In this document: one piece after another, positions 1-64,000 of the stretch
How the letters are laid out: each line of letters starts with the position of its first letter
Numbering within the stretch: position 1 is the first letter of the stretch
IMG/VR virus record: IMGVR_UViG_3300032307_000369
Span: 124,001-188,000 of that record
Length of the DNA: 64,000 nt
Direction: 5' to 3' (one strand)
Translations under genes and position numbers: made by a program
The notes under the pieces: generated by a model
The model's database searches: none
Told to the model about the DNA's origin: nothing
The model's input: the letters and a program-made list of their open reading frames with translations, nothing else

Positions 1-2
1 AA

Positions 3-158
3 GGATGGACATGGCCCGTTGCTCCAATCCTAGCAATTTTAAAAATTGCTGATGTAAACAATACTAAGATGAGTTTTAGTAACGAAGTTGGTGCTGTTAT
101 GATTACTCTTGATAGTGGTATTGCAACTTACAAATATATTGTTCCAGCGCAAGCCTAA
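3..158 (+). CDS. C-terminal end of a gene truncated by the window edge; possibly sliding clamp (gp45-like)
   Basis: Frame 3 reads GWTWPVAPILAILKIADVNNTKMSFSNEVGAVMITLDSGIATYKYIVPAQA*. The ending resembles clamp C-termini. Confidence 0.45.
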   Translation, partial: GWTWPVAPILAILKIADVNNTKMSFSNEVGAVMITLDSGIATYKYIVPAQA

Positions 159-162
159 ATAA

Positions 163-522
163 ATGATTAAAAACATCACTCCTTCTGGTAGATATATACA
201 GGTAACTGGTGGCAACGCCAGTACCTATATAAATGGTTATCCTGGAGCACAAGGTGTTGGCAATATGCGTTTTAATACTTCTAATCAAAACATGGAAGTA
301 TTTGATGGCAGTAATTGGATTATGCTCAACATGGATTATGTTAGTGTAGGTTTAAATGGAGAAGCAGAATCATTGTTAGACTGGGCACGTAAAAAGCGTG
401 ATGAAGAGATGGAAATACAAGCTCTTGCCCAAACTAATCCTGCTGTTAAAAATGCATTAGAAGCTGTTGAACGAGCAAAAGAACAATTAAAAATAATAAA
501 GGAATTATCAATTGAGCACTAA
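163..522 (+). CDS. hypothetical protein
   Basis: 119-aa ORF preceded by CTAAATA; contains GNMRFNTSNQNMEVFDGSNW. Confidence 0.75.
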   Translation: MIKNITPSGRYIQVTGGNASTYINGYPGAQGVGNMRFNTSNQNMEVFDGSNWIMLNMDYVSVGLNGEAESLLDWARKKRDEEMEIQALAQTNPAVKNALEAVERAKEQLKIIKELSIEH

Positions 523-2041
523 TCGTATCAATTATACAGAAACACAAAGAGACTATGCTGTGTACTTGCCAGCTATTAGTAGCTTCTATACTAAAATGGT
601 TAGTGACACACGTCATAATCACAAAAGTGGTGTAGAGCCAGCAAGGATGCCTAAAGGGTTTGAGCATGGTATTGAATCTATGAACTTTTTAGATGCTGAA
701 CGTGGAGCATTTACATACAAATATGGATTGTATTCAGCAGGTCATGCGCAACTTGATTTAGATAAAACTATGCTTCGAGATGCTATGGTGCAAGAGCGTG
801 ACCGAGACAACACAATTATTTTAGGTGACTCAGGCGGTTTCCAAATTGGTAAAGGTGTATTAAAGTTTGATTGGCAAGATTTTAAAGGCAAAGGTGCTAA
901 TAAAACTCGTGATCAAATTTTAAATTGGTTAGAGCTTACTGCTAACTGGAGTATGGTACTCGACGTGCCCACATGGGCAAGTAATGATTTACATCGTGAA
1001 AAAACTGGTTTGAATAATTTTCAAGATTGCTTAGATGCAACTATTTGGAATAATAATTATTTCGCACAGAATCGTCTAGGTAATACAAAATTTTTAAACG
1101 TGTTACAAGGTAACAGTTTAGAAGAAGCTGACATTTGGTATGATGCTGTTAAACATTTGCCATTTGAAGGTTGGGCAATGGGCTCACAGAACATGTGTAA
1201 TATGCCAATTATTTTGCATAGACTAATAACAATGCGTGATGAAGGCATGCTAGAAGGCAAAGATTGGATACACTTCTTAGGTACTGCTCCATTAGACTGG
1301 GCTTGCTACTTAACAAGTATACAACGTCAATTGCGTAAGCATTGCAATCCTAACATCACTGTTAGTTTTGACTGTGCAAGTCCTTACATTGCAGTAGCAT
1401 ATGGTCTTTCATATACAGACCCAAGTTTCCGTAGAGATAAATGGTCAATTTTGATGGAAAAAGCTCCAGATAATAAAATTTGGGCAGGTGATACCATACC
1501 ATTCCCATGGCGCAGTGCTATTGGCAATCGTTTGACTATGGGAGATGTTTGTTATTATAAACCTGGCGACTTAAACAAAGTTGGCAAAGAAGGTAAAACT
1601 AGTTGGGATAGTTTTAGTTATGGCTTGTACATGGCACATAATACTGAAGTACACATCCAAGCTGTGCAACGTGCTAATCAACTGATGGATATGGAAGTGG
1701 CACGTTATAAACCAGATTGGAGATACTGGCGTAAACTTAACGAACGAGAAGAAAAAAGTGATAGCCCAAGTGAATGGGTTCCTCGAAATATTCTATACTT
1801 TGATCGTTTTGTTCAAGAATTATTTGAAAGCGACGATCCACGCACAATGTTAAAACATGCACACAATTTCTTAACCGAATTGCAAGGCGGATTACAGCGT
1901 GGCAAAACTGGCAACGATGTTAAAAATCGTGTTATTAATGCAGTGTTTGATTTTGGTGAAGACACAATCCCATCAAATGAAGAATTAACTGACATGAACG
2001 ATGAAAAAATTGTTGCTCTTGAATCTACTTTGGATGATTGA
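512..2041 (+). CDS. dpdA: TGT-family guanine transglycosylase, DpdA-like (inserts 7-deazaguanine into DNA)
   Basis: DSGGFQ catalytic motif, MVLDVP, NVLQG, IHFLG and SFDCAS motifs of the TGT barrel. Clustered with folE, queE and a queD-like gene. TTG start. Confidence 0.8.
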   Translation: MSTNRINYTETQRDYAVYLPAISSFYTKMVSDTRHNHKSGVEPARMPKGFEHGIESMNFLDAERGAFTYKYGLYSAGHAQLDLDKTMLRDAMVQERDRDNTIILGDSGGFQIGKGVLKFDWQDFKGKGANKTRDQILNWLELTANWSMVLDVPTWASNDLHREKTGLNNFQDCLDATIWNNNYFAQNRLGNTKFLNVLQGNSLEEADIWYDAVKHLPFEGWAMGSQNMCNMPIILHRLITMRDEGMLEGKDWIHFLGTAPLDWACYLTSIQRQLRKHCNPNITVSFDCASPYIAVAYGLSYTDPSFRRDKWSILMEKAPDNKIWAGDTIPFPWRSAIGNRLTMGDVCYYKPGDLNKVGKEGKTSWDSFSYGLYMAHNTEVHIQAVQRANQLMDMEVARYKPDWRYWRKLNEREEKSDSPSEWVPRNILYFDRFVQELFESDDPRTMLKHAHNFLTELQGGLQRGKTGNDVKNRVINAVFDFGEDTIPSNEELTDMNDEKIVALESTLDD

Positions 2042-2056
2042 TTTATCCAATTTCCA

Positions 2057-2085
2057 TTGACTTTATCAAAGGTATAGTTTATACT
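2057..2085 (+). promoter_or_regulatory. sigma70-type promoter
   Basis: TTGACT-N17-TATACT; ATG at 2092. Confidence 0.7.
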
Positions 2086-2091
2086 AGTTTT

Positions 2092-2604
2092 ATGCTTAAC
2101 ACACAAGAACGTCAAGAAGTAACATATTTTACTGGGTACGAAGTTGAACATACCATTTGTCATGGTATGAAAACTTTGTTTGTGGTAGGAACTCCGCCAC
2201 TTGAAGATATCCTGTACAAAGCAATTCAAACTGATTGCAAACATATCTATTTTGGTACTAGTCAGAGTTTTAATCCAAAAGCTATCAGTCATGAAGAATA
2301 CAAAGCATGGGATGATGTTATTGTGGGCTGTTTGAAAGCAGACTACTGGGTTACATTAGACTTTGGTGTTGAACACATTGAAGGTGTATTGGAATCCTGT
2401 TACAGTGAATATCCTCGCTTTGTTCCTATGATTAGTGTTAAGTTACCTTACATTAATCAACTCAACTACAATGCCACACTTAAATTGGATGATAGAACTT
2501 GGGGTGCTACTAATCCAGGTGTGTGGACACATCAACTACATGACCTAATGAGTAAAGACAAGTATACTTATTGGGATCAATACACTCAAGATACACCAAC
2601 ATGA
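2092..2604 (+). CDS. hypothetical protein of the deazaguanine cluster
   Basis: Open frame. Start moved to ATG 2092, downstream of the promoter. Stop overlaps the next start (ATGA). Confidence 0.7.
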   Translation: MLNTQERQEVTYFTGYEVEHTICHGMKTLFVVGTPPLEDILYKAIQTDCKHIYFGTSQSFNPKAISHEEYKAWDDVIVGCLKADYWVTLDFGVEHIEGVLESCYSEYPRFVPMISVKLPYINQLNYNATLKLDDRTWGATNPGVWTHQLHDLMSKDKYTYWDQYTQDTPT

Positions 2605-2990
2605 AAATTAAACATGACATCCGTCCTAATAAAATGATTTGGGTTACTTTTCGCAAAGAAGGTATTCACAAATATCCTGCCGCACTTACAGATCCATCAC
2701 TTGCAACAGGTGATGAATATGATGTAAGTTTCCTAGGCTATCCGCATCGTCACATCTTCCACTTTAAAGTATGGATTGGTGTTACACACGATGATCGCGA
2801 TATTGAATTTATCCAGTTTAAACGCTGGTTGGAAAAACTGTATGCAGAAGGTACACTCCAACTAGACTACAAGAGTTGCGAAATGATGTCAGGTGATTTA
2901 TATGACGTCATTAGCAAGAAGTATCCTAATCGTGAGATTTGGATTGAGGTCTCCGAAGATGGAGAAAATGGTTCTTTTATCAAGTATTAA
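2601..2990 (+). CDS. QueD/PTPS-like T-fold protein (DpdL-like)
   Basis: LGYPHRHIFHF (LxxxHRHxF) metal-binding motif, SCEMM and IEVSEDGENG; next to dpdA. Confidence 0.75.
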   Translation: MKIKHDIRPNKMIWVTFRKEGIHKYPAALTDPSLATGDEYDVSFLGYPHRHIFHFKVWIGVTHDDRDIEFIQFKRWLEKLYAEGTLQLDYKSCEMMSGDLYDVISKKYPNREIWIEVSEDGENGSFIKY

Positions 2991-3010
2991 CATTTTAAGG
3001 AAATTATAAA

Positions 3011-3250
3011 ATGGCGCAACCTGCATGGCTTAACAAATATCTAACTATGAAGCCTGAAGTAACTAAGATCTTTGATGATCTTGAAGCCTGGCACGATCAT
3101 TGCCGATTGGAGCTAATCAATTTTAACCCAGCAGACATGTATAAGTCTGATGTTTATCGCGACTGGAATCGTCGTAAAAATAGCAAACCACGTCATTTTA
3201 AAAATGACTTTAATCGTAACAACAATTATAAAAAGCCATATCGTCAATGA
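3011..3250 (+). CDS. hypothetical protein with basic C-terminus
   Basis: 79-aa ORF with AAGGA SD. Confidence 0.7.
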   Translation: MAQPAWLNKYLTMKPEVTKIFDDLEAWHDHCRLELINFNPADMYKSDVYRDWNRRKNSKPRHFKNDFNRNNNYKKPYRQ

Positions 3251-4332
3251 TATACATTGTTGATTTAGAAGCAGTTGAAACAAGGTACACGGGGCAATGG
3301 AAGCACCATGTACCTGAACTCTTACGAAAGGCAGGACACAATGTTCAAATTATATCTGGCCCTACGGATATCCCTTCTGCAACCACTCCTGGCGCTTTTC
3401 TTAATTTTGGTGGTACCAATATATACAAAGCTAGTCAAGTGGAGCAATTGGGCCGTTTATTTTGTAGCGGAGCCATTCATCCCGGTGATCACTTTATTTT
3501 TACTGATGCTTGGCATCCGGGCATTATAAACTTAAAGTACATGAGTGAGTTACTGGGTATTCCAGTAACAACACATGGCTTGTGGCATGCAGGTAGTTAT
3601 GATCCGCAAGACTTCTTAGGTCGTCTTGTCGGTGACAAGCCTTGGGTCAGACATGCTGAGAAAAGTTTTTTCCATTCGTTTGATCACAATTACTTTGCTA
3701 CAGACTTTCACATTGACTTGTTTATTAAAAATCTGTTTGAGATTAAACGTGAAGTATTTGTCAAACATCAAATTGATGAATATGTAGCAAGTGGAAAGAT
3801 AGTACGCTCAGGATGGCCCATGGAATATATGGACGGAACATTAACAATGTATAAGAATATGCCCAAGCGTGATCTTATCCTGTTCCCTCATCGAATTGCT
3901 CCAGAGAAGCAGGTTGAAATCTTTAGAGATCTAAAAGAACACTTGCCACAATATGAATTTGTAGTATGCCAAGATCAGCAATTAACAAAAAATGAATATC
4001 ATAATTTGTTAGGCGAAGCAAAGATGGTATTCAGTGCTAACCTACAAGAAACACTGGGTATTAGTTGTTACGAAGGCGCAGTAGTAGACGCTATTCCCAT
4101 GGTGCCTGATAGACTAAGCTATAGTGAAATGTACTATGACATTTTCAAATATCCAAGTATATGGACTGAAAGTTTTGAATCTTATCAAGCACATCGTCCA
4201 AATTTGTGTTTTGCAATTATGCAACACATGGATCATTATGAAACTAGATTGCCAAAACTAAAAAGTCAAACTATTGATTTAACTAACAACTTCTTCAGTG
4301 CAGGTAAATTAATTGAGCAACTCAAACAATAG
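3247..4332 (+). CDS. GT-B fold glycosyltransferase (GT4-like)
   Basis: FPHRIAPEKQ and SANLQETLGISCYEG (ExxGxxxxE) motifs. Confidence 0.8.
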   Translation: MIYIVDLEAVETRYTGQWKHHVPELLRKAGHNVQIISGPTDIPSATTPGAFLNFGGTNIYKASQVEQLGRLFCSGAIHPGDHFIFTDAWHPGIINLKYMSELLGIPVTTHGLWHAGSYDPQDFLGRLVGDKPWVRHAEKSFFHSFDHNYFATDFHIDLFIKNLFEIKREVFVKHQIDEYVASGKIVRSGWPMEYMDGTLTMYKNMPKRDLILFPHRIAPEKQVEIFRDLKEHLPQYEFVVCQDQQLTKNEYHNLLGEAKMVFSANLQETLGISCYEGAVVDAIPMVPDRLSYSEMYYDIFKYPSIWTESFESYQAHRPNLCFAIMQHMDHYETRLPKLKSQTIDLTNNFFSAGKLIEQLKQ

Positions 4333-4891
4333 AACGATTGTAGAAGAAAATGACGTATTTAAAAAATATAATTTTTCTTCTATAATATCTCCGCAAGATG
4401 AATCACTTGCAAAACAAGACATCAAAAATATAATTGAAAGTGGAAACTATTTTAAAAATAGTCCAAAGTTTCAAACCTCTGAAAATGTGTTTGCTAGAAC
4501 TGAACAACATTGGCTTAAACTTCGAATGAGTTTTATTTTTAGTTGTTTTATGTATTTGGGCAAAGAAGTTCAAATTAAAAATATGCAAGCATGGAGTTTC
4601 ATGACCAATAATGACATTGTTGAAGATCGTGATGATCTTTGGCACACCCATCATTTGACCAAAGAAAATAATTCTTTATCTGCAATTTATTATTTGCATA
4701 TACCAAATGATGCTGTATATATGCTAAGTGGTACTGAGTTTGCTCCTAACGGAGTTAAAGAGCAGGAACGTTTGGTAGTAACCCCCGCTAGTCAAAGTTG
4801 GCTAGTTTATCCCAGTGACCAATGGCACAGACCGATGCCACCTCAATCAAAAGAGTATCGGTTTATTGTTGCCGCAGATATGGAGTATTAA
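4313..4891 (+). CDS. putative 2OG-Fe(II) oxygenase
   Basis: WHTH...SAIYYLHIP...GTEF...YPSDQWH...RFIVAAD pattern of a DSBH oxygenase. Confidence 0.6.
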   Translation: MSNSNNRTIVEENDVFKKYNFSSIISPQDESLAKQDIKNIIESGNYFKNSPKFQTSENVFARTEQHWLKLRMSFIFSCFMYLGKEVQIKNMQAWSFMTNNDIVEDRDDLWHTHHLTKENNSLSAIYYLHIPNDAVYMLSGTEFAPNGVKEQERLVVTPASQSWLVYPSDQWHRPMPPQSKEYRFIVAADMEY

Positions 4892-4892
4892 T

Positions 4893-5207
4893 ATGAAATG
4901 GTTTGATAAATGGATTATGAAAAAAGCAGAGAACATTATGCGAAAGGACAGGGAAGTTGATAGTGGGCTTGTACCATATAACCTAGCTTCTACTAAACAA
5001 ATTAGACCTATAGAAGTTTCTGATTCATTGGACACTAGGGCTGTAAAATTCAAAATGTACAAAGCCAGTGGCGGTACCATTATTGAAACAGCTATGTACG
5101 ATGATAGAAAAGACAGACACAATATTAGTTTATATGTTATTACCAATGACAAGGATTTAGGCAGTGAAATTGGTAAAATCATAACTATGGAAAGTTTAAA
5201 AGTTTGA
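4893..5207 (+). CDS. hypothetical protein
   Basis: ATG 4893 directly follows the upstream stop, with GGAG SD. Confidence 0.7.
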   Translation: MKWFDKWIMKKAENIMRKDREVDSGLVPYNLASTKQIRPIEVSDSLDTRAVKFKMYKASGGTIIETAMYDDRKDRHNISLYVITNDKDLGSEIGKIITMESLKV

Positions 5208-5233
5208 CATATGATCCTAAATAATGTTATAAT
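5204..5233 (+). promoter_or_regulatory. sigma70 promoter with embedded late-type TAAATA box (folE)
   Basis: TTGACA-N18-TATAAT with extended TG; CCTAAATAAT lies in the spacer. Confidence 0.7.
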
Positions 5234-5259
5234 TAACTTGTTTAGTATAGGAATCAATA

Positions 5260-6009
5260 ATGACATCAAAAAATAATGAAACAGGCTTAGACGCAATGGC
5301 AGGCGATGGCGGATATAAAGAAGCATATCTAGCAGATGTAATTCGCTTTAAAATGAAACGTGATCAAAAACGTTTTTGGGCAGGTGACAATGTATCAGAT
5401 TATGTCACTGAAGAAATGAAACACAAGCTCATTGACGAAGCAACTGAAGCATTTGAACTAGTACTAGATCGATTGCTTATTGATCGAGAAAATGATCCTA
5501 ACTCGCATGGTACAGCCCGCCGACTGGCTAAAATGTACTTTAATGAAATAATGGCAGGAAGATATGAACCAGCACCAGATTGTACAGCATTTCCAAATGA
5601 CTCGGCGGACCGTTATGAGGGTATGTTGGTTGTTCGTAGTGAGCTTCGCAGTATGTGTAGCCATCATCACCAACCCGTTGCTGGCGTTGCTTATATTGGC
5701 ATTATTGCTGCCGAGAAACTCATTGGACTCAGCAAATACACACGCATCGCACAGTGGTGTGCAAGACGAGGTACTCTCCAGGAGGAACTTTGTAATGACA
5801 TTGCTAGGGAGATCCAAAAAGCAACAAACTCCCAAAACGTAGCAGTCTACATTCAAGCCACACATGGTTGCTGTGAGAATCGCGGCATTATGGCTCACAG
5901 TTCATTAACACAAACAACTGTACTAACTGGTACGTTTAAAACTGATCCAGGAGCGAAAAAAGAATTTTTTGATAACATTAAATTACAACAAGAGTTTGCT
6001 CCTAGATGA
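5260..6009 (+). CDS. folE: GTP cyclohydrolase I
   Basis: SMCSHH, IGLSKYTR, LQEE and HGCCENRG motifs. Confidence 0.95.
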   Translation: MTSKNNETGLDAMAGDGGYKEAYLADVIRFKMKRDQKRFWAGDNVSDYVTEEMKHKLIDEATEAFELVLDRLLIDRENDPNSHGTARRLAKMYFNEIMAGRYEPAPDCTAFPNDSADRYEGMLVVRSELRSMCSHHHQPVAGVAYIGIIAAEKLIGLSKYTRIAQWCARRGTLQEELCNDIAREIQKATNSQNVAVYIQATHGCCENRGIMAHSSLTQTTVLTGTFKTDPGAKKEFFDNIKLQQEFAPR

Positions 6010-6182
6010 ATTTAGACTTTGAAACACAAAACAAATACTATTTAGAATACAACATCAAAGCAGTAGAGTTAGGTGTAATGTGTAATCAGTATCCTGCGCT
6101 TCAAAAAGCGTGGGATCAATTTAAAACCGTTTACGAACTTTGTAAGGAAGAAAGCGATGAAGATTACCAGTCATTTCCTTAA
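6006..6182 (+). CDS. small hypothetical protein (58 aa, absent from ORF track)
   Basis: ATGA overlap with folE stop. Reads MNLDFETQNKYYLEYNIKAVELGVMCNQYPALQKAWDQFKTVYELCKEESDEDYQSFP. Confidence 0.65.
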   Translation: MNLDFETQNKYYLEYNIKAVELGVMCNQYPALQKAWDQFKTVYELCKEESDEDYQSFP

Positions 6183-6642
6183 TTGGTTAGATAAGAGAGG
6201 AAGAAAGCGTATTGTTATGGATCGTCAAAGTGATGACCCGTATTTAGAACGCTATTATTTGTTTTTAAAAGACAGAGATAATTTTCCTTTTAACGTATTC
6301 TTACACAAGTTTTTAAAAGGTGATCCTGACGATGTTCATGATCATCCATGGCCTTATGCTACACTGATACTCAAAGGTGGATACTACGAATGGATTCCAC
6401 AATTTAACTCAGATGGTACTAAAAGTTGTGAAGTACGCAAATGGCGTGGTCCTGGGCATTTCCGCATTTGTAGTCCAAACAGTTATCATCGCATCGAGCT
6501 AAAAGAAGGTGTAACAGCATGGACACTGTTTATGCCTGGACCTAAAAAACGTGATTGGGGATTTTTAGTTAATAACAAATGGATCCAACACGAACAATAC
6601 CTTAAGGAAAGATATGAGCAAGCGCATAATAACATACACTGA
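6157..6642 (+). CDS. cupin-fold protein
   Basis: HDHPW...LILKGGYYE...HRIEL...WTLF cupin motifs. Confidence 0.75.
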   Translation: MKITSHFLNWLDKRGRKRIVMDRQSDDPYLERYYLFLKDRDNFPFNVFLHKFLKGDPDDVHDHPWPYATLILKGGYYEWIPQFNSDGTKSCEVRKWRGPGHFRICSPNSYHRIELKEGVTAWTLFMPGPKKRDWGFLVNNKWIQHEQYLKERYEQAHNNIH

Positions 6643-7168
6643 ATTTAAAAATTTAGTTAGTAGTCTGTGCAGACAAATAACTCTTAGCGAGTGGAAACCA
6701 GACTACATTGTTGGCATTAGTAGAGGTGGCCTACTACCAGCAGTTATGATCAGTCATTATCTAAATGTTCCAATGCGACCATTGCAAGTAAGTTTACGAG
6801 ATGGTGGCGAATGCGTTAGCGATTTAGGTATGGCTGAAGATGCTTATGGGTATGTTAATATAGAAGACAGAGAATTCAATGATGGCGAATCTAGTAACGT
6901 ATTGTCTAGAAAAAACATACTAATAGTAGACGACATTAATGACCAGGGTAACACAGTCAATTGGATTTTAAATGATTGGCCTAGTGGTTGTATGCCTAAC
7001 GACAAGTCCTGGGAAACTGTTTGGAACAACAATGTAAAATTTGCAGTCTTATTTGATAACTTGGCAAGTAAAGCATCTATTAAAATGGACTTTGCAGGAG
7101 AAGAAATTAATAAATCTGTAAACGATGTATGGATTGAATTTCCTTACGAAGAATGGTGGACAAAATGA
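6614..7168 (+). CDS. purine phosphoribosyltransferase (Gpt/XGPRT-like)
   Basis: IVGISRGGLLPA, PRPP-binding ILIVDDINDQGNT, and WIEFPYE C-terminus. Confidence 0.85.
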   Translation: MSKRIITYTEFKNLVSSLCRQITLSEWKPDYIVGISRGGLLPAVMISHYLNVPMRPLQVSLRDGGECVSDLGMAEDAYGYVNIEDREFNDGESSNVLSRKNILIVDDINDQGNTVNWILNDWPSGCMPNDKSWETVWNNNVKFAVLFDNLASKASIKMDFAGEEINKSVNDVWIEFPYEEWWTK

Positions 7169-7563
7169 CCGACTTATATAAAGTAGTTCTAACTGAACCA
7201 GCATTTATAGAAGATTCAAAAAATGCACCGTGGGATAATTTGATTGAGGAAGACTTTCACGTTAAAGTATTTGCAGACAAATATCCAGTTACAGAAGGAC
7301 ACTTGTTGTTTATACCAAAGTATAATACTACACATGTTTTAGCAGACGCTATGAACGATGCTGTTCAACTAGGAATAAAAAAAGTACAGGCAGGTGAATG
7401 GGATGGATTTAATGTAGGGCTCAATATAGGGTTGGCTGCAGGACAAACTGTAGATTGGCCACACGTACATTTAATCCCAAGACGTAAGGGTGACATGGAA
7501 GATCCAACAGGCGGAGTACGTCACGTCATTCCAGAAAAAGGTAATTATAGGAAAACAAAATGA
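7165..7563 (+). CDS. HIT family nucleotide hydrolase
   Basis: DKYPVTEGHLLFIPK and AGQTVDWPHVHLIPR. Confidence 0.9.
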   Translation: MTDLYKVVLTEPAFIEDSKNAPWDNLIEEDFHVKVFADKYPVTEGHLLFIPKYNTTHVLADAMNDAVQLGIKKVQAGEWDGFNVGLNIGLAAGQTVDWPHVHLIPRRKGDMEDPTGGVRHVIPEKGNYRKTK

Positions 7564-7763
7564 AAAATCAAATCGTTGAAACACTAGAACAACACTTTGA
7601 AGCACACATTCGTAAGCACAAAATGAATGTAGATATTATGTTAGCAAACCCAATGGCTATTCATGATCACACCGATCTAATGGATGCTATTGAAAAAGAA
7701 GTTGCGCAAATTGCAGAGTACATGGATAAACTAGAAGTAATGGAAAAATACTTTAAGGATTAA
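7560..7763 (+). CDS. hypothetical protein
   Basis: 67-aa helical ORF, translationally coupled to the upstream gene. Confidence 0.7.
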   Translation: MKNQIVETLEQHFEAHIRKHKMNVDIMLANPMAIHDHTDLMDAIEKEVAQIAEYMDKLEVMEKYFKD

Positions 7764-7765
7764 TT

Positions 7766-7954
7766 ATGAAGTGTCAAACTTGTGGTAACGAATATAGTAC
7801 AACGTGTGATTATAGGCAAGGAAGATGTCCACATCATGCCTCAATGTCTTCGCAAATATTGGCTAGCCCTTATTACACAAGATACATAAACTTGTTTAAA
7901 TCTATCAAAAACTTTTTTACAAAAGGTGACTGCGATTGCGGTCATAAACACTGA
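7766..7954 (+). CDS. small Cys-rich hypothetical protein
   Basis: CxxC...C...CPHH; AAGGA SD. Confidence 0.6.
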   Translation: MKCQTCGNEYSTTCDYRQGRCPHHASMSSQILASPYYTRYINLFKSIKNFFTKGDCDCGHKH

Positions 7955-7955
7955 C

Positions 7956-8474
7956 ATGGCTCAATTATTTCGAATAACTCCTTTAGAAAAGAAAAACATT
8001 GAATTTTACGTTGATGTTTATGAAACATTACCTAATGGCGATATTAGAGGATTTATTGTTAGTGAGTGGTATCGTTGGGGTCAAGGTTTTCGTGAGCTAG
8101 ATGATCCTGTATTAGACTACGGTAACGGAGTAAATTCTATATATTGTAGCACTAATATTGGTTGGGGTTGTGAGCTTGACGATTTGTGTTCTGTATATGT
8201 TGAATTTCAAGGCGAGTTTACCGACGATGAAAAAGAAGAAATTGAAAAACGATGTCGTGGTGACTTAGAAGATGATGATGGACGTTGGGGTACTTCTTGG
8301 ATATTTGACGGTGATCATAATTGGCAAGTTGAAGATGACGGGGTTTTAATTTATGGTCCAGTAAAAATTGACCTTGTTGATGAAGATGCTTATAACGAAG
8401 TCATTAAAGAAGACATAGGTATGGAAAAATATCAACCTACTGCTTGGCCATTTAGTGACAAAAAAGATGAGTGA
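7956..8474 (+). CDS. acidic hypothetical protein
   Basis: Open frame; ATG 7956. Confidence 0.7.
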   Translation: MAQLFRITPLEKKNIEFYVDVYETLPNGDIRGFIVSEWYRWGQGFRELDDPVLDYGNGVNSIYCSTNIGWGCELDDLCSVYVEFQGEFTDDEKEEIEKRCRGDLEDDDGRWGTSWIFDGDHNWQVEDDGVLIYGPVKIDLVDEDAYNEVIKEDIGMEKYQPTAWPFSDKKDE

Positions 8475-8667
8475 TGCTACCGTAAAAATTGATTGGGACA
8501 ATCAAAATGGCTTTTGGTGGAATGAAACCTGTGCTATGGTATTAGAAGTGTTTGGGTTACCTGGAGATCGATATACAAGTCACCCTAAAGAAGATGCCAT
8601 GTTTTTCATTTTTAATAATGTAAAGGATGCAGACCTATGTCGGATATTACTAAGCGAGAGATTGTAA
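8467..8667 (+). CDS. hypothetical protein
   Basis: Short ORF within the operon. Confidence 0.6.
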   Translation: MSDATVKIDWDNQNGFWWNETCAMVLEVFGLPGDRYTSHPKEDAMFFIFNNVKDADLCRILLSERL

Positions 8668-8855
8668 AAATATCATTATTTGCCTTTATTGCTATTATTG
8701 CGATGTTTGCATCAATATATTACAGTATTCCAAAAAAAGGCGATGTAATCAAAATTGATTGTAGACTATCAGAAATAAGTCCAGATATTCCAATTTGGGC
8801 AAAACAAGAATGTCGTAAAAAACAGTTAGAATTGTTTGACAAACAACCTAAATAA
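8637..8855 (+). CDS. small membrane protein
   Basis: One hydrophobic segment (ISLFAFIAIIAMFASIYY) and a Cys pair. Confidence 0.6.
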   Translation: MSDITKREIVKISLFAFIAIIAMFASIYYSIPKKGDVIKIDCRLSEISPDIPIWAKQECRKKQLELFDKQPK

Positions 8856-8864
8856 TAGTATAAT
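8836..8864 (+). promoter_or_regulatory. consensus sigma70 promoter with embedded late-type TAAATA box (queE)
   Basis: TTGACA-N17-TATAAT; CCTAAATAAT lies in the spacer. Confidence 0.8.
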
Positions 8865-8886
8865 GAAGTATAAATTGGAATCACAT

Positions 8887-9792
8887 ATGGAAAAAATTAG
8901 ATACAGTGAAATGTTTTATAGCGTACAAGGCGAAGGTCGCTTTGTAGGAGTGCCCAGTGTTTTCTTTAGAACGTTTGGTTGCAACTTTGAATGTCGCGGT
9001 TTTGGACAAGAAAGAGGTAACTTTATACCTATTGAACAAATGCCACACAACAATGATCCTAGAGCCAATCCTGATCATCCAGAAGCATATAAGAGTTTTG
9101 AAGAACTGCCAGTTAGTAATATTGGGTGCGATACTAGTGCCAGCTGGAGTGCAAAATATAAACACTTGGCTACTTGGGATACCGTAGATGTTATTGCTGA
9201 CAAGCTAACTGCAATGACTCCAGAAGGAAAATGGACATGTGATAACGGTCAGGATGTACATCTTGTTATTACTGGCGGTGAGCCTTTAATGTGGCAAAAG
9301 CAATTGGCGGCTTTATTAAAACAACCGCAATTTAAAGACATTAAAAATGTAACATTTGAAACAAATACAACACATGAACTAAAACAAGAATTTATCCAAA
9401 TGATGCTGGATCTTGGTTTTGGTCCTACTCGAGATCCAAATTACTTTGTTAAGTTTACTTGGAGTTGCAGTCCTAAATTGACTAGTTCTGGAGAGGCATG
9501 GGACGAAGCAATTAAGCCAGAAGTAGCGGCTCAATACTATGGATTACCTGGTAGGAACTTTTATTTTAAATTTGTTGTAACTGATGAACAAGATGTTTTA
9601 GAAGTTGAAAAGGCCATTGAACTGTATAAAGAAAAAGAAATTTTTTGTGATGTTTATTTGATGCCTTGTGGTGCTACGCAAGAAGGACAAGCTAAAACTG
9701 CACGTCAAGTTGCAGAACTATGTTTACAAAAAGGTTTTAGATTTAGTCCAAGATTGCACGTAGACTTGTTTGGTAATGCATGGGGGACTTAA
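8887..9792 (+). CDS. queE: 7-carboxy-7-deazaguanine synthase (radical SAM)
   Basis: FYSVQGEG, RTFGCNFEC...GCDT, VITGGEP, ETN, SPK and RFSPRLH motifs. Confidence 0.9.
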   Translation: MEKIRYSEMFYSVQGEGRFVGVPSVFFRTFGCNFECRGFGQERGNFIPIEQMPHNNDPRANPDHPEAYKSFEELPVSNIGCDTSASWSAKYKHLATWDTVDVIADKLTAMTPEGKWTCDNGQDVHLVITGGEPLMWQKQLAALLKQPQFKDIKNVTFETNTTHELKQEFIQMMLDLGFGPTRDPNYFVKFTWSCSPKLTSSGEAWDEAIKPEVAAQYYGLPGRNFYFKFVVTDEQDVLEVEKAIELYKEKEIFCDVYLMPCGATQEGQAKTARQVAELCLQKGFRFSPRLHVDLFGNAWGT

Positions 9793-9793
9793 T

Positions 9794-10243
9794 ATGGTAA
9801 CTAGAAAAACAACAGTAAAAAAGGAAGAGCCAGTTAAAAAAACTGTGCCTAGAAAAAGAACAGCGGCGGCTGAAGATAAAGATATTGCTAAATCTTACAA
9901 AGAAAAGCCTGCGGCAAAACCAAGAGCTAAAAAAGAAACTAAGCAATATACTTCCAAAGCAGAAGCTACTAAAAGAAAAGAACCTTGGGTAGCTGTATTA
10001 GAAACACACGTTAATCCTGATAATCCATCTAACGGATTTTTTGAGCTTGACTGGAACGAGTACTTTATAGTACAATTAAAGGGTCATGGTTATGATGGCC
10101 CAACTGAGGAAAGTATTGTTGATGTTTGGTTCCAAAATTTGTGTAGGAACATTGGCAGTGAAGAAGGTGTGAACATGGAACGTCGGGGAAGTGGTTACAT
10201 CAATATAAACAATTTAGGCAACGGCAAATCGGAAGTAAGTTAA
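9794..10243 (+). CDS. hypothetical protein with Lys-rich N-terminus
   Basis: Open frame; GFFELDWNEYF core. Confidence 0.75.
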   Translation: MVTRKTTVKKEEPVKKTVPRKRTAAAEDKDIAKSYKEKPAAKPRAKKETKQYTSKAEATKRKEPWVAVLETHVNPDNPSNGFFELDWNEYFIVQLKGHGYDGPTEESIVDVWFQNLCRNIGSEEGVNMERRGSGYININNLGNGKSEVS

Positions 10244-11227
10244 ATGTCATATATACTCGTAGATACTGCAAACACGTTTTTTCGTGCAAGGCATGCAATT
10301 AAAGGTGATCTTGAAACTAAGATTGGAATGAGTCTTCATGTTACTTTTAATAGCGTTAGAAAGGCATGGAACGACTTTAACGGCAGTCATGTTATCTTCT
10401 GCCTCGAGGGTCGCTCGTGGCGTAAAGATCACTACGGTCCATACAAACGAAATAGGTCTGATGCTAGAGCCGCACATAACGAAAAAGAAGCAGAAGAAGA
10501 AAGAGTCTTTTGGGAGACCTTTGATCAGTTTAAACAATTTGTTACTGAAAAAACAAACTGTACAGTTTTGCAAAATTCTCAACTAGAAGCTGATGATTTA
10601 ATTGCAGGCTTTATTCAAGCACATCCAAATGATAATCATGTTATCATTTCAACAGATGGCGATTTTGCACAATTAATTGCCCCTAATGTAAAACAGTATA
10701 ATGGTGTGAGTGAAGTAACAACTACACACGAAGGCTATTTTGATTCAAAAGGCAAAAGAGTAAAAGATAAAAAAACTGGGGAAGAAAAACCTGCTCCTAA
10801 TCCAGAATGGTTGTTGTTTGAAAAATGTATGCGTGGCGATACAAGTGATAATATCTTTTCAGCATATCCTGGTGTGCGAACTAAAGGAACAAAAAGCAAA
10901 GTAGGACTTATTGAAGCATTTGAAGATCGTACTACTAAAGGGTATGCTTGGAACAATCTGATGCTCCAAAAGTGGGTGGATCATGAAGGCGTAGAACACA
11001 GGGTATTAGACGATTATCAACGTAATAGACTACTTTGTGATTTGTCTGCACAACCTGAAGCTATTAGACAAATAATTGATGAAACAATTAAAACTAATGC
11101 TGTTTCAAAAGAAGTAGGTCAAGTAGGAGTAAAAATGTTAAAATTTTGTGCTAGTTATGAACTTACCAAAATTAGTGAAAACATTCAAACTTATGCTGAC
11201 GCTTTTAATGCTAGATACCAAAAATAA
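10244..11227 (+). CDS. rnh: RNase H / 5'-3' flap exonuclease (T4 rnh-like)
   Basis: ILVD, SWRK..Y..YK.NR, EADD, ISTDGDFAQL and GDTSDNI motifs. Confidence 0.9.
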   Translation: MSYILVDTANTFFRARHAIKGDLETKIGMSLHVTFNSVRKAWNDFNGSHVIFCLEGRSWRKDHYGPYKRNRSDARAAHNEKEAEEERVFWETFDQFKQFVTEKTNCTVLQNSQLEADDLIAGFIQAHPNDNHVIISTDGDFAQLIAPNVKQYNGVSEVTTTHEGYFDSKGKRVKDKKTGEEKPAPNPEWLLFEKCMRGDTSDNIFSAYPGVRTKGTKSKVGLIEAFEDRTTKGYAWNNLMLQKWVDHEGVEHRVLDDYQRNRLLCDLSAQPEAIRQIIDETIKTNAVSKEVGQVGVKMLKFCASYELTKISENIQTYADAFNARYQK

Positions 11228-11241
11228 AAGAAAGGGATTAT

Positions 11242-11715
11242 ATGACATTACCATGTGCTAAACCTTTAATTCCAAATAAAGAATGGATAGTAGAAACTAA
11301 TGGAGTAAAATTAGGAACTTTGAGCAAAGAAAAATCAGGCTATGTATTTTTTGCTAATGGTACTAAAATTGAATTCCATGACTTAAAAGAAGTTGAAGCG
11401 GCAATGGACTTAATTATTGAAACTCCATACTCTGTTAAGGCAAGCAAAACAAAAGATGTTTATGGTTATGAAACTAAAACATTTCCGCATAACCCTTTGT
11501 ATGATGTACAACGCAAACTTCCAATTTATACAAAGAGTGCAAAAAGCATTAGTAAGCACTGTGCCGGACATTACTTGATTAAGTTTCCAAAGGGATGGGT
11601 TAAAAGTCATTGCCCTAAATTAATCACTTTGGAAAGATATCCTTATCGTGGTCCTTTTCATACAGATGCAGAAGTAAGACTTGAACTTTCAAAGGCACAT
11701 CGTGAACGAAATTAA
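11242..11715 (+). CDS. hypothetical protein
   Basis: 157-aa ORF with SD. Confidence 0.75.
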   Translation: MTLPCAKPLIPNKEWIVETNGVKLGTLSKEKSGYVFFANGTKIEFHDLKEVEAAMDLIIETPYSVKASKTKDVYGYETKTFPHNPLYDVQRKLPIYTKSAKSISKHCAGHYLIKFPKGWVKSHCPKLITLERYPYRGPFHTDAEVRLELSKAHRERN

Positions 11716-11923
11716 TAATTATATAATTGAAGATTTTGCTAATAAGGTATTTGCCGCTAAAAAGACAAATCAAAAACAAATTGTTCTAGATATTAAAGAA
11801 GCGCAGATATTAGTAGAAAATCTTACATTGGTACTAGCAAGAGCAGTTGGTAACCTCGATAAAGCAGTCAAAACAAGCGATGACGGGGTAATTTCAGTGT
11901 CTATGGATGGTGGTACTTTTTAA
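11702..11923 (+). CDS. hypothetical protein
   Basis: Open frame; probable GTG start at 11702. Confidence 0.6.
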   Translation: MNEINNYIIEDFANKVFAAKKTNQKQIVLDIKEAQILVENLTLVLARAVGNLDKAVKTSDDGVISVSMDGGTF

Positions 11924-11962
11924 TAAATAAACTACGTATATAAACGAGGATACGTAGTTTAT
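11923..11962 (+). promoter_or_regulatory. late promoter plus start-sequestering hairpin
   Basis: ATAAATA at 11923. A 13-bp perfect stem (11927-11939/11950-11962) covers the start codon, with GAGG in the loop. Confidence 0.7.
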
Positions 11963-12254
11963 GAGTAGACCAAAGCCAAAAATACTGTTGGAAAGTACTA
12001 ACAAAAAGAACTATAAAACTGAGCAAGTTTTAGAGAGTGATGCCATTTGGGCAGTTTTTTATAAGGGTCAACCAGTCAACTTAAAAACCACTAGTTTGGT
12101 TAGTAGTTATCCTGGACCTAAATATAAAAAAGTAAGTTTTAGTAATCCTGGTCATGCACACAATCTTTCTAACAAATTGAATAAGATGTTTGAATGCAAA
12201 GATTTTTGTGTGTATAAATTAACAACTGGTGAACCAGTTAATGAACAAGACTAA
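11961..12254 (+). CDS. hypothetical protein
   Basis: 97-aa ORF with GAGGA SD. Confidence 0.8.
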   Translation: MSRPKPKILLESTNKKNYKTEQVLESDAIWAVFYKGQPVNLKTTSLVSSYPGPKYKKVSFSNPGHAHNLSNKLNKMFECKDFCVYKLTTGEPVNEQD

Positions 12255-12633
12255 CATTACCAAAGCATTAATTTCAAACGACGAAAAATATAGTAGTGAC
12301 CCAAAAAGTTTTAACATGCTATACAGGGCATGGTGGGTAAACTGGCGTTCTGCTGAAGATAGAAGATTTCGTTTATCAGACAGTGGTTACAAATACTTTA
12401 ATACCAACGCTGAAATAAAATTTTACCAAATTAGATTTCCAATTGGGTTAGTGATTACTAACAAAATGATTATTGATTTGGATAGATTTATTGATTGCCC
12501 ATACTATCTAACCAACGAAGAAATTTTGGTAACCCATGAAAAAACTGCACTACAATTGGTGCTGTTTGATGGTGATCTTACCAAATTTGGAAGAGCAAAA
12601 CGAGCAACACGACAAAGAAACTTGCAGAAGTAG
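12241..12633 (+). CDS. hypothetical protein
   Basis: Open frame overlapping the upstream stop. Confidence 0.7.
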   Translation: MNKTNITKALISNDEKYSSDPKSFNMLYRAWWVNWRSAEDRRFRLSDSGYKYFNTNAEIKFYQIRFPIGLVITNKMIIDLDRFIDCPYYLTNEEILVTHEKTALQLVLFDGDLTKFGRAKRATRQRNLQK

Positions 12634-12662
12634 TTGACTTTTTGTCCTAATGGCATTACAAT
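12634..12662 (+). promoter_or_regulatory. sigma70 promoter
   Basis: TTGACT-N17-TACAAT. Confidence 0.7.
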
Positions 12663-12706
12663 ATAAAGACAGTAAACATTTAATTCTGTTTTTAGAAAGG
12701 TAACAA

Positions 12707-13792
12707 ATGGCAAAGAGCGAAATTAGTGCAAATCGTACAGTCACCCCTAACGAGGCTAAAAAGTCACTACGCAAGTGTGTGTCTAAAAAGCGTCCAATTT
12801 TTATGTGGGGAGCGCCTGGTATTGGCAAATCCGACATTGTTCGACAAATTGCAGCCGAAGATGGTCGTGAGGTGATTGACGTTCGACTTCCTCTTTGGGA
12901 GCCTACTGATATCAAAGGTATCCCTTATTACAATGCTACAGAAAACACAATGAGCTGGGCTCCTCCCGCAGAGTTGCCTAGTGATAAAAATAGCACTGCT
13001 ATTTTGTTTTTGGACGAGCTTAATGCGGCTCCGCCAAGCGTACAGGCTGCGGCTTATCAGTTGATTTTGAATCGCCGTGTAGGTACTTATGTACTTCCAG
13101 AAGGTGTTAGCATTGTTGCCGCAGGTAACCGTGAAACTGATAAAGGTGTTACATATCGTATGCCAGCCCCGTTGGCAAATCGTTTTGTTCACTTGGAATT
13201 GCGTGTAGACTTTGATGACTGGAATCAGTGGGCTACTTCAAATAAAGTACACAAAGACGTTGCTGGTTATCTAAACTATGCAAAACAAGACTTGTATGAC
13301 TTTGATCCTAAATCCGCAAGTCGTGCATTTGCTACACCACGTAGCTGGTCTTTTGTTAGTGAGCTTCTTGAAGACGAAGACACTGATGACGGTACTATTA
13401 CTGACTTGGTTGCAGGTGCTGTTGGTGAAGGTCTTGCTGTTAAGTTTATGGCACACCGTAAAATTTCTGGTCAGTTGCCTAATCCATCAGAAATCCTTGA
13501 TGGTAAAGTAAAAGAGTTGAAAATTAAAGAAATTTCAGCAATGTATTCTTTGACCATTGGCATGTGCTATGAGCTTGACGAGCGTCATAACAAGAAAGCT
13601 AAAGATTGGGATGGCATGGCAGACAATTTCTTCCGTTTTATGATGGACAATTTCCCAACAGAAATTGTTGTTATGGGCGCAAAGACTGCTCTTACCAACT
13701 TCCAACTGCCTTTTGATCCTGCTGAAATGAAGAACTTTGATGAGTTCCATGATCGATTTGGCAAGTACGTTATTACTGCCCTTGAAAAATAA
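12707..13792 (+). CDS. MoxR-like AAA+ ATPase
   Basis: Walker A GAPGIGKS, Walker B LFLDE, AAGN, arginine finger LANRF, and TPRSW. Confidence 0.9.
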   Translation: MAKSEISANRTVTPNEAKKSLRKCVSKKRPIFMWGAPGIGKSDIVRQIAAEDGREVIDVRLPLWEPTDIKGIPYYNATENTMSWAPPAELPSDKNSTAILFLDELNAAPPSVQAAAYQLILNRRVGTYVLPEGVSIVAAGNRETDKGVTYRMPAPLANRFVHLELRVDFDDWNQWATSNKVHKDVAGYLNYAKQDLYDFDPKSASRAFATPRSWSFVSELLEDEDTDDGTITDLVAGAVGEGLAVKFMAHRKISGQLPNPSEILDGKVKELKIKEISAMYSLTIGMCYELDERHNKKAKDWDGMADNFFRFMMDNFPTEIVVMGAKTALTNFQLPFDPAEMKNFDEFHDRFGKYVITALEK

Positions 13793-13806
13793 GTGCAAAA
13801 AATAAC

Positions 13807-13835
13807 AAAGAAGGGGCTTAAATGCCCTTTCTTTT
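13807..13835 (+). terminator. intrinsic terminator
   Basis: AAAGAAGGGGC-TTAAAT-GCCCTTTCTTTT. Confidence 0.7.
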
Positions 13836-13836
13836 A

Positions 13837-13865
13837 TAGACTTTTAACAAGATTCGTGCTATAAT
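13837..13865 (+). promoter_or_regulatory. sigma70 promoter
   Basis: TAGACT-N17-TATAAT with extended TG. Confidence 0.7.
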
Positions 13866-13894
13866 ATGCTATATAATTGAAAGAAAGGTTGTAT

Positions 13895-15169
13895 ATGTCC
13901 TCAACTATTATGAAAGACGAAAACAATAAAAAAGTTTTCGAAAAGCGAGAACACAGCACAAAAGAGAAAAATGATGCTGTAGAAAAACTTATTACCGCTA
14001 GAGTTGGACTTTTACTACGACAACCATTTTTTGGTAATTTAGCAACACGCCTGCAACTAATTGATGCTAGCGATTGGTGTCCTACTGCCGCAACTGATGG
14101 TCGTAATTTTTATTACAATATTGACTTTATTAAATCACTGAGTGCAAAACAATGTGAATTCCTTTTTGGTCACGAAACACTACATAATGTGTTTGACCAC
14201 CTAACACGTCGTTTAGATAGAGATCCAAAGTTTTTTAACTATGCTTGTGACTTTGCTGTTAATCAAATTTTGATTGACGAACGCATTGGTGAGAAAATTG
14301 ATCAAGTAAAAATTTGTTATGACTCAAAATATCGAGGTAAGAGCTCTGAAGAAATTTATGACGACTTGATGAAGAATGTCAAATTTATGAGTGCTGAAGA
14401 ACTCCTTAAGCAGTTGGGCGAGTTACTTGACGAACATATGGATTGGGACGAAGACGGTGATCCTAGAGATGGCGAAAGTAATGGCGATAAGGATGGAAAA
14501 GGTGCTCCTAAATATAGCAAAGAAGAACTGAAAAAAATTCGAGATGAATTAAAAGAAGCAATGGTTGCCGCCGCACAGGCAGCTGGCGCTGGTCGAGTCC
14601 CAGTGGGTGTCCAGAGACTCCTTAAAGACCTTACAGAGCCAAAAATGGATTGGCGTCAATTGTTGCGTATGAATATTCAAAGTATTCTTCGTAGCAATTA
14701 TAGCTTTATGCGTCCAAGTCGAAAAGGATGGCATACTGGGGCGGTTTTGCCAGGTATGCTTAATGATGAAACTATTGATATCTGTATTGGTATTGATATG
14801 TCTGGTTCAATTGGTGATGCACAAGCCAAAGACTTCTTAAGTGAAGTTAAAGGAATTATGGACGAATATGTAGACTATAATATCCAACTTTGGTGCTTTG
14901 ATACAGAAGTATATAACTATGCCAAATTTAGTGCCGATAACGGCCAAGATTTAGACTCTTATGAAATTAAGGGCGGTGGCGGTACTGACTTTGACTGCAA
15001 TTATAACTTCATGAAAGATCAAGGAATTGAACCTAAGAAATTTGTAATGTTTACTGACGGATATCCCTGCGGAAGCTGGGGAGATGAAGACTACTGTGAT
15101 ACATTGTTCATTATTCACGGTTCGGAAGATATAAAATCTCCATTCGGTCAGTACGCACATTATAAATAA
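13895..15169 (+). CDS. metallopeptidase-like plus VWA domain protein (DUF2201-like)
   Basis: TAATDG, HETLH (HExxH), MIDAS DMSGS, GGGGTDF and FTDG motifs. Confidence 0.85.
   Translation: MSSTIMKDENNKKVFEKREHSTKEKNDAVEKLITARVGLLLRQPFFGNLATRLQLIDASDWCPTAATDGRNFYYNIDFIKSLSAKQCEFLFGHETLHNVFDHLTRRLDRDPKFFNYACDFAVNQILIDERIGEKIDQVKICYDSKYRGKSSEEIYDDLMKNVKFMSAEELLKQLGELLDEHMDWDEDGDPRDGESNGDKDGKGAPKYSKEELKKIRDELKEAMVAAAQAAGAGRVPVGVQRLLKDLTEPKMDWRQLLRMNIQSILRSNYSFMRPSRKGWHTGAVLPGMLNDETIDICIGIDMSGSIGDAQAKDFLSEVKGIMDEYVDYNIQLWCFDTEVYNYAKFSADNGQDLDSYEIKGGGGTDFDCNYNFMKDQGIEPKKFVMFTDGYPCGSWGDEDYCDTLFIIHGSEDIKSPFGQYAHYK
15161..15168 (+). promoter_or_regulatory. T4-type late promoter
   Basis: Exact TATAAATA upstream of ATG 15185. 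Confidence 0.7.
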
Positions 15170-15184
15170 ACTGCGTAGATTATT

Positions 15185-15475
15185 ATGCCACTGAAAAATG
15201 GTACACTGAATCCTTTAAATGTTTTGGACTATCGAGTAGTACATCGTATTCCAAAACACTTTGAAAGCGTCTATGTTGATGTAGATTGTGATAAACCTAC
15301 ATTGACAAGATGGATTTATACAAACCTAAATAGTAGGTTTTGTGTGCAATCAGAGCTTAATATATCTAATGGAAATTTTATGACAGAGTCAACTAAAATT
15401 GGATTTGAAGATCCAAGAGAATTGACAATGTTCATGCTTACATGCCCATATTTAGAAAATAGGAGAAATAAATGA
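15185..15475 (+). CDS. hypothetical protein
   Basis: 96-aa ORF after the late promoter. Confidence 0.7.
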   Translation: MPLKNGTLNPLNVLDYRVVHRIPKHFESVYVDVDCDKPTLTRWIYTNLNSRFCVQSELNISNGNFMTESTKIGFEDPRELTMFMLTCPYLENRRNK

Positions 15476-15732
15476 GTGAGCAAACTGAAGTACAAGCAAC
15501 AGAAACTGTAGCAACAGCCGCTGAGGCAACACCTGCACAAGCACCAGCACCTGACCTAACTGTCAATGATCTACAAGCATTACGCACAATTATTGACGTT
15601 GCAAGTCAACGCGGTACATTTAAAGCAGGTGAATTAGCTAGTGTTGGCCAAGTGTATAATCGTTTAGAAGCATTTCTAAATCACATTGCACCAGCTAAAA
15701 CTGAAGGTGCCGCAGAAGCACCAAAACAATAA
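15472..15732 (+). CDS. hypothetical protein
   Basis: AGGAG SD; Ala/Pro-rich ends. Confidence 0.8.
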   Translation: MSEQTEVQATETVATAAEATPAQAPAPDLTVNDLQALRTIIDVASQRGTFKAGELASVGQVYNRLEAFLNHIAPAKTEGAAEAPKQ

Positions 15733-15741
15733 GGAAAAAAA

Positions 15742-16326
15742 ATGAAACACGTCGGAAAAATGAAAAATAATGATGCCCCAGTTGTCATTGTTTTTCGAAC
15801 AATTCCGGGTGATCCACACAGTTGTCTTGTGGTGGGTACCCAAGGGCTGGGGCCCACTCACCACGATGCACTGATGACTGAGTTGCAAACTCCTGAATCA
15901 CAAGGTGCATTTGAGTTAGCTACAATCCTTGCAACTCGCAGATTCCCAGATAACAGTGAAATGTTAGCTTGGTTACATTACAATAAAAAACTTAGAAAGA
16001 TTTCAACTAAGGATGTTATTGTAACACCAACACCAAGTCAGTCAATTTCTTTAGATGAGTTGAATAAACTTATTGCGGAACAAAAAGGAATATCTTTAGA
16101 GGAGCTAGCTGGTGGCAAGAAAGGTGAGGTTACTGAAATTGCACAAATTACAGAAACTCCAGTTGCCGATATTGCTAGTATAAATGAAGTATTAGATGAT
16201 ACTAAGTTAGCCAAGAGTCTACGTAGTCAAGCAGATGCATTGTTTAAAGAAGCACAAACTCTGCGTAAACAGGCAGACGACTTAGATCCTCCAAAAAAGA
16301 AAACTGCTAAAGCTGTAGAAGCTTAA
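15742..16326 (+). CDS. hypothetical protein
   Basis: 194-aa ORF, AAGGA SD, C-terminal coiled coil. Confidence 0.8.
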   Translation: MKHVGKMKNNDAPVVIVFRTIPGDPHSCLVVGTQGLGPTHHDALMTELQTPESQGAFELATILATRRFPDNSEMLAWLHYNKKLRKISTKDVIVTPTPSQSISLDELNKLIAEQKGISLEELAGGKKGEVTEIAQITETPVADIASINEVLDDTKLAKSLRSQADALFKEAQTLRKQADDLDPPKKKTAKAVEA

Positions 16327-16379
16327 AGGGGGCAGTTATTTCTAGTACTTTTCCTAGGAGAGTTAGGATAGTATCTGGC

Positions 16380-16691
16380 TTGGATGCAAATTGGCGGGAG
16401 ATTTTGGAAGACGTATCTTTACGTGCTATCCCGATTAAATACATTGCAAGCGTAGAACTTGAACTCAAAAACCAAGACACTTGTTCTATAGATGTGGCAT
16501 CTAAGTTACGTGACGATTGGGCAAGCAACTTAGAAACCGCCTCACTAGAATTAGAAAAACTAATTGGCGATGTCCATGAACTACACGGCGTTAGCATGGT
16601 CGAATACCTGCTAGATTTTGACATGATAAGGAGTGAGGTAAGTTTTACCTCAGCAAAATTAGGAAATGACAACAACAGCAATCGTAATTAG
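16380..16691 (+). CDS. hypothetical protein (start uncertain)
   Basis: Fills the gap before DHFR; the frame is open from 16311. Confidence 0.6.
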   Translation: MDANWREILEDVSLRAIPIKYIASVELELKNQDTCSIDVASKLRDDWASNLETASLELEKLIGDVHELHGVSMVEYLLDFDMIRSEVSFTSAKLGNDNNSNRN

Positions 16692-17166
16692 TACAGAAGT
16701 AGGCGGTATTGGTATCAATGGCCGTATGCCTTGGCTTGAATTATATTCAGCTAAGGATGCCTATCAAGAACTTGCCAAAAATAATATAGTTTTAGTTGGT
16801 CGAAAATCTTTTGACTCGCACCACCATTTGCGTGGAGAAGTAACCTATGTCTACTCTAATAATGTAGATTTAGAAGAAAGCGACAGTGTAAAAAGAGTTT
16901 CAGGATCTGCTGATGACATCATTAGTATGATTAAAGAAACACACCCAGATAAAAACATTATTATTGCAGGTGGTGTAAATGTGTTCAAAGCATTTTGGGA
17001 CCATATTGATGAATGGCGTGTGACCATTATTAAAGAGTTTGTAGTGTACGAAGAAGATATTGATTTAACTTCTATCCAATACCATTGGAACGACAGACGT
17101 CTACTTGGTGAAGGTGTAGATAATAATCAAAATTTTGAAATTTGGCATTACCGTAAGAAGGTCTAA
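16666..17166 (+). CDS. frd: dihydrofolate reductase-like protein (divergent)
   Basis: IGINGRMPW, VLVGRKSF and IIAGG motifs; coupled to thyA. Confidence 0.75.
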   Translation: MTTTAIVISTEVGGIGINGRMPWLELYSAKDAYQELAKNNIVLVGRKSFDSHHHLRGEVTYVYSNNVDLEESDSVKRVSGSADDIISMIKETHPDKNIIIAGGVNVFKAFWDHIDEWRVTIIKEFVVYEEDIDLTSIQYHWNDRRLLGEGVDNNQNFEIWHYRKKV

Positions 17167-18038
17167 TGGATAATTATCACAATCTCATATCAAAAATAAT
17201 TAACGAAGGTTCATTAAAAGAAGATCGAACTGGAGTAGGCACAATTAGTTTATTTGGGGAGCAACTTAGATTTGATTTAAGCAAAGGCTTCCCCGCAATC
17301 ACAACCAAAAAGTTAGCATGGAAAGCTGTAGTTAGTGAACTGCTTTGGTTTATTTTAGGCAGTGGCGACGAACGCAAACTTAAAGAAATTTTGCACGGTG
17401 ATGCGAACAGTGATAAAAAGACCATATGGTCTGAAAATGCCAATGCAGATTATTGGGTCAATAAGCATCAGAAAAAACATAAAGATGACTTAGGTCGAAT
17501 TTATGGAGTTCAGTGGCGTACTTGGAGAGCTCCAGTATTTGGTGTCAACAAGATGGGTGTGCGCCATGTGGACCAACTGCAACAATTACTCAAGGGCATT
17601 AAAGAAGACCCTAACGGTCGCAGACATATTATTACAGCGTGGAATCCAGGAGAGCTTGATTCTATGGCGTTGCCACCATGTCATTGTTTTGCACAATTTT
17701 ATGTAAACAACGGCAAACTAAGTTGTCAAATGTATCAACGTAGTGCAGACATATTTTTGGGAGTGCCTTTTAATATTGCTTCTTATGCATTATTCACACA
17801 TATGATTGCACAATGCTGTGATTTAGATGTGGGTGAACTAATCATTACTTTTGGCGATGTTCATCTGTATAACAACCATTTGGAACAAGCTCAAGAGCAA
17901 TTAGAAAGAGAAGCATTTGATTGCCCCAAGTTGGTATTAAACCCAGAAATAAAGGACATTACAAAATTTGCAATGTCCGATATTAGTTTAGAAAATTATC
18001 AAAGTCACGGTGCAATTTCAGCACCTATGGCAGTTTAA
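17166..18038 (+). CDS. thyA: thymidylate synthase
   Basis: DRTGVGT, ELLWF, YGVQWR, MALPPCH and YQRSADIFLGVPFNIASY motifs. Confidence 0.97.
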   Translation: MDNYHNLISKIINEGSLKEDRTGVGTISLFGEQLRFDLSKGFPAITTKKLAWKAVVSELLWFILGSGDERKLKEILHGDANSDKKTIWSENANADYWVNKHQKKHKDDLGRIYGVQWRTWRAPVFGVNKMGVRHVDQLQQLLKGIKEDPNGRRHIITAWNPGELDSMALPPCHCFAQFYVNNGKLSCQMYQRSADIFLGVPFNIASYALFTHMIAQCCDLDVGELIITFGDVHLYNNHLEQAQEQLEREAFDCPKLVLNPEIKDITKFAMSDISLENYQSHGAISAPMAV

Positions 18039-20089
18039 AGAATTAATGCTTCAATTACTTTAGGACCTTCATCATCGGAGGTTTCTAAAGCCACTGCAAA
18101 TACTCTACTAGCATGAGGCACTGCCATTACAGCATATCCGTTGTCTGATGCAATTAAGTCTTCGCCCTTCTTAATACGTCCAATGACCTTAACTGGTACA
18201 CGACCTTTTAATGCAATGTATGTTCCACCTTCTAATCCACTGTTCATCATGTAAGCAGGATTAGCAGACACTACACCAATTGCACGACAGCCCCAAGTAC
18301 TTGCTGTAACTTCTTTTTCACCACCAATTTTAACAACTGTGCCAACATCGTATTCAGCATCTGTAAGATACTTTTCAGCCAAGTCAGCATAGTTAGCACT
18401 AGTCGCAGTTCCATGTACAATATTGACAAATATATCTGCGGCTGCATCACGTGCAACAATTGTACTTGGTGTGTTTAAAACAGAAGGAACTAGACCGCCA
18501 AGTCTGTCTGAGTTAGTAGCAGTACCTGCAATGTTTCCAACTTGAATAGAACCGTTGGAATCTCTAACTACAATTGTAAAAGGCGTATTGCTTATTGAAG
18601 CGACTCTAGGAACTTGGTTTTGATCTAAAATGGAAATAGACTGTTGTGCAGTTCCTAAAAATTGAACTGCTGACAAGTTGCCATCTGCATCACGAACTGC
18701 TACAGTATTTCTATATGGAGTTGGATTGACACTAGATACCAAACCTGCATAGTCAGTGTTACCAATTCTTATCTTAGAAGCAGTCTCTGATACTCCAGAA
18801 AAAGCACCTCTAAACACAGTACTTGTGCCACTAACGTCAACTGCTATTTGTTGATCAACTGGAGCATTTAAATTAACTACGTTACCATAGTGACTACCAT
18901 TAGTTCTTCCATTAAATACTGGAGTTAATCCACTGATAGTCAATACTTCAGTATTGTCATTTTTTACAATATTACCATTGACATTCCCCACTAGTCTACC
19001 AACAAATCCAGCACTGGCAGATACAGTTGTTCCTTCTACCTTTCCTCTAAATGCCGCATTACCAACTGGCAGACTAGGATCATCAACTGCAACAAAATTA
19101 CTTGCAATAACATTTTTAATTTTTCTAGTGTTTGTGCCAAGACTAAATGTACTATCTGTTTCTGGAATTATGCCAGTGTTATCAATTGCAATAACTTTTC
19201 TAAGTGTTCCAGAAACAGTTACGCCTAAACTAAAATTAGACCCAGTTATATTATTAAGATATGCTGTTCCAGCATTGTAACCTAAAAAGAAATTATCCGA
19301 GCTTCCTAAGAATAAACCCTTAACATTTGAAAATGTTCCATTATTATTAAGAGACGGTTCTACTCTAATAGATAAACTGGTATTCATAATTTGATTACCA
19401 GTTCCTGTATTTTGTACAAAATTTGCCGCAGGAATTTCTACATTGTTCACTAGCAACGATTCTGAAGTTTTAGCCATGCCCCCAAATTTAATATTTGGGT
19501 AATTTGTTCTTGAAGGTAATGTAACACCTTTAAAAATTTTACCAAATCCTGTTATAGGAGTTTGTGTTGAATCAATATCAAACTCGTCTTTAGAAAATAT
19601 AGTAGTAATAGTGTCTTCAAACTGTGAAGCTAACACTGTATGGCGATTTCCGCCAGTATCAATCAATATCTTAGACACTAATTGTGCCGCATTTGGATTA
19701 ACCAACAACGGTCCAATTAATTTATGTTCAGTACCATTATAAGCAAACAGTTGGCTTGTTGTAGTGTTAAACCACAAATCCCCTGCTAGTTGACCTGTTG
19801 GAGCTGTTGCGCTATGTTCAATAGTGCCCAACGGCTTAAATTCAACTCCGTTATAAATTTTAATTTTTTTAACACTGGTATCAAACCAAAGTTGTCCAGT
19901 AATTTTATTTGTTGGTTCTACAGAATTAGCAAAATTTTCTAATAGATATACTAAACTCTCGTTTAATGATTTTCCGTATCCAGAATAGTTTTTTCCAGGC
20001 AAATTGAGATCTGTAGAAATGTTATCTACAGAACCATCCTGTATTATAGCTATTGTTTGACCGTTAAATTTCTTTATTGTATATGGCAT
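18035..20089 (-). CDS. tail fibre protein with probable C-terminal autocleaving chaperone domain
   Basis: Shared fibre N-module (GKNY.GYG...LLENFA...GQLWFD) and a YADLAEKY...ALKGRVPVKV C-terminal domain. Confidence 0.75.
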   Translation of the reverse strand: MPYTIKKFNGQTIAIIQDGSVDNISTDLNLPGKNYSGYGKSLNESLVYLLENFANSVEPTNKITGQLWFDTSVKKIKIYNGVEFKPLGTIEHSATAPTGQLAGDLWFNTTTSQLFAYNGTEHKLIGPLLVNPNAAQLVSKILIDTGGNRHTVLASQFEDTITTIFSKDEFDIDSTQTPITGFGKIFKGVTLPSRTNYPNIKFGGMAKTSESLLVNNVEIPAANFVQNTGTGNQIMNTSLSIRVEPSLNNNGTFSNVKGLFLGSSDNFFLGYNAGTAYLNNITGSNFSLGVTVSGTLRKVIAIDNTGIIPETDSTFSLGTNTRKIKNVIASNFVAVDDPSLPVGNAAFRGKVEGTTVSASAGFVGRLVGNVNGNIVKNDNTEVLTISGLTPVFNGRTNGSHYGNVVNLNAPVDQQIAVDVSGTSTVFRGAFSGVSETASKIRIGNTDYAGLVSSVNPTPYRNTVAVRDADGNLSAVQFLGTAQQSISILDQNQVPRVASISNTPFTIVVRDSNGSIQVGNIAGTATNSDRLGGLVPSVLNTPSTIVARDAAADIFVNIVHGTATSANYADLAEKYLTDAEYDVGTVVKIGGEKEVTASTWGCRAIGVVSANPAYMMNSGLEGGTYIALKGRVPVKVIGRIKKGEDLIASDNGYAVMAVPHASRVFAVALETSDDEGPKVIEALIL

Positions 20090-20120
20090 GTCAACTCTCA
20101 GTTATTTCTAATATTTACCA

Positions 20121-20585
20121 TTAAACTACTTTCTTAGAAAGCATGGCATTTTCTTGTTCTTTTGATACCCAAGTGTATGCTTCTGAATTACTTGAGTATG
20201 CTTGTACCTTTTGTAAATGTTCTTGTCTAACTGCTTTCAAAAAGTCCCTCATAGCCACAAATTCTGGTGTCTTTTCAGTGGCATTTTTATCCAGCATGTC
20301 CACTAAAATATTCAGTTGCTTGTGTATTGAATAGGTCTCTAAAACTTTTAAATTGGTAGCGTAATTTAACGTAGATTCAGTAACAACTGGTTTATCAAGT
20401 CTAGACATTACTCGTCCAGTTGCATAGTCACCACTCCAGTATTCTTGATTCGCAGTGTCAATACTTACGTCTCTAACGTAAAATTTAGACAGGTCCAACA
20501 CTGATTCGTCAGTGTCAGCAGTAACCTCACCAATAAGAATTCCTGTAGATTTTAAAAACAATAATTTTCTATTTTCTTTTGCCAT
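20121..20585 (-). CDS. hypothetical protein, possible tail fibre assembly chaperone
   Basis: Lies between fibre genes; YSIHKQLNIL helical C-terminus. Confidence 0.5.
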   Translation of the reverse strand: MAKENRKLLFLKSTGILIGEVTADTDESVLDLSKFYVRDVSIDTANQEYWSGDYATGRVMSRLDKPVVTESTLNYATNLKVLETYSIHKQLNILVDMLDKNATEKTPEFVAMRDFLKAVRQEHLQKVQAYSSNSEAYTWVSKEQENAMLSKKVV

Positions 20586-21076
20586 TATATTCCCCAACTT
20601 AATACAAGACTATATTTTGGTTGTTCGTCCTGTCCAATCTCTGTTACTTCGTGTTCAATATGAATAGGCATTTCTAAATACGCTCCAGGTTCTTCTTCAA
20701 CAAAGTTCCTGTTGCCTTCTTTATCATACCAAACAAAATGAGGCTTATCACTTCTTAAAAATATCAACTTAAACTTCCAATATGCTCCTTGAGAATCTTT
20801 GTGTCTTTTTAAAAAATCTCCTGAATCATATCTGTTAATCACAAAACCTGTAGCAGTTTTATCTTCATCACTTAACGTTTTAAAAATAGCTGCCTTTAAT
20901 TCTTCACTCATATTAAAATAAAAAAGAGATTTCATTTGACTATCTCCATATGTTGTAGAAAAATTATATTTTTCATTTGGCTGTCTTAAAGAAAAATTAT
21001 GTTTTTCTTTTTCTGCCAATTCTATAATTTCGCTAGCATTAGTCAAATAATTCTTAATTAAATTAACCTGATACAT
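20585..21076 (-). CDS. 2OG-Fe(II) oxygenase
   Basis: INRYDSGDFLKRHKD (HxD)...HEVT...KYSLV motifs. Confidence 0.75.
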   Translation of the reverse strand: MYQVNLIKNYLTNASEIIELAEKEKHNFSLRQPNEKYNFSTTYGDSQMKSLFYFNMSEELKAAIFKTLSDEDKTATGFVINRYDSGDFLKRHKDSQGAYWKFKLIFLRSDKPHFVWYDKEGNRNFVEEEPGAYLEMPIHIEHEVTEIGQDEQPKYSLVLSWGI

Positions 21077-22979
21077 ATTCCCAACTTGTTCTTCCTGCAT
21101 TGACTCTGTAGACTAAATCGTTATTTCTTGTAGGATTGTTAACTGTTGTGACTACGTTTACACTACTCACATAGTGTATACTAATAAAACTTCCATATGA
21201 CGCACTTGTTGTAGTAGAAATGTTTTGTATTGTTGAAGCAACTCTGCACACTGTTAGTGGAATCAAATTTGTAACTGGTGCTAGTGAATTCAAAAGTTCA
21301 ACAACTGAACCTGCTCCTGACCCTGTCTCATTTAATCCTCTAGTATCTAAACTAAAAAATAAAGGTTTACTTTGTACCAAAGTATCAACATATTCTTTTG
21401 TAACAGCATGTCTTGAATCAATTGGATCAGCTGCCAATGTCAATGGTCCAGCAAGTGTTCCGCCTAGCAATGACAATCTAGTAGAATCTGTTATCACAAT
21501 ACTTTCACTACCATCAAATGACACACCGTTTATGGTTCTTGGAACTGATAGTGTTGATGCTGAACTTGCATTTCCAGTTAATGTACCAATAAACTCTCTG
21601 GTAACATTATTAATTACTACTTGCCCATTTGATGCAAGTACATTTCCAGTTATATTACCGGTTACGTTGCCTGTAACATTGCCAGTTACGTTGCCCGTAA
21701 CGTTGCCAGTTACGTTTCCTGTAACATCGCCAGTCACATCACCAGTCAAGTTACCAATTACGTTTCCTGTAACATCACCAGTTGTATTACCTTGCAGACT
21801 ACCAACAAGTTTACCGTAAAATTCAGTAGTAGACTTTGTTAAATCAACTACTGTTGTAAGACCGTCTCTAGTATAAACTTTGTCTAGTTTAGCATTATCA
21901 CCATTTATATTGCCAATAACGTTTCCTGTCACTGTACCAGTTAAGTTACCGTTTAAACTAGTAGAATATACTGCGTTAAAAGGCCCTGCTGCCGAACCAA
22001 TATCAACAGTGCTCAATGGTTTAACAACTGTTTTGTTAGTTAATCCACTGTCAAAAGATATTACATCTCTAATTGGTTCAAAAGGTTCTGCGCAAGTAAT
22101 TACTAACCGTGTGCCAGTATAAACAATATGGCCATCTAAATCTTCGTCAGCATTTGATCCTGTGTAATTTCCAATCTTAACTAGATATTGTGCATTATCG
22201 TTGTCTCTAATACCTGCATGTACGTGTTCCTTAGTCCAAATGCTAGATTGCATTTCCTGTACTAACGAACTATCAGTTCTAACAAAACTTTCTGATGTAA
22301 GTGGACCATCTGTTGGATCTATTAATGCATAAGTTTGATCTACCTTACCATTAATTAAAGATGATCCAACCAAATTTAAACCTGGTAGTACACTGCCAGG
22401 ATTATCAATATTATCATGTAAGTCTACAATTGGTGTTGTGGGGACAAATGCATATTTTGATACTATCCCAATTAACAAATCATCAACAAATAATTTTAAA
22501 ACTGGATTATTTGATTCAATTGATTCACCATCTTTGATCCCTGGAATGATACTTCCTTCTAATCTACTAGTGCCAAAACCTGGAATACTAGTAGTGACTA
22601 AATCATAATCTGTTCCATCAAACACTTTTAATTCGTTTGAAGTGGTGTTGTACCAAAAGTCGCCCTTCTTAGATGACAGTAATGCAGGTTTAGTTGATGC
22701 TAGTTCAATTCTACCAACCCCTTGCCAAATTTCTGAAGAACTATAAAGTTTTAATTGATTTGTTAAGGTATCATACCATAATTGTCCAACTAAAGGACTG
22801 TCAGGAGGAGTATTTTTAGAAAAGTTTTCTAATAAATGTACAAAATTTTCATTTTGATAAAACCCATAACCAGCAACGTTTCTTCCAACCAAGTTTAAAG
22901 ATACGGTTGAACTGTCTATTGCACCGTCTGGTACATCGACTAATACGCTGTTGTTTGAAAGTTTAATTGAATATGTCAT
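21063..22979 (-). CDS. tail fibre protein
   Basis: Shared fibre N-module, GNVT repeats, PRTINGVSFDGS and HAVTKEYVD fibre motifs. Confidence 0.8.
   Translation of the reverse strand: MTYSIKLSNNSVLVDVPDGAIDSSTVSLNLVGRNVAGYGFYQNENFVHLLENFSKNTPPDSPLVGQLWYDTLTNQLKLYSSSEIWQGVGRIELASTKPALLSSKKGDFWYNTTSNELKVFDGTDYDLVTTSIPGFGTSRLEGSIIPGIKDGESIESNNPVLKLFVDDLLIGIVSKYAFVPTTPIVDLHDNIDNPGSVLPGLNLVGSSLINGKVDQTYALIDPTDGPLTSESFVRTDSSLVQEMQSSIWTKEHVHAGIRDNDNAQYLVKIGNYTGSNADEDLDGHIVYTGTRLVITCAEPFEPIRDVISFDSGLTNKTVVKPLSTVDIGSAAGPFNAVYSTSLNGNLTGTVTGNVIGNINGDNAKLDKVYTRDGLTTVVDLTKSTTEFYGKLVGSLQGNTTGDVTGNVIGNLTGDVTGDVTGNVTGNVTGNVTGNVTGNVTGNITGNVLASNGQVVINNVTREFIGTLTGNASSASTLSVPRTINGVSFDGSESIVITDSTRLSLLGGTLAGPLTLAADPIDSRHAVTKEYVDTLVQSKPLFFSLDTRGLNETGSGAGSVVELLNSLAPVTNLIPLTVCRVASTIQNISTTTSASYGSFISIHYVSSVNVVTTVNNPTRNNDLVYRVNAGRTSWEYVSG
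21640..21790 (-). repeat. 12-bp coding tandem repeat (G-N/D-V-T)n
   Basis: About 12 degenerate units, e.g. gttacgttgcct gtaacattgcca gttacgttgccc on the + strand. Confidence 0.9.
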
Positions 22980-22991
22980 CTAATCGCTCCG

Positions 22992-24761
22992 TTATACTGC
23001 AATGTCTTGTCCAGTTTGGTATACCCATGTTCTTGTTCCTATAACAAGATCACACTGATAAATTCTTACTACTCGTGTTACAGTTGGTGTTGTTGATCCG
23101 TTTGTATAAGATAGACATAATGCTCTAACAACATCGCCAACATTGACCGATAGTGCAGGTATTAGTGCGTCAATTTGTGCAATGGCATCAGTTGCAGGAG
23201 TTGCAAGACCTGTTGTATCAACTGTTACGTAATTTAGAGACGTTTTAACATCATCAACATATTCCTTGTTCGCCGCATCAAACTGTAACGACGGGGCATC
23301 TACGTTTGCAATTCTAGCTCTAGTAGTAAGTTCAATTATTCTACCAGTTCCTAAAGTAATAACAAGATTAGAAGCTGGATCTACTGTTATTTCATTATCA
23401 GTAAATGTAAATTCGGCTGCTTGTAGGTCTGATAAATGTCCAACATTTGTTAAACTACTGTTTACTACATTACTGCCTAATGTTGTGGAACTTAAAACTT
23501 GATTATTTCCAATATACAAACTGTTTGTTGAAGGAATTTTAAAATTGTCATTGACTTCCCATGCTGGTAAAGTTACTAAAGGTGATACTGTAACTGTAAT
23601 TCCAGACTTCATCCATCTTAATAATTTAGTTGTAGCTCCGTAGACAGTTAATCCTGCGCCATCTGCTGTAGTATCTGAAGGTGTTGAAACTACTGCAAGC
23701 TCAATATTTTTATCAGTAATCTGTAATGTAGTAGAATTAGTAAACTGTGTTTCACCTACTACAAGTAAATTGCCTTCAATAGTAACATCTCCATTGACAT
23801 TTAACTGTGGAGTATCTCCTGGAAGAGTATTCCAAGTGTCGTTAGGATAAATGTTGATTGACTTGTTTATTGGGTCAATCATTAATGAATTTTGAAATCC
23901 ATTAGATGTTCGAGTTTGGATTGTTAACTTGTTGTTAACCCCGTTATTTGTCAAATAGGTGTGATAATTGCCGCTTTCTGGCTCTATATATAGTGCTACA
24001 CCAGTGTCTGTTGCTGAAATTATTAATCCATCAAGACTTGTTAGCGTTAAACTTCCATCAATACTAGAATTTTTATCACTTCTAACAAACTTAGTAGATA
24101 TCAAGTTCCCATCAACTGGGTCGATTAAAGCTGTTGCTGACTGTGAAGGTGCATTTATGTTGTTATCTACAACACTAGTACTGAAAGATAATCCTGCTTT
24201 GAGTTCCTCAATGCCTGTCGTAAAACCTGAAATTGCAATTAGGGGCACAAAAGCACTAGGGTTTAGTATAGCCATTTTTACATTTGACACATACATGACT
24301 GCTACTACTCTAGAATTTCCCCTAGTATCAATAATTTCTTCTACTATCCAACCTGTTTTACCTTGACTTGATGTATAAATTGGTCCAGCAGTTACTAAAT
24401 TAGATCCATCAAAAAACTTTAACTGTTGGCTAGCATTGTCAATCCATAGATCGCCTTCAACCAAGTTAGCTGGTCTACTTGTACCAACAAATGGACTACC
24501 AACAGGTCTCCAATTTGTTCCATCAAAAACATTTAATTTACTTGTGTTAGAATTAAACCACAACTGCCCTTTAATTTGATTATTTGGTGGACTTGAATTT
24601 GAAAAATTTTCTAATAAGTGTACCAAGTTGGAATTATAAATTTCTCCAATACCTTTGAAATTTTTACCAATCAGTTTTAAAGAGGTGCTAGAACTATCAA
24701 CTGTACCATCTGTTACAGTTGCTACTATATTACCGTCTGTTTTTTTTATTACGTATGGCAT
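22992..24761 (-). CDS. tail fibre protein
   Basis: Shared fibre N-module; DAANKEYVD motif. Confidence 0.8.
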   Translation of the reverse strand: MPYVIKKTDGNIVATVTDGTVDSSSTSLKLIGKNFKGIGEIYNSNLVHLLENFSNSSPPNNQIKGQLWFNSNTSKLNVFDGTNWRPVGSPFVGTSRPANLVEGDLWIDNASQQLKFFDGSNLVTAGPIYTSSQGKTGWIVEEIIDTRGNSRVVAVMYVSNVKMAILNPSAFVPLIAISGFTTGIEELKAGLSFSTSVVDNNINAPSQSATALIDPVDGNLISTKFVRSDKNSSIDGSLTLTSLDGLIISATDTGVALYIEPESGNYHTYLTNNGVNNKLTIQTRTSNGFQNSLMIDPINKSINIYPNDTWNTLPGDTPQLNVNGDVTIEGNLLVVGETQFTNSTTLQITDKNIELAVVSTPSDTTADGAGLTVYGATTKLLRWMKSGITVTVSPLVTLPAWEVNDNFKIPSTNSLYIGNNQVLSSTTLGSNVVNSSLTNVGHLSDLQAAEFTFTDNEITVDPASNLVITLGTGRIIELTTRARIANVDAPSLQFDAANKEYVDDVKTSLNYVTVDTTGLATPATDAIAQIDALIPALSVNVGDVVRALCLSYTNGSTTPTVTRVVRIYQCDLVIGTRTWVYQTGQDIAV

Positions 24762-24770
24762 CGTCTATCC

Positions 24771-27020
24771 TTAACCTATTTGAGATGAACCAACACCCGC
24801 CCTAATAATATAGTTAATTGTTAAGTATGGGTTAGTGATAGGAATGTTAAAGTTCCTGTTTAAAGTTTGTCCTGAACCTGGTGAAAATTGAATTTGATCA
24901 GATCCGCTAGAGAATGTATTAAGAGTATGCTGACTTGCACCACCTTCACCACCATTTGTAGATGCTGTAAAGTTTCCAGTTCTGTTTGAAATTCTATCTG
25001 TAGAATTTAATGGAACACTTTCTCTTAGAACAACTAGTGTAAATGTCAGTGTTGCATTGGCTCCAGCAGTAAGTTGATTGTTCAAAACTACTGTGTTTGA
25101 ATTTGGTATACTTGTAACAATTGTTCCTGCTGGAACAGTTGCTTCAGTACTAGTAACTTGCATACCAATAGAAATATTATCAGTATTGGAAACTGTAACA
25201 GATGTTTGACTAGTTTGTCCAACAACAACAGTTTTCTGTACCACAGGATTAGCAAACGAATTTGCCATACCAGCATTACCAAGAGGGAATCTGCCACGTA
25301 AATCAGGAAGTCTAAAATATGTGCCGCCGGCGCCGCTACCGTAAGTAGTTCCAATAGTTTGATAAAGAATAGGATATTCTGTTCTGCTAATTAGAGAACC
25401 ATCACACAGTAAGTATCCTAAAGGAACATTTGAAGCCGCAAATGGGAAAATACTACCAATTGGAACAAATGCCTCTCCTAATAAGAAACTTGTACGGGTC
25501 ACTCTACGTAAACCTACGTTGGATCTATGTATTAAAATAGTATCGTCTGTTCTATTGTCTAGTACTTCTGGTTTTCCTCGTATTGCAGAATCTGCAAGTG
25601 TAGCCCCAATAGTCAATGTCCCGCCTGTTCCATTGAAACTTACTGGAGCAGGACTAGTTAAGTCGCCACCAAGTTGGAAATTAGTTGATACTGCTAGAGA
25701 ACTGGCTGCACCAATTACTGTACCAGTAACTGTTCCAGTGAATGCTCCGCTAAATGCTCCGCTAAATGTATCTGCGTACACTGTTTTAAATCTATTAGTT
25801 GGTGTTCCAATATCATAAAGAGCATTTACTTGTGGTATAATTGCTGGCCCTGCAATTGATCCGCCAAATTCATCTAATTCACCTACACGCAAGTGACCGC
25901 TGGAAGTAATGTTTTTCCCAACATATAAATTCTTTGCAATACCTGCGCCGCCTCTTATTTGCAATGATCCGCTAGTAGCACTTGTGCTATCTAGTATACC
26001 AGTTGTAATTAGATGCCCACTAATAAATGCATCACCATTAACATCTAATTCTGCATTAGGCAATGGATGATTAATACCAACTCGTTTATTTTTTCCGTCA
26101 ATTTTTAAAATAACGTTGTTAGCTCCTTGATATGCAATTACCATATCAATTGAGCCGCCATCTGACGTGTTTTTAATTACTCCAGATCCTTGAACAACTG
26201 CTAGACTTAAATTGTTTGCAGTTCCAATTGTAAGACCTGCGTCATTTAATATAGACTGTTGTCCATAAAATAAGTTCAAAGTGTCTCTTCGAGCAAAATT
26301 ATCAGCTGATACAGTTTCAACACTTGGTGTTAGAACGTTTAAAGCATCTGCTGATGTTGATGATCCGTGAATTTTTGCGCTTGTTGTAGGAACTATAGTG
26401 TCGCCAGGTCCTATAAATTTTTTGCTAGTAATATTAATACCTGGATTTAATTGATTAAATCCTTCAATTGTTTTTTGAGGAATGAAACTTTCTGTTGCAA
26501 TAATTTTTATTGCGCTGTCATTATTGTATTCAATAGTTACAAAATGTTCAATTCCTGAGCTATCTAAAATAGCTTCAACGTATACACCAGACTTTTTACC
26601 AGACAATGCTGATGGACCGACTAATACCCAGTCTGTGCCGTTATATAAATTTAATTGCTGAGTTAATGTATCAACCCAAAGGTCACCTAGCAATGCATTT
26701 GTTGGTCTACCTAATGTAGGAGCAACGTGAGTGCCACCTGCTGGTCTCCAATTATTCGTTCCGCCAGTAGAATCATTAATATACAATCTCTTAGTGCTGT
26801 TATTGTACCATAACTGTCCTTCAATACTGTTGTTTGGGGACAATGGACTAGCAAAATTTTCTAAAAGATGTACAAAACTTTTTGCAACAGCAACACCGTA
26901 ATTAGAATAATTTCTACCAACAAGACTTAGACTGGTACTGGTATTATTTTCAGTTAAATCATTAACGGTTATAGGGTTAGAACTTTTCCCTGGATCACTA
27001 AAAGAAATTGAATACGGCAT
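24771..27020 (-). CDS. tail fibre protein with tail collar domain (short fibre-like)
   Basis: VPIGSIFPFA...YLLCDGS...IGTTYG...FRLPDLRGRFPLG collar motif and NPYLTINYII end. Confidence 0.85.
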   Translation of the reverse strand: MPYSISFSDPGKSSNPITVNDLTENNTSTSLSLVGRNYSNYGVAVAKSFVHLLENFASPLSPNNSIEGQLWYNNSTKRLYINDSTGGTNNWRPAGGTHVAPTLGRPTNALLGDLWVDTLTQQLNLYNGTDWVLVGPSALSGKKSGVYVEAILDSSGIEHFVTIEYNNDSAIKIIATESFIPQKTIEGFNQLNPGINITSKKFIGPGDTIVPTTSAKIHGSSTSADALNVLTPSVETVSADNFARRDTLNLFYGQQSILNDAGLTIGTANNLSLAVVQGSGVIKNTSDGGSIDMVIAYQGANNVILKIDGKNKRVGINHPLPNAELDVNGDAFISGHLITTGILDSTSATSGSLQIRGGAGIAKNLYVGKNITSSGHLRVGELDEFGGSIAGPAIIPQVNALYDIGTPTNRFKTVYADTFSGAFSGAFTGTVTGTVIGAASSLAVSTNFQLGGDLTSPAPVSFNGTGGTLTIGATLADSAIRGKPEVLDNRTDDTILIHRSNVGLRRVTRTSFLLGEAFVPIGSIFPFAASNVPLGYLLCDGSLISRTEYPILYQTIGTTYGSGAGGTYFRLPDLRGRFPLGNAGMANSFANPVVQKTVVVGQTSQTSVTVSNTDNISIGMQVTSTEATVPAGTIVTSIPNSNTVVLNNQLTAGANATLTFTLVVLRESVPLNSTDRISNRTGNFTASTNGGEGGASQHTLNTFSSGSDQIQFSPGSGQTLNRNFNIPITNPYLTINYIIRAGVGSSQIG

Positions 27021-27021
27021 C

Positions 27022-27696
27022 TTAAGTCTCGCTAAATGTTGTTAGTGTCTGGATCCTAACTGTATAATCAATTTGGATCAATCTATTCAGACTCTTTTGA
27101 ACTGGGTGAAAAATAACATGAGTTAGTAATCTACCGTTTCCTGCGATCCCGTCTTCGCTACTGGCTCTAAGACCAATTTCATCAAACACAAAATCACTAT
27201 TCATATCTTGTGCATTATCATAGGCAGCTTGACCATTTGGTTCGCCGTAATCTAATAATACACTACAAAAAATATCAGTATAAACTGTACCGCGCACATG
27301 GCGTATTTCTAAGAAATTTCTAGTAGGATCAATGTTTGACAAGTTCTTTGGGTCAATAATCTTATAATATGTTTGACTATAAAGTCCTGAATTTACCCCA
27401 ATATTATTAGGAGTAAGATATGTTATAAGTCCATTAGGATCTACAGTACTTCCGCCGTTACCAAAGCTCATGCCTTCAATAATTCCATAGCCTTGATTTG
27501 CTAGGCTAGCGGCAAGAGCAACACTCATATTTTCATAATGAATGGCGTTTCTTCTGTCCTCAAATACTTCGTTTGTTTCAGGATCAAAAATTTTAATATG
27601 ACCTTCAATATGGAAGCCTGCATTTTCTTTTATGCCTGATTCTTGAGCATTTTCTTGGGTATTTTCGTTCATTTCCTCAACCTTATTATTTTCCAT
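27022..27696 (-). CDS. virion structural protein (baseplate/fibre attachment region)
   Basis: Within the late structural block; FDEIGL...LLTHVIFHPVQKS. Confidence 0.65.
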   Translation of the reverse strand: MENNKVEEMNENTQENAQESGIKENAGFHIEGHIKIFDPETNEVFEDRRNAIHYENMSVALAASLANQGYGIIEGMSFGNGGSTVDPNGLITYLTPNNIGVNSGLYSQTYYKIIDPKNLSNIDPTRNFLEIRHVRGTVYTDIFCSVLLDYGEPNGQAAYDNAQDMNSDFVFDEIGLRASSEDGIAGNGRLLTHVIFHPVQKSLNRLIQIDYTVRIQTLTTFSET

Positions 27697-27701
27697 AGTA
27701 A

Positions 27702-27708
27702 TATTTAT
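27702..27708 (-). promoter_or_regulatory. late promoter
   Basis: ATAAATA 5 nt before the ATG at 27696. Confidence 0.6.
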
Positions 27709-27719
27709 CCAGTGCTTAA

Positions 27720-30700
27720 TTAAGACAGTTTGCCATAGTAATACTTATCGGGCAATTCTGAAGTGAACTCTTGTAAGAATCTAGCTTGTGGAGTTGACTC
27801 CTGCTGTATAGTAGTTGTTCCACCAAGGGTATACCAAATCTTACCAATTTTTTGTACTACTTTGATATCAACATTTGATATCACTGTAGAATCGCTGTTT
27901 AAAGACAATACACTAGGGTTAACTGTCAACACGTAGTTATTCCCAACTTTTTCAATAACAAAGTCTGGTGCCGCTGTTAAATCACCTGATTGCCCTTGAC
28001 TGTTAACTTCGTCTGAGTTATGGGTTATGCTAAAATCGTGTTTGATTAACTGGTTACTTCCCCTAACTGGTTTAGTTAGTACCTTGCCAGCCATGTACAC
28101 TGTAACTTGATCTTCAAGACCAATCGTATCATTGAATGTAAAATCAGTCAAGGTATAAGAAGCCACAGTGGTTACATTTACCCAGTTACCGTTTACATAC
28201 TGTTGATACCTGTTGGTAGTTTGATTAAATTTGTAATTTTCAGGAGTTTTATACGTTTTTATAGTATATCCTTCTCTGTACGGAATAGTTTCATTGTTTC
28301 CAACGTTAAACACTTTGGTACCAACAGGATAGCTATCAGCTACGCCAGTTCCAAGTGTTCCTCGAGTTAAGTTTGTTAGCTTATTGCCAACAATAGACCT
28401 AAATTCAATTCTTTCTCCAGCAATAAAAATTGAGCTTGGTTTTGGATTATTGACATTAACTACTCCAAATATACTTGTGTCACTAACTTCAATCTCTCTG
28501 TCAGTTGACATCAGTGCCTTTGTCAAAGTCACAGTGCTGTTCTTTGATAATCTCTTGAACTGCACAGCATTTGTCATATCTTTAAACATTCTATAAGAAA
28601 CTGCTTCGCTTGATACAATATCGCTAATACTTGTTACAACTACTCTGTCGTTGTTACCTAGATTAAATCTATTTGATATTTGAATATAATCTTTGTCAAC
28701 CACTTGATAATCATAGTTTGGAATTAATGGACGACCATTTACGTCAACCCAAACATTGTTGATATTATAAACAGGTCTGCTAAGTTTATACTCGTTTCTA
28801 TTAGGATTAGTTTTGAATACTTCTCTTCTAATTAGATTTTCATCATGATTTGTATAGGTGACCACTGATACTCGTTGACCTACTTGTATTTTAGCTGGAC
28901 TTCTAAATGTTATTTGATTGCCAAAAATTACGTAGTCTGAATCACGTAGTACACATACTGCAACTACATCGCCAACTTGTGCTACTCCTGAACTCATAGT
29001 AATTGTATTATTGACCGTGTTAAATTCATAGTCTCTGCCTACTACTATAATTTTTCCATTTTTGTACACTTCAATATCAGATATTGACAAAGTACGTGTT
29101 AAGTAAGGAATGTTTTCACCTAATCTAAATGTTTGAGAGTTTTGTGTAACTTCATAATATTCAGTTTCAGGTGGCATCATTCTTTGCGTTGGAGTAAGAC
29201 CCCAATAAATTCTAGAAGTATCTTCGTCAGGACGATTAGTAATATGCACTCCCCAATATATTATATTATCAGGTGTCAAAGTAGTTGTATTTGAAGTGTG
29301 TGCAACTTTACAAATATGATATTGTCCACTGAAAGAAACAATATCATTAACATCATAAGAAACTGTACTTGCCCAAGCAGGGAATACCAATTCAGAATTG
29401 GTCTGTGTGCTAGTGTGTCCAATTTTACAAATATATGAAACATTGTTGTATAGAACAGTGTCATTTATTGTGTAATAAACATTTTCTAGCCATGGGCCCT
29501 TCCAATCTTCTGTAGAAGATGTTAATCTAGTTACTGCTGCCATAACGTGCAACGGTGCAATATTTCCAGGCGGTTTAGTTAATGTATAAGTTGTATTATT
29601 ATCAATTACAATTTCTTGATTATAAATTTCACTATAAGTTTTAACTGTTGACCCAAATAGCAATATATTAATAACTGTGCCTGCTGTCAAAGTAGGAGTG
29701 TTAGTAATAATAATTTTAGCACGTTTAGATCTGCCTGCTGCCTTGGTTATAGAACTAGTATTTGAAATTGAAATATAGTAACTACCAATATCTTGATAAT
29801 TAATATCTGACAAAATTTCAAAAGAAGTTGCACTAGCATTGGCACTAGTCACAGTATAACTAAATCTACTTAAAATATTACTTCCACCAATTGTTGTCTT
29901 TTGTACAGTAAGTGCAAGTGTATTTGTAGCTGACAGCTGATCAATTCCATATTCATTTGTAATAATGGTAACAGTTGTTGTTCCATTTACATTTGATGTT
30001 AGTGTATAATCAGTATTTTCTTTAGCAACAAAATTACCAATCAATACAAATATTTCTTGTCCACTGCCAATTGTGTCTTGGATCACAAATTGCATTGTTG
30101 ATCCATCCATTATAAATTGTTTAGTAGAAATTAAATTACTTCCTGCACCTGGGCTGTTGAACACAGTCATTGATAGTGTGTCAAATATCTCACCCTTGAC
30201 TAGTTCTTCTGTTGAAGGACTATGTTCAACTGATAAAAATTCACCACCATCTAAACTTATGTCAGTGGCACTTAATCCAGTAGCAGTTCTAAATCTTATT
30301 TCGCCAGCGTCCAAAATTGTTGAAAAATCTCCGCCAGTAATATTTGTATCAAGAACAATATCATCAGTTGGTAAATTTACGCCATCACTTAATTCTTGAC
30401 GAATCTCAATCTTTATACCTGATGATGGAACCTGTGGAAGTGTCAATGTACTTGTAGAACCACTAGTTGTAATTGTTTTAAACAATGCATCACTATTTGT
30501 TTGATCCACTGTGCCATAATTTTCATCATCAACTCTAACACCATCAAAGTAAACGTTGATTTTTGTACCTAATAAAGGTGTATATCCTAAATCATATGTA
30601 GTAGTAGTTCCGTCTGAAATTACCAACAAGTCCTTGTAGCTGTTGACAAATGTGTCCCAGCCCTGTGTAAACCAAGGCAATCCATCCCAGCCTGAACTAA

Positions 30701-33700
30701 CTGTAAAATTAAGACCCTGTATCTCTACTCCGCCAAATTCTACACCTTTTATTAATTGAGTAACGTCCTTACCTGGCATGTTTGCAGTTGGGTAATAACT
30801 TGTAATAATTCTGTCAACCGCATTTTGAATATTAATATTCTTAGCATACTGAACTGTAATAGTTGATCCTGGATTTGGAATATTTTTAAATTTAATATAC
30901 CCAACATACTTTGTGAATCCATTTTCAATAATTTGTTTTAATTGAATCAAATAGTCACTAGTTATAATCTCTGATCCAGTATTGGTGCTTGCATTTAATT
31001 CACGCACAATAATTTTATCAGTATCTAAATCTGGTGGGAATGTTAGTTTAAATGTGTCAGTGTAACTTTCTCCAGAAGATTGTGTAAACGTATCAACGGT
31101 GTACAGTGTATTTTTAATATACTGTATTCTTAAATTTTGTCTTGCAGGTAAAGCAAGATTAAATGTAATCACTGTTGACAAATCGTTTCTAAAAGTTATT
31201 CTATAGTTGTCAGCACTAATCTCTGCATCGTTTAAAAACAACTTAATAGTTGATTCGTCTTGTAATGCAGGGTAATTTGTGTCTGTATTAGTAGATGGAT
31301 ATGTTAATACATAATTTAATGTTACTCCATCAGTATCAACGTTTCTATTAAGAATTTCTCCAGTATATAGACCTGTGTCAGAAGTTCTATCAAATTTCAT
31401 CTGTATTTGATTACTTCGAACTTTGCTATTTGATAATACCGCATACGCAGACCCATTTACAAAATCTGCTAGATAATTTGACCCTCCAGTTAAAATAACT
31501 TTAGGAGTCGTCAAATATCCTCTACCTGGATTTGTAACAATAATACTTGACAATTTACCATTACTAATTTTAGCAATAGCTGTTGCGCCAGTGCCTGGAT
31601 CTCCGCCAACTGGAACTATTGTTACTATTGGTGGGGTAATATAATTTTGACCTGTTAGACCAATTCTAATATCTGACACCGTGAAACCGTAGTTTTCACC
31701 CCAATGCTTATAAGGGTAAACATTATTAATCATCGACGTAGTTGGTAATTTAATCGCACCAGTAATACTGTCAACATACGCAGGCAAGTCAAAATCAGTT
31801 ACACCAACACCTATTTTTTCAATAGTATTATAACCAACTGTTGATTCTCTAAATTTAGATTTGTATGGTTTAATTTCTTTGATAAAATCTTCAACATAAC
31901 TAAAGTCATTGAATCGATAAACATCATCTTGGTCTAGTGTTCCAGCATCTACAAACGGTGTAATAAAACTAGTCTTATATACCCAGTCCACAAATAGTTG
32001 TTCACTTAGCACGTGTCTTATGGCAACAAATACAAACTTTTTCCAATAGGATGCTAAATCGCCTACAAAAATATTGTCTTTAATTGCATTTAAAATAATA
32101 CGTAGTTCAGTAGTATTTGTTTCATCAAACCCACCTTGGTCGTATCTAGTTACGTTGTCAAATCCAAGACCGGCAGCAATTTTATCATATAACTTATTAT
32201 TGAACTGTACTGTTCCGTTTTCTCTAAAAACTAGATCGTAATCATCAAGATAGTTGCCTGTACCAGCAGTTGTTTTACGCACAATAATTCTTCTACCGTC
32301 TCCTGGTGTTCTAATTTCAACTGTTGATCCTGTTTCAAAGATAAAGGATTCTAAATCAGAAATGAAATTAGTTGCGTATGTGGCTGGCACATCAACTGCG
32401 TATGAAGGATCGACCCAATCAACATAACTCCAATATTTAGGCACGTTAATTGTTTGCGTAGATTCTCTAACAAACGATTTATTTTTATACTGATAAATTG
32501 CCCACTTATCAATTTCTGTATCAAGTACAGTAAGCACTGAGTATGGTCTAGCAATTAGCTTTGGTGTTTCAGTATATCCATAACCTTGATTTACAATTCT
32601 AACTGATACAACACGGCCATTTAAATCAATAGCAGTTTGTATGTTGGCTCCTTGACCAGTACCATAAATTTGAACTGTTGGAGCAACTTTGTATCCATTA
32701 CCAGGATCATCAATGTTCACTCTAACAATTTTACCGTTAACTACAGTAGCACTTAATTTAGTTTGTACTTTTCCGTTAGTTCCTATTGAAGAGATTTCAT
32801 CACTTAATTCAATAACTTCATCATAATGACCTAAACTAATGGATGGATAATCTTCGACCTTTTCTAGTTCGGCTAAGTTAGCCTTACCAACAATATCGTG
32901 TTTAAGTAATATTTCATTAACATATTCGATCATTATTTTTAATGCCAAATCTCTGTCTTTGAACCACGACTGTCTTGGTCTGTAAGATGTTCCATAACGC
33001 AACTTTGGAGATACCTCAGGATCAGGTACAGGATTGCCAGCAACATCTTGTCCAACAAGACTGTCAATGAGCTTGTTCTCAATACTAGGATCTAGATTCA
33101 AATAGGTAACATTTTCATTGACTAACTGCCAATGACTATGACGATTAATTTCTTTGTCAGAGGTTTGATAGTATACATCAATATTAATTTTATTACCATT
33201 CAAAGACTTTTTGGCATTAGTCAAACTTAAAGAGTTCGTTGCTAAAAAGCTAGCAAATTTAATACCTTGACCTTTAGGATCTTCAATTATTCTTGCACAA
33301 TCAAAAGAAGTCATATTTCTAAATTCTAAGTCTGGAAGAGTAATTTTATTTCTAACCCAGAAATAATAAACGTTAACAAAATCATTGACTACTGGGTCAA
33401 AGTATTGATTAATTGATAGTACTGTATTGTCTGGGTTTAATGGTTGTCCGCTAACTCCCAGTGCTAGTCCGTCAGTTGTATCAGCTAGTTGCGCCCACTC
33501 ACTTGGTCTAAAATCACTCTTAACCCACTCATAAACATCAACTGTTGATCCTGGGAATAATTTACCCCAGTTGTTCGCTCTAAACTCATTGTCGCCTTGC
33601 TCATACCAAACAAATCTTAAGGTGCTTGTGTCTAGCCAAACTTCACCAACGTGATCATCTAACCAAGTTGTTTTGTTATCAACTCTTACTTTGGCTGATG

Positions 33701-36700
33701 TTTCTAATGCAACTGTGTAAATTGCTGGATCAAAAGGTTGAATATATTTGATTTCATTTAATACTTTAGAAGGCAATTTACCCTTTACTGGGTCATAAAT
33801 TTCATAGTAGTCAACGATCTCTAATGTATTATTATCATAGCTAATAACTTTTTTAATTTTATCAGTATCGATTATTGGCTCTTGTACTCTAACCTTTGAC
33901 CAAGACCAAGAAGACCCACATCCGCATGCTTGTTCTATATCTCGTTTTTTATCAAAAATTACAACAGTTCCAGAGTCTGTATATGTTGTTAATTGATTAG
34001 AATCCTCTAAGGTTCCTATTACTTTTAAATCATATCTTGGAGCACCAACAAGAATAAATTCTCCATCAGTTGCAATTCCAGTTCCATATCCATCAAAGGA
34101 TGCGCTGTCTCCGCTAATTAATGACTCGCCAAATACATATTTGGTTCCTAATCTTTGATACAAATAAACTGCACCGCTGGCAACTGCCTTGCTTACAAAT
34201 CTAGTACTGCCACTATCAAAAGTTGTTCTTAGAGCGGCTGCTGTAGAAGTTGGATTAAGCGTATACTCTGAGCCATATCGTTCTTCTGAATCTACATATC
34301 TTTCAGTATACGTGTCAAATGCAACAGGTGTTGCTTGACCTCCGCCAATCGCAGTAACTAATAAAGTATTACCGTCTTCGCTTAATGCTAAATTACTTCC
34401 AAACAGCTCGCCTGTTTCAGTTGCAGGTGACGTAATTTTTTGATCTAGAGCGTATGAAGAGTTTAGTTGTAATTTTAATACATATACCAAACCTGCATCT
34501 AATTTTTCTGTAGAAGAATGATCACTAGATATTAGTAATGTTGTGCCGTCTGCTGACATTGATAGTTTGTCACCAAATCTATCATTTCTAATGGTTCCTT
34601 GACCAGTGATAGTAATAGTTGTTGTAGCAGTTTCATCATTAAGCAAACGTAAAGGTTTGAACGCCATACGCAAGACACTTAACTCACTAATTACAAATTC
34701 ACCATTATTGCTAGCATTAGTTGATCCGTTAATAATCACTGCTTGACCAATTCTAAAACCATCTGCAATAAAACTACCAGTATTTCTAACTAAAGAATTG
34801 TCTGAAGCTTGGAATGAAATAATTTGTGCAACAGTATTGTATGACTTGATCACTCCCTTTAATAACAAGTCGTCTGATTCTAAATAATCGTCAGCATATA
34901 TTGTTTGGGACAGTTGATAGCTATAAGATCCAGCATCTTTTCTAAAGATAAAGACTGCGCCAGAATGTACTTGTGTTCTGTCTTTTACATGATCAGGTGC
35001 AGATACTGCAAGTATTGTTCCATCTTTATTACATACAATATCACTACCAAAATTAGATTTTGAATTAATATTAGTAACTTCAGAACGTATGTTATAAGGA
35101 TTTCCGCCAACAGTGTAAACTTGCCACAAGTTATTGCTGTCTAAATAATAAACAAAAATTGCACCAAGACCGCCGTCTTGTCCTGGAGCTGACACCAATA
35201 AAGTTGGTTTATCAGATCCTACAAATTTTACTTTGTGTCCAAATTTAGCTTCAGCTTGTGCTATTGGACTGGCTAATACTGCCTCAGTTCTATATGCATC
35301 AAGTTCGTTGTTAAATTTAACAATCTTAATTGCGCCTTCCTCAAATAGCTCTGATGAGGACTTGTTAAATTCTAAAACTTTTCTAATTGGTTCTACTGAT
35401 TGTCCTAAAACTTTCCATTTTGCATTAGAAGAATTAGGAGCACCCGAAACAATATAACGTATGGTCAGTGCGGTGTTTTCCCAGCAGTCTAAACTTGCAC
35501 CGTGTAGTCGTTGCATTTCTGGAACGCCGACTCCATTTTTTACATCTTGTATAGTTAAGATATCGCTGAAGTTTTCTTCTAACAAATAACTTTGATGCAA
35601 AATAATATCTTCAGATCCAAGTGCATTTCTTTCATATACATAAACTCGACCACGTTCTAATTCTGTAGCAGAAACAATAATGTTTTTAGACACTGGTGCA
35701 ATAATTGTAGTATTACCAAATTTTTGTCCAGATTGATTAATTCTTGGTCGTATTGGTAAAGCCTTTGTGTTTGCTTCTTTTTCTAAAACTGCCCAAGTAC
35801 CATCACCTACATCATCTACCCAAACAAATTCACAATTTTGCCATCTTGCAAGTCCTGGAATGGATGCTAGGTCGTCTAATTTACTAAATCTTGATGTTGC
35901 AAAATAATACATTGAACCAGTTAGTATTTCACCAGCGGCTGGAATATCATTGAACGCTGTCTTAACAACAAATGTTGTTCCGTCAGGAATTCCTATTACT
36001 TCGTAAACTCCATTTAGTGGATCATCTAGTCGAGAAATTGATACAAAATCTCGCAGTTTTAATTTGTGGGCAACGTCTGTATTGAAGCTAATTAGATTAT
36101 TTGCATTATCAACTGTGTAATTTATAATTGTTACTGGTGACAATGTATATCGTTTAACTCCCCAGTTTCCTGAATTATCAATAGCTAGCCAAACAGTGTC
36201 GCCTTCTCTCAAAGATGAAGAAGATGACAATGTTAATATATTGTTTTCATATAGCCCAGTGAATACAACATCATCTAATCTTACATAGCCTGCACTTGGT
36301 ATTTTTTGATATTGACTATATCCGTTACCATTGACCGGTGACACATCAAGTGTTGGCCAAGGTCTACCATTATAATCAGCTGGATGAATTTGCATGTCAG
36401 ACAATGGCACTTTATATGCTTTATCCAAAGATGATTTTAGATCGTTATATTCAAATTCAAAAATTTGAGGATCTTGATTAAGTTTATTTTGATCTAACGT
36501 AAATTCTATTTCTTCATAAGAATTTTCACCACCAAATGTTCCTAATCTAATTGCCCATTCTTCTTGTAAACTAATGTGCGCACCAGTAGCTGAGTTATTA
36601 GCAACTGCAAATTTTTCTAAAGGAAGTGTGGTTCCTTTTTCTCGAATAAAACCTTGATAAAATTTATACTGGCTTGACTCATCAGGTATTAAAGAATTTA

Positions 36701-39700
36701 AGTAAGTTCTTGGAACATACCCAATTAACTTTTGTGCGTATTTTTGTTGACTGTTATCAAAATTGACACTATCTAAACTATAAAATTCTTCAAATTGACT
36801 AATTTTATATTCAAAGTTAGGTAACAACTGTGCAACTGGCTGTTTACCTAGTAAGGTCCAGTCTTCATAATTGAAAATTTCTCTAGCCAGTGTTCTAGCT
36901 TTTGCTTGATAATATTTTGTTTGATATCTAACAACATTTCCAATTTCATAATCAATGTTAGGTTCCCAATCATTAATTTTTGCACTGTCATATACAAATC
37001 CTGGAATGTAGAAATCACCTTTCCAACCGTCTGTCATAAACCCTTTGATTTTAAATCTTTTTTGTCTATAACCTGACGTTGGTTCATAAATTAAATCATT
37101 AAAAATTGTTTTATTATCAAAAACAACAACATGTTCTTTTTGTACTAGACTAATTTTTACAAAATAAACACCCTCAGTTGTTCCAGCAGTATCAATAATA
37201 AAGGAACCTTCTTGTCTAGAAATGCTTACTTTGTTTCTGTCAATAGATGTGCCATCAGCTTTGAGCAGTGTGTAATCATAGAAACTATCGTACAAATCAT
37301 CAACAACAGAATTTTCACTAGTAAAATAAATCTTTTCTGCAAACGGTGAAAGACTTATTACTGAGCTTGTTGACCAATTTTGTAAACTCCAAAATAAAAA
37401 TTCTTTACCTGCTAGTTTCCAGTCTGCAATCACATCTAGCTCTGGTAAAAGATTTTCAAACTTAAACCCTTCAGATTTAACATATTCTCCGTAGCCAAGG
37501 ATAAAATCAAACACATCTTGTATAGAGTTGTATTTTGTTCCATAAGGAACTATTGTAGTAACGTCTTCAAAAGAATTTGCCACAAATGCTTCTACACCGC
37601 CAACAGATGGCAAATAAGGCAGTGGATAATATAACCCTGGCTCAAATGTTTGCTTGGTCAAATGAGTAGAAATTGCTCTATAATACTGTTGGCCATTTGC
37701 AACTACTAACCCTGCATTCACTGTAGCATTTGAAGACCAATATATAAATGGTTCAGTAACTCCGCCAACAGAAATTACAGGATCGTTAGTAGCATGGATT
37801 GCTTTTTTAATTGCAAAATATGGAGAGTTAGAATCATACCCTCTCACCATATAGCCAGCTTCTGTTCTTTCAACAATAATACCTGACATTGTTAATGTCT
37901 TTGTAGGCGATCCAGTAGAAAGAACTAATTGATAGTTTTCTTCTGGAACATATACTTTGTCCACAGTTTTGTAAGATGTTACTGTTTCTAACGCAACTCT
38001 AAATTTATCCTTGCTTGTGAATCCACCAACTTTATAAATTAGATTTGATTGAATTCTATTTAGATAATCCTGTAATCTAACTGCTGGATTAGAAAAACGT
38101 TGTCTTAAATTTTCAACAATGTAAGGATGATAACCTGTTGCATAAACAAAATTATTATCTATTGTATTTGAAAAAACTTTCAATGCTGCCGGACTCAATC
38201 TTTCTAAAGAATCTTTATACACAATTTGATTAGCAATGTTAAAGACATTTCTTGAAGTGTCAAATCCTAAAGTTGCATACTTGGCTGGCATTATTAATGC
38301 CATGGCGATTTGAACTGCAAACGGATAAATGTCACTTCTTCTCCAAGCAGTTTCTGCAGGACCCATATCACCAAATGACCACTCAGTGTATCTTGCAGAA
38401 TAATCAAAATCTTTTACAGTGTTTGCTTGAATAGGATCTTTTAAGATTCCGTAAGAATCTACAGGAATAATATTAGACAATCCTGGTCTTGCATATTTTT
38501 CATCATACCCTTTTCTAACGCCAGCTCGAATATATCCTTGTTCTAAATCTTTCCACATGACATCGTTTCCAGACGTATATGGAGCAGGACCATATTCAGC
38601 TTCCCACCAAGTTGGCTTTTTGTAAAACCCTAACATTTCCCATGGATGAGAGTGAGGACGATCAGTATCATAATAATGTTTGTAAACTTTTCTCCAAGAG
38701 CCAGTAATGAATGAATTTCTGTCAATTATTCCAGTTGAATTCAAATATTTGAATCCAAAATTGTTTAGATAAATTTCATTTTCATTTGCTCTATAATCAA
38801 TGCTATAAATGCCAATCCATTTTAAGAATTCATCTTCAATAGCATTATCAAATTGTTTTGATGTATAACCAGTTTTTCTAAAGATACTAGGTAAAATTTC
38901 ATTTACATCTAAAATTCGTGGATCATATTCTACTTTTAAGTTATTAAAAATTCGTTTTTCTAACTCTAGTAATAATTGATCTCTGTCATCGCCAAAGCAA
39001 ACTGTTACTGAACCATCATGTCCTTGTATAACTTGAGTTGGTTCAATATAAGTGTCATCTAAATAGATTGATGGCTCAAAACTAGGATATAGCCCTAATT
39101 TTGTGGGAGACATTGGCATTACTGCGCCGTGAATGTTGTTAAACACTCTAATTAAAATTTTATCGTTTACAGACAGTGTATTAACAAATCTAACTAATGG
39201 GTTATCTAAGTCAAAAGAGTAGTCTTTATCAATAATTAATTGTTCGCCATTAACGTATACTAATATTGCTTTTTTGCCAAAAGCAAATCTGTCATAAATT
39301 TCTGACCCGTATGCATAAGCTCTAATATTTGTATCATTTACAGTGTATGTATAATCTCGTTTGTTTAACCCATAAGGCAACATGTCACTGTAATAAAACA
39401 TAGATGCTGGAGTTTTATCCTTAGCAATGCTCAAAATTATTTTATCTAGTGCATCTGGGATGTCAGCATATTCTGCTAATTCTATAAATTTTTGTAGTAT
39501 TAAAGTTTTGTAACGTTGGTATTCCAAAGCAGACCAACGAAGAGAATGTATTAGATTATATTCTTTATTAGCTATTACTGCTCCAGCCATTGAAACTAAT
39601 CCATCATGTTGAACAAATCTTCTTCCGTACTTGTCTAAATTTGCTAAATCACGTAAATTGTTTCTATCAATTACAGTGTTTAAATCCTTTGAAGCATTTA

Positions 39701-41963
39701 AAATAATTGAATTTAAATGGTCGTTGATTTCAGCATAGCTCAAAAATTCAGGAAAATCGTTCGTAGGATTGTTTACCAAGTTAATTGGTGTTTCGTAATA
39801 GCCTTCTTCTTTTTTATCGTAAGTTGGTAATACTCTAATTACTATTACATCGTTTTTAACTAGCACTGATGATAGCGTAATAAAAAACGAATCAAATGCT
39901 GAATCAATTCTAACGTCAAATTCTGTTGCTGTTAATTGTTTTCCATTTTTAAAAACTCTTACGTGTTCTTTAGGAGTTCTAATATCAATACTGTCAAACT
40001 CAAACGCATCTTCACCACCAAGCGCAATACGTTGGTCAATAATTTCTTGGATTGATAACTTATTGCACTTTACCCAGCCATTAACATAATTGTTGTTTTC
40101 TTTTAAAAATCCATTTTTTGTACTGCCTAATACAATTTGACCATTGACAAAATATTCAAATGTGTCTTCTGATAAACAATTCTCAAAAGTATAACCACCA
40201 ACGTTAGAAACAGTTTTGTAAACTAAAGGAAATCCCAAAATGCTGTCGTTGCTTCCAACACCAATTTGATAACCAAATACTCTAGACCCAGAGAAATTTG
40301 TATCTGTGTAGACATCACTGTTAGAAAAACTTATGCCGTTAGAATCAAATATGTCAAACAAAGGAGATTGATTAATCTGTTCTTTTTGTTGTGACTTTAT
40401 CCATTCTCCATTCTTATAAACCCAAGATGTTCTGCCATTCTTAATACCATTGATGACTAACAATCCATCATCTAAATTTGGTAGTGCATCTTCTGTTTCT
40501 TCTAGGTGTAGCTTCTTAACTCCGTTGATATCAATAAATTGCACTTGGAATATTTTATTTTTTACATCTAAGTCAGTATCTGATAGAAACACAATTCTGT
40601 TTCCATCTTCTAACGCTTTTCCGTCAATATAATATCCCAATGATCCTTCAATACTACTAAATGCATCTGTAACTGTATCATCTAAAAAATTAACATACTT
40701 TGTTATTTTAGAAAAATTAAACAGTTGCATATTTGGTCTAAACTCAATGATAGGACGTTGTGCCCTATCAAATGAAGTGAATGTTGGATCAGTACTGTTC
40801 AACAAAGCACTAGTGTTTACCACATCAATATGGAACCATCTATTATATCTGCTCCAAGGATTTTTGTCTTCGCTTGCTCGGTTAATTAAGATATAATCAG
40901 GATTAACAGGATATTCTGAAACTTCATCAAACGGTAACTCATCAAATGATGTTTCATCAAATGATGTTTCAACAATGGTTGAATACCCTTCTATTGTAAG
41001 AAGACTATTGTAATCAACTAAAGTAATACTGTTACCTACTCCTTCAACAATATAAGTTTTGTCTCGATATTTTTCAGGAAACACGGTATCTGAAAATACA
41101 ATTTTCATTCCGTTTGACAAGTGTATACCGTCTTTAATTTCGTAGGTCTTTTTACCTATAATTTCATTTTCAACATCTAACTCTGTATTATCTTTTTGAT
41201 CTCTAATCAAAAATCTACCAAAAAGCGTATTGTCATTTCCGTTAACATAGAACAATGTGCTTGGGGTGCTTTCTACTACGTTAAAAATAACAGATCCAGA
41301 TGTTGTCCCGTTATTTTGTACACCGTCCCAAGAATCAACATCGCCACTACTTCTTTTATTTTTAATATAGAAAGGCTGATCTACAGTATCAACTTCAAAT
41401 ATGTAAGTAAACCCTCTGTACAATGTAATTGTTGGGTTAACAGCAACCTCATTAGTACTAAAATTCCAATTGTCATCAACAATTTTTACTTTAATTGTAC
41501 TAGTTACTTCTTTTTCTTTTCCGCTAATTCTAACGGTTGAAGGCCCGTTAGGCAACCAAACATAGTTTCTAAAATTAACAAATTTATCTAAATCAATAAA
41601 GGTATTCCAAGCATAGCTTTGCTGTCTAAACAACTTGTCTTGATTGCTAGTATCTGCATTAAAATACTTTAAACTATTAATGATGTCTTCAAAAGTTTTA
41701 TTAAATTCGACCTGATCAGTAACTGCATTTTTTGTTACAATCCCTGGTTCCAACTCATAGCGAGTTCTTAGATCAGATCCATCATTAATATATGAATCTG
41801 TTCCAGGCTTATAATTGCCAACTATTTTGTCACCAATAAACCCATCAACTTTCTTTAACGTTGGTTTTTCAATTAATTGGTCTATCGTCCCAGTTAAGAA
41901 CTTTTCATTTGCATCTGTTCTAAAAATTACTGGAAGTAAGTCTACTGATTTTCTTTTACTCAT
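27720..41963 (-). CDS. giant (4747 aa) virion/baseplate protein, gp7-like position
   Basis: Uninterrupted ORF next to gp6. Contains FG-GAP-like propeller repeats, PGxGY repeats and CBM5/12-like W...Y...D.V...Y.C...HTS modules. Confidence 0.75.
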   Translation of the reverse strand: MSKRKSVDLLPVIFRTDANEKFLTGTIDQLIEKPTLKKVDGFIGDKIVGNYKPGTDSYINDGSDLRTRYELEPGIVTKNAVTDQVEFNKTFEDIINSLKYFNADTSNQDKLFRQQSYAWNTFIDLDKFVNFRNYVWLPNGPSTVRISGKEKEVTSTIKVKIVDDNWNFSTNEVAVNPTITLYRGFTYIFEVDTVDQPFYIKNKRSSGDVDSWDGVQNNGTTSGSVIFNVVESTPSTLFYVNGNDNTLFGRFLIRDQKDNTELDVENEIIGKKTYEIKDGIHLSNGMKIVFSDTVFPEKYRDKTYIVEGVGNSITLVDYNSLLTIEGYSTIVETSFDETSFDELPFDEVSEYPVNPDYILINRASEDKNPWSRYNRWFHIDVVNTSALLNSTDPTFTSFDRAQRPIIEFRPNMQLFNFSKITKYVNFLDDTVTDAFSSIEGSLGYYIDGKALEDGNRIVFLSDTDLDVKNKIFQVQFIDINGVKKLHLEETEDALPNLDDGLLVINGIKNGRTSWVYKNGEWIKSQQKEQINQSPLFDIFDSNGISFSNSDVYTDTNFSGSRVFGYQIGVGSNDSILGFPLVYKTVSNVGGYTFENCLSEDTFEYFVNGQIVLGSTKNGFLKENNNYVNGWVKCNKLSIQEIIDQRIALGGEDAFEFDSIDIRTPKEHVRVFKNGKQLTATEFDVRIDSAFDSFFITLSSVLVKNDVIVIRVLPTYDKKEEGYYETPINLVNNPTNDFPEFLSYAEINDHLNSIILNASKDLNTVIDRNNLRDLANLDKYGRRFVQHDGLVSMAGAVIANKEYNLIHSLRWSALEYQRYKTLILQKFIELAEYADIPDALDKIILSIAKDKTPASMFYYSDMLPYGLNKRDYTYTVNDTNIRAYAYGSEIYDRFAFGKKAILVYVNGEQLIIDKDYSFDLDNPLVRFVNTLSVNDKILIRVFNNIHGAVMPMSPTKLGLYPSFEPSIYLDDTYIEPTQVIQGHDGSVTVCFGDDRDQLLLELEKRIFNNLKVEYDPRILDVNEILPSIFRKTGYTSKQFDNAIEDEFLKWIGIYSIDYRANENEIYLNNFGFKYLNSTGIIDRNSFITGSWRKVYKHYYDTDRPHSHPWEMLGFYKKPTWWEAEYGPAPYTSGNDVMWKDLEQGYIRAGVRKGYDEKYARPGLSNIIPVDSYGILKDPIQANTVKDFDYSARYTEWSFGDMGPAETAWRRSDIYPFAVQIAMALIMPAKYATLGFDTSRNVFNIANQIVYKDSLERLSPAALKVFSNTIDNNFVYATGYHPYIVENLRQRFSNPAVRLQDYLNRIQSNLIYKVGGFTSKDKFRVALETVTSYKTVDKVYVPEENYQLVLSTGSPTKTLTMSGIIVERTEAGYMVRGYDSNSPYFAIKKAIHATNDPVISVGGVTEPFIYWSSNATVNAGLVVANGQQYYRAISTHLTKQTFEPGLYYPLPYLPSVGGVEAFVANSFEDVTTIVPYGTKYNSIQDVFDFILGYGEYVKSEGFKFENLLPELDVIADWKLAGKEFLFWSLQNWSTSSVISLSPFAEKIYFTSENSVVDDLYDSFYDYTLLKADGTSIDRNKVSISRQEGSFIIDTAGTTEGVYFVKISLVQKEHVVVFDNKTIFNDLIYEPTSGYRQKRFKIKGFMTDGWKGDFYIPGFVYDSAKINDWEPNIDYEIGNVVRYQTKYYQAKARTLAREIFNYEDWTLLGKQPVAQLLPNFEYKISQFEEFYSLDSVNFDNSQQKYAQKLIGYVPRTYLNSLIPDESSQYKFYQGFIREKGTTLPLEKFAVANNSATGAHISLQEEWAIRLGTFGGENSYEEIEFTLDQNKLNQDPQIFEFEYNDLKSSLDKAYKVPLSDMQIHPADYNGRPWPTLDVSPVNGNGYSQYQKIPSAGYVRLDDVVFTGLYENNILTLSSSSSLREGDTVWLAIDNSGNWGVKRYTLSPVTIINYTVDNANNLISFNTDVAHKLKLRDFVSISRLDDPLNGVYEVIGIPDGTTFVVKTAFNDIPAAGEILTGSMYYFATSRFSKLDDLASIPGLARWQNCEFVWVDDVGDGTWAVLEKEANTKALPIRPRINQSGQKFGNTTIIAPVSKNIIVSATELERGRVYVYERNALGSEDIILHQSYLLEENFSDILTIQDVKNGVGVPEMQRLHGASLDCWENTALTIRYIVSGAPNSSNAKWKVLGQSVEPIRKVLEFNKSSSELFEEGAIKIVKFNNELDAYRTEAVLASPIAQAEAKFGHKVKFVGSDKPTLLVSAPGQDGGLGAIFVYYLDSNNLWQVYTVGGNPYNIRSEVTNINSKSNFGSDIVCNKDGTILAVSAPDHVKDRTQVHSGAVFIFRKDAGSYSYQLSQTIYADDYLESDDLLLKGVIKSYNTVAQIISFQASDNSLVRNTGSFIADGFRIGQAVIINGSTNASNNGEFVISELSVLRMAFKPLRLLNDETATTTITITGQGTIRNDRFGDKLSMSADGTTLLISSDHSSTEKLDAGLVYVLKLQLNSSYALDQKITSPATETGELFGSNLALSEDGNTLLVTAIGGGQATPVAFDTYTERYVDSEERYGSEYTLNPTSTAAALRTTFDSGSTRFVSKAVASGAVYLYQRLGTKYVFGESLISGDSASFDGYGTGIATDGEFILVGAPRYDLKVIGTLEDSNQLTTYTDSGTVVIFDKKRDIEQACGCGSSWSWSKVRVQEPIIDTDKIKKVISYDNNTLEIVDYYEIYDPVKGKLPSKVLNEIKYIQPFDPAIYTVALETSAKVRVDNKTTWLDDHVGEVWLDTSTLRFVWYEQGDNEFRANNWGKLFPGSTVDVYEWVKSDFRPSEWAQLADTTDGLALGVSGQPLNPDNTVLSINQYFDPVVNDFVNVYYFWVRNKITLPDLEFRNMTSFDCARIIEDPKGQGIKFASFLATNSLSLTNAKKSLNGNKINIDVYYQTSDKEINRHSHWQLVNENVTYLNLDPSIENKLIDSLVGQDVAGNPVPDPEVSPKLRYGTSYRPRQSWFKDRDLALKIMIEYVNEILLKHDIVGKANLAELEKVEDYPSISLGHYDEVIELSDEISSIGTNGKVQTKLSATVVNGKIVRVNIDDPGNGYKVAPTVQIYGTGQGANIQTAIDLNGRVVSVRIVNQGYGYTETPKLIARPYSVLTVLDTEIDKWAIYQYKNKSFVRESTQTINVPKYWSYVDWVDPSYAVDVPATYATNFISDLESFIFETGSTVEIRTPGDGRRIIVRKTTAGTGNYLDDYDLVFRENGTVQFNNKLYDKIAAGLGFDNVTRYDQGGFDETNTTELRIILNAIKDNIFVGDLASYWKKFVFVAIRHVLSEQLFVDWVYKTSFITPFVDAGTLDQDDVYRFNDFSYVEDFIKEIKPYKSKFRESTVGYNTIEKIGVGVTDFDLPAYVDSITGAIKLPTTSMINNVYPYKHWGENYGFTVSDIRIGLTGQNYITPPIVTIVPVGGDPGTGATAIAKISNGKLSSIIVTNPGRGYLTTPKVILTGGSNYLADFVNGSAYAVLSNSKVRSNQIQMKFDRTSDTGLYTGEILNRNVDTDGVTLNYVLTYPSTNTDTNYPALQDESTIKLFLNDAEISADNYRITFRNDLSTVITFNLALPARQNLRIQYIKNTLYTVDTFTQSSGESYTDTFKLTFPPDLDTDKIIVRELNASTNTGSEIITSDYLIQLKQIIENGFTKYVGYIKFKNIPNPGSTITVQYAKNINIQNAVDRIITSYYPTANMPGKDVTQLIKGVEFGGVEIQGLNFTVSSGWDGLPWFTQGWDTFVNSYKDLLVISDGTTTTYDLGYTPLLGTKINVYFDGVRVDDENYGTVDQTNSDALFKTITTSGSTSTLTLPQVPSSGIKIEIRQELSDGVNLPTDDIVLDTNITGGDFSTILDAGEIRFRTATGLSATDISLDGGEFLSVEHSPSTEELVKGEIFDTLSMTVFNSPGAGSNLISTKQFIMDGSTMQFVIQDTIGSGQEIFVLIGNFVAKENTDYTLTSNVNGTTTVTIITNEYGIDQLSATNTLALTVQKTTIGGSNILSRFSYTVTSANASATSFEILSDINYQDIGSYYISISNTSSITKAAGRSKRAKIIITNTPTLTAGTVINILLFGSTVKTYSEIYNQEIVIDNNTTYTLTKPPGNIAPLHVMAAVTRLTSSTEDWKGPWLENVYYTINDTVLYNNVSYICKIGHTSTQTNSELVFPAWASTVSYDVNDIVSFSGQYHICKVAHTSNTTTLTPDNIIYWGVHITNRPDEDTSRIYWGLTPTQRMMPPETEYYEVTQNSQTFRLGENIPYLTRTLSISDIEVYKNGKIIVVGRDYEFNTVNNTITMSSGVAQVGDVVAVCVLRDSDYVIFGNQITFRSPAKIQVGQRVSVVTYTNHDENLIRREVFKTNPNRNEYKLSRPVYNINNVWVDVNGRPLIPNYDYQVVDKDYIQISNRFNLGNNDRVVVTSISDIVSSEAVSYRMFKDMTNAVQFKRLSKNSTVTLTKALMSTDREIEVSDTSIFGVVNVNNPKPSSIFIAGERIEFRSIVGNKLTNLTRGTLGTGVADSYPVGTKVFNVGNNETIPYREGYTIKTYKTPENYKFNQTTNRYQQYVNGNWVNVTTVASYTLTDFTFNDTIGLEDQVTVYMAGKVLTKPVRGSNQLIKHDFSITHNSDEVNSQGQSGDLTAAPDFVIEKVGNNYVLTVNPSVLSLNSDSTVISNVDIKVVQKIGKIWYTLGGTTTIQQESTPQARFLQEFTSELPDKYYYGKLS

Positions 41964-41966
41964 TTT

Positions 41967-44900
41967 TTATCCATTACTAGAAACGACAATTGGGCCATTA
42001 GTTTTAATAAGTCCTGATGTTACTGTATTAATTATTTCTAAGTCACCTACGTCAGCTGTACTTAAGAAGATTTCATCAGCTTGACAAAACACTTGGAATA
42101 AACTACCAAAATATTTTTCTGGAGCACTTGGTACTATTAAAAAGTTTACTATGTCTGGGCTTAGTTGTTTTATAACATAAGCACTCAATTCTCCAAAATT
42201 AAACGTATCTCCAAAGTCCCAGTTATCTAAACTGAAGTATTCATTGATAGCAACAATAACTCTAGATTTTATATCATTATCATTGGTTACAGATTTTGAA
42301 TTTTTAACAATGAAAAACTTTGCTTGCAAATCAACATTAGCTCCTGTACCAAATAATAACTTATATTTGGCAGGATGGTAAACTATTTCATCACTAATCG
42401 ATTTAACTGAATTTAACCCAGAACTAAATTGTTCAAATAATTCATTTGAGCTAGGGGCCTTAGGTGGCTCACCGTTTTGTGTTAGTAACCAAGAACGTAA
42501 TTGGTCGTCATAATTTTTTGTTAACAAATAAACATCAATAATATTAGTCTTGCAAGGATCAATTCGATAATCTTGGCTTGCTGTATGTACATATTGGAAT
42601 GTTAATCCAGATCGTCCTGGATATGCAACTATACTGTTATCCAGCACTAAGCTAAAAGAACTATCTAACACCTTAATGACGTTTTCTGTAGGGGCATAGA
42701 AGTAAAAAAGCTGCCCTGGAAGATAATTGTTTAGGTTAGACACATCTAATTCACTGTTAAAAGTTGCAACTAAAGAGCTGTCAACAATTTTTTTATAAAT
42801 TTGATCATTAAGCTGTACACTTTGTACAAACACAAACGAACGCTTAGTGCCAAGTATTGGATCTAGTAAATTAGGTTTAACAACATTTTCAAAAGAATCA
42901 GGATCATCAACAATTCCGTCACCTGTTTCATCAGAAAAAGAAATATTAATTCTGTTGTTGTCTAAGTACCCGTCAACATTTGAAATCATGTTAGTAATTT
43001 CAAATTTAAAATCTGACCCTAACGCTAGCCCTGTTTCAAGGTCTTCATTGATTGAAAGCACTGTTACATAGTCAGTTGCTGTGCCGCCCAACTTACTGGT
43101 GTATTTTTTGTCTTGTTCATTAAAGTAAAAACTTATTTCTTTTTCACTTTGGAATATATACTCTAAACCACGATAGTAAACAATCACATTATCGCCATCA
43201 TTCTTAAACGCAATTAGCCAGCTAGCATCTAATCCTAAATTACTGATGTCGCCTGAATAAGTCGTGCTAAAAGTATCAGTATAGTCAAGATTGTTAGAGT
43301 TAATAATCTTCCACTCGCCGCTATTTCTATCATATCTTAAACCAAAATCTCTTCTTAAAGAAATTTGATTAACAATCTCAGTCTCAAAAGCAAACGGAAT
43401 GTCTGTAACAAATACTGGTATAACTTCTGATGGGATAGCTCCACTTGGGACTGATGTAGAAATTCCAACAAGTCCCACTCCAAGATCATCAGTGCCCGTA
43501 CCTAAATTACTACCATCACCAGACGTATAAGAAACTTCTGTCCAAATATAATCTTTAGTATTCTTAGTCTTAGTTGAAGTTAATGTATTATTTGGAGCAA
43601 AATACTTGCCTGCTGGAGGTACAAATTTTACCAGTGCTTCTGATTTAATAAATCGTAATGTTGACTGAGTATATTGTCCAATGCCAACTGCTTGAAGAGT
43701 TGCATTACTTTTAAAATAGCCTGTTGAAAGATTTGGCAACACTGACACATTTTGCCAACTAGCACCAATCTCACCAATTGACAATCTGTCAAATTGTTGA
43801 TAATAGAAATCTCTTGTTGACTCTTTTGCAAGTAAAGGTTCAATTAGGGTTTTCATAATACCGTAAACTTCATTCTTAGTATTAAATTTAAAATTAAAGC
43901 TGGTTGTATAGTCGTTTCTATAAAGTGCGCCGTCTGTACCAAATAAATTAATTGAACTAGAACGCCCAGTTGGGTCAGTCAATTCAAAATATCTACTGAT
44001 ACCAGAACTTGTTCTGTTGATTGCTTTAACTTTTACAACTTGCTGATTACTAGTTAAAGGAACAATATTATAATCTTCCCCAGTAATCATTCTATTTTGT
44101 GTATAATAGACTTGCGGGGCTTTTTGTTTAATACTGTCATTAGTTTCTGATGCGGCACTATTTGAAACACTGCCTTTTAGGCCCAGATTCATAGTCAAGG
44201 TTTGTGCCTGACCGGCTCTGTTTAAAAACGGAAATCTAATTTGTACGTTGTCTAAGTCTTGTGGGGTAATCACATAACTTAGGCCATTACTGGTTCTGTA
44301 GTAGAGTCTAAAATTTCCATTAGGAAGTTTACCAAAAACACCGTCACTAAAGTTTAAATCAATTTGATCATTTTCTCTTGTGTTAACACTATAGAAACTT
44401 TTAACTTTATTTTTTACACTGTTATAAATTGCATTAGTGCCTGTAACGCTGTCCAACTTTGTCCATAGATTTGACATTGTATTATTAGCGTCAATTTCAT
44501 AAAGCCAAACATCTGTATCATTAATATTTTGAATATCAACGCCAACAATTTCGTTAGCCACAGGGTTAGTCAAAGAAAAATCTGAATTTTGTAGTGTTCC
44601 TTCCTTAAACATAACAAACCAACCACTGTTAGTACTAGAACTTCCTTTGTTGTCGTTTCTGTACATTACCCCAAATGTTCCGCCAAGAGTTGGTGCTTCT
44701 TCGCCAATATCAGTTCTATCAATAATGCTAGAACTCACAAGTTCAAATGACATTGGGATTCCGCCAATTGTTTTGCTGAAAGAGAACAATGGGACATCTG
44801 TTGTATTTGTTCTTAAGTTATATTGTTCTGTAGGGATACTATTAATTGATCTGCTGGCATTTGGTTTGCCAAAGACCGCAGTGTCCATTGCAGAATTCAT

Positions 44901-45377
44901 CACTAGAGTGAACTGTGAGTACCAGTCCCTGTTGGTAGAGTCATTCCAAGAAATTACTCTATTAGCAAGGTTTGTTCCATTAGCGTCTGTTAGGTTATCT
45001 GTTGTACTTACAGAATTAACTTTTAATAAACCTTTAGCAGATTGTGTTCTTTTAGGATTGTAACTGATCAACTTGGCTAGTTTTAAAATACTGTCTCTTC
45101 TTTGAGCCGTATCTAAAAAGTTTTCACGTGCATTTAAATCAATACGGAAGCTCAAACTTTGCGCCAAGAACGCAATCATGTCTATTAACGCAACATATTC
45201 ACTGCTGTCAATATAGTCGTTAAAACTCTCAGGGAAGTTTTGACGAAGGTACTCAATCATACTACGACGAATCGTCTCAAAATCGTAGGATTTAAAGTCG
45301 GCATTTTGGAACGTTTGATAAATCTTGGTCCAATCCTCGCCAACTAATAAATTATTTTGTCTTTCTGTGCTAGCCAT
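41967..45377 (-). CDS. baseplate wedge protein gp6-like
   Basis: DFETIR...FNDY...ENFLDTAQRRDSILKLAKLISYNPKR and QNRMITGEDY motifs. Confidence 0.85.
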   Translation of the reverse strand: MASTERQNNLLVGEDWTKIYQTFQNADFKSYDFETIRRSMIEYLRQNFPESFNDYIDSSEYVALIDMIAFLAQSLSFRIDLNARENFLDTAQRRDSILKLAKLISYNPKRTQSAKGLLKVNSVSTTDNLTDANGTNLANRVISWNDSTNRDWYSQFTLVMNSAMDTAVFGKPNASRSINSIPTEQYNLRTNTTDVPLFSFSKTIGGIPMSFELVSSSIIDRTDIGEEAPTLGGTFGVMYRNDNKGSSSTNSGWFVMFKEGTLQNSDFSLTNPVANEIVGVDIQNINDTDVWLYEIDANNTMSNLWTKLDSVTGTNAIYNSVKNKVKSFYSVNTRENDQIDLNFSDGVFGKLPNGNFRLYYRTSNGLSYVITPQDLDNVQIRFPFLNRAGQAQTLTMNLGLKGSVSNSAASETNDSIKQKAPQVYYTQNRMITGEDYNIVPLTSNQQVVKVKAINRTSSGISRYFELTDPTGRSSSINLFGTDGALYRNDYTTSFNFKFNTKNEVYGIMKTLIEPLLAKESTRDFYYQQFDRLSIGEIGASWQNVSVLPNLSTGYFKSNATLQAVGIGQYTQSTLRFIKSEALVKFVPPAGKYFAPNNTLTSTKTKNTKDYIWTEVSYTSGDGSNLGTGTDDLGVGLVGISTSVPSGAIPSEVIPVFVTDIPFAFETEIVNQISLRRDFGLRYDRNSGEWKIINSNNLDYTDTFSTTYSGDISNLGLDASWLIAFKNDGDNVIVYYRGLEYIFQSEKEISFYFNEQDKKYTSKLGGTATDYVTVLSINEDLETGLALGSDFKFEITNMISNVDGYLDNNRINISFSDETGDGIVDDPDSFENVVKPNLLDPILGTKRSFVFVQSVQLNDQIYKKIVDSSLVATFNSELDVSNLNNYLPGQLFYFYAPTENVIKVLDSSFSLVLDNSIVAYPGRSGLTFQYVHTASQDYRIDPCKTNIIDVYLLTKNYDDQLRSWLLTQNGEPPKAPSSNELFEQFSSGLNSVKSISDEIVYHPAKYKLLFGTGANVDLQAKFFIVKNSKSVTNDNDIKSRVIVAINEYFSLDNWDFGDTFNFGELSAYVIKQLSPDIVNFLIVPSAPEKYFGSLFQVFCQADEIFLSTADVGDLEIINTVTSGLIKTNGPIVVSSNG

Positions 45378-45400
45378 TCTTCGTCAATCTCCGATATTCA

Positions 45401-45407
45401 TATTTAT
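45401..45407 (-). promoter_or_regulatory. late promoter
   Basis: ATAAATA upstream of a GGAG SD and the gp6 start. Confidence 0.6.
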
Positions 45408-45431
45408 CGTAATTAAAATATGCTTACTTAA

Positions 45432-45866
45432 TTACTCAGTGATCAAACCTAACTCTTTGTCAAATGTCAACTTAAGGACAGATGACAAATTTTCTGTTTG
45501 ATATCTTAATGTTATTTCTAATAATATGCCACTTTGGAATTCATCAACCTTGATATCTTCAGCGATAACTCGTGGATCATTTTGTATGATCTGTTTGATA
45601 TCATCAGATATTGCGTTTCTTAGATCTTCAGTCAATGGTTCAAATATAGCGTCCCATATAATGGTACCATAGGTTGGGTTCATTACTCTTTCGCCCTTCC
45701 TTGTACTAAAATGATTTATGATATCCTGTTTGATACACTCAATATCATATATTTTAAAATTTTGTGAAGCTTTTGAGCTACTAAATCCTTTATAGACATG
45801 CGCAGTACGCACTCCATAATTCATAGTGGTAGCAGTTGGTTTTATTACTAATTTTTTAATAGCCAT
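45432..45866 (-). CDS. baseplate wedge protein gp25-like
   Basis: TRKGERVMNPTYGT...FEP...DPRV motif. Confidence 0.9.
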   Translation of the reverse strand: MAIKKLVIKPTATTMNYGVRTAHVYKGFSSSKASQNFKIYDIECIKQDIINHFSTRKGERVMNPTYGTIIWDAIFEPLTEDLRNAISDDIKQIIQNDPRVIAEDIKVDEFQSGILLEITLRYQTENLSSVLKLTFDKELGLITE

Positions 45867-47635
45867 TATATTGGTCCGTCCCTTCCTGTTTTTTCAGGCT
45901 TGTAAGCCGTTGGGTTAATGTTTTCATGATCGTCCCATGGTTCATGTGTTGGAACTCGACGCATTATACTACTAATTTTTGTGGCAGCGTAGAAATTATT
46001 GTTTTCCCAACCTTTTTGCATGTCACTTGTTGCATTTTTATCTGCTGTTCTTCCTGAAAGAGAGAATCTATCTAGTGTAACTACACTTGTTGCCGCTTCA
46101 GGAAGTATTGAAAGTGCATCTAACGCCAACGCCAAATTTGTTCCAGCAGTAGTATTTGGTGGGAAAGGAGCAGGTCCGTTCATATCAATTAACGTAGCTC
46201 TTTCGTAGTGGGTAGTGCCAGAAAATAGTACATTGGACGCAAGTGCTGTGATATAATTATTCAATCCTGAAGTTATTGATGTTGTACCAACAGTGTCAAT
46301 TGTTGTTGCGGCGCCTGATAATACTGTTAGTCCTTTGCCAGATTTTAAATTAATCTCTCCCAATGCTTGTTGTTTAATTTGTGTAGTAGCATACATGTTG
46401 ATGTTGCCAAGCGCAGAATATAAATCAATTCCTGACAACGGTCCAGCTTGCGTTGGGTTAGTACTTGCTCCAGTCGATGTTAAACGTATGCGACCTAATG
46501 CACTGGCATTAAAGTGATTGGCAGCAGTCCAGTTACAATCTAATCCAGCAAAACCCTCAATTAGTCCAGATGCTTCAAAATGCATGGATCCTTGTGCGGC
46601 AACTATATTAACATTACTGCCTGCTTCAAAGTTAATATCTCTGTCAGCTCTAAAATTGAAATCATTTTCACTGTGTATGCTTATACTGTCAGCGGCATAG
46701 ATATCAATTTTTCCATCACTTGTGAATTCTAACCAAGCAGTTCCTCTACTGTTACAAATATAAATTAAATCACTCGAATTATGTAAAAGTATTTGGTGAC
46801 CAGTACGTGTGCGTAATCGTACTAGCTCATCTAAAATACCTTCTTTTTTAGATTTTTCATCTTTGCCAACGTAACCATCATCCATTACAAACTGTGTTCC
46901 GCCTTCACGTTCAACGTAGGCAGGCTTTGGTTCTTTTTGTGTTCCAAATTGATATTGTTTGCCACCTACTACAACAGGCCCAGGTGTTGAAATTCCGTAA
47001 ACATTACTGATCGTACTACGTCTTGCACTACTGGTAGTAGTTCCTCTTATAGGATCTTTTAACAAACCCTGCGTTGCAAGTCGCAATGTAAAAGGATGCA
47101 TGGCCTTTTTTACAATGTCAGGTTTAGAATTGTCTCTGCCTTGAACTCTCTTGTTAACTTCAACAACAGGAACAACAGCAGTGTCGCTAGTAAATCCTAA
47201 CTTAGTTTTTTCTTGTGGGGTTAGTTCTGCATATTGACTTGCGGCAATGCCTGGAACCATTTGATTAATTCCTGGTTCAGGAACACACGCTAGCCAAAAA
47301 CATTGTTCCCTATCACCCTCAATAAAAATAATGATAACTTTTGTACCAATATCTGGAGGGACAAACCACATGCCATAGCTTTGTTGTGAACTAGATGCAT
47401 TACGTAAATTTGCATCAGTTGCTTCATACGCAGTATATCCAAAAAAGTGCGGAGCATATCTTGGATATACTCTAACAGCGTCTGCTACTTCTTGTCCGTC
47501 TCCGCCTTTTCGTAAAATTACACACTCCAATGTTCCCATTCTAGTACTGTCGTTATGACCTACTACTCGAGCAATGTATGGTCCACTGTTATTAGTAGTT
47601 ATTGAAGGGTGTTGCGTACTATTTTTTAGTTCCAT
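45866..47635 (-). CDS. baseplate central spike gp5/VgrG-like (no lysozyme domain)
   Basis: OB-fold (D..RMG...PPDIGTKV..F..GD), RTRTGHQI, then beta-helix repeats. Confidence 0.8.
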   Translation of the reverse strand: MELKNSTQHPSITTNNSGPYIARVVGHNDSTRMGTLECVILRKGGDGQEVADAVRVYPRYAPHFFGYTAYEATDANLRNASSSQQSYGMWFVPPDIGTKVIIIFIEGDREQCFWLACVPEPGINQMVPGIAASQYAELTPQEKTKLGFTSDTAVVPVVEVNKRVQGRDNSKPDIVKKAMHPFTLRLATQGLLKDPIRGTTTSSARRSTISNVYGISTPGPVVVGGKQYQFGTQKEPKPAYVEREGGTQFVMDDGYVGKDEKSKKEGILDELVRLRTRTGHQILLHNSSDLIYICNSRGTAWLEFTSDGKIDIYAADSISIHSENDFNFRADRDINFEAGSNVNIVAAQGSMHFEASGLIEGFAGLDCNWTAANHFNASALGRIRLTSTGASTNPTQAGPLSGIDLYSALGNINMYATTQIKQQALGEINLKSGKGLTVLSGAATTIDTVGTTSITSGLNNYITALASNVLFSGTTHYERATLIDMNGPAPFPPNTTAGTNLALALDALSILPEAATSVVTLDRFSLSGRTADKNATSDMQKGWENNNFYAATKISSIMRRVPTHEPWDDHENINPTAYKPEKTGRDGPI

Positions 47636-48750
47636 TATCTACCACTTTCTCCTGGAGCACATAATAAGTCATCTAATGGACTAGGTCTTGGTATAAACCC
47701 TGCTCTAGATAAATCTTTGTTTAATACTGTAATATCATTTGCAACTTTGTTGCTTGCAGAAATTAACTGATCCTGTACTTGTCTTGTAGCAGAATTATTT
47801 GAAGTCTGCGTTGGAAAGTTTACCACATTCAAACTCGAGTCAAGTTCAACTGCTGGTATACCTGCTGTGAACAAGTTATAAGGATCGTATCCGCTTAATA
47901 AGTTTTGTACTTGATCATCCGTCAATGCTAGATCTGGGTTACCGCCAGGCCCAATATCAAGTGGGAAGGTAGGGACATTTAAATTAATCTTAGATGTAAA
48001 TCCATTTGGTGTAGTGATTGTTTGTGGTTGCACCTGCTGTTCAATTGGTTCCTGATTTAATAATGACAACGGTGGTCTTCCTGAATAAAATGCAGGACTA
48101 CACCCTGGTATAAAAGGAATAAAAGGCAACAGTATTGGTGGAGGAAATTTAAATTTTAAATACTCAACTAATCGTTTTATGTATTCAGCTAAAGGATTGT
48201 AAATTATTAAATTTAATCCTAAGATTTTATTAATAGCATCTCTTGCCGCAATCAATGCTTTCTTAATTGGTTCAGGGAAGGGTATCCATCCTTGTCTAAT
48301 AATTTTTGCTAGCAATGCCGCAGCCAATAAAGGATTTTTTAAAACACACTGTATTAAATTTTGTATACTAGTAACTGCTGATTCAACATAATTTTTAATT
48401 GCCTGTATTTTGCCTTTTAAAATTTGTACAAGAATATTAACTCCTTGACTTGCTCCAAAAAGTGTTGCTAATGTTACGCCTGGGTCAATTGTGATAGTTT
48501 TTAATTGTGGTGCTGGTTCTGGTCTGTCTGTTTCTAAACCAAATATGCCTAATATACCTTGTATAATTGCCGCAACTTGTGCCAACTGTGGAACGATTGC
48601 TGCCGTACCATTAACATTAATTGCAAAGTTTCCATCTGCCTGTATAGAAAAATTTAAAAATTTTCCTACGTTTGCTCGTTGATATGATGCAGAGTATAAT
48701 GATACTCTGTCATCAATTCTCCATTCATATAATTTATTTGGACCTACCAT
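47635..48750 (-). CDS. hypothetical protein in baseplate operon
   Basis: 371-aa ORF with hydrophobic/amphipathic and Pro-rich segments. Confidence 0.7.
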   Translation of the reverse strand: MVGPNKLYEWRIDDRVSLYSASYQRANVGKFLNFSIQADGNFAINVNGTAAIVPQLAQVAAIIQGILGIFGLETDRPEPAPQLKTITIDPGVTLATLFGASQGVNILVQILKGKIQAIKNYVESAVTSIQNLIQCVLKNPLLAAALLAKIIRQGWIPFPEPIKKALIAARDAINKILGLNLIIYNPLAEYIKRLVEYLKFKFPPPILLPFIPFIPGCSPAFYSGRPPLSLLNQEPIEQQVQPQTITTPNGFTSKINLNVPTFPLDIGPGGNPDLALTDDQVQNLLSGYDPYNLFTAGIPAVELDSSLNVVNFPTQTSNNSATRQVQDQLISASNKVANDITVLNKDLSRAGFIPRPSPLDDLLCAPGESGR

Positions 48751-48759
48751 TATATTTCC

Positions 48760-50763
48760 TTATGTCAAATTAATTTGATTTAACGTAAATCTATCTGAAA
48801 AGGACTGTATTTTTTGTGATGCAGCCAAATCTTGTGACACATTTCGTGTACCAATTAATTTTTGTTTAAACGTTCCGTTTGAGAATGAACTTTCTACTTC
48901 TCGAACAGTATAATATGCACTGATTTTTGACAATGCTTTGTCTTCATTAGCTTCGCCAGATGTTAAAAATCCTTGAGAGTTAATGTCAGTTGGTGCATAG
49001 GCAACAACTCTCATAACTGGGTCAACAGATCGTAATGCGATTCCACCATCAACAGTGAACAAAGTACTCGTGCTGTCTACTTTATTTCCATCATCAATAT
49101 ACTGTGTTCCTAACCACATTGGATCTCCCAGTATTTCCATATTAAGTTCTATATTTTCATAAGGATTGTTCATCAATGAGTTTATATCTCTAGCTAGCGT
49201 AAACAATGGATCAGGTTGATTTGCACCTTTGACTGCTATCTCTTGTTTTTCATTGCTTGGATTTGGTGTTACATTGCCGGTAGTCAAATCGCCAGGTGTT
49301 GCTGTAGGCACACTGCTACTTGCTTTAACCCCTGCAATTTGTTTTTCAGTCATTTGTCCGCCAGAAGCGCCAGGCATATCAGTACTCACACCAAAATTTC
49401 CTGTAATAATCTTAGTCCACATTTGATTAAAATTTAAATTAAAAGATAAGATGTCTTTGTTTTTTCCAGTATACTGCCATTCGTACCTCCTAGCAGTCAT
49501 TCCTTCATAATCAGATGCAGGAGGTTTATATGTTGGTACAAAAATAGATGATAGTTTAGTGTAGTGAACCTTTCTAGGAACAATTTGAAATGTTATCAAC
49601 TTAGGAGTAACATTCCTAGCATTGTCATGTATTGGCAAGTTTTCTGTTTTAGTCACAACCCTCCACCAATTGATCCAACCTCCCTTGTTGAAGTCACCTT
49701 GAAATTGTGTTTTAATTTTTTCAGTAACATACAAACTGTCTTGAATAATTGCATCAATTACTTTTGTCAATCCTAACTTTCCTGATACTGTCAGTGTTGG
49801 CTTCACATCTTCGGGCCGTTCGCCTGCCTGTACAGTGCCAGTAATATATGAAGTTTTGGTGAATTCTTTATTTGAAGCGTCTTTAAATGGATCAAACATT
49901 GCAGACTTAGCAAACTCGCTACCATCTGTAACATTACCTTTTTCATCATGGAACACAATCTTATAACGGTTAAGTTTATGTCCAGTTTTATCTTCTGCAT
50001 TTTTTTGAATGGTATCTAATGTAAGTTCCAAATCTTTCATAACTTCGCCAACAGTTCTTCCTGCAACGTTTAACTCTTGATTTATTATATTAGCATCGTC
50101 ATACGTTCCTGCTTGATTAACTGGTACTCCTTTGATTTCCCATGTTGTGCCTTGCTGTGTCAGCTTTGCTTCCATGTTCGTTATAATCATTGGATAATAT
50201 CTTGTTGTATAGGGTATTAATTCTGGTGTCGTAGAGTCTTCGTGATATCCAACGAAATCAATTTTTAAAACAAAAGCATTTGACTTGTCAAAGTTTTTAT
50301 AACCTTTAACTGTTAATGCTGAAATAATATTTGTTAAAAAAGTATCAATACTATATGGCTCAATAACCTTTAAGCGTATTTCAGTAGTCCAATCTCTTGA
50401 CTTGCCTAAAAAGTTTTTAATGTACAGATCTTCCAAATAGTAATCATAATTTGCTCTAGCAGATTGATTAAGAGTGTTAACAATACTTTGTAATTTGTTA
50501 AGTGATTGAGAGTTTGTGTTTTTTGGAGACCCTGTTCCCTTACCATGGCTTACAAAAATAGGATTACTAAATCCAGCAGTTTTATAAGATCCAGATTTTA
50601 ATTCTTCTGGACTTACTACTGCAAGGGTTACTCTGTAATTAAAAGTTCTGTAGTCGTGTAGAATATTTTCACCTGGATAGGCGGCGCTTCTAATTATGTT
50701 TTTTAAAAGATTAACACCAACTTCTTTTAAGGTTGCACCCGTAGTCACTCGTTGAACAGACAT
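48760..50763 (-). CDS. baseplate hub protein (gp27-like)
   Basis: Position between gp53 and gp5; C-terminal ILGDP...Y.V..VES.FSNG.F.Q.L pattern. Confidence 0.6.
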   Translation of the reverse strand: MSVQRVTTGATLKEVGVNLLKNIIRSAAYPGENILHDYRTFNYRVTLAVVSPEELKSGSYKTAGFSNPIFVSHGKGTGSPKNTNSQSLNKLQSIVNTLNQSARANYDYYLEDLYIKNFLGKSRDWTTEIRLKVIEPYSIDTFLTNIISALTVKGYKNFDKSNAFVLKIDFVGYHEDSTTPELIPYTTRYYPMIITNMEAKLTQQGTTWEIKGVPVNQAGTYDDANIINQELNVAGRTVGEVMKDLELTLDTIQKNAEDKTGHKLNRYKIVFHDEKGNVTDGSEFAKSAMFDPFKDASNKEFTKTSYITGTVQAGERPEDVKPTLTVSGKLGLTKVIDAIIQDSLYVTEKIKTQFQGDFNKGGWINWWRVVTKTENLPIHDNARNVTPKLITFQIVPRKVHYTKLSSIFVPTYKPPASDYEGMTARRYEWQYTGKNKDILSFNLNFNQMWTKIITGNFGVSTDMPGASGGQMTEKQIAGVKASSSVPTATPGDLTTGNVTPNPSNEKQEIAVKGANQPDPLFTLARDINSLMNNPYENIELNMEILGDPMWLGTQYIDDGNKVDSTSTLFTVDGGIALRSVDPVMRVVAYAPTDINSQGFLTSGEANEDKALSKISAYYTVREVESSFSNGTFKQKLIGTRNVSQDLAASQKIQSFSDRFTLNQINLT

Positions 50764-51071
50764 TATACAACTCCTAAATCTGCAAACAACCTTGATCTCT
50801 GTGGGATATAAATTTTTACTCCAGCAATTAAATCATAAATTGGATCTTTAATTACTTCTGGATTACGCATGGCAAACACCCACCATAATTTAGGATCTCC
50901 ATATGCGTCATTAGCCAATAAATCTGGACGATGTTCATACTGTGACGGTAATTCAACTAAGGTGTCGTCAACTGACAACGTTATTTCTCTTGGTGTCCAA
51001 ACATCAAGATAAAAATCAGTCAGCTGTGTATTTTTATATGGTGAATATTCGCCATATTTGTATTCACTCAT
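50763..51071 (-). CDS. baseplate wedge protein gp53-like (LysM-like)
   Basis: RPDLLANDAYGDPKLWWVFAMRN motif. Confidence 0.85.
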   Translation of the reverse strand: MSEYKYGEYSPYKNTQLTDFYLDVWTPREITLSVDDTLVELPSQYEHRPDLLANDAYGDPKLWWVFAMRNPEVIKDPIYDLIAGVKIYIPQRSRLFADLGVV

Positions 51072-51844
51072 TATAGATATCCTCTTCCATCTAATGTTCC
51101 AGATATAAATTGATCAACACTAAAGTTAGACATTTCGCGTCTACTGTAAACAGGAACTAATGTCATTGATATTGTACTCAATGTTGGAACTTTATTAACT
51201 CTATTACCAAAATTAAATCCAGTAATGTAGTCTACATCATTAGGCAAATCAATACTAAACCCACCTACTACCACAGGAATGTTTTCATAAACATTTGCAC
51301 CGTAGGCATTAAAACGGCAAACTGGTGGAGGTGATCCAGATAGTGTGTCATTGCCTGTTCTCATTTTTGTAATTGCTCTTAAGGCATGCACTGTTGCTAG
51401 CCAATAAACTGCTTCCTGTCTATTTTGTACTGGAAACTGTCCTGACACGCTTATGGTTCCAACATCTGTATTCTGATAAGAATAAACTGCATAATTACTA
51501 TGTTGTATGTTTGCAGGATTCCAGTTTACTTTAGTGTCTTGCTTTACTGTGGGAGTTACTGGGAAGTAAATTCCTGCCCATGCGCCTGGATTTGACCCTG
51601 TTGGGTTACTATCCAAAACTTGAGTAATAGATCCAACGGGCCAGTACTGATTAGGAATTTTCAAATATACTCTGCTTTCTAAACTCGCCTGTCTTTCTTG
51701 GGAGGTAAAACTAACTTTAACCGTAGAGTTTAGCACCTTATCTGCCGCGGCAGTCCTAATTATAGACTGTCCGTTAGTAAGCTGTCCGGAACCCCATACT
51801 TCTTGGGCCGATGCCGCAAGATTTGTAAAACTGAAATCACTCAT
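51071..51844 (-). CDS. tail tube initiator / baseplate-tube junction protein (gp48/gp54-like)
   Basis: FPVTP...ISVSGQF...PPPVCRFNAYG...VPT pattern; position at the head of the baseplate operon. Confidence 0.6.
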   Translation of the reverse strand: MSDFSFTNLAASAQEVWGSGQLTNGQSIIRTAAADKVLNSTVKVSFTSQERQASLESRVYLKIPNQYWPVGSITQVLDSNPTGSNPGAWAGIYFPVTPTVKQDTKVNWNPANIQHSNYAVYSYQNTDVGTISVSGQFPVQNRQEAVYWLATVHALRAITKMRTGNDTLSGSPPPVCRFNAYGANVYENIPVVVGGFSIDLPNDVDYITGFNFGNRVNKVPTLSTISMTLVPVYSRREMSNFSVDQFISGTLDGRGYL

Positions 51845-51862
51845 TTGAATATTCTCCCTACA

Positions 51863-51870
51863 TATTTATT
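51863..51870 (-). promoter_or_regulatory. late promoter of baseplate operon
   Basis: AATAAATA on the - strand, upstream of an AGGGAG SD. Confidence 0.65.
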
Positions 51871-51898
51871 TGACAAAATTATGTAGGTAGTTTATAAT
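51870..51898 (+). promoter_or_regulatory. consensus sigma70 promoter of gp55 operon
   Basis: TTGACA-N17-TATAAT. Confidence 0.85.
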
Positions 51899-51924
51899 AT
51901 AGTTATTAGGAGTATATAACAATA

Positions 51925-52815
51925 ATGATAATAACGACTGTAAAGAGAAACAAATATCTTAACAACAAAGACCTACTGTTACAGATACACAAGAGCAAGA
52001 ACACATATGGATCATTTATGGGTCCTGAATATGAGGACTATGATCTAATCCTTCCATCTGTTGATAAAATCAATGTAAGAACTATCGCAGAAGCTAAACG
52101 TAATAGAGCTAAACGGCTAGGAACTAGGTTATATCAACAAAATAAAGCTCAAGGCATTAAGGATGTCAAGCTAGTTGACTGCATAATTGACTACAAAAAG
52201 GTACCAAAAACTGATTTAGTGTTTAGGATTATGACACATGAACACGTGCCACTTGCTCCTGGACGTAAGAAAACAGTGAAAAGCACAGCTGACGCTCATG
52301 AAAGATGTAACTTTCCTCCCTATCAACATTGGGCATTTGATGCTAATGATGTACTAATGTGTGTAGGAAAAAGTCACTGGAAGGGCACTTTGCAAAACGG
52401 TACCTTTTCTAAAGAACACGGAAGAATTACTGAAGAGCTTGGCAAAATGTATCTAATGCTAGCTGAACGATATGCACAAAGAAGCAATTGGCGAGGTTAT
52501 ACTTACGTTGAAGAAATGAAAGGACAAGCAATTTTACAATTAAGTCAGATTGGTCTACAGTTTGATGAAAGTAAATCTGAAAATCCTTTTGCTTATTATA
52601 CTGCCGCCGTTACTAACAGTTTTACTCGTGTGCTTAATATTGAAAAGCGTATGCAAAATATTCGTGATGACATGTTAGAAGAAAGCGGACTAACTCCTAG
52701 CTTTACAAGACAAAACCAACAAGAATACGCAGAGGAAACTGCACGTCAAGCTGCCTTGTACAAGGGCATGAGACAAGCAAAAAGTGAAGATACTCCAGAG
52801 GAAGAAGCTGAATGA
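51925..52815 (+). CDS. late transcription sigma factor gp55-like
   Basis: YLNNKDLL, RSNWRGYTY.EEM and FDESKSENPFAYYT motifs; upstream of gp47/gp46. Confidence 0.85.
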   Translation: MIITTVKRNKYLNNKDLLLQIHKSKNTYGSFMGPEYEDYDLILPSVDKINVRTIAEAKRNRAKRLGTRLYQQNKAQGIKDVKLVDCIIDYKKVPKTDLVFRIMTHEHVPLAPGRKKTVKSTADAHERCNFPPYQHWAFDANDVLMCVGKSHWKGTLQNGTFSKEHGRITEELGKMYLMLAERYAQRSNWRGYTYVEEMKGQAILQLSQIGLQFDESKSENPFAYYTAAVTNSFTRVLNIEKRMQNIRDDMLEESGLTPSFTRQNQQEYAEETARQAALYKGMRQAKSEDTPEEEAE

Positions 52816-53834
52816 CAAATCTTTTTAAGAAAGCAGCCTGTTTTACTGATATCCATTTTGGATTGAAGAGTAATAGTCGTACACACAATGAAGATTGTGC
52901 TGATTTTGTTGATTGGTTTATTGCTACTGCTAAAGAAAAAGGTGCAGAAACTTGCATTTTCTTAGGAGATTGGCATCATAATCGCTCAACAACTGACGTT
53001 AGTACAATGAATTATACAGTAAATGCGTTAGAAAAACTTAACAGCGCATTTGACACTGTACATATTATTACAGGTAATCATGACCAGTATTATAAGGACA
53101 AAAGAGATCTACATAGTTTAGAATATGGCAGATTATTTCCAAATATTAACATGGTCAATAATGCTTTTACAGAAGGAAATGTCACTATTCTTCCTTGGCT
53201 AGTAGGCGATGAATGGAAGACTATTGAAAAGATCAAGAGCAAATACATATTTGGTCACTTTGAACTTCCGCTGTTTTATATGAACGCCATGGTGCAAATG
53301 CCTGATCATGGCGAACTACAGCCCACTCACTTCAAACATCAAGATTATGTTTTTAGTGGTCACTTTCATAAGAGACAGAGCAAGGACAAAGTTCATTACA
53401 TTGGCAATGCCTTCCCACACAACTATGCTGACAGCTGGGATGACATGAGAGGAATGATGTTATTGGAATGGGACAAGCCGCCTGAATATATTGATTGGCC
53501 TGACTGTCCTAAATATCGTTCTGTAAAATTAAGTAGACTTCTTGATGAGAAAGATAGTATAATGAAGAGTAAGATGTACTTACGTGTTACTCTTGACATT
53601 GATATTACCTTTGAAGAGGCTAATTTCATTAAGGAAACCTTTATGAAAGAGTACGACATCCGAGAATTAAGTTTGATTACGGAGAAAGATAACTTGGAAG
53701 GACTAGTTGATGAAAATACTGATGTTAAGTTTGAAAGCGTAGATCAAATCGTAGCTGAACAAATCGTTGCCTTAGAGACTGGCACATATAATAACAATAC
53801 TCTATTAAGCATTTATAACGGACTTCATGTTTAA
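52812..53834 (+). CDS. recombination nuclease gp47 (Mre11/SbcD-like)
   Basis: DIHFG, GD, GNHD, GHFE and SGHFH phosphoesterase motifs. Confidence 0.92.
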   Translation: MTNLFKKAACFTDIHFGLKSNSRTHNEDCADFVDWFIATAKEKGAETCIFLGDWHHNRSTTDVSTMNYTVNALEKLNSAFDTVHIITGNHDQYYKDKRDLHSLEYGRLFPNINMVNNAFTEGNVTILPWLVGDEWKTIEKIKSKYIFGHFELPLFYMNAMVQMPDHGELQPTHFKHQDYVFSGHFHKRQSKDKVHYIGNAFPHNYADSWDDMRGMMLLEWDKPPEYIDWPDCPKYRSVKLSRLLDEKDSIMKSKMYLRVTLDIDITFEEANFIKETFMKEYDIRELSLITEKDNLEGLVDENTDVKFESVDQIVAEQIVALETGTYNNNTLLSIYNGLHV

Positions 53835-55620
53835 ACTAAAAACAATAACAGTAAAAAACTTTATGAGTGTGGGGAACCAGACTCAAGCCGTAGATTTTGA
53901 CAAGAATCATTTGACTTTGGTGTTGGGTGAAAACGTAGACTTAGGCGGAGATGACAGCGGTAGTCGTAATGGTACTGGTAAAACAACTATCATCAATGCT
54001 TTGTGCTATGCTTTATATGGCGAAGCCTTAACTAAGATTAAAAAAGAAAATTTAATTAACAAGACAAACGGTAAAAACCTAATTGTTACTTGTGAATTTG
54101 AAATTAATGGCAGACAGTATAAGATTGAAAGAGGAAGAAGACCAAACTTCTTAAAATTTTACGTTGATCATGTTCAAATAAAAGATGATTCACAGGGCGA
54201 TGACGATGCTCAAGGAGACAGTAGAGAAACACAAAAGGCTATTGAATCTTTATTAGGCATGAGTCAAACAATGTTCAAGCATTTGGTTGCATTGAACACA
54301 TATACCGAACCGTTTCTAAGCATGCGGGCAAATGATCAACGAGAAGTCATTGAACAGTTGCTTGGTATAACCTTGTTAAGTGAGAAAGCAGAATTACTTA
54401 AAGTTCAAGTAAAAGAAATTAAAGATCAAATTCAAGCAGAAACTTTTAAAATCGACAGCATAAGGACTAGTAATGAAAAAGTACAACAATCAATTGACAG
54501 CCTCTCTACTAAAAGTAAAGCCTGGGAATCCAAGCGAGAACAAGACTGCGCCGGTTACCAATCAGCGATTGCCGAGTTGCGCTCTGTTGATATCGACGGA
54601 GAAATTGAAAAACATGCTAGACTCAAGGTGTACAACGAACTAACAGCAAAAATTAGTTCATTAAACAAGCAGAAGGCCACTCTTGAAACTGCTATTGGTC
54701 AAGCTGAAAAGACCGTTAGCAAGTATACTAGAGAGTTAGAACAACTTGATAATAAAAAATGTCCTGCTTGCGAACAAGAACTGCATGATCATAAACACGA
54801 CGAGATGAAAGACACTGCTGTAAAGCATTTGTCTGATTCAATTGCGTATCAAGACAAGGTGTTAGCTGACCTTAATCTAGTGTTAAAAGAATTGTCTGAC
54901 ATTGGCGATATCAATGGAAGACCGTCTACTTACTATGACAGTGCTGAACAAGCCTACAATCATAGAAATAACGTTGAAAGTTTGAGTAAGGCTCTTGCTG
55001 ACAAGCAAGTAGAGTTGAATCCTTACACTGAACAAGTGGACGAATTACGAAAAACAGCATTACAAGAAATCAGTTGGGACACAGTTAATGAGTTGACTAG
55101 TGTAAAAGACCATATGGAGTTCTTACACAAACTATTAACCAGCAAAGATAGTTTTATACGTAAGAAAATTATTGATCAAAATCTTGCATATCTAAACAAA
55201 CGTCTAAGTTATTACTTGAATAAGGCAGGGTTGCCACATCAAGTCAAGTTCTTAAACGATTTGAACGTTGAGATTACACAGCTAGGCCAAGACTTAGACT
55301 TTGATAACTTGAGTCGCGGTGAACGCAACCGACTTATTTTAAGTTTAAGTTGGGCGTTCCGTGATGTTTGGGAAAGTTTATATCATCCTATTAACTTATT
55401 GTTCATTGATGAACTTATTGATGCAGGCATGGATAGTGCAGGTGTTGAAGGTGCATTGGCGATTCTTAAGAAGATGGCTAGAGAAAGAGATAAAAATATC
55501 TATTTGATCAGTCACAAGGATGAACTTGCGGGTCGAGTAAACAGTATTTTACGAGTGATTAAAGAAAACGGGTTTACCAGCTACTCAACTGACACAGATG
55601 TTATTGAAGCTCCGGTATAA
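53827..55620 (+). CDS. recombination ATPase gp46 (Rad50/SbcC-like)
   Basis: NGTGKT Walker A, CPAC zinc hook, LSRGE signature, LFIDE and ISH motifs. Confidence 0.93.
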   Translation: MFKLKTITVKNFMSVGNQTQAVDFDKNHLTLVLGENVDLGGDDSGSRNGTGKTTIINALCYALYGEALTKIKKENLINKTNGKNLIVTCEFEINGRQYKIERGRRPNFLKFYVDHVQIKDDSQGDDDAQGDSRETQKAIESLLGMSQTMFKHLVALNTYTEPFLSMRANDQREVIEQLLGITLLSEKAELLKVQVKEIKDQIQAETFKIDSIRTSNEKVQQSIDSLSTKSKAWESKREQDCAGYQSAIAELRSVDIDGEIEKHARLKVYNELTAKISSLNKQKATLETAIGQAEKTVSKYTRELEQLDNKKCPACEQELHDHKHDEMKDTAVKHLSDSIAYQDKVLADLNLVLKELSDIGDINGRPSTYYDSAEQAYNHRNNVESLSKALADKQVELNPYTEQVDELRKTALQEISWDTVNELTSVKDHMEFLHKLLTSKDSFIRKKIIDQNLAYLNKRLSYYLNKAGLPHQVKFLNDLNVEITQLGQDLDFDNLSRGERNRLILSLSWAFRDVWESLYHPINLLFIDELIDAGMDSAGVEGALAILKKMARERDKNIYLISHKDELAGRVNSILRVIKENGFTSYSTDTDVIEAPV

Positions 55621-55622
55621 TT

Positions 55623-55871
55623 ATGTTTAAAGAAAAGCATGAACGATTTCTAGAGCTCATAATTGCATATTACAACTGCAAAGAGAACTGGTTAGAAAAC
55701 GGAACACGCGAACGCACCATTGCTTATCGAAAAGTTTTAAAAGAACTAAGCAGGTTAACCAAAGAGATGTCTGATATCGTGATGGAAGCACAGCACGAAA
55801 GATGGCGAGAAAATAAAGAAATGCGCAAAAATACTGGCACTTATGTTACAAAAAGAAGGCCAAAAGTATAA
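55623..55871 (+). CDS. small helical basic protein
   Basis: 82-aa ORF; weak similarity to the downstream Hc1-like ORF. Confidence 0.65.
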   Translation: MFKEKHERFLELIIAYYNCKENWLENGTRERTIAYRKVLKELSRLTKEMSDIVMEAQHERWRENKEMRKNTGTYVTKRRPKV

Positions 55872-55946
55872 GAATCAATTTCTTCACAAATACTGCGTAT
55901 TAGAATTAAGTAATACGCACTTCAGCTTATAAAAAGGAAAATTAAA

Positions 55947-56141
55947 ATGACAGATACTATTAAATTAATCGAAGATTCACTAGCACAATGGAAGGCTGAA
56001 GACGAGAAATTCGTCAAAGGTAACAGCGCCGCTGGCACAAGAGCTCGCAAGGCATTGGCAGAACTAGCCAAGGCAGTAAAAATTCGCCGTAACGAAATTA
56101 CAGCAGAGAAGAACGCTCGTAAAGAAGCCAAGGCAGCTTAA
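55947..56141 (+). CDS. histone H1-like (Hc1 family) protein
   Basis: EKFVKGNSAAGTRARKALAEL motif; AAGGA SD. Confidence 0.75.
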   Translation: MTDTIKLIEDSLAQWKAEDEKFVKGNSAAGTRARKALAELAKAVKIRRNEITAEKNARKEAKAA

Positions 56142-56305
56142 TGTCAGACGTTGACGTTAAGCGATTACTTCAGCTTGAGCAAACTGTAAAAAGATTAGAG
56201 TTCCAAGTTGCACAACTAACTCAAAGAGTCAATTACTTTGAGCGTGAACGTCAACGAATTAAAACTGATATCAATCATATTGCAGGGATCCTTAGAAAGC
56301 AATGA
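56141..56305 (+). CDS. small coiled-coil protein (54 aa, absent from ORF track)
   Basis: TAATG and ATGA coupling at both ends. Reads MSDVDVKRLLQLEQTVKRLEFQVAQLTQRVNYFERERQRIKTDINHIAGILRKQ. Confidence 0.7.
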   Translation: MSDVDVKRLLQLEQTVKRLEFQVAQLTQRVNYFERERQRIKTDINHIAGILRKQ

Positions 56306-56748
56306 CATGGTTGTACGAAGGGATCACTGTTGAACAACTTCCAGAGGAGTGTGTTGGTTTTGTTTATATCATTACCAACACACTTACTGGTCGCAAATAT
56401 ATAGGCAAAAAACTAGCAAAATTTAGTCGAACTACTTACAGAGTACAAAAATTAAAAAACGGTACTAAGAAGAAAAAAAGAATTAAAAGTAAAGTAGATA
56501 GCGACTGGCAAGAATATTATGGCTCAAGTGACGAACTGAACAAAGACATAGAGACATTAGGCAAAGAAAACTTCAAACGTGAAATTCTCCACTATTGCAC
56601 GAGTAAGGCAGAAACTTCATATCTAGAAGCTAAAGAGCAATTTGAACGTAAGGTATTGGAAACTGATGAGTATTACAATGGCCACATTCAAGTTCGCGTC
56701 CACGGCTCACACATAATCAAAAAATTTAAGGCTCAATTAAACAGTTAA
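56302..56748 (+). CDS. single-domain GIY-YIG endonuclease
   Basis: GFVYIITN...RKYIGKK, YYGSS, F.REIL, E and YYN motifs. Confidence 0.88.
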   Translation: MTWLYEGITVEQLPEECVGFVYIITNTLTGRKYIGKKLAKFSRTTYRVQKLKNGTKKKKRIKSKVDSDWQEYYGSSDELNKDIETLGKENFKREILHYCTSKAETSYLEAKEQFERKVLETDEYYNGHIQVRVHGSHIIKKFKAQLNS

Positions 56749-57105
56749 TGACTCGCACAGGTTAATATCATGTGCCTAGAGACAACCCGATAATAAGGGG
56801 GACGGAAGTCTTGCCGCTGTAGCAAGCACTCAACTAGTATCCTTAACAGGACCACGATAGCAAGCATGCCTGCTGTTTAGTTGTTTGAATAGAGTCAAAA
56901 AAGGCAAAAAGAAGGGAGAAAAACCCTACGTTTGTGTGTATGTTAGCGTATGTACACAAACCGCCGTCATAATGAAGACGCAACTCGAGGTACCGGATGA
57001 CCGCCTCTGTAATGTTGTAACGCTAAGTGGTTGTGCTACTCGGATAATGTAGATCATTTCACTTCGCCCGCCAGGGCGAAGTGTGGCTGATTAATCTGGA
57101 TAATA
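56749..57105 (+). ncRNA. candidate structured non-coding RNA of unrecognised family
   Basis: ORF-free and GC-richer than its flanks; many nested stems with G-U pairs on the + strand (see findings). Confidence 0.55.
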
Positions 57106-57242
57106 TCGTAAACACTTCGTGTTTTATAATTGTTCTTATTATTAAATGAAATAAAACTGTGAGTTATGAAATAACGAACAAGTGAGCGTTAGCTCACTGA
57201 TAGAACATGCTACTGTTATCAACTTTACTACTTAAGGGTAAC

Positions 57243-57461
57243 TCAGATTAAAGGCATACCGGAATCTTTAGTCCATTCCATATTTTCTTTTACGATTTCA
57301 TTGATAGCTTGTTTTTGCTCGTAGGTCAACTGAAATGCCTCATCAGTGGTAAGGCCTCCACGCATGTACCATGCTAACCTGAATGTGTCTTTTTCGATGG
57401 CTTTTGCTTCTTTGTCGAGTCCTGCTGATATCTCAACAATTTCAGGCAGAGTTTTAGACAA
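57243..57461 (-). CDS. gp51-like small ORF; probable -1 frameshift extension of the upstream gene
   Basis: TTG start without an SD; lies in the -1 frame of the upstream gene across AAATTTTTTC. Confidence 0.65.
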   Translation of the reverse strand: MSKTLPEIVEISAGLDKEAKAIEKDTFRLAWYMRGGLTTDEAFQLTYEQKQAINEIVKENMEWTKDSGMPLI

Positions 57462-57466
57462 AAGCC

Positions 57467-58330
57467 TTAGACGAAAAAATTTGAGTAATCAAACTCAAAG
57501 GGCACTTCCATCTGTGCGGGAGCTCCTTGATCCACATACTGCTGTGGAGTCTGTATGGTCATGAAGCGTTTGTTGTTCCTATCGTTAAGTTCTCTAAATG
57601 CTTTAGCCACTACATCAAAAAACTCTTTATCACAATTTTCTAAAAACTCTTTAATTTGTAATGGGTCAGTGGTGTTGCCTTCTGTAGTGTCAATACGCTT
57701 AATTCCGTTTAACATCTGCATGAGAGTAGCATCTGCTAGACGTCCCATGGCGTTTGCTGCCATGTCAATACGCTGTTCTTCACTGAGATCTTCGTTTTGT
57801 ATAATGGCTTGTAGCACACGATTACTGTCAAAACTTAGTAGGCTATAGTCAGTTAATACCTTGTAGGTCACTGGCTCAATGTATATGGTCATATCGTTGT
57901 TGACTTTGACTTCTTCTTCCCAAAAGGTATTTTCCACAATTTGATCTAACAACGGTCTCAAGTCAATTTCAAAAGGTTCTTTTTCATTGGTGCCTGGAAT
58001 ACTCACATCCATGGTCATTTTTTCGCCGTATGTGGCAATGCGTATGGCAATTAATATTGCATCTAAATCTAAACTTGGACACTTCCAAGGATCTAAAATA
58101 TTTGGCACACAGCTTTTAATCACGTCCACAGTGGTACGTCCGTTGAACAATGCATCTGGAGTTCTGATCAACAGCTCGTCTTTAACGGTCAGTCCATATA
58201 CAGGGAACTCTCCGTTAGCTGGTATTTCTAAACTGCCTTCAGGCCAAAAGCGTCCTTGGCTGGGCAATTTAAGAAATAGTTTGGGTCTTCTCATAAAAGA
58301 AGACAGGGGATTTTTACGTGGACTTTCCAT
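57467..58330 (-). CDS. baseplate hub / tail assembly chaperone gp26-like
   Basis: LKLPSQG...TVKDEL...DLDAILIAIRIATYGE...IDL...FF end. Confidence 0.8.
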   Translation of the reverse strand: MESPRKNPLSSFMRRPKLFLKLPSQGRFWPEGSLEIPANGEFPVYGLTVKDELLIRTPDALFNGRTTVDVIKSCVPNILDPWKCPSLDLDAILIAIRIATYGEKMTMDVSIPGTNEKEPFEIDLRPLLDQIVENTFWEEEVKVNNDMTIYIEPVTYKVLTDYSLLSFDSNRVLQAIIQNEDLSEEQRIDMAANAMGRLADATLMQMLNGIKRIDTTEGNTTDPLQIKEFLENCDKEFFDVVAKAFRELNDRNNKRFMTIQTPQQYVDQGAPAQMEVPFEFDYSNFFV

Positions 58331-58341
58331 TTTTTAACTCC

Positions 58342-58368
58342 GATAAATAATATACTGCATTATTTATA
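58342..58368. promoter_or_regulatory. face-to-face late promoters
   Basis: GATAAATA (+, 58342-58349) and TATAAATA (-, 58361-58368). Confidence 0.65.
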
Positions 58369-58392
58369 TGCGTATATTTCTGGGAAAATTAA

Positions 58393-60786
58393 ATGTCTGA
58401 AGTAACTGGTACACTGGGAAGCGAAAGTATTAGACTGCGTGGTATGGCGCTGGAAGAAACACAGCGTGAACTATTGCTGACCTTGCAAAAAATAGCTAAA
58501 ATAGACTCTAAGAGTGTGGGTGGATTCTTTGGAGCAATTGGTGATGCTTCCAAAGATACTAGCGGAAAACTAGGAGTGCTTGGCGGAGCCGTGTCTAAAT
58601 TTAGCGGTGTTGTTGGAGTTATTACTGGTGCTGGCAAAGTATTAGGCAGTATTTTAACTGATCTAACTGGTGGATTTGAAGGAGTGTCGCAACAAATTAG
58701 AACTTCTAGTGGAGCCATAAGAGATCAAACTAACAACTTGCGCATATTAGGATCACGCACTACTGGAGCTACTAGTGCCATTTACAAGTTTGCCGCTGAA
58801 GGGATTGGTCAATTAGAAGAACAATTTGATGTTTACAAGCGACTGAGCAATATTGGCGGGGTAGTTGCAGGGGACTTTGACAATCTAAGAATTAATGCTA
58901 GTACACTAGGCGTTACTATGCAAGAGTACGCTGGATTAATGGAAGAAAACTTCCTTAATTTACGATTAAACGGCACTAGTGCAAGAAATGGCATGAGAGA
59001 TTTGCGTCTATCTGCACAAAGTATGCGTGATAGCGGTGAAGCATTCAACGATCAATTCATGCGATTAGGCATTGGAGCAAATGATTACGGAAAAGTTATA
59101 TTACAAAATTCCATGTTGTTTGGTGGTTTGACTAAAGCACAACAGACTTATGGTTCCATGTTTAATGACAAGATGTTGCAGACTACAAAAACTGTAACTC
59201 AATTGGGAGATGCATTTGGCTTCAACAGAGAAGTCATTATGAAAGCTGCCAACGAAGCATTGCAAGATGCTCGCAATAGAACAATCTTTAATAACATTAG
59301 AGAAGAAGGTAAGCAACAGATGCTATCTCTAATGACTGGCATGTTTGGCGGAGATGCACAAAAAGGCATGCGAGCAACCATTGCGGCTTACACAGGGCGT
59401 TTTGATGAACAAAGTGCCGTGCTTGCTGGCATGGCTCCTGACCTAATGCAAAAAATGAAAGCTCTATCGGCAGCAGTGGCCAAAGGTGTGCCAGTAATGG
59501 ATGCTATCAAACAAGTTGATTTAGGTCCTACGTTCGCAAGGATAGAAAGTCAGTCAAATGATTTAGCACAAGGATTTTTAGATAATGCTGGCGCTCCTGG
59601 TATTGCTGCCAATGCATTGTTAAACTTACAGCAAATGTTTGGCGATATGCCAGCTGTTCAGAAAAGATTAGAAGATTCCACAAACAGTTTGACAAGTCAG
59701 CAAGGTAAGAATTTAGATGCATTAGGCACATTTCAAAGAGAAAATATTAGAATAGCTGTTAGCATGGGTGAAGCAAATAAAGTATTAAACACATTTGGTT
59801 TAGGAGTTGCTCTCAGTTCACAAATTATTACTTCAGCTGTTGGAGAAATTGCAAAAGGTATAGGAAAATTAGGGGATGACGCATTTTTAAAAAGTAATAT
59901 AGATGCTGTTACAAGATTAAAAGAGTTGAATATATCAGCAACAAAAGAAATACGCGAGTTTAGTAAAACAAGCAGTGAAGGAATTGACAAGATAATTGAT
60001 CGTGCTGTGAATAAGTTTAACGAATTGACAGGCGGTACTAATACACAAAGTGGTAATCAAAATCAATCAAGAAATGGATCCCAAGCACAAGGCTCTCCAC
60101 AAACGCCAAATAATGGCAACGCACAACAAGCATCTGCACAGTCTGCACCAGCGGCAAACGCAGGAGCTCCTGCAAGACAAGCATTAGGACCTGCGGCTAA
60201 TGCATTGTTAGGAGCTATTGAAGGTGTTCAAAGAACCAATAGCACTCTTCCAGATACTGAAAAACTTCGTGGTGGTGTAAAATTTGATTACAAGATTAAT
60301 AAAGGTCAAGAAGTATCTAGAGAAGTTGACCAGATTAAAAACTTAATGGCACAGGCTAACTTAAAAGAAGGAACTGATTTTAAGTTGTCTAGTCAGTATG
60401 ATGGTACTACTGGTAAAGTTGGAGTTGAATTTATGTCAACTGAGGCCGCAGATAAATTTGCACAAGTGGCTTCAAAAATTAAAAATCCACCACCGGCACC
60501 TCCTGCACCAACCGCATCCGCTCCAAGACCAGAAACGAGTGCGGTGGTACAACCTAGAGCTGCCACTCCTACTACCAATACTGCTGAAAGACCTGTGCAA
60601 GTATCCACTTCTGCTCAGGAAGCATCACAAAATCAGTTAAATAATAGCAGAACACAAGTGGCTACATTAGGAACAGACTCTGACATGCTTGCTAGATTAA
60701 TTCAGAACGATAATGAAAATACCACAAGAGTTATTGACAAATTAGAATCGTTGACTCAATCTGTTATGAGATCAATACCAGCGTAA
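58393..60786 (+). CDS. tape-measure-like protein (gp29-like)
   Basis: Long helical Ala/Gly/Gln-rich protein adjacent to the gp26-like chaperone. Confidence 0.6.
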   Translation: MSEVTGTLGSESIRLRGMALEETQRELLLTLQKIAKIDSKSVGGFFGAIGDASKDTSGKLGVLGGAVSKFSGVVGVITGAGKVLGSILTDLTGGFEGVSQQIRTSSGAIRDQTNNLRILGSRTTGATSAIYKFAAEGIGQLEEQFDVYKRLSNIGGVVAGDFDNLRINASTLGVTMQEYAGLMEENFLNLRLNGTSARNGMRDLRLSAQSMRDSGEAFNDQFMRLGIGANDYGKVILQNSMLFGGLTKAQQTYGSMFNDKMLQTTKTVTQLGDAFGFNREVIMKAANEALQDARNRTIFNNIREEGKQQMLSLMTGMFGGDAQKGMRATIAAYTGRFDEQSAVLAGMAPDLMQKMKALSAAVAKGVPVMDAIKQVDLGPTFARIESQSNDLAQGFLDNAGAPGIAANALLNLQQMFGDMPAVQKRLEDSTNSLTSQQGKNLDALGTFQRENIRIAVSMGEANKVLNTFGLGVALSSQIITSAVGEIAKGIGKLGDDAFLKSNIDAVTRLKELNISATKEIREFSKTSSEGIDKIIDRAVNKFNELTGGTNTQSGNQNQSRNGSQAQGSPQTPNNGNAQQASAQSAPAANAGAPARQALGPAANALLGAIEGVQRTNSTLPDTEKLRGGVKFDYKINKGQEVSREVDQIKNLMAQANLKEGTDFKLSSQYDGTTGKVGVEFMSTEAADKFAQVASKIKNPPPAPPAPTASAPRPETSAVVQPRAATPTTNTAERPVQVSTSAQEASQNQLNNSRTQVATLGTDSDMLARLIQNDNENTTRVIDKLESLTQSVMRSIPA

Positions 60787-60795
60787 GGATTAAGA

Positions 60796-62532
60796 ATGGC
60801 TTGGAAAAAGTTTTTTACACCAGTTAAAGTTAACAATGATGGAGGCTCAAAGAGTCTTATATCAGGATCGGGCGGTTCAAATTATAACGCATTCAGAAGC
60901 AACTATTCCAGTTTCCTTCCTGATGTATATTCAGGGCATCCAAATAGATTAGAACGATATCAGCAGTATAATACTATGGATGCTGACAGCGAGGTCAATG
61001 CGGCATTAGACATTTTAGCTGAATTTTGCACACAAAAGAACAAGGACAACGGTACTGCGTTCAACATTGATTATAGAGAACAAGCAACAAATACCGAAGT
61101 TAAACTATTAAAGAAATGTTTACAACAGTGGCACAAACTGAATCAATTTGATGTAAGAATTTTTAAAACAATCCGTAATCTTTTTAAGTTTGGTGATTGT
61201 TTCTTTGTACGTGATCCAGAAACTCAAAAATGGGTTTACATTGATCCTAGTAAAGTTGACAAAATTATTGTTAACGAAAGTGAAGGCAAAGAGCCTGAGC
61301 AATATGTTATTCGAGACCTAAACGTTAACTTACAAAGTTTAACAGTAACACAAATCAATCCAAATGCTCCTAATGCAACTCCAGGCAACGCGGCATACGT
61401 TACTGGTGGTGGCTTTCAGCGTGGTATGGTTGGTGGTTACCCTCAACTAACAGGCAGCAGATTCAGTAACAGTCAAGAACAAGTGGCTATTGATGCTAAC
61501 CATGTGATACATTTGAGTCTAAGTGAAGGACTTGACAGTAACTTCCCATTTGGTAATAGCTTGCTTGAAATGTGTTTTAAAGTATACAAGCAAAAAGAAT
61601 TGCTAGAAGATGCGATCATTATCTATCGTGTGATGAGAGCTCCAGAAAGACGTGTGTTCTATGTTGACGTGGGTAACATGCCTAGTCACTTGGCCATGAG
61701 CTTTGTTGAACGTGTTAAAAACGAAGTAAATCAAAGACGTATTCCTAGTGTTACTGGTGGCGGACAAAGTGTTATTGACAGTGGATTTAACCCACTAGCC
61801 ATTAACGAAGATTACTTTTTCCCACAAACTGCTGAAGGTCGTGGCAGTAAAGTTGAAGTACTTCCAGGCGGTAGTAACTTAGGTGAAATTGAAGATTTAC
61901 GCTTCTTTACTAACAAATTATTCCGTGCATTACGTATACCAAGTAGCTACTTGCCTACAGGTCCAGACGATTCAAATGCAAGTTTTAGTGATGGTCGTGT
62001 AGGCACTGCCTACATACAAGAGCTACGTTTTAACTTTTATTGTGAACGTTTACAAAGTTTATTCACAGAAGCATTTGATTTAGAATTTAAATTATATCTC
62101 AAAAACTGCGGAATTAACATTGATCCAAACTTATTTGATTTAAAATTCAATCCTCCACAAAACTTTGCGTCTTATAGACAAGCAGAGATGGATGGACAAC
62201 GTGTTAGCACGTTCCAGGCAGTTGCAGAAGTTCCATATATGAGTAAACGTTTTGCTCTAAAACGCTTCTTAGGTCTCAGTGCAGAAGAAATGCAAGAGAA
62301 CGAAATGCTATGGCGTCAAGAAAACATTGTTGGTAACACTGGCAGTGGACAGAATCCAGGACAAGAAATGCGTGGAGCGGGTATAACTCCAGGCGGTATT
62401 CAAGGTGACTTGGATGAGTTTACTGACAATGAAGGTGACTCAGGAGTACCACCACCAGGTGCAGAACCCACAGGAGAAGCGGGTGGCACAGGCGGAGCAG
62501 GCGCCCCACCAAGTCCTGCACAATCGCAATAA
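60796..62532 (+). CDS. portal protein gp20
   Basis: EDAIIIYRVMRAPERRVFYVDVGNMP, EDYFFP...GRGSKVEVLPGG and LRIPSSYL motifs. Confidence 0.95.
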   Translation: MAWKKFFTPVKVNNDGGSKSLISGSGGSNYNAFRSNYSSFLPDVYSGHPNRLERYQQYNTMDADSEVNAALDILAEFCTQKNKDNGTAFNIDYREQATNTEVKLLKKCLQQWHKLNQFDVRIFKTIRNLFKFGDCFFVRDPETQKWVYIDPSKVDKIIVNESEGKEPEQYVIRDLNVNLQSLTVTQINPNAPNATPGNAAYVTGGGFQRGMVGGYPQLTGSRFSNSQEQVAIDANHVIHLSLSEGLDSNFPFGNSLLEMCFKVYKQKELLEDAIIIYRVMRAPERRVFYVDVGNMPSHLAMSFVERVKNEVNQRRIPSVTGGGQSVIDSGFNPLAINEDYFFPQTAEGRGSKVEVLPGGSNLGEIEDLRFFTNKLFRALRIPSSYLPTGPDDSNASFSDGRVGTAYIQELRFNFYCERLQSLFTEAFDLEFKLYLKNCGINIDPNLFDLKFNPPQNFASYRQAEMDGQRVSTFQAVAEVPYMSKRFALKRFLGLSAEEMQENEMLWRQENIVGNTGSGQNPGQEMRGAGITPGGIQGDLDEFTDNEGDSGVPPPGAEPTGEAGGTGGAGAPPSPAQSQ

Positions 62533-62542
62533 ATACATTACT

Positions 62543-62803
62543 ATGTTCTTACGCGAATTCATTTACTTCAATAAAGATTCACTTGGTCAAGATGACTACG
62601 ATAATCAACCTTTGGAAGACAAAAGGTATAACTCTGATGATGACAAAGATGTTCTTAAATTGTCAGATACAAGAAAAACTAGATTGTCGTTGAAGCAAAT
62701 TAATCAAATGCGCAAGAATCATGAAGCACATGTTTCTGAAATGGCTGAAGAGTCTGAGCTAATACAAGCTCAGTATGCTACTCCAGTTCAGGCTCCTGCT
62801 TAA
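62543..62803 (+). CDS. hypothetical head-region protein
   Basis: ATG 7 nt after ATAAATA; DTRKTRLSLKQIN motif. Confidence 0.7.
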   Translation: MFLREFIYFNKDSLGQDDYDNQPLEDKRYNSDDDKDVLKLSDTRKTRLSLKQINQMRKNHEAHVSEMAEESELIQAQYATPVQAPA

Positions 62804-62932
62804 TAAAATTCTTAACATTTAAATAAAAAATTGTCAAAAAGACGTCTTTTTGGCATATTTTCGCTATATATATTATCTACGCTGTAAATATACTCGACAG
62901 CCTTGCCTATACTATCAAAGGAGAATTTCGCA

Positions 62933-63775
62933 ATGCAAAATAAATTTGAACAATTATTAGATTATCTAATTAACGAAGAAACACAAAAAGCCAACGAACT
63001 GTTTCATCAGATCGTTGTTGAAAAAAGCCGCGGTATCTACGAGAGTTTAATTTCTGAAGAAGAAAAGAAAGAAGACGACGAAGATAACAGCGAAGACAAA
63101 GCTGAAAAAACTGATGAGAATTTTGGTTTTGACAGTGGTGAACAAGTTATTGAAATCGGCGGTGATCCATCAGACGACCTAATGAAGGATGTTGAAATGG
63201 ATGGCGACGATGAAGGTGCAGAAGATGACATGGCCATGGACGCAGAGTTTGGCGATGATTCAGAAATGGGCGGTGACGGTGATGTAGAAGATCGTGTTCA
63301 AGATTTAGAAGACGAACTAGAGTCACTTAAAGCAGAATTTGAAGCTCTTATCGCAGGTGAAGGTTCTGATATGGGATCTGAAGAAGGCGAAGAAGAAGGT
63401 GAAGAAGGCGAAGAAGAAGGTGAAGATGAAGAAGACATGCTTCGCGAATATACAGAACAAGTTGGTGGAAAGCAGTACAACCAATTTGGTAAAATGGGTG
63501 ACGACGGACAGAACACTAAGTCAATCGTTGCTGGAAAGAACGACATGGGTGGCACAGCAAGCAACATTGCACAAGGCGGTGAAGCTAAAGGCGAAGGCAC
63601 AAAAGGTGGTTTATTGAACCCAAGTGCTAAAGAAGAAAATGCTGGCAACATTAATGTTCCAGGCGGCAATGCTGGTAAAACAGCGTTCAAGAAGAAAGAA
63701 CCTGGTCATGGCGCAGAGAAGAAAGGCGCTGGTGAGCAAGCAGGTAATACTAAGAGCCCACTAGGTTCTAAGTAA
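62933..63775 (+). CDS. acidic prohead core/scaffold protein
   Basis: AAGGAG SD; highly acidic; lies between portal and protease; GTAAATA box upstream at 62884. Confidence 0.7.
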   Translation: MQNKFEQLLDYLINEETQKANELFHQIVVEKSRGIYESLISEEEKKEDDEDNSEDKAEKTDENFGFDSGEQVIEIGGDPSDDLMKDVEMDGDDEGAEDDMAMDAEFGDDSEMGGDGDVEDRVQDLEDELESLKAEFEALIAGEGSDMGSEEGEEEGEEGEEEGEDEEDMLREYTEQVGGKQYNQFGKMGDDGQNTKSIVAGKNDMGGTASNIAQGGEAKGEGTKGGLLNPSAKEENAGNINVPGGNAGKTAFKKKEPGHGAEKKGAGEQAGNTKSPLGSK

Positions 63776-63790
63776 TTTTAGGATAAGTTA

Positions 63791-64000
63791 ATGAGCTTTT
63801 TATTGCGCGAAAGTTTGTCGTTTGATCAAGCACGTTGTGTTGTTGAATCAGACGACAAAGACGGCAAGAACCTTTATATGAAGGGGATTTGTATCCAAGG
63901 CGGGATTCGTAATGCGAATCAGCGTGTATATCCTGTTGATCAAATAGGCAACGCTGTCAACACGTTAATTGATCAAATTAAAAACGGATACAGCGTATTA
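63791..64000 (+). CDS. prohead protease gp21 (5' part, truncated)
   Basis: Reads MSFLLRESLSFDQ...LYMKGICIQGGIRNANQRVYP. Confidence 0.88.
   Translation, partial: MSFLLRESLSFDQARCVVESDDKDGKNLYMKGICIQGGIRNANQRVYPVDQIGNAVNTLIDQIKNGYSVL

Follow-up and report, generated by a model that had tools for sequence, protein, structure and literature searches.

A predicted DpdL-type 7-deazaguanine DNA modification cluster linked to a glycosyltransferase gene in a freshwater jumbo phage

Organization of the cluster

The analyzed window is a 64,000-nucleotide stretch (positions 124,001 to 188,000) of IMG/VR record IMGVR_UViG_3300032307_000369, which derives from a freshwater jumbo phage distantly related to Pseudomonas phage PA5oct. 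Positions 512 to 9792 contain a set of co-oriented, + strand genes lying between the DNA polymerase and RNase H genes, and all of the genes named at this locus in an earlier note made from the sequence alone are present there, confirming its observation. The first (512 to 2041, +) codes for a 509-aa DpdA-like putative DNA transglycosylase without sequence matches in Pfam, PHROG, NCBIfam, or PDB, but a Foldseek search with its AF2 model (pLDDT 75.6) returned only tRNA-guanine transglycosylases (TGTs; top 50 hits, E about 1e-6, probability 1.00). Its GDSGGFQ (D106) and SFDCASP (D287) motifs are invariant in 33 homologues; it is 40% identical to PA5oct EST35_0316 and has more than 7,800 metagenomic homologues with no Pfam domain. 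It is followed by p188 (2038 to 2604, +), a conserved protein of unknown function without a family match and with only a weak Atlas lead (0.75), homologues of which lie directly upstream of the ACP17 DpdA and elsewhere in the PA5oct genome.

The T-fold protein (2571 to 2990, +), described in the note as QueD/DpdL-like, is DpdL and not QueD, as L55-GYP-H59-R-H61-I-F63 matches the published DpdL signature LxxxHRHxF (PMC10516641); it is 57% and 32% identical to the ACP17 and phiST DpdL proteins, respectively, and its Atlas structural neighbors include PTPS clusters. DpdL is a QueD paralogue in which Cys is changed to Leu and is the predicted 7-carboxy-7-deazaguanine (CDG) decarboxylase, although this activity is itself unproven. 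A small, conserved basic protein of unknown function (p79; 3011 to 3250, +; pI 9.6), with tblastn hits in most related loci, separates DpdL from a GT-B/GT4 glycosyltransferase (GT; 3247 to 4332, +). The AF2 model of the GT (pLDDT 95.4) has Foldseek hits to the GT4 enzymes BshA, MshA, PglA, and glycogen synthase (E 4e-9); the protein contains R216/K221 and EX7E (E268-x7-E276) motifs, and 24 of 40 homologues match PF00534.

Downstream are a 2OG-Fe(II) oxygenase-like protein (4313 to 4891, +) supported only by a weak match to PF13759 (3e-4, below the gathering score), and a small conserved protein of unknown function (p130; 4893 to 5207, +; likely start at M27), which has no family match but has tblastn hits in many related loci. 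These are followed by FolE (GTP cyclohydrolase I; 5260 to 6009, +; PF01227, 2.3e-39; phrog_2197, 7e-45), a cupin (6157 to 6642, +; phrog_4786, a 'cysteine dioxygenase' family, 7e-39), a 6-oxopurine-type phosphoribosyltransferase (PRTase; 6614 to 7168, +; PF00156, 8e-12) whose PDB relatives are purine/HGPRT enzymes, and a HIT-family nucleotide hydrolase/transferase (7153 to 7563, +; PF01230, 5e-10) with Hint, Fhit, and Ap4A phosphorylase as PDB relatives. A very acidic protein, p182 (7926 to 8474, +; pI 4.1), is found only in the closest relatives and is probably unrelated to the pathway; either p188 or p182 could be the unknown 170-aa protein listed in the note. The last gene (8836 to 9792, +) codes for a QueE-like radical-SAM CDG synthase (phrog_2076, 4.5e-58) that is 37 to 41% identical to phage QueE proteins of nt-1, KVP40, and BUCT-ZZ01 and has an unusual C49-x3-C53-x44-C98 cluster motif.

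The note had reported no QueC, QueF, or GAT-QueC in the window and proposed a wider search for queC and queD; none of the first three was found among the 40 window ORFs scanned with Pfam or in the 10 kb upstream on the source contig, the large structural ORFs at 18 to 51 kb not being included in the scan. No canonical QueD was found in these regions either, and the FolE-QueD-QueE series invoked in the note is therefore incomplete in the window.

Linkage of accessory genes to DpdL and DpdA

Co-occurrence with dpdA in related phages, which the note had put forward as the measure of whether the accessory genes belong to the pathway, gives different answers for different genes. A GT of this family follows DpdL in all 32 related IMG/VR loci with at least 8 kb of downstream sequence, and p188 is also present in all 32. 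In 26 of these the GT was identified by tblastn; of the other six, the two tested (L080 and L056) carry divergent members by hhalign (probability 99.3 to 99.6), and the remaining four (L077, L079, L081, and L082) resemble L080 in gene content and are inferred to do so. Among 50,697 isolate phage records, all 17 full-length GT hits are in DpdL phages, and of 5 partial hits, in 227-kb Xanthomonas/Erwinia phages, at least 3 appear among the listed QueD hits. HMM hits next to DpdL occur in PA5oct, Phosso, ACP17, BUDD (BUDD/X1), BCSR5, and BUCT-ZZ01, and in metagenomic contigs L169 and L170, such that the GT adjoins DpdL/DpdA in at least eight contexts besides this one. One distant GT family member (L171) lies in a context with no deazaguanine genes within 7 kb.

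The presence of the GT tracks with the type of DpdA. The three long DpdA types all come with a GT, whereas phages with the short DpdA3 (phiST, D479, Ahp1, and RHph_I1_18), which include the one lineage proven to make plain dDG, have no GT in the 12- to 15-kb flanks of DpdL searched or by tblastn of the records, although divergent GTs outside these flanks could have been missed. DpdL itself does not separate the two groups, as the DpdL of GT-less RHph_I1_18 is as close to that of the window (59%) as is the DpdL of GT-carrying ACP17 (57%).

The PRTase family is also restricted to DpdL phages among isolates, with all six phage tblastn hits in such phages, and homologues are present in the PA5oct, L080, BUCT-ZZ01, and L170 clusters; it is, however, absent near the cluster in several relatives (L037, L049, L051, L056, L059, and L061) and is thus dispensable or supplied elsewhere. 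Because phiST, which makes plain dDG, is among the phages with this PRTase, the gene does not point to extra decoration, and guanine salvage or base activation is more likely. The links of the GT and the PRTase to DpdL appear to be new.

The other three candidate tailoring genes are not linked to the pathway. The 2OG oxygenase gene is a strain-specific insertion, found only in relatives at least 96% identical (2 of 32 long loci, L012 and L013) and with one remote hit in the 50,697 phage records; metagenome depth is flat over 4312 to 5311, and one contig joins 4113 to 5522 without it. The cupin is a generic accessory gene whose family is present in 96 phage records, mostly of mycobacteriophages but also of Burkholderia phages, Xylella phages, and others, with no known DpdL phage among the 40 listed. 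The HIT protein, for which a link to the pathway is not shown, resembles generic HIT proteins of unrelated actinophages. The full version of the note's reading, in which the 2OG oxygenase, cupin, HIT, PRTase, and GT would all act in series to build a complex hypermodified deazaguanine, with hydroxylation first and then glycosylation, is very unlikely; the genes are co-oriented and tightly packed, with cupin, PRTase, and HIT overlapping by 16 to 29 nt, and hydroxylation would create an acceptor for O-glycosylation, but the 2OG gene is absent from 30 of 32 relatives that keep the GT and from co-occurring strains, and the cupin, PRTase, and HIT genes vary independently among relatives.

Predicted pathway and product

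The note's interpretation, a QueC-independent route to a further decorated deazaguanine, is supported only in part. The region is a QueC-less 7-deazaguanine DNA modification cluster to which the GT is truly linked, but the route itself is that described in 2023 for Cellulophaga phage phiST, the product of which is dDG (PMC10516641); the note listed dDG among known products without recognizing the cluster as this pathway. We propose that GTP is converted by FolE and then by a QueD that is not encoded here but is either elsewhere in the genome, as in PA5oct, or supplied by the host, that QueE completes CDG, and that DpdL removes the carboxyl group to give 7-deazaguanine (DG), which the long TGT-fold DpdA exchanges for guanine in phage DNA. 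The dedicated GT4 enzyme would then use an NDP-sugar to add a sugar to the deazaguanine, either on the free base prior to insertion (slightly favored) or on DNA afterwards, such that the final base would be a glycosylated 7-deazaguanine, as yet unidentified, rather than plain dDG. The PRTase, which resembles HGPRT/XGPRT, most likely returns excised guanine to GMP and then GTP, feeding FolE in a closed loop. The folds, motifs, and gene linkage are shown by these analyses, but every chemical step, the sugar acceptor, and the order of steps are inferred; the overall scheme is about as likely as not, and the glycosylated product is plausible but somewhat short of even odds.

Several lines of evidence suggest that a sugar is involved. 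The R216/K221 and EX7E donor-binding motifs are retained, in L080 the GT is followed by an NDP-sugar epimerase/dehydratase (PF01370, 3e-50), and BUCT-ZZ01 has a second GT beside DpdA. PA5oct DNA resists cleavage at G-containing restriction sites and its base is chemically unidentified (PMC12191111), and Cui et al. could not make dDG with ACP17 DpdL plus DpdA alone and suspected missing enzymes (PMC10516641); the ACP17 GT lies between those two genes. However, no chemistry is available for any GT-carrying phage, and DG has no obvious hydroxyl acceptor, such that a sugar would need N-, C-, or carboxyl-linked chemistry, which is unusual for a GT4. The GTs are also acidic (pI 5.4 to 6.2), unlike typical DNA-binding transferases, although DpdA is acidic too.

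A possible but less likely alternative is that the DNA carries plain dDG and that the GT either is a non-catalytic or scaffolding partner needed by long-type DpdAs or glycosylates another target, such as a protein, another base, or a host structure. This is consistent with the lack of an obvious acceptor, the acidity of the GTs, the equal similarity of DpdL in phages with and without the GT, and with phiST, which makes 100% dDG with FolE, QueD, QueE, DpdL, and DpdA3 and no GT. Strict conservation of the donor-binding residues argues for catalysis, though, and an NDP-sugar epimerase/dehydratase gene sits next to the GT in L080; adjacency to DpdL in at least nine contexts and the confinement of full-length homologues to deazaguanine phages form a pattern that is hard to explain by an unrelated target.

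It is unlikely that modification proceeds primarily at the nucleotide level, with the PRTase converting DG (or CDG) and PRPP into a 7-deazaguanine ribonucleotide, as ToyH and TubE do in toyocamycin and tubercidin biosynthesis, kinases and ribonucleotide reductase giving 7-deaza-dGTP for incorporation by the phage polymerase, DpdA playing a secondary repair or top-up role, and the GT acting later. The PRTase family is confined to DpdL phages, including phiST, where replacement is 100%, the cluster lies between DNA polymerase and RNase H, phiST and D479 have MazG-like or dNMP-kinase genes beside DpdL/DpdA3, and L080 adds a GMP-reductase/IMPDH-like gene, as in toyocamycin clusters. However, a DpdA accompanies every such cluster, Cui et al. 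argue for post-replicative insertion (PMC10516641), the PRTase is missing near the cluster in the relatives noted above, and guanine salvage explains the same linkage more simply. Least likely is that the cluster does not modify DNA but makes a pterin glycoside or a soluble or tRNA-directed deazapurine; FolE, a PTPS-like T-fold protein, and a GT4 are the ingredients of pteridine glycoside synthesis, as in cyanobacteria, but a QueE and a TGT-fold DpdA are always present, the cluster sits among replication genes, PA5oct restriction data already suggest modified G, and phiST, which carries DpdL, has dDG in its DNA.

Relationships to known systems

The DpdL/DpdA3 pathway of phiST (PMC10516641) similarly has FolE, QueE, DpdL, and a TGT-superfamily DNA transglycosylase, and lacks QueC, and the same PRTase family is encoded in phiST. 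It differs in that the 509-aa DpdA described here is unrelated at the jackhmmer level to the 259-aa DpdA3, a dedicated GT4 and p188 are added here, QueD is not in the present cluster, and the product of the present cluster is unknown. The DpdA-GT-DpdL-PRTase-QueE cluster of Pseudomonas jumbo phage PA5oct (Wroclawvirus) has the same gene families in nearly the same order (DpdA 40%, GT 40%, DpdL 56%, and RNase H 49% identity), although most of these genes are annotated as hypothetical and the modification is unidentified; in PA5oct, FolE and QueD lie 51 kb away, p188 is elsewhere, and there is no cupin, HIT, or 2OG gene in the cluster.

The ToyH/TubE deazapurine PRTases of toyocamycin and tubercidin biosynthesis are likewise HGPRT-like and encoded together with FolE, a QueD-like protein, and QueE, although homology to them was not tested and the phage enzyme may simply salvage guanine. 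Glycosylated 7-deazaguanines occur outside DNA as mannosyl- and galactosyl-queuosine in tRNA, for which QTMAN is a GT4-type enzyme, and as the N2-glycosylated deazaguanine antibiotics huimycin and dapiramicin, showing that GT-B enzymes can glycosylate 7-deazaguanine derivatives. A QTMAN cluster is among the structural neighbors of the phage GT (TM 0.74), but this similarity is no higher than to other GT4 enzymes (TM 0.71 to 0.80), and the acceptors there are a cyclopentenediol hydroxyl or the N2 amine of preQ0, in products that are not in DNA. T4-type glucosylation of 5-hydroxymethylcytosine by alpha/beta-GT provides an analogy rather than a homology, as the GT family differs (GT4-like here), the base would be a purine and not a pyrimidine, and the acceptor group and timing are unknown, but in it too a phage GT-B enzyme decorates a non-canonical DNA base with a sugar from an NDP-sugar as a second layer of counter-defense.

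Genomic context of the deazaguanine cluster

Positions 1-18,000 form a plus-strand block of replication and nucleotide-metabolism genes of a large phage, within a source contig (IMGVR_UViG_3300032307_000369; 245,550 bp; 100% identity) that recurs in freshwater, lake, and subsurface metagenomes. A DNA-level search of the region against isolate phages gave no match, and the nearest cultured relatives are the PA5oct-like Pseudomonas jumbo phages, with amino acid identities of 40% for DpdA, 40% for the glycosyltransferase (GT), 56% for DpdL, and 49% for RNase H, and nearly the same gene order. The cluster lies between a family-B DNA polymerase, just upstream on the contig, and a 5'-3' exonuclease/RNase H. 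Downstream, a MoxR-like AAA ATPase (AAA_5/AAA_3) is followed by a DUF2201 metallopeptidase/VWA-like protein (12707-15169), a conserved pair that also lies downstream of the cluster in two related loci (L008 and L011). Dihydrofolate reductase and a canonical thymidylate synthase (9e-105) are side by side at 16666-18038, so there is no sign of thymine replacement, and a SegE-like GIY-YIG homing endonuclease is encoded at 56302-56748. A single minus-strand open reading frame of 4,747 codons (27720-41963) is located among baseplate and tail-like genes and is followed by a 1,136-codon ORF (41967-45377); it was not analyzed but presumably codes for a giant structural or fiber protein.

Identification of the cluster genes

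The genes that an earlier note had listed in this region are present. FolE (5260-6009), a phosphoribosyltransferase (PRTase; 6614-7168), and a HIT protein (7153-7563) pass Pfam thresholds, the cupin (6157-6642) belongs to phrog_4786, the "cysteine dioxygenase" family, and the 2OG oxygenase (4313-4891) is only a subthreshold match. The PRTase matches PF00156 at 45 bits, above the 26.3-bit cutoff, and NF006613 XGPRT at 1.8e-8, below its cutoff; its PDB relatives (1vdm, 2xbu, and 4trb) place it closest to HGPRT/XGPRT enzymes, although its substrate was not assayed. The QueE-like protein (8836-9792) matches phrog_2076 at 4.5e-58 over residues 15-317 and is 37 to 41% identical to QueE of nt-1, KVP40, and BUCT-ZZ01, but the NCBIfam QueE models match only its N terminus and below their cutoffs. 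Its three cluster cysteines are spaced C49-x3-C53-x44-C98 rather than as the usual CxxxCxxC or the Cx14CxxC variant, with a 44-residue insert inside the radical-SAM motif. A 182-aa protein (7926-8474) with a pI of 4.1 (43 Asp+Glu) has no family hit and is found only in the closest relatives; its composition recalls DNA-mimic antirestriction proteins.

The 509-aa DpdA-like protein (512-2041) has no sequence-level hit in Pfam, PHROGs, NCBIfam, or PDB, either as a single sequence or as a profile, and thus does not match the TGT family model (PF01702); only the fold search identified it. Its AF2 model (pLDDT 75.6) matches only tRNA-guanine transglycosylases, the top 50 Foldseek PDB hits all being Z. 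mobilis TGT (E 1e-6 to 2e-5, probability 1.00, TM 0.44-0.52 on the target), consistent with a TGT-type (beta/alpha)8 barrel. The motifs GD106SGGFQ and SFD287CASP are invariant in 33 homologues, and their aspartates are equivalent to the catalytic TGT D102/D280. The protein does not fall in the described DpdA3 subfamily of phiST: jackhmmer from phiST DpdA3 reaches D479, Ahp1, and RHph_I1_18 but none of the 509-aa family, and hhalign gives a probability of only 20%; DpdA1, DpdA2, DpdA4, and bDpdA were not compared. More generally, hhalign of the 509-aa family against single DpdA sequences of ACP17, BUDD, and phiST was not significant (probability 0.4 to 20%), although the motifs align with ACP17. 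The family gave more than 7,800 metagenomic hits, with no Pfam domain and no informative source name. It is encoded with DpdL, FolE, and QueE in the window and in 32/32 long related loci, but exchange of guanine in DNA for a deazaguanine base was not assayed. The adjacent conserved protein p188 gave only a weak lead to TIM-barrel fragments in an Atlas search (0.75).

The 139-aa protein at 2571-2990 is DpdL. It carries L55-G-Y-P-H59-R-H61-I-F63, the exact LxxxHRHxF signature used to separate DpdL from QueD (CxxxHGH) (PMC10516641), and tblastn shows 57% identity to ACP17 DpdL (1e-36) and 32% to phiST DpdL (1e-6). The evidence on a T-fold or PTPS-like structure does not decide the matter: the best PDB hit of the profile is PH0634 (2dj6) at an E value of only 0.31 and hhalign against QueD is not significant, whereas Atlas structural neighbors include PTPS clusters at TM 0.84; no structure was predicted for the protein itself. 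The context is that of DpdL, with FolE, QueE, and DpdA present and QueC not found, although decarboxylation of CDG to 7-deazaguanine (DG) was not measured here and is unproven for the founding members too.

The 361-aa protein at 3247-4332 is a GT-B/GT4 enzyme with two Rossmann-like domains in its AF2 model (pLDDT 95.4, pTM 0.92), and Foldseek hits BshA, MshA, PglA, and glycogen synthases (E 4e-9 to 1e-6, TM up to 0.67). The donor-binding motifs of this class, an R/K pair and EX7E, are present as H215-R216-IAPE-K221 and E268-x7-E276; E276 is invariant and R216, K221, and E268 are at least 90% conserved in 40 diverse homologues, down to 28% identity. Matches to Glycos_transf_1 (PF00534) are mixed and do not settle membership at the curated threshold: the window protein has no hit, 24/40 homologues hit weakly (best, 2.3e-6), and the family member in L080, an IMG/VR relative with 54% DpdA identity, scores 33 bits, above the 26.4-bit cutoff. 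Donor and acceptor are not known, and sugar transfer was not assayed.

No QueC, QueF, or Gat-QueC was found among the 40 window ORFs scanned or in the 10 kb upstream. A wider search for queC and queD had been suggested beforehand as a check, and for canonical QueD it came out negative as far as it was taken: tblastn of three phage QueDs against the window found nothing, the 10 kb upstream has none, and a scan of IMG/VR with the PA5oct-type QueD family did not hit the source contig. In PA5oct, FolE and a CxxxHGH QueD lie 51 kb from the DpdA cluster, so a distant QueD is plausible but not shown, and the analysis does not distinguish it from use of the host enzyme. In the PA5oct record, FolE and QueD (EST35_0253 and EST35_0254; positions 1-1206 of the PA5oct segment examined, L092) carry the note "ESI-MS/MS," the same flag given to proteins annotated as structural, so they may be packaged in the virion. 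PA5oct also has a second QueD-like gene with CxxxHGY (EST35_0258), a variant motif shared by the "QueD" of ACP17, phiST, and RHph_I1_18.

Linkage of accessory genes to the pathway

Whether the accessory genes accompany dpdA in related phages had been named in advance as the test of their involvement, and this was examined in 80 IMG/VR loci of the same DpdA family, of which the 32 with at least 8 kb downstream were counted, and by searching each accessory protein against 50,697 isolate phage records. DpdL is core, being present in 32/32 loci and in 28 isolate records in about 12 lineages. p188 is also present in 32/32 loci, and among isolates in PA5oct-likes and ACP17; it is linked, although its function is unknown. 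The PRTase is common but variable in the related loci, but all six of its tblastn hits in isolate records (BUCT-ZZ01 and five phiST-like phages, including dDG phage phiST; KC821604.1 50373-50705) are DpdL phages, and jackhmmer adds PA5oct EST35_0321, L080, and the metagenomic contig L170; the paper that defined DpdL does not mention this link. The cupin is common but variable and generic, with 96 isolate records, mostly mycobacteriophages, plus Burkholderia, Xylella, and other phages, and no known DpdL phage among the 40 of these records that were examined. HIT is variable and also generic, its isolate homologues being in unrelated actinophages. The 2OG oxygenase is strain specific, with presence in 2/32 loci, both at least 96% identical, and one remote isolate hit. 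Metagenome contig depth stays at the single-strain level (about 20) over 4312-5311, while DpdL, the GT, and FolE attract many relatives, and one contig joins 4113 to 5522 without the oxygenase. The 2OG oxygenase, cupin, and HIT genes were rejected as pathway members on this evidence.

The GT was detected by tblastn in 26 of the 32 loci. The first impression that the other six lack it was wrong for the two tested, L080 and L056, each of which carries a divergent member of the same family at the same position (hhalign probability 99.6 and 99.3, respectively); L077, L079, L081, and L082 resemble L080 in gene content, so their GT is inferred, not shown. In isolate records, 17/17 full-length hits are DpdL phages, and the five partial hits are in 227-kb Xanthomonas/Erwinia phages, at least three of which also appear among the QueD hits. 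The GT is thus core in this lineage. A family HMM finds further members directly beside DpdL in BUCT-ZZ01 and BCSR5, and two divergent metagenomic members also sit in DpdL clusters, L169 with DpdL-GT and L170 with QueD-PRTase-DpdL-x-QueE-GT-x-FolE on a small PolA phage contig, although one distant member (L171) has no such context within 7 kb.

Over 512-6500, contig depth across DpdL, the GT, and FolE in three metagenomic runs is 3 to 70 times the strain's baseline, so many related phages with these conserved genes coexist in the same freshwater and subsurface samples. The GT is more conserved (about 80% identity among the top 120 hits) than DpdA (about 58%). The runs were available as contigs, and read-level signals of base modification were not examined; the RNA libraries contain only short pieces of relatives, which is no proof of transcription. 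The system is very common, the DpdA and GT families each giving at least about 8,000 metagenomic hits, and is also present in cultured phages of Pseudomonas, Acidovorax, Xanthomonas, Burkholderia, Sinorhizobium, and Synechococcus.

GT presence tracks the DpdA type

Four kinds of DpdA-like proteins next to DpdL are separated by jackhmmer. A GT is present with the 509- to 540-aa type (window, PA5oct, and Phosso), the 416- to 437-aa type (ACP17, BUDD, and BUCT-ZZ01), and a 446-aa type with DSGGFQ and CxCxxC (BCSR5), but was not found with DpdA3 (phiST, D479, Ahp1, and RHph_I1_18), either by HMM in the 12- to 15-kb flanks of DpdL or by tblastn of the whole records, and it is on these searches that the absence rests. 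DpdA3 is also the only type for which plain dDG has been proven. DpdL itself does not split this way, as that of RHph_I1_18 is 59% identical to the window's DpdL and that of ACP17 is 57% identical; the step that differs therefore lies after DG formation and involves the GT together with the transglycosylase.

Several lines of evidence suggest that a sugar is really transferred. In addition to the conserved donor-binding residues, the divergent GT in L080 (14061-20354 of IMGVR_UViG_3300018428_005148) is followed by an NAD-dependent NDP-sugar epimerase/dehydratase (3e-50), and then by FolE, a 357-aa IMPDH/GMP-reductase-family protein, the PRTase, a Vut_1/YhhQ-type transporter (the family of preQ0/preQ1 importers), and a cupin_2. 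The PRTase plus GMP-reductase-like pair recalls toyocamycin/tubercidin clusters, and this subclade may make a different sugar or even a different deazapurine. The T4-like Synechococcus phage BUCT-ZZ01 (L168, 9388-13545) has FolE, a second GT (447 aa) next to its DpdA (416 aa), DpdL, and the GT (388 aa), with QueE, an annotated XGPRT, and QueD just upstream; two GTs in one deazaguanine cluster hint at a disaccharide.

Proposed pathway

In the most likely mechanism, of which all chemical steps are inferred rather than shown, FolE, a QueD from elsewhere, and QueE would make CDG, DpdL would make DG, the GT4 would attach a sugar, and the long DpdA would put the base into DNA in exchange for guanine. 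The order of GT and DpdA is open, but covariation of DpdA type with the GT and the acidic pI of all the GTs (5.4 to 6.2) lean slightly toward glycosylation of the free base before insertion. That this is a DpdL-type deazaguanine DNA-modification module is held with high confidence, but that the final base carries a sugar is a tentative proposal, somewhat less likely than not. No chemistry exists for any GT-carrying phage, and DG offers no obvious O-acceptor. The PRTase also occurs in plain-dDG phiST, so it is not a tailoring enzyme; its simplest role is to recycle the guanine released by base exchange into GMP and GTP for FolE, the alternative being activation of DG or CDG to a nucleotide, as in toyocamycin and tubercidin biosynthesis.

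The furthest-reaching possibility, also somewhat less likely than not, is that phages of this type, including the therapeutic candidate PA5oct and thousands of uncultured freshwater jumbo phages, replace guanine with a glycosylated 7-deazaguanine, which to our knowledge would be the first sugar-decorated purine in a natural genome. The system would consist of DpdL, a dedicated GT4, and a long DpdA that has coevolved to handle the bulkier base, with a PRTase closing a loop from excised guanine back to deazaguanine.

Relationship to known systems

The earlier note's interpretation is partly supported, in that this is a deazaguanine cluster with a linked GT, but the QueC-independent route that it inferred is not new. 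That route is the DpdL pathway of phiST, which encodes FolE, QueD, QueE, DpdL, and DpdA3 and in which all dG is replaced by 2'-deoxy-7-deazaguanine (PMC10516641). What differs from that pathway is the linked GT4 and the long DpdA; that paper mentions neither a glycosyltransferase nor a phosphoribosyltransferase, and literature searches, in which subscription journals are poorly covered, found no report of either tied to deazaguanine DNA modification, nor of a glycosylated deazaguanine in phage DNA. Two published observations are unexplained. Expression of ACP17 or phiST DpdL with its DpdA gave no dDG, and the authors suspected missing enzymes (PMC10516641), and the G modification of PA5oct is unidentified. 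The gene set defined here, DpdL, a GT4, a long DpdA, and a PRTase, gives a concrete explanation for the failed reconstitution from ACP17 DpdL plus DpdA and for the PA5oct modification.

Deazaguanine DNA modifications are a main way for phages to escape restriction, and hosts have answered with glycosylases and END nucleases that recognize them. A sugar on deazaguanine would be a new base for DNA chemistry and enzymology and the purine counterpart of the glucosyl-hmC of T4, a second layer in the same arms race.

What the first reader, a model, noticed from the sequence alone, without database searches (positions are those of the whole stretch)
2601..2990. The only QueD-like gene has the LxxxHRHxF signature rather than a canonical QueD site
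Seen: LGYPHRHIF, without the usual CxxxHGH of QueD. From memory, LxxxHRHxF is the signature reported for DpdL, the predicted CDG decarboxylase that yields plain 7-deazaguanine; this needs confirming. If so, the canonical QueD step is encoded elsewhere or by the host. Plain 7-deazaguanine has no obvious handle for the neighbouring glycosyltransferase, so the chemistry is unresolved.
Basis: partly seen in the sequence, partly recalled or inferred. Interest (0 to 1): 0.6.

Follow-up and report, generated by a model that had tools for sequence, protein, structure and literature searches.

The report
DpdL-type QueD paralogue in phage
The gene belongs to DpdL, a known but biochemically unproven phage family thought to strip the carboxyl group from a 7-deazaguanine precursor; it lies in a DNA-modification gene island whose conserved sugar-transferase neighbour hints at a modified guanine not yet described.

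Summary
ORF 2601-2990 (+, 129 aa) carries LGYPHRHIF at nt 2733-2759 and has no CxxxHGH.

- **Family:** Cui et al. 2023 (PMC10516641) give LxxxHRHxF as the DpdL signature. The protein matches both DpdL proteins tested there: ACP17 gp125 at 57% and phiST CGPG_00067 at 32%.
- **Fold:** The AlphaFold2 model (pLDDT 92.6) is closest to E. coli QueD. The three zinc histidines and the base-anchoring glutamates are kept. The catalytic Cys is Leu, and the Asp-His dyad has no counterpart.
- **"Only QueD-like gene":** This is true for the window only. The same 245.5-kb virus record has a Pfam-PTPS QueD 53 kb upstream. No QueC was found there or in five large relatives.
- **What was added:** The neighbouring glycosyltransferase has a GT4 (GT-B) fold and is a conserved partner. 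It lies next to DpdL in PA5oct, ACP17, Phosso and X1. It tracks a long TGT-like DpdA: 38 loci with both, 10 with neither, 2 with GT only, 0 with DpdA only.

DpdL activity has never been shown and the glycosyl acceptor is unknown. Verdict: a new member of a known kind, with a testable lead to a possibly glycosylated 7-deazaguanine.

The parts
2601..2990 (+). DpdL-family T-fold protein (QueD paralogue), 129 aa; the finding itself
   Evidence: 57% identical to ACP17 gp125 and 32% to phiST CGPG_00067. AlphaFold2 pLDDT 92.6; Foldseek top hits are E. coli QueD 4ntk/4ntm/3qna with TM 0.62-0.72. 1927 50%-identity clusters match at E<=1e-3.
2733..2759 (+). LGYPHRHIF motif, residues 45-53. L45 takes the place of the QueD catalytic Cys27; H49 and H51 match the zinc ligands His31 and His33.
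   Evidence: Read directly from the sequence. hhalign of the DpdL profile against E. coli QueD pairs FLGYPHRHIF with KCGRLHGHSF. Conservation is shown.
512..2041 (+). Long DpdA-like DNA transglycosylase candidate (TGT superfamily), 509 aa; the true start may lie downstream
   Evidence: No Pfam TGT hit. Invariant motifs GDSGGFQ (105-111), LQG (198-200), HFLG (254-257) and FDCASP (286-291) are visible. The ESM-Atlas feature search reaches a TGT-domain cluster at 0.94. hhalign against the DpdA3-type set is weak: E 7e-4, probability 26%. 40% identical to PA5oct gp168.
2038..2604 (+). Conserved protein of unknown function ('o188'); the likely start is the Met near nt 2122. Its stop overlaps the DpdL start (ATGA).
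   Evidence: Homologue of ACP17 gp122 (32%). Present in 78/80 close and 61/80 GT-selected viral loci. Fused to DpdL in either order in the metagenomic proteins P0297 and P0314. No Pfam, PDB or Atlas lead.
3011..3250 (+). Small conserved ORF (79 aa) between DpdL and the GT, function unknown
   Evidence: No family hit. tblastn finds it in 71/80 close relatives.
3247..4332 (+). GT-B fold, GT4-like retaining-type glycosyltransferase, 361 aa; conserved partner of DpdL and the long DpdA
   Evidence: AlphaFold2 pLDDT 88.9. Foldseek and VIA-align top hits are BshA, MshA, sucrose-phosphate synthase and PglA, with Z up to 24.9. Top BFVD hit is the ACP17 'Glycosyl transferase family 1' protein, TM 0.84. 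An E-x7-E motif (QETLGISCYE) is visible. Synteny is shown.
4313..4891 (+). 2OG-Fe(II) oxygenase-like ORF, an accessory insert rather than a core part
   Evidence: Pfam 2OG-FeII_Oxy_5 at 2.8e-4, below the cut-off; phrog_81. Found in only 5/80 close relatives and 0/160 others.
5260..6009 (+). FolE, GTP cyclohydrolase I (first step, GTP to H2NTP)
   Evidence: Pfam PF01227 at 2.3e-39; phrog_2197.
6157..6642 (+). 161-aa ORF matching a PHROG annotated 'cysteine dioxygenase', role unknown
   Evidence: phrog_4786 at 6.8e-39. Found in 56/80 close and 29/80 GT-selected loci.
6614..7168 (+). Purine-type phosphoribosyltransferase
   Evidence: Pfam Pribosyltran at 7.7e-12. Homologues sit in the PA5oct and BUCT-ZZ01 clusters, the latter annotated xanthine-guanine PRTase.
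7153..7563 (+). HIT-family nucleotide hydrolase/transferase
   Evidence: NCBIfam HinT at 9.7e-13, below the cut-off.
8836..9792 (+). QueE-like radical-SAM CDG synthase
   Evidence: phrog_2076 'QueE-like radical SAM domain' at 4.5e-58; Pfam Fer4_12.

Best explanation
ORF 2601-2990 encodes a member of the DpdL family, a phage paralogue of QueD with the same T-fold.

**Active site.** It keeps the zinc site: H23, H49 and H51 match E. coli QueD His16, His31 and His33. It also keeps the residues that hold a 2-amino-4-oxopyrimidine ring: S92-C93-E94 match the PTSE motif, and E119 matches Glu110. It has lost the QueD catalytic Cys, which is Leu45, and the Asp-His dyad. So it should still bind a pterin- or 7-deazaguanine-like ligand next to a metal, but it cannot carry out the QueD reaction.

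**Genomic setting.** The gene sits in a 7-deazaguanine DNA-modification island. In order the island holds a long TGT-like DpdA, a conserved unknown protein (o188), DpdL, a GT4 glycosyltransferase, FolE, a PRTase, a HIT protein and QueE. The true QueD lies 53 kb upstream in the same genome. No QueC is present.

**Most likely pathway.** FolE, QueD and QueE make 7-carboxy-7-deazaguanine (CDG). With no QueC the route cannot continue to preQ0. DpdL acts on CDG, most probably by metal-assisted decarboxylation to 7-deazaguanine, as proposed by Cui et al. 2023. The DpdA-like enzyme then swaps the product into DNA in place of guanine. The GT4 enzyme travels with the long DpdA form, so it probably adds a sugar to the base or to the modified DNA. 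In that case the final base in this lineage may not be plain dDG.

**Shown versus inferred.** Shown here: family membership, fold, residue pattern, gene content and synteny. Inferred: the decarboxylation, the order of the steps and the sugar acceptor.
For: **Family.** tblastn hits fall on ACP17 gp125 (57%) and phiST CGPG_00067 (32%), the founding DpdLs. The motif definition comes from the paper itself.

**Fold.** AlphaFold2 pLDDT is 92.6. Foldseek's top 17 hits are all QueD/PTPS chains, led by E. coli QueD at E 5e-5 and TM 0.64-0.72.

**Residue mapping.** hhalign against E. coli QueD covers residues 9-119 against 2-116. hmmsearch against P. horikoshii PTPS 2dj6 gives the same register.

**Conservation.**

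**Pathway genes.** FolE, QueE and the PRTase are. QueD lies at G000:C1:70849-71187, with Pfam PTPS at 5.3e-13. No QueC was found in the record. None scored above the cut-off in five large relatives that are 61-90% complete, while QueD was present in four of the five.

**Precedent.** phiST carries the same gene set plus DpdL, and its G is fully replaced by dDG.

**A free-base ligand is plausible.** One metagenomic DpdL is fused to a Vut_1/YhhQ-type domain. From my own knowledge, that family transports preQ0/preQ1.

**The GT is a partner, not a bystander.**
- All 17 full-length GT homologues in 50,697 phage records are in DpdL phages.
- 78 of 78 evaluable GT-selected viral loci carry DpdL within 2.6 kb.
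- Among 50 evaluable diverse DpdL loci the split is 38 with GT and long DpdA, 2 with GT only, 0 with DpdA only and 10 with neither.
- Cyanophage BUCT-ZZ01 has two Pfam-recognised GTs flanking its DpdA-like gene and DpdL.
Against: **No DpdL has shown activity.** Cui et al. co-expressed the phiST and ACP17 dpdL genes with their dpdA genes in E. coli and detected no dDG.

**Sequence-only evidence for QueD-likeness is weak.** Pfam and NCBIfam give no hit. The PDB profile hit has E 0.08. hhalign probability is 50%.

**The Arg of HRH is not universal.** PA5oct and Ahp1 have HFHYF, so it cannot be an essential carboxylate binder.

**The substrate level is unclear.** The island's PRTase suggests chemistry on nucleotides. 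So do the kinase-like and pyrophosphatase genes of phiST and the dNMP kinase next to DpdL in Ahp1.

**Missing genes cannot be excluded.** The virus record is about 70% complete, so an absent QueC or other enzyme cannot be ruled out for this genome alone.

**The GT lead has limits.** Decarboxylated 7-deazaguanine offers no ordinary hydroxyl for a glycosyltransferase. The co-occurrence counts are not corrected for shared ancestry.
Confidence: 0.6

Rival explanations
1. DpdL works on a nucleotide, not on the free base. The island's phosphoribosyltransferase would first join CDG to PRPP. DpdL would then decarboxylate the 7-carboxy-7-deazaguanine nucleotide. The product would be phosphorylated, reduced and built into DNA by the polymerase. 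The TGT-like protein would have a minor or different role.
For: - A purine-type PRTase is a conserved island gene: it is in the window at 6614-7168, in PA5oct, and in BUCT-ZZ01 next to QueE.
- There is a precedent. Tubercidin clusters use CDG with a PRTase and a (UbiD-type) decarboxylase, and lack QueC (bioRxiv 10.64898/2026.04.15.718813).
- In phiST, DpdL sits between a MazG-like pyrophosphatase and an AAA_18 kinase-like protein.
- In Ahp1 and contig L177 a dNMP kinase lies close downstream of DpdL, and a dCTP-deaminase-like gene does so in D479 and L177; D479's own dNMP kinase is record annotation only.
- Complete replacement of G, as in phiST, is easier to explain by incorporation during replication.
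Against: - A TGT-like protein with both catalytic-Asp motifs intact is encoded right next to DpdL. Cui et al. find a DpdA in every 7-deazaguanine phage.
- One DpdL is fused to a base-transporter-type domain.
- The PRTase can equally be explained as salvage of the guanine released by base exchange. That is my inference.
- T-fold active sites of QueD type bind the base or pterin ring. Whether a ribose phosphate fits was not tested.
Confidence: 0.2
2. DpdL is not a decarboxylase. It could be a metal-dependent T-fold enzyme or binding protein that does something else in the pathway. One option is that it acts on H2NTP or a tetrahydropterin to give a different side chain, which QueE and the GT then elaborate. 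Another is that it hands the base to DpdA or the GT. In the extreme version the island makes a pterin glycoside rather than a DNA base.
For: - The only reported functional test of DpdL was negative.
- FolE, a PTPS-like protein and a GT4 enzyme also make up the cyanobacterial biopterin-glucoside route. Tetrahydrobiopterin glucosyltransferases (5zes, 9v0l) are among the structural matches of the GT, at Z about 20.5.
- The 161-aa phrog_4786 ('cysteine dioxygenase') ORF at 6157-6642 and the Cupin_2 protein next to QueD are alternative candidates for the missing chemistry.
Against: - The pteridine GTs rank no better than dozens of other GT4 enzymes.
- QueE and a TGT-like gene are core island genes, and the GT tracks the TGT-like gene. 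This points to a 7-deazaguanine placed in DNA.
- phiST has DpdL and contains dDG, which needs a decarboxylation that no other phiST gene obviously supplies.
- The zinc triad and both ring-anchoring glutamates are highly conserved, at 90% or more of sequences, as expected for a catalyst.
Confidence: 0.15
3. The ORF is simply this phage's divergent QueD (CPH4 synthase).
For: It has a QueD-like fold, retains the three zinc histidines and Glu110 equivalent, and lies in a FolE/QueE island that has no other PTPS hit inside the window.
Against: - The catalytic Cys is Leu in the window protein and in at least 90% of the aligned family sequences (invariant among the ten named-phage homologues), and QueD is inactive without that Cys.
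- The Asp-His dyad has no counterpart.
- The Pfam PTPS and TIGR QueD models do not detect it.
- A separate PTPS-family protein with Cys, Asp-His and Glu retained is encoded in the same genome and in 4 of 5 large relatives.
Confidence: 0.03

Closest known systems
DpdL (proposed CDG decarboxylase) of Cellulophaga phage phiST (CGPG_00067) and Acidovorax phage ACP17 (gp125); Cui et al., Nucleic Acids Res 2023, PMC10516641
   Same: It is homologous over the full length: 32% and 57% identity. It carries the LxxxHRHxF motif, is about 120-130 aa long and has a QueD-like fold. The phage context matches too, with FolE, QueD, QueE and a DpdA-type gene but no QueC.
   Different: Unlike phiST, this phage pairs DpdL with a 509-aa TGT-like protein (phiST's DpdA3 has 259 aa), a GT4 glycosyltransferase and the o188 protein. 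Its QueD lies 53 kb away rather than in the cluster. ACP17 does share the GT and o188. The paper's main text does not mention this partnership: the only 'glycos' match there refers to glycosidic-bond cleavage in a mass spectrum.
QueD, 6-carboxy-5,6,7,8-tetrahydropterin synthase (E. coli, PDB 4ntk/4ntm/3qn0; Pfam PF01242)
   Same: It shares the T-fold (TM 0.62-0.72), the three zinc-ligand histidines, the PTSE-like motif and the C-terminal ring-anchoring Glu.
   Different: Cys27 is replaced by Leu, Gly32 by Arg, and there is no Asp70-His71 dyad. Identity is 16-18%, and Pfam or TIGRFAM QueD models do not recognise it.
PA5oct-like Pseudomonas jumbo phages (Wroclawvirus), gp168-gp167-gp166 ... gp162
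   Same: The module has the same parts: long DpdA-like protein (40% identity), GT (40%), DpdL (56%), PRTase-like protein and QueE. In PA5oct the GT lies upstream of DpdL (gp168-gp167-gp166); in the window it lies downstream. PA5oct DNA resists several G-containing restriction sites and is targeted by END nucleases that sense hypermodified DNA (PMC12191111).
   Different: PA5oct DpdL reads HFHYF instead of HRHIF. Its modified base has not been chemically identified in the papers I could read.
GT4-family retaining glycosyltransferases (BshA, MshA, PglA; also the tetrahydrobiopterin glucosyltransferase BGluT), for the neighbouring gene
   Same: The neighbour has the two-Rossmann GT-B architecture over its whole length, with Z 20-25 and about 300 aligned residues. 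It also has an E-x7-E motif.
   Different: Identity is about 10%. Pfam GT models give no hit at E<=0.01 for the window protein. Its acceptor is unknown. It is linked to a DNA base-exchange enzyme rather than to cell-envelope or thiol pathways.

Membership tests
DpdL (Cui et al. 2023) | Sequence homology to the founding members phiST CGPG_00067 and ACP17 gp125 | tested here: met
   tblastn gives 32% identity (E 1e-6) and 57% identity (E 8e-37) over 88-92% of the query. The hits lie on exactly those CDSs.
DpdL (Cui et al. 2023) | LxxxHRHxF in place of the QueD CxxxHGH | tested here: met
   LGYPHRHIF lies at residues 45-53. It aligns with KCGRLHGHSF of E. coli QueD. The paper's wording is quoted.
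DpdL (Cui et al. 2023) | QueD-like T-fold | tested here: met
   AlphaFold2 pLDDT is 92.6. The best PDB matches are QueD/PTPS chains at E 5e-5 to 1e-3.
DpdL (Cui et al. 2023) | Phage context with DpdA, FolE, QueD and QueE but no QueC | tested here: met
   The TGT-like motifs are. QueD is elsewhere in the genome. No QueC was found in the record or above the cut-off in five large relatives. Caveat: the record is about 70% complete.
DpdL (Cui et al. 2023) | CDG decarboxylase activity, or dDG in virion DNA | not testable with these tools
   This needs biochemistry or LC-MS/MS of DNA. It is unproven even for the founding members.
QueD / PTPS (PF01242, TIGR03367) | Match to the curated family model | tested here: not met
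   No PF01242 or TIGR03367 hit, even at E up to 10 (Pfam) or 1 (NCBIfam). The genome-wide PF01242 search does not report this ORF.
QueD / PTPS (PF01242, TIGR03367) | Catalytic Cys in CxxxHGH and the Asp-His dyad | tested here: not met
   Leu45 aligns with Cys27, and the LDHH region of QueD falls in a gap.
QueD / PTPS (PF01242, TIGR03367) | Three zinc-binding histidines and the ring-anchoring Glu | tested here: met
   H23, H49 and H51 align with His16, His31 and His33, and E119 aligns with Glu110. All four are invariant or nearly so.
GT4 / GT-B glycosyltransferase (neighbour, 3247-4332) | GT-B two-domain fold with an E-x7-E motif | tested here: met
   pLDDT is 88.9. Z is 24.9 to BshA with 304 aligned residues; Foldseek gives E 4e-8. 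QETLGISCYE is visible. Pfam GT models do not reach E<=0.01.
TGT / DpdA superfamily (neighbour, 512-2041) | Match to PF01702 or to known DpdA subfamilies | tested here: inconclusive
   No PF01702 hit and no PDB sequence hit. hhalign against the DpdA3-type set gives E 7e-4 but only 26% probability. An Atlas feature search reaches a TGT-domain cluster at 0.94. The motifs DSGGFQ and FDC..P are invariant and resemble the bacterial TGT catalytic-Asp motifs; that comparison is from my own knowledge.

The most novel reading that the evidence does not exclude
The conserved set of DpdL, a long DpdA and a GT4 glycosyltransferase (with o188) may make a glycosylated 7-deazaguanine in phage DNA, a base class not yet described. 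In this reading, decarboxylation of CDG by DpdL frees the electron-rich pyrrole C7. The GT4 enzyme then attaches a sugar as a C-, N- or O-glycoside. This could happen on the free base before the enlarged DpdA inserts it, or on the DNA afterwards. The same chemistry would then explain the uncharacterised 'modified G' of PA5oct-like phages, ACP17 and Phosso, and of a very abundant uncultivated jumbo-phage lineage.
Probability: 0.3. Interest if true: 0.8.

Novelty: new member of a known kind. Interest (0 to 1): 0.5.

Why it matters
DpdL is the least understood step in phage 7-deazaguanine DNA modification. It is predicted from context only, and its one reported test was negative.

This window shows that the family is very large: 1927 clusters at 50% identity, and thousands of near-identical copies from one jumbo-phage lineage. 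In many lineages it comes as a fixed set with a GT4 glycosyltransferase, a long TGT-like enzyme and a small unknown protein.

That offers a concrete reason why dpdA plus dpdL alone gave no dDG in E. coli: partners may have been missing. It also points to cultured phages (PA5oct, ACP17, Phosso) in which a new guanine hypermodification could be looked for by mass spectrometry.

Such modifications decide whether restriction enzymes, CRISPR nucleases, DNA glycosylases and END nucleases can attack a phage. PA5oct is being studied for therapy.

Tried and rejected
**Searches that gave nothing**
- Megablast of nt 500-6100 against 50,697 phage records found no match.
- Pfam and NCBIfam scans of the ORF gave only chance frataxin hits. 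PHROGs gave only an unnamed family.

**Weak profile comparisons**
- The 10-sequence DpdL set against the phage QueD set aligned only over the C-terminal 44 columns, with 71% probability.
- PDB profile searches gave a borderline PTPS hit: E 0.37, then 0.08 with a deeper alignment. I used these only to fix the alignment register.

**Neighbour proteins**
- The long DpdA-like protein and o188 gave nothing in PDB sequence searches.
- The Atlas gave no lead for o188 (0.75).
- The Phosso 'glycosylase' upstream of its DpdL is not an o188 relative.

**Complex prediction**
- Complex prediction on DpdL plus o188 returned 'no answer', with a score of 0.00. This is evidence neither for nor against binding.

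**Context of distant DpdL representatives**
- Looking up three distant representatives gave only short contigs.

**Literature**
- The 2024 MMBR review and the supplements of Cui et al. are not held.
- No held paper describes a glycosylated 7-deazaguanine in phage DNA.

**Ideas dropped**
- The 2OG oxygenase does not supply a hydroxyl handle for the GT. It is present in only 5 of 240 related loci.
- The GT does not appear to serve a hydroxymethyl-pyrimidine. The only thymidylate-synthase-family gene scores 350 bits to the ThyA model and sits next to DHFR, so it looks like an ordinary thymidylate synthase.

**Not done**
- I built no formal tree with PTPS-III. At 16-18% identity it would add little to the profile-level separation.

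- No alternative genetic code was used.
- The big representative search was used once, because the family scans left the protein without a named family.
Full report
**1. Observation**

The + strand ORF from ATG 2601 to the stop at 2988-2990 encodes 129 aa. Residues 45-53 read LGYPHRHIF, at nt 2733-2759. There is no CxxxHGH in the protein.

The window is bases 124,001-188,000 of a 245,550-bp IMG/VR virus record, estimated about 70% complete. Megablast finds no close cultured relative.

The protein has no Pfam or NCBIfam family. Its only family match is an unnamed PHROG (phrog_17812, 8.5e-32).

**2. What it is**

Cui et al. [quoted passage not shown] They note that the Cys is needed for QueD activity. 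They also report that dpdL from phiST and ACP17, expressed with the matching dpdA, gave no dDG in E. coli.

A tblastn search of 50,697 phage records finds 28 records with a homologue. [quoted passage not shown] The best named match is Sinorhizobium jumbo phage Phosso at 72%. PA5oct-like Pseudomonas jumbo phages are at 56%.

The family is large.
They come from contigs of up to 364 kb.
- The exhaustive search of 50%-identity representatives found 1927 clusters at E<=1e-3.
- Among the best 150, L...HRH.F dominates.
- PA5oct and Aeromonas phage Ahp1 instead have HFHYF.

**3. Fold and active site**

With a 51-sequence alignment, AlphaFold2 gives pLDDT 92.6. The Foldseek top hits are E. coli QueD (4ntk, 4ntm, 3qna; TM 0.62-0.72, E from 5e-5). 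They are followed by archaeal, Pseudomonas and mammalian PTPS.

hhalign of the DpdL profile against E. coli QueD (sequence fetched) aligns residues 9-119 with 2-116. The correspondences are:

| DpdL (window) | E. coli QueD | Role in QueD |
|---|---|---|
| H23 | His16 | zinc ligand |
| L45 | Cys27 | catalytic Cys |
| H49 | His31 | zinc ligand |
| R50 | Gly32 | none known |
| H51 | His33 | zinc ligand |
| S92-C93-E94 | T-S-E of PTSE | ring binding |
| E119 | Glu110 | ring anchor |
| no counterpart | Asp70-His71 (LDHH) | catalytic dyad |

The hmmsearch alignment to P. horikoshii PTPS gives the same register. All retained positions are invariant or nearly so.

So the metal site and the pocket for a 2-amino-4-oxopyrimidine ring are kept. 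The proton-shuttling residues of QueD are gone. This fits an enzyme that binds CDG (or a pterin) at a metal, but not a CPH4 synthase.

**4. The QueD step**

A PF01242 search of the whole record finds one gene, at G000:C1:70849-71187. It is a 179-aa ORF (L001:1453-1992; Pfam 5.3e-13), 53 kb upstream of the window.

It is 41-43% identical to the annotated QueD of phiST, ACP17 and cyanophage BUCT-ZZ01. It aligns with E. coli QueD at 96% hhalign probability.

No QueC is found in the record. None scores over the cut-off in five large relatives that are 61-90% complete, while QueD is present in four of the five.

The gene set is therefore FolE + QueD + QueE + DpdL + a DpdA-type protein, without QueC. 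This is the pattern Cui et al. describe for DpdL phages.

**5. The island**

From 512 to 9792 the + strand carries these genes:
- **512-2041:** a 509-aa protein with invariant GDSGGFQ, LQG, HFLG and FDCASP motifs. These resemble the catalytic-Asp motifs of bacterial TGT (my own knowledge). An Atlas feature search gives a TGT-domain cluster, but Pfam does not detect it.
- **2038-2604:** o188, of unknown function.
- **2601-2990:** DpdL.
- **3011-3250:** a 79-aa ORF.
- **3247-4332:** the glycosyltransferase.
- **4313-4891:** a 2OG-oxygenase-like insert, present in only 5 of 240 related loci.
- **5260-6009:** FolE.
- **6157-6642:** a 161-aa ORF matching a PHROG annotated 'cysteine dioxygenase' (phrog_4786).
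- **6614-7168:** a purine-type PRTase.
- **7153-7563:** a HIT protein.
- **8836-9792:** QueE.

**6. The glycosyltransferase is a partner, not a bystander**

Its model (pLDDT 88.9) is a GT-B fold. It matches GT4 enzymes over the full length: BshA, MshA, sucrose-phosphate synthase and PglA, with Z up to 24.9. An E-x7-E motif is visible.

In named phages, full-length homologues occur only in DpdL-bearing genomes, 17 of 17 records: Phosso, eleven PA5oct-like phages, ACP17, X1, BUDD and BCSR5. In every one of these whose locus I fetched (Phosso, PA5oct, ACP17, X1), the GT lies in the cluster.

Of 80 IMG/VR contigs picked by GT similarity, 78 carry DpdL within 2.6 kb. The other two are cut off at that edge.

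I then took a deliberately more diverse set of 80 DpdL loci. Fifty of them have at least 3 kb on both sides. Of these:
- 38 have both the GT and a long DpdA-like gene;
- 2 have the GT only;
- none has the long DpdA alone;
- 10 have neither.

Fisher's test gives p = 6e-9, not corrected for shared ancestry.

Cyanophage BUCT-ZZ01 has two Pfam-recognised GTs around its DpdA-like gene and DpdL. A sewage contig and a Vut_1-DpdL fusion contig also carry a 355-376-aa gene in the cluster: directly after the fusion gene in the latter (product not identified), and about 1.4 kb downstream with a Pfam GT hit in the former.

DpdL loci without the GT (phiST, Ahp1, D479, L177) instead carry kinase, pyrophosphatase or dNMP-kinase genes nearby.

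The o188 protein is shared with ACP17 (gp122). It is fused to DpdL in either order in two metagenomic proteins. A complex prediction for DpdL plus o188 gave no verdict.

**7. Most likely mechanism**

The island makes CDG from GTP through FolE, QueD and QueE. With no QueC the route cannot go on to preQ0. DpdL acts on CDG, most probably by metal-assisted decarboxylation to 7-deazaguanine. This is the published proposal. It is supported here by the retained metal and ring-binding site and by the precedent of dDG in phiST.

The TGT-like protein then exchanges the product for guanine in DNA. The PRTase may recycle the released guanine, which is my inference.

The GT travels with the long DpdA, so it probably glycosylates the base or the modified DNA. 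The final base in this lineage may therefore not be plain dDG.

- **Shown here:** family membership, fold, residue pattern, gene content and synteny.
- **Inferred:** every chemical step.

Two rivals deserve weight. One is a nucleotide-level route, with tubercidin clusters as precedent. The other is a DpdL that does something other than decarboxylation.

**8. Comparison and novelty**

The gene meets every testable defining feature of DpdL. It fails those of QueD except the zinc triad and the Glu anchor. As a gene it is a new member of a known kind, and the family is very common.

The linkage of DpdL, a GT4 enzyme, a long DpdA and o188 was not found in the literature I could read. The main text of Cui et al. 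uses 'glycos' only for a glycosidic bond. Searches for glycosylated 7-deazaguanine found nothing relevant.

PA5oct, which carries the module, has an unidentified modified G. It is attacked by END nucleases that sense hypermodified DNA (PMC12191111). That makes the lead directly testable.

**9. Verdict**

The chemistry is still open. Interest is moderate (0.5), and it would be higher if the glycosylated-base reading proves true.

Noticed in passing
Outside the window: G000:C1:70801-71340 (L001:1453-1992): The phage QueD, like its counterparts in phiST, ACP17 and BUCT-ZZ01, keeps Cys27, Asp70-His71 and Glu110 of E. coli QueD. It replaces two of the three zinc ligands, His16 by Phe and His33 by Tyr, giving HCxxxHGY. 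DpdL shows the opposite pattern: all three His are kept, while Cys and Asp-His are lost. Whether such a QueD binds metal, or works together with DpdL, is unknown.
   Followed up: partly
Outside the window: L001:1999-2328: A 109-aa Cupin_2 protein lies directly after QueD (Pfam 3.6e-15, with weak similarity to oxalate-decarboxylase-type bicupins). QueD and this cupin were each found in 7 of 80 GT-selected loci. It is an alternative candidate for unexplained chemistry.
   Followed up: no
window 27720-41963 (-): A single open reading frame of 4747 aa. It was not analysed. The neighbouring minus-strand genes include a protein with a phage tail-collar domain (24771-27020).
   Followed up: no
window 16666-18038 (+): A dihydrofolate reductase and a thymidylate synthase lie side by side (Pfam 2.3e-14 and 9.1e-105). 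This is the only thymidylate-synthase-family gene in the record. There is therefore no sign of a hydroxymethyl-pyrimidine pathway that could feed the glycosyltransferase.
   Followed up: yes
window 12707-15169 (+): An AAA_5/MoxR-like ATPase lies next to a DUF2201 protein with a metallopeptidase-like domain and a VWA-like domain. The role of this pair here is unknown.
   Followed up: no
Metagenomic proteins P0315 and P0338 (locus L173): Two DpdL fusions turned up. In one, DpdL is fused to a Vut_1/YhhQ-type membrane domain. In the other, it is fused to a PAPS-reductase-like (PP-loop) domain. Both contigs have a 355-376-aa gene downstream of the fusion, a Pfam-recognised GT only in L173. Xanthomonas phage X1 has a separate PAPS-reductase-family gene in its cluster.
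   Followed up: partly
window 4313-4891 (+): The 2OG-Fe(II) oxygenase-like gene overlaps the end of the GT gene. It occurs in only 5 of 80 close relatives and in none of 160 more distant loci. It looks like a recent insertion.
   Followed up: yes
Whole record and relatives: This phage lineage is very abundant in metagenomes. More than 8000 database proteins match DpdL (the best 120 listed are 91-97% identical) and likewise the GT (best 120 listed 77-90%), from contigs of up to 364 kb. IMG/VR alone holds more than 590 DpdL loci. The host was not determined.
   Followed up: no

Follow-up and report, generated by a model that had tools for sequence, protein, structure and literature searches.

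A GT4-like glycosyltransferase gene linked to 7-deazaguanine DNA-modification genes in a freshwater giant phage and in phages, prophages and bacterial islands

A well-conserved gene for a predicted GT4-like glycosyltransferase (GT) lies beside genes for the enzymes that replace guanine in DNA with 7-deazaguanine, both in a freshwater giant phage and in about a hundred unrelated phages, prophages and bacterial islands, which suggests, but does not prove, a previously undescribed sugar-bearing deazaguanine in DNA. The window analysed was a 64,000-nucleotide stretch (positions 124,001 to 188,000) of the IMG/VR record IMGVR_UViG_3300032307_000369, of which 245 kb were examined and which is estimated to be only 70% complete. 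The initial annotation had placed a GT4-like enzyme at 3247-4332 between dpdA/T-fold genes and folE, and this observation was confirmed. The genes of the region are as follows.

512-2041 (+), long DpdA3-type DNA guanine transglycosylase, 509 AA
2038-2604 (+), conserved protein with no assigned function between DpdA3 and DpdL, likely starting at the Met codon 2092 and about 170 AA long
2571-2990 (+), DpdL, a QueD-like T-fold protein proposed to decarboxylate 7-carboxy-7-deazaguanine
3011-3250 (+), small ORF of 79 AA with a basic C-terminus, whose stop overlaps the GT start
3247-4332 (+), the GT-B/GT4-like, retaining-type glycosyltransferase (predicted), 361 AA
4313-4891 (+), 2OG-Fe(II)-oxygenase-like ORF, an accessory gene outside the conserved module
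5260-6009 (+), FolE, GTP cyclohydrolase I
6157-6642 (+), cupin-type protein with an HDHPW metal motif
6614-7168 (+), purine phosphoribosyltransferase (PRTase), HGPRT-like
7153-7563 (+), HIT-family protein
8836-9792 (+), QueE-like radical-SAM 7-carboxy-7-deazaguanine synthase

The GT reading frame runs from ATG to stop and is a real gene under purifying selection, with a median dN/dS of about 0.10 across 80 relatives, although dS was near saturation. More than 8000 metagenomic homologues scored E<=0.001, the 120 best being 77-91% identical, and 1118 cluster representatives were found at the same threshold. The AF2 model (pLDDT 94.3, pTM 0.91) shows two Rossmann-like domains with an inter-domain cleft, as in the GT-B fold. 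The C-terminal EX7E motif (E268, E276) and the diphosphate-binding pair R216-x4-K221 are kept in 131 of 136 homologues, with conservative changes in the other five; H114 is present, and the N-terminal domain carries the invariant residues E8, R13, Y14, W18, D87, W89, D119, D122, W133 and E138. A family profile aligned the motif region to the GT4 enzyme 8xsg at E 6e-4, and the top structural neighbours were BshA, MshA, SPS, GlgM and LmbT. In contrast, no Pfam, PHROG or NCBIfam model reached threshold and a search of PDB sequences with the single protein found nothing significant. For the Pfam Glycos_transf_1/Glyco_transf_4 models, the window protein had no hit at E<=0.01 and the PA5oct-like and ACP17 homologues reached only 19.9 and 21.1 bits against a cut-off of 26.4, so that the family is a divergent branch missed by current models. 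Megablast of the first 8 kb against the phage collection also found nothing.

The identities of the neighbouring genes given in the initial annotation were upheld. For the DpdA-like protein, BLAST to the DpdA3 proteins of phiST and BUDD was not significant and a profile search found nothing among PDB sequences, but the AF2 model (pLDDT 80.8) settled the matter, with all top 50 Foldseek PDB hits being tRNA-guanine transglycosylases at E about 2e-7. The protein contains invariant GDSGGFQ (D106) and HFLG motifs, consistent with the catalytic DSGG(F/L)Q aspartate of DpdA, and is 40% identical to the gene just upstream of the GT in PA5oct-like phages, while hhalign linked it only weakly to the ACP17 protein upstream of the GT of that phage (E 3e-4, probability 38%) and to phiST DpdA3 (E 3e-3). 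DpdL matches phrog_17812 at 1e-31, is 32% identical to phiST DpdL, and carries LGYPHRHIF, which fits the published signature LxxxHRHxF that stands in place of CxxxHGH (PMC10516641). FolE matches PF01227 at 2.3e-39 and phrog_2197 at 7e-45, and QueE matches phrog_2076 at 4.5e-58 with sub-threshold hits to the NCBIfam QueE models. QueD is elsewhere in the genome (G000:C1:70849-71187, in the coordinates of the genome record), and no QueC was found in the 245 kb, an absence that is not absolute given the estimated completeness.

The protein of about 170 AA has homologues in 37 of 37 close relatives with enough flank and in ACP17, there upstream of DpdA3, but it had no Pfam, PHROG or NCBIfam hit, gave an Atlas hit only at noise level, and is not related to phiST CGPG_00066. 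The 79 AA ORF is conserved in 77 related loci at 34-96% identity and was seen only in this lineage. The cupin-type protein (phrog_4786 at 7e-39, weak PDB hits to Cupin_2 proteins) is present in 35 of 37 close relatives, and the HIT-family protein (PF01230 at 5e-10) in 21 of 37. The PRTase (PF00156 at 8e-12; best PDB sequence hits to purine PRTases and HGPRTs) also occurs beside the module in PA5oct-like phages and in the related loci L007 and L016/L018. The initial annotation did not mention that the 2OG-Fe(II)-oxygenase-like ORF and a small ORF lie between the GT and folE; the former gave weak hits to PF13759 (2.8e-4) and phrog_81.

To investigate whether the linkage recurs, we compared related loci. 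Single distant proteins recovered few or no loci as queries, whereas a narrow family alignment worked. Among 75 loci with at least 4 kb on both sides, a long DpdA3-type transglycosylase was within 4 kb of the GT in 70 (about 93%) and DpdL in 61. For long DpdA3 the counts were 36/37 close relatives, 7/10 other phages or metagenome contigs, and 27/28 genome contigs, and for DpdL 35/37, 10/10 and 16/28, respectively. These loci span freshwater T4-like jumbo phages, PA5oct-like phages, ACP17, Xanthomonas BUDD, Methylobacterium prophages and Roseobacter islands, from hosts as different as Pseudomonas, Xanthomonas, Acidovorax, Sinorhizobium, Methylobacterium, Roseobacteraceae and unknown freshwater hosts. 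Gene ends often overlap or nearly touch, with DpdA3 then GT in PA5oct-like phages and ACP17, GT then DpdA3 in BUDD, and DpdL then GT in Phosso and the related locus L005. The DpdL gene lies beside the GT, with touching or overlapping ends, in Phosso, ACP17, L005 and the Methylobacterium prophage, and about 85 nt downstream in PA5oct-like phages, while in Phosso DpdA3 lies 170 kb from the GT. Islands in Shimia and Sulfitobacter hold minimal modules, consisting of a YhhQ-like (Vut_1) deazaguanine-precursor transporter, then the GT, then DpdA3, with a few unknown genes and with no FolE, QueD or QueE detected in the 10-kb flanks; they also hold a second GT4-like gene, as would be expected if a glycan is extended.

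Based on these data, our preferred but still tentative explanation, in which we place somewhat less than even confidence, is that the gene encodes an active retaining-type GT4 enzyme that forms a core, co-inherited part of one particular 7-deazaguanine DNA-modification module made of a long DpdA3, DpdL and this GT. In this view FolE, QueD and QueE would turn GTP into 7-carboxy-7-deazaguanine, DpdL would decarboxylate it to 7-deazaguanine, DpdA3 would exchange guanine in DNA for that base, and the PRTase would probably recycle the released guanine. The GT would then take a host NDP-sugar and place a sugar on the deazaguanine, either on the free base just before insertion or on the base once in DNA, further shielding the phage genome from host nucleases, and the island modules would make its partner the insertion step rather than pterin chemistry. 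Our analysis establishes the gene, its predicted fold, its motifs, the purifying selection, the identity of the neighbours and the conserved linkage, whereas NDP-sugar-dependent transfer with retention, the deazaguanine as acceptor, the presence of deazaguanine and of a sugar in the DNA of this phage, and every chemical detail of donor, linkage atom and timing are inferred.

The interpretation in the initial annotation, that a deazaguanine side chain in DNA or alternatively a pterin is the acceptor, was only partly supported. The assignment to GT4-type enzymes and a non-accidental link to the deazaguanine genes were supported, and, as it had proposed, no hydroxymethylcytosine (hmC) route was evident: the only thymidylate synthase homologue in the 245-kb record has the dUMP-type Asn, in GVPFNIASY, and neither an hmC nor an hmU route exists in the sequence examined. 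We likewise found no report of a glycosylated deazaguanine in DNA and no paper on this GT, and Hutinet 2019 mentions neither the GT nor these phages. A side chain, however, is an unlikely acceptor, because DpdL without QueC predicts a 7-deazaguanine that has none, as measured in phiST. The adjacent oxygenase could in principle make a hydroxyl acceptor, but we dropped this idea because the gene is present in only 7 of about 80 close relatives.

Several lines of evidence bear on this explanation. PA5oct, which carries the module, has DNA resistant to several G-containing restriction sites and is sensed by nucleases specific for hypermodified DNA, although the chemical structure was not determined (PMC12191111); this is the only indirect evidence for deazaguanine in the DNA of a phage with the GT. 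Co-expression of ACP17 dpdA and dpdL without the GT gave no dDG, and the authors suspected missing enzymes, but the same heterologous failure occurred for phiST genes (PMC10516641), making this a weak argument. Glycosyltransferases within phage DNA-modification clusters, such as T4 a-gt and b-gt, act on DNA, and HuiG of huimycin, which uses UDP-GlcNAc, shows that a GT4-type enzyme can glycosylate a 7-deazapurine. On the other side, 7-deazaguanine has no hydroxyl or side chain, only N2, C7 or C8 are available, no GT4 is known to C-glycosylate, and an N2 sugar would lie in the minor groove. Deazaguanine DNA has been measured by mass spectrometry only in phages that returned no homologue of this GT, among them phiST, which reaches 100% dDG with DpdL and a short DpdA3, so the GT is not needed for dDG as such. 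No DNA-binding signature was found, the net charge being -9 and the pI 6.1, but T4 a-gt (pI 6.1) and the DpdA3 of this phage (pI 5.6) are as acidic, and the test does not discriminate. The GT is uniformly 76-86% identical across relatives while DpdA3 ranges from 34 to 96%, arguing against a tight physical partnership; complex prediction for DpdA3 (residues 1-460) with the GT scored 0.00, which is no evidence either way.

Among the alternatives, the least unlikely is that the GT glycosylates a free 7-deazapurine or another small pathway intermediate, as HuiG does, without the sugar ending up in DNA, the product being a transient handle, a storage or export form, or a separate small molecule. 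The structural neighbours listed above all take small anionic or polar acceptors, the invariant Asp/Glu and Trp/Tyr residues of the N-terminal domain would be expected for gripping a 2-amino-4-oxopyrimidine face, the family is acidic overall, and the island gene order is transporter, GT, DpdA3. However, the near-constant company of a DNA transglycosylase would be pointless for a free metabolite, the pocket of TGT enzymes grips N1/N2 and needs a free N9, so that an N2- or N9-glycosylated base should not be a substrate, and phages have no obvious use for a huimycin-like product. We consider it more doubtful that the GT is an accessory factor needed for long DpdA3 to work, loosely as DpdB is for bacterial DpdA, using or binding an NDP-sugar without leaving a sugar on DNA. 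The co-occurrence in 93% of loci, the inactivity of ACP17 dpdA plus dpdL alone in E. coli, and the pattern in which the short DpdA3 of phiST comes without this GT whereas long forms (400-600 AA) mostly come with it would fit such a role, but the conservation of the catalytic residues points to real glycosyl transfer, the GT does not co-vary with the widely differing DpdA3 versions, DpdA3 is distant from the GT in Phosso, and Vibrio phage 2.275.O has a long DpdA3 without the GT, the 370 AA gene that follows it not being a GT homologue.

Acceptors unrelated to deazaguanine, such as host LPS, capsule or wall polymers, a protein, or hydroxymethyl-pyrimidines in DNA, appear very unlikely. GT4 enzymes most often act on such acceptors and an oxygenase-like gene overlaps the GT stop in the window, but the synteny with dpd genes holds across very different hosts, there is no second thymidylate synthase-like gene in the 245-kb record, and the oxygenase-like gene is absent from most relatives and gave weak hits to 2OG-FeII_Oxy_5-type families, with no Tet_JBP hit reported. 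Least likely is a pterin glycosyltransferase, like the cyanobacterial BH4 glucosyltransferase, acting on a product of FolE and the PTPS-like enzymes: we found neither co-occurrence with pterin side-chain synthesis nor specific similarity to the BGluT type, and the islands keep the GT with DpdA3 and the transporter without pterin genes nearby.

Of the systems already described, the DpdA3/DpdL modification of Cellulophaga phage phiST (Cui, Hutinet et al. 2023, PMC10516641) shares FolE, QueD and QueE without QueC, the DpdL motif and a TGT-fold DpdA with DSGG(F/L)Q, but its DpdA3 is 259 AA, whereas here a DpdA3 of 509 AA comes with a GT4 enzyme, a PRTase, a cupin and the protein of about 170 AA. 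The T4 alpha- and beta-glucosyltransferases acting on 5-hydroxymethylcytosine are GT-B enzymes encoded within a phage DNA-modification gene set, and a-gt is likewise retaining and acidic (pI 6.1, against 6.08 here), but they were not among the top 50 PDB matches, the cyanophage S-TIM5 'DNA alpha-GT' was only rank 21 in BFVD with TM 0.53, and the partner enzyme here is a base-exchanging transglycosylase. HuiG works in an actinomycete secondary-metabolite cluster that lacks DpdA, on O6-methylated preQ0, and the relation drawn here is by functional analogy. QTMAN/GTDC1, the animal tRNA-queuosine mannosyltransferase, has a GT4 fold and puts a sugar on a 7-deazaguanine derivative in a nucleic acid, but the match to the Drosophila protein (TM 0.57) is no better than to generic GT4 enzymes, and its acceptor, the cyclopentenediol of queuosine, cannot be made by this pathway because QueC and the later steps are absent.

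Eight 7-deazaguanine derivatives are known in DNA and none carries a sugar. It remains possible, though again tentative, that this family makes the first glycosylated purine analogue in any genome, perhaps through an unprecedented linkage, either a C-glycoside at C7 of the pyrrole ring or an N2-glycoside. The three-gene core would then mark this modification in abundant freshwater jumbo phages, in the therapy-candidate phage PA5oct and its relatives, and in alphaproteobacterial prophages and integrase-flanked islands, where, with the YhhQ-like importer, a 585 AA unknown protein and a second GT, it might be the modification half of a new self/non-self DNA-marking system. Such a finding would add a new class of DNA hypermodification and possibly a new glycosidic chemistry, explain why reconstitution of ACP17 DpdA plus DpdL failed, identify the unknown guanine modification of PA5oct, which matters for its use against Pseudomonas strains with modification-dependent nucleases, and provide a genomic marker (long DpdA3 plus this GT) for annotation. 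Were no sugar present, the GT would still define an obligatory new partner of long DpdA3 enzymes.

The module is common, with at least 582 IMG/VR loci, and is present in culturable phages (the PA5oct group, ACP17, Phosso, BUDD and BCSR5). Metatranscriptome contigs of relatives cover DpdL, the GT and FolE, although DNA carry-over cannot be excluded. The one distant homologue without dpd genes, in PhiXhv-15, is a far outgroup and sits with GlmS and an LmbE-like deacetylase.

The open reading frame at 3247-4332 on the plus strand runs from ATG to stop and encodes a protein of 361 AA. A word-indexed search of 5.8 billion proteins returned at least 8000 candidate homologues, of which the 120 best were 77-91% identical to it, and an exhaustive HMMER search of 50%-identity cluster representatives found 1118 at E<=0.001 and 239 at E<=1e-30. 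Across 80 close relatives the median dN/dS was about 0.10, although dS was near saturation and the value is thus approximate. Single-sequence searches of Pfam, PHROGs, NCBIfam and PDB sequences found nothing significant, while homologues from PA5oct-like phages and ACP17 gave sub-threshold Glycos_transf_1 hits of 19.9 and 21.1 bits against a cut-off of 26.4. The sequence carries the GT4 EX7E motif (E268, E276) and the R216-x4-K221 pair, and together with H114 these residues were kept in 131 of 136 homologues, with conservative replacements in the other five. The N-terminal (acceptor) domain contains an unusual set of near-invariant acidic and aromatic residues: E8, R13, Y14, W18, D87, W89, D119, D122, W133, and E138. 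The description of this protein in the initial annotation as a GT4-like enzyme is therefore correct by predicted fold and motifs, although the family lies outside current profile models.

The window belongs to a T4-like myovirus, with a gp20 portal, gp46/47-like genes, DHFR, and ThyA, and comes from a 245,550-bp IMG/VR record estimated to be 70% complete, with relatives from lakes, other freshwater, and the subsurface. The genes around the glycosyltransferase (GT) were as follows.

512-2041, upstream of the GT: a DpdA of 509 AA, whose model (pLDDT 80.8) matched only tRNA-guanine transglycosylases among its top 50 PDB hits and which has invariant GDSGGFQ and HFLG motifs.
2038-2604: a conserved protein of about 170 AA with motifs such as TLFVxG, HIYFGxxQSF, and ATNPGVW.
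2571-2990, upstream of the GT: a protein carrying LGYPHRHIF, which fits the LxxxHRHxF signature that defines DpdL, the proposed 7-carboxy-7-deazaguanine decarboxylase.
3247-4332 (+): the GT.
Downstream of the GT: a weak 2OG-oxygenase-like ORF.
Downstream of the GT: FolE.
Downstream of the GT: a cupin.
Downstream of the GT: an HGPRT-like purine PRTase.
Downstream of the GT: a HIT protein.
Downstream of the GT: QueE.

QueD lies 53 kb upstream in the same record, QueC was not found in this incomplete record, and the single thymidylate synthase has the dUMP-type Asn. This gene set matches that of Cellulophaga phage phiST, whose DNA has all guanine replaced by 2'-deoxy-7-deazaguanine (dDG). For the PRTase, we infer that it recycles the guanine released by DpdA3 back toward GTP, although it could instead make a deazaguanine nucleotide. 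The protein of about 170 AA always lies between DpdA3 and DpdL in this lineage and upstream of DpdA3 in ACP17 (window 2038-2604 and locus L003:6233-6718), and no family or fold could be assigned to it. Contigs from lake metatranscriptome libraries, 80-99% alike, cover DpdL, GT, and FolE of this phage or its relatives (window 2500-6100), which is consistent with expression in nature, but DNA carry-over cannot be excluded.

The main result came from comparative genomics. A tblastn search of 50,697 phage records found the GT in Sinorhizobium phage Phosso (51% identity); eleven records of PA5oct-like Pseudomonas jumbo phages (40%); Acidovorax phage ACP17 (36%); Xanthomonas phages BUDD and X1 and Burkholderia phage BCSR5 (22-27%); and, weakly, a 227-kb Xanthomonas/Erwinia phage group. 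In each of the first five groups the GT sits among FolE/QueE genes, close to DpdL. In PA5oct-like phages, ACP17, and BUDD it also abuts DpdA3, and the gene ends often overlap or nearly touch, whereas in BCSR5 the 446-AA gene after the GT was not recognised by the DpdA3 profile. The same holds in metagenomic contigs of unrelated phages, in 80 IMG/VR loci, and in 42 loci from bacterial and archaeal genome assemblies. We built iterated HMMs from the window's proteins and counted only those loci with at least 4 kb on both sides of the GT. The 2OG-oxygenase gene was present in only 7 loci, among about 80 close relatives.

Table. Loci with a long DpdA3 or with DpdL within 4 kb of the GT, among loci with at least 4 kb on both sides of the GT.
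Group; long DpdA3 within 4 kb; DpdL within 4 kb
Close relatives; 36/37; 35/37
Other phages and metagenome contigs; 7/10; 10/10
Genome contigs; 27/28; 16/28

Among the bacterial contexts, the Methylobacterium genes lie in a prophage in the order DpdA3, a 201-AA protein with weak Vut_1 similarity, DpdL, and GT, with portal and capsid genes nearby and no FolE/QueD/QueE detected. In Shimia and Sulfitobacter they lie in an integrase-flanked island next to SMC-like/conflict-system genes, in the order YhhQ-like Vut_1 transporter, GT, DpdA3 (519 AA), a 585-AA protein of unknown family, and a second GT4-like gene on the other strand. YhhQ-family proteins are importers of queuosine precursors. Such islands were seen in Roseobacteraceae and Rhizobiaceae, in loci L150:9510-15477 (Shimia ponticola) and L148 (Sulfitobacter) and also in loci L126 and L136-L141, with MC2, CTD6, and nSTAND3 among the adjacent SMC-like/conflict-system genes; four of them carry the second GT4-like gene, and the Atlas look-alike clusters of the 585-AA protein also hold viral members. 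These islands may represent a chromosomal DNA-marking or defence system based on the same chemistry. Several contigs carrying the phage module (L109, which is the 335-kb PBPT01000016.1, and L111, L113, and L108) are binned into MAGs labelled Neomarinimicrobiota, Methanobacteriota, Pacearchaeota, Fischerella, and others, and are probably jumbo-phage contigs mis-binned as cellular genomes.

The most distant homologue without dpd genes, in Xanthomonas phage PhiXhv-15 (locus L104:5669-8903), forms a very long outgroup branch and sits in a trio of GlmS, an LmbE-like deacetylase, and GT, an arrangement that hints at a GlcNAc-then-deacetylate pathway in 227-kb jumbo phages. DpdL also occurs in records that returned no GT hit, namely phiST and its relatives, RHph_I1_18, Ahp1, two Vibrio phages, a Synechococcus phage, and a Chryseobacterium phage. 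In Rhizobium phage RHph_I1_18 (locus L010:8971-10232), DpdL is followed by a macro-domain (Appr-1-p processing) gene where the GT would be, and no long DpdA3 was detected in the 18-kb stretch, which may be a different elaboration of the same pathway. A long DpdA3 with 27% identity occurs with QueC/QueF and no GT in Vibrio phage 2.275.O.

Within the freshwater lineage (window 512-2041 compared with the 80 close relatives, loci L023-L102), the GT was uniformly 76-86% identical, while the identity of DpdA3 ranged from 34% to 96% and that of the protein of about 170 AA from 38% to 95%, in combinations that look mosaic. This suggests cassette exchange of the transglycosylase within one phage lineage, and the GT and DpdA3 probably do not form a co-evolving complex; a complex prediction gave no answer.

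These patterns imply that the GT is a functional component of one form of the deazaguanine DNA-modification system, defined by a long DpdA3. Its acceptor must be available in elements that bring only a transporter, DpdA3, and (mostly) DpdL, which points to the deazaguanine base or the modified DNA and away from pterins. The catalytic residues are intact, so the enzyme most likely transfers a sugar, and by analogy with T4, and given a second GT in the islands, a glycosylated base in DNA is the most economical reading. The gene, its motifs, the identity of its neighbours, and the conserved linkage rest on the analysis itself, whereas the glycosyl transfer, the nature of the acceptor, and the presence of deazaguanine or of a sugar in the DNA are inferred. 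What the initial annotation had observed, a glycosyltransferase in the middle of the deazaguanine genes, held. Its proposal that the acceptor is a deazaguanine side chain in DNA, or alternatively a pterin, was supported only in part.

The weak point of this model is chemistry, since 7-deazaguanine has no hydroxyl or side chain and a sugar would have to go on N2 or on a ring carbon. The huimycin enzyme HuiG, a GT4-type enzyme, glycosylates a free 7-deazapurine. Glycosylation on a ring carbon has no known GT4 precedent. Alternatively, DpdL may not simply decarboxylate in these systems. We therefore regard glycosylation of DNA as the leading but tentative explanation, short of an even chance. A small-molecule role remains open although unlikely, an accessory role for DpdA3 is less likely still, and unrelated acceptors and pterin glycosylation appear very unlikely, the last of these the most so.

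With respect to the literature, Cui, Hutinet et al. 2023 defined DpdA3 and DpdL and measured dDG in phiST. A 2025 preprint shows that PA5oct DNA resists several G-containing restriction enzymes and is targeted by nucleases specific for hypermodified DNA, and notes QueE and PTPS genes, without determination of the structure. In a literature search that did not extend to most subscription journals, we found no paper that links a glycosyltransferase to DpdA or that reports a glycosylated deazaguanine in DNA. What is new relative to the known deazaguanine DNA-modification systems is the conserved association of the GT with DpdA3 and DpdL in a single module, which is carried by phages already in culture.

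Elsewhere in the window, a single 4747-AA ORF in the tail/baseplate region (27720-41963, minus strand) carries CBM_5_12 carbohydrate-binding modules and FG-GAP repeats, is followed by a 1136-AA ORF, and lies near a tail-collar protein; it is probably a giant fibre or adhesin. At 12707-15169 on the plus strand, an AAA+ (MoxR-like AAA_5/AAA_3) ATPase is followed by a DUF2201 metallopeptidase-like/VWA protein, a pair of unknown role in this phage.
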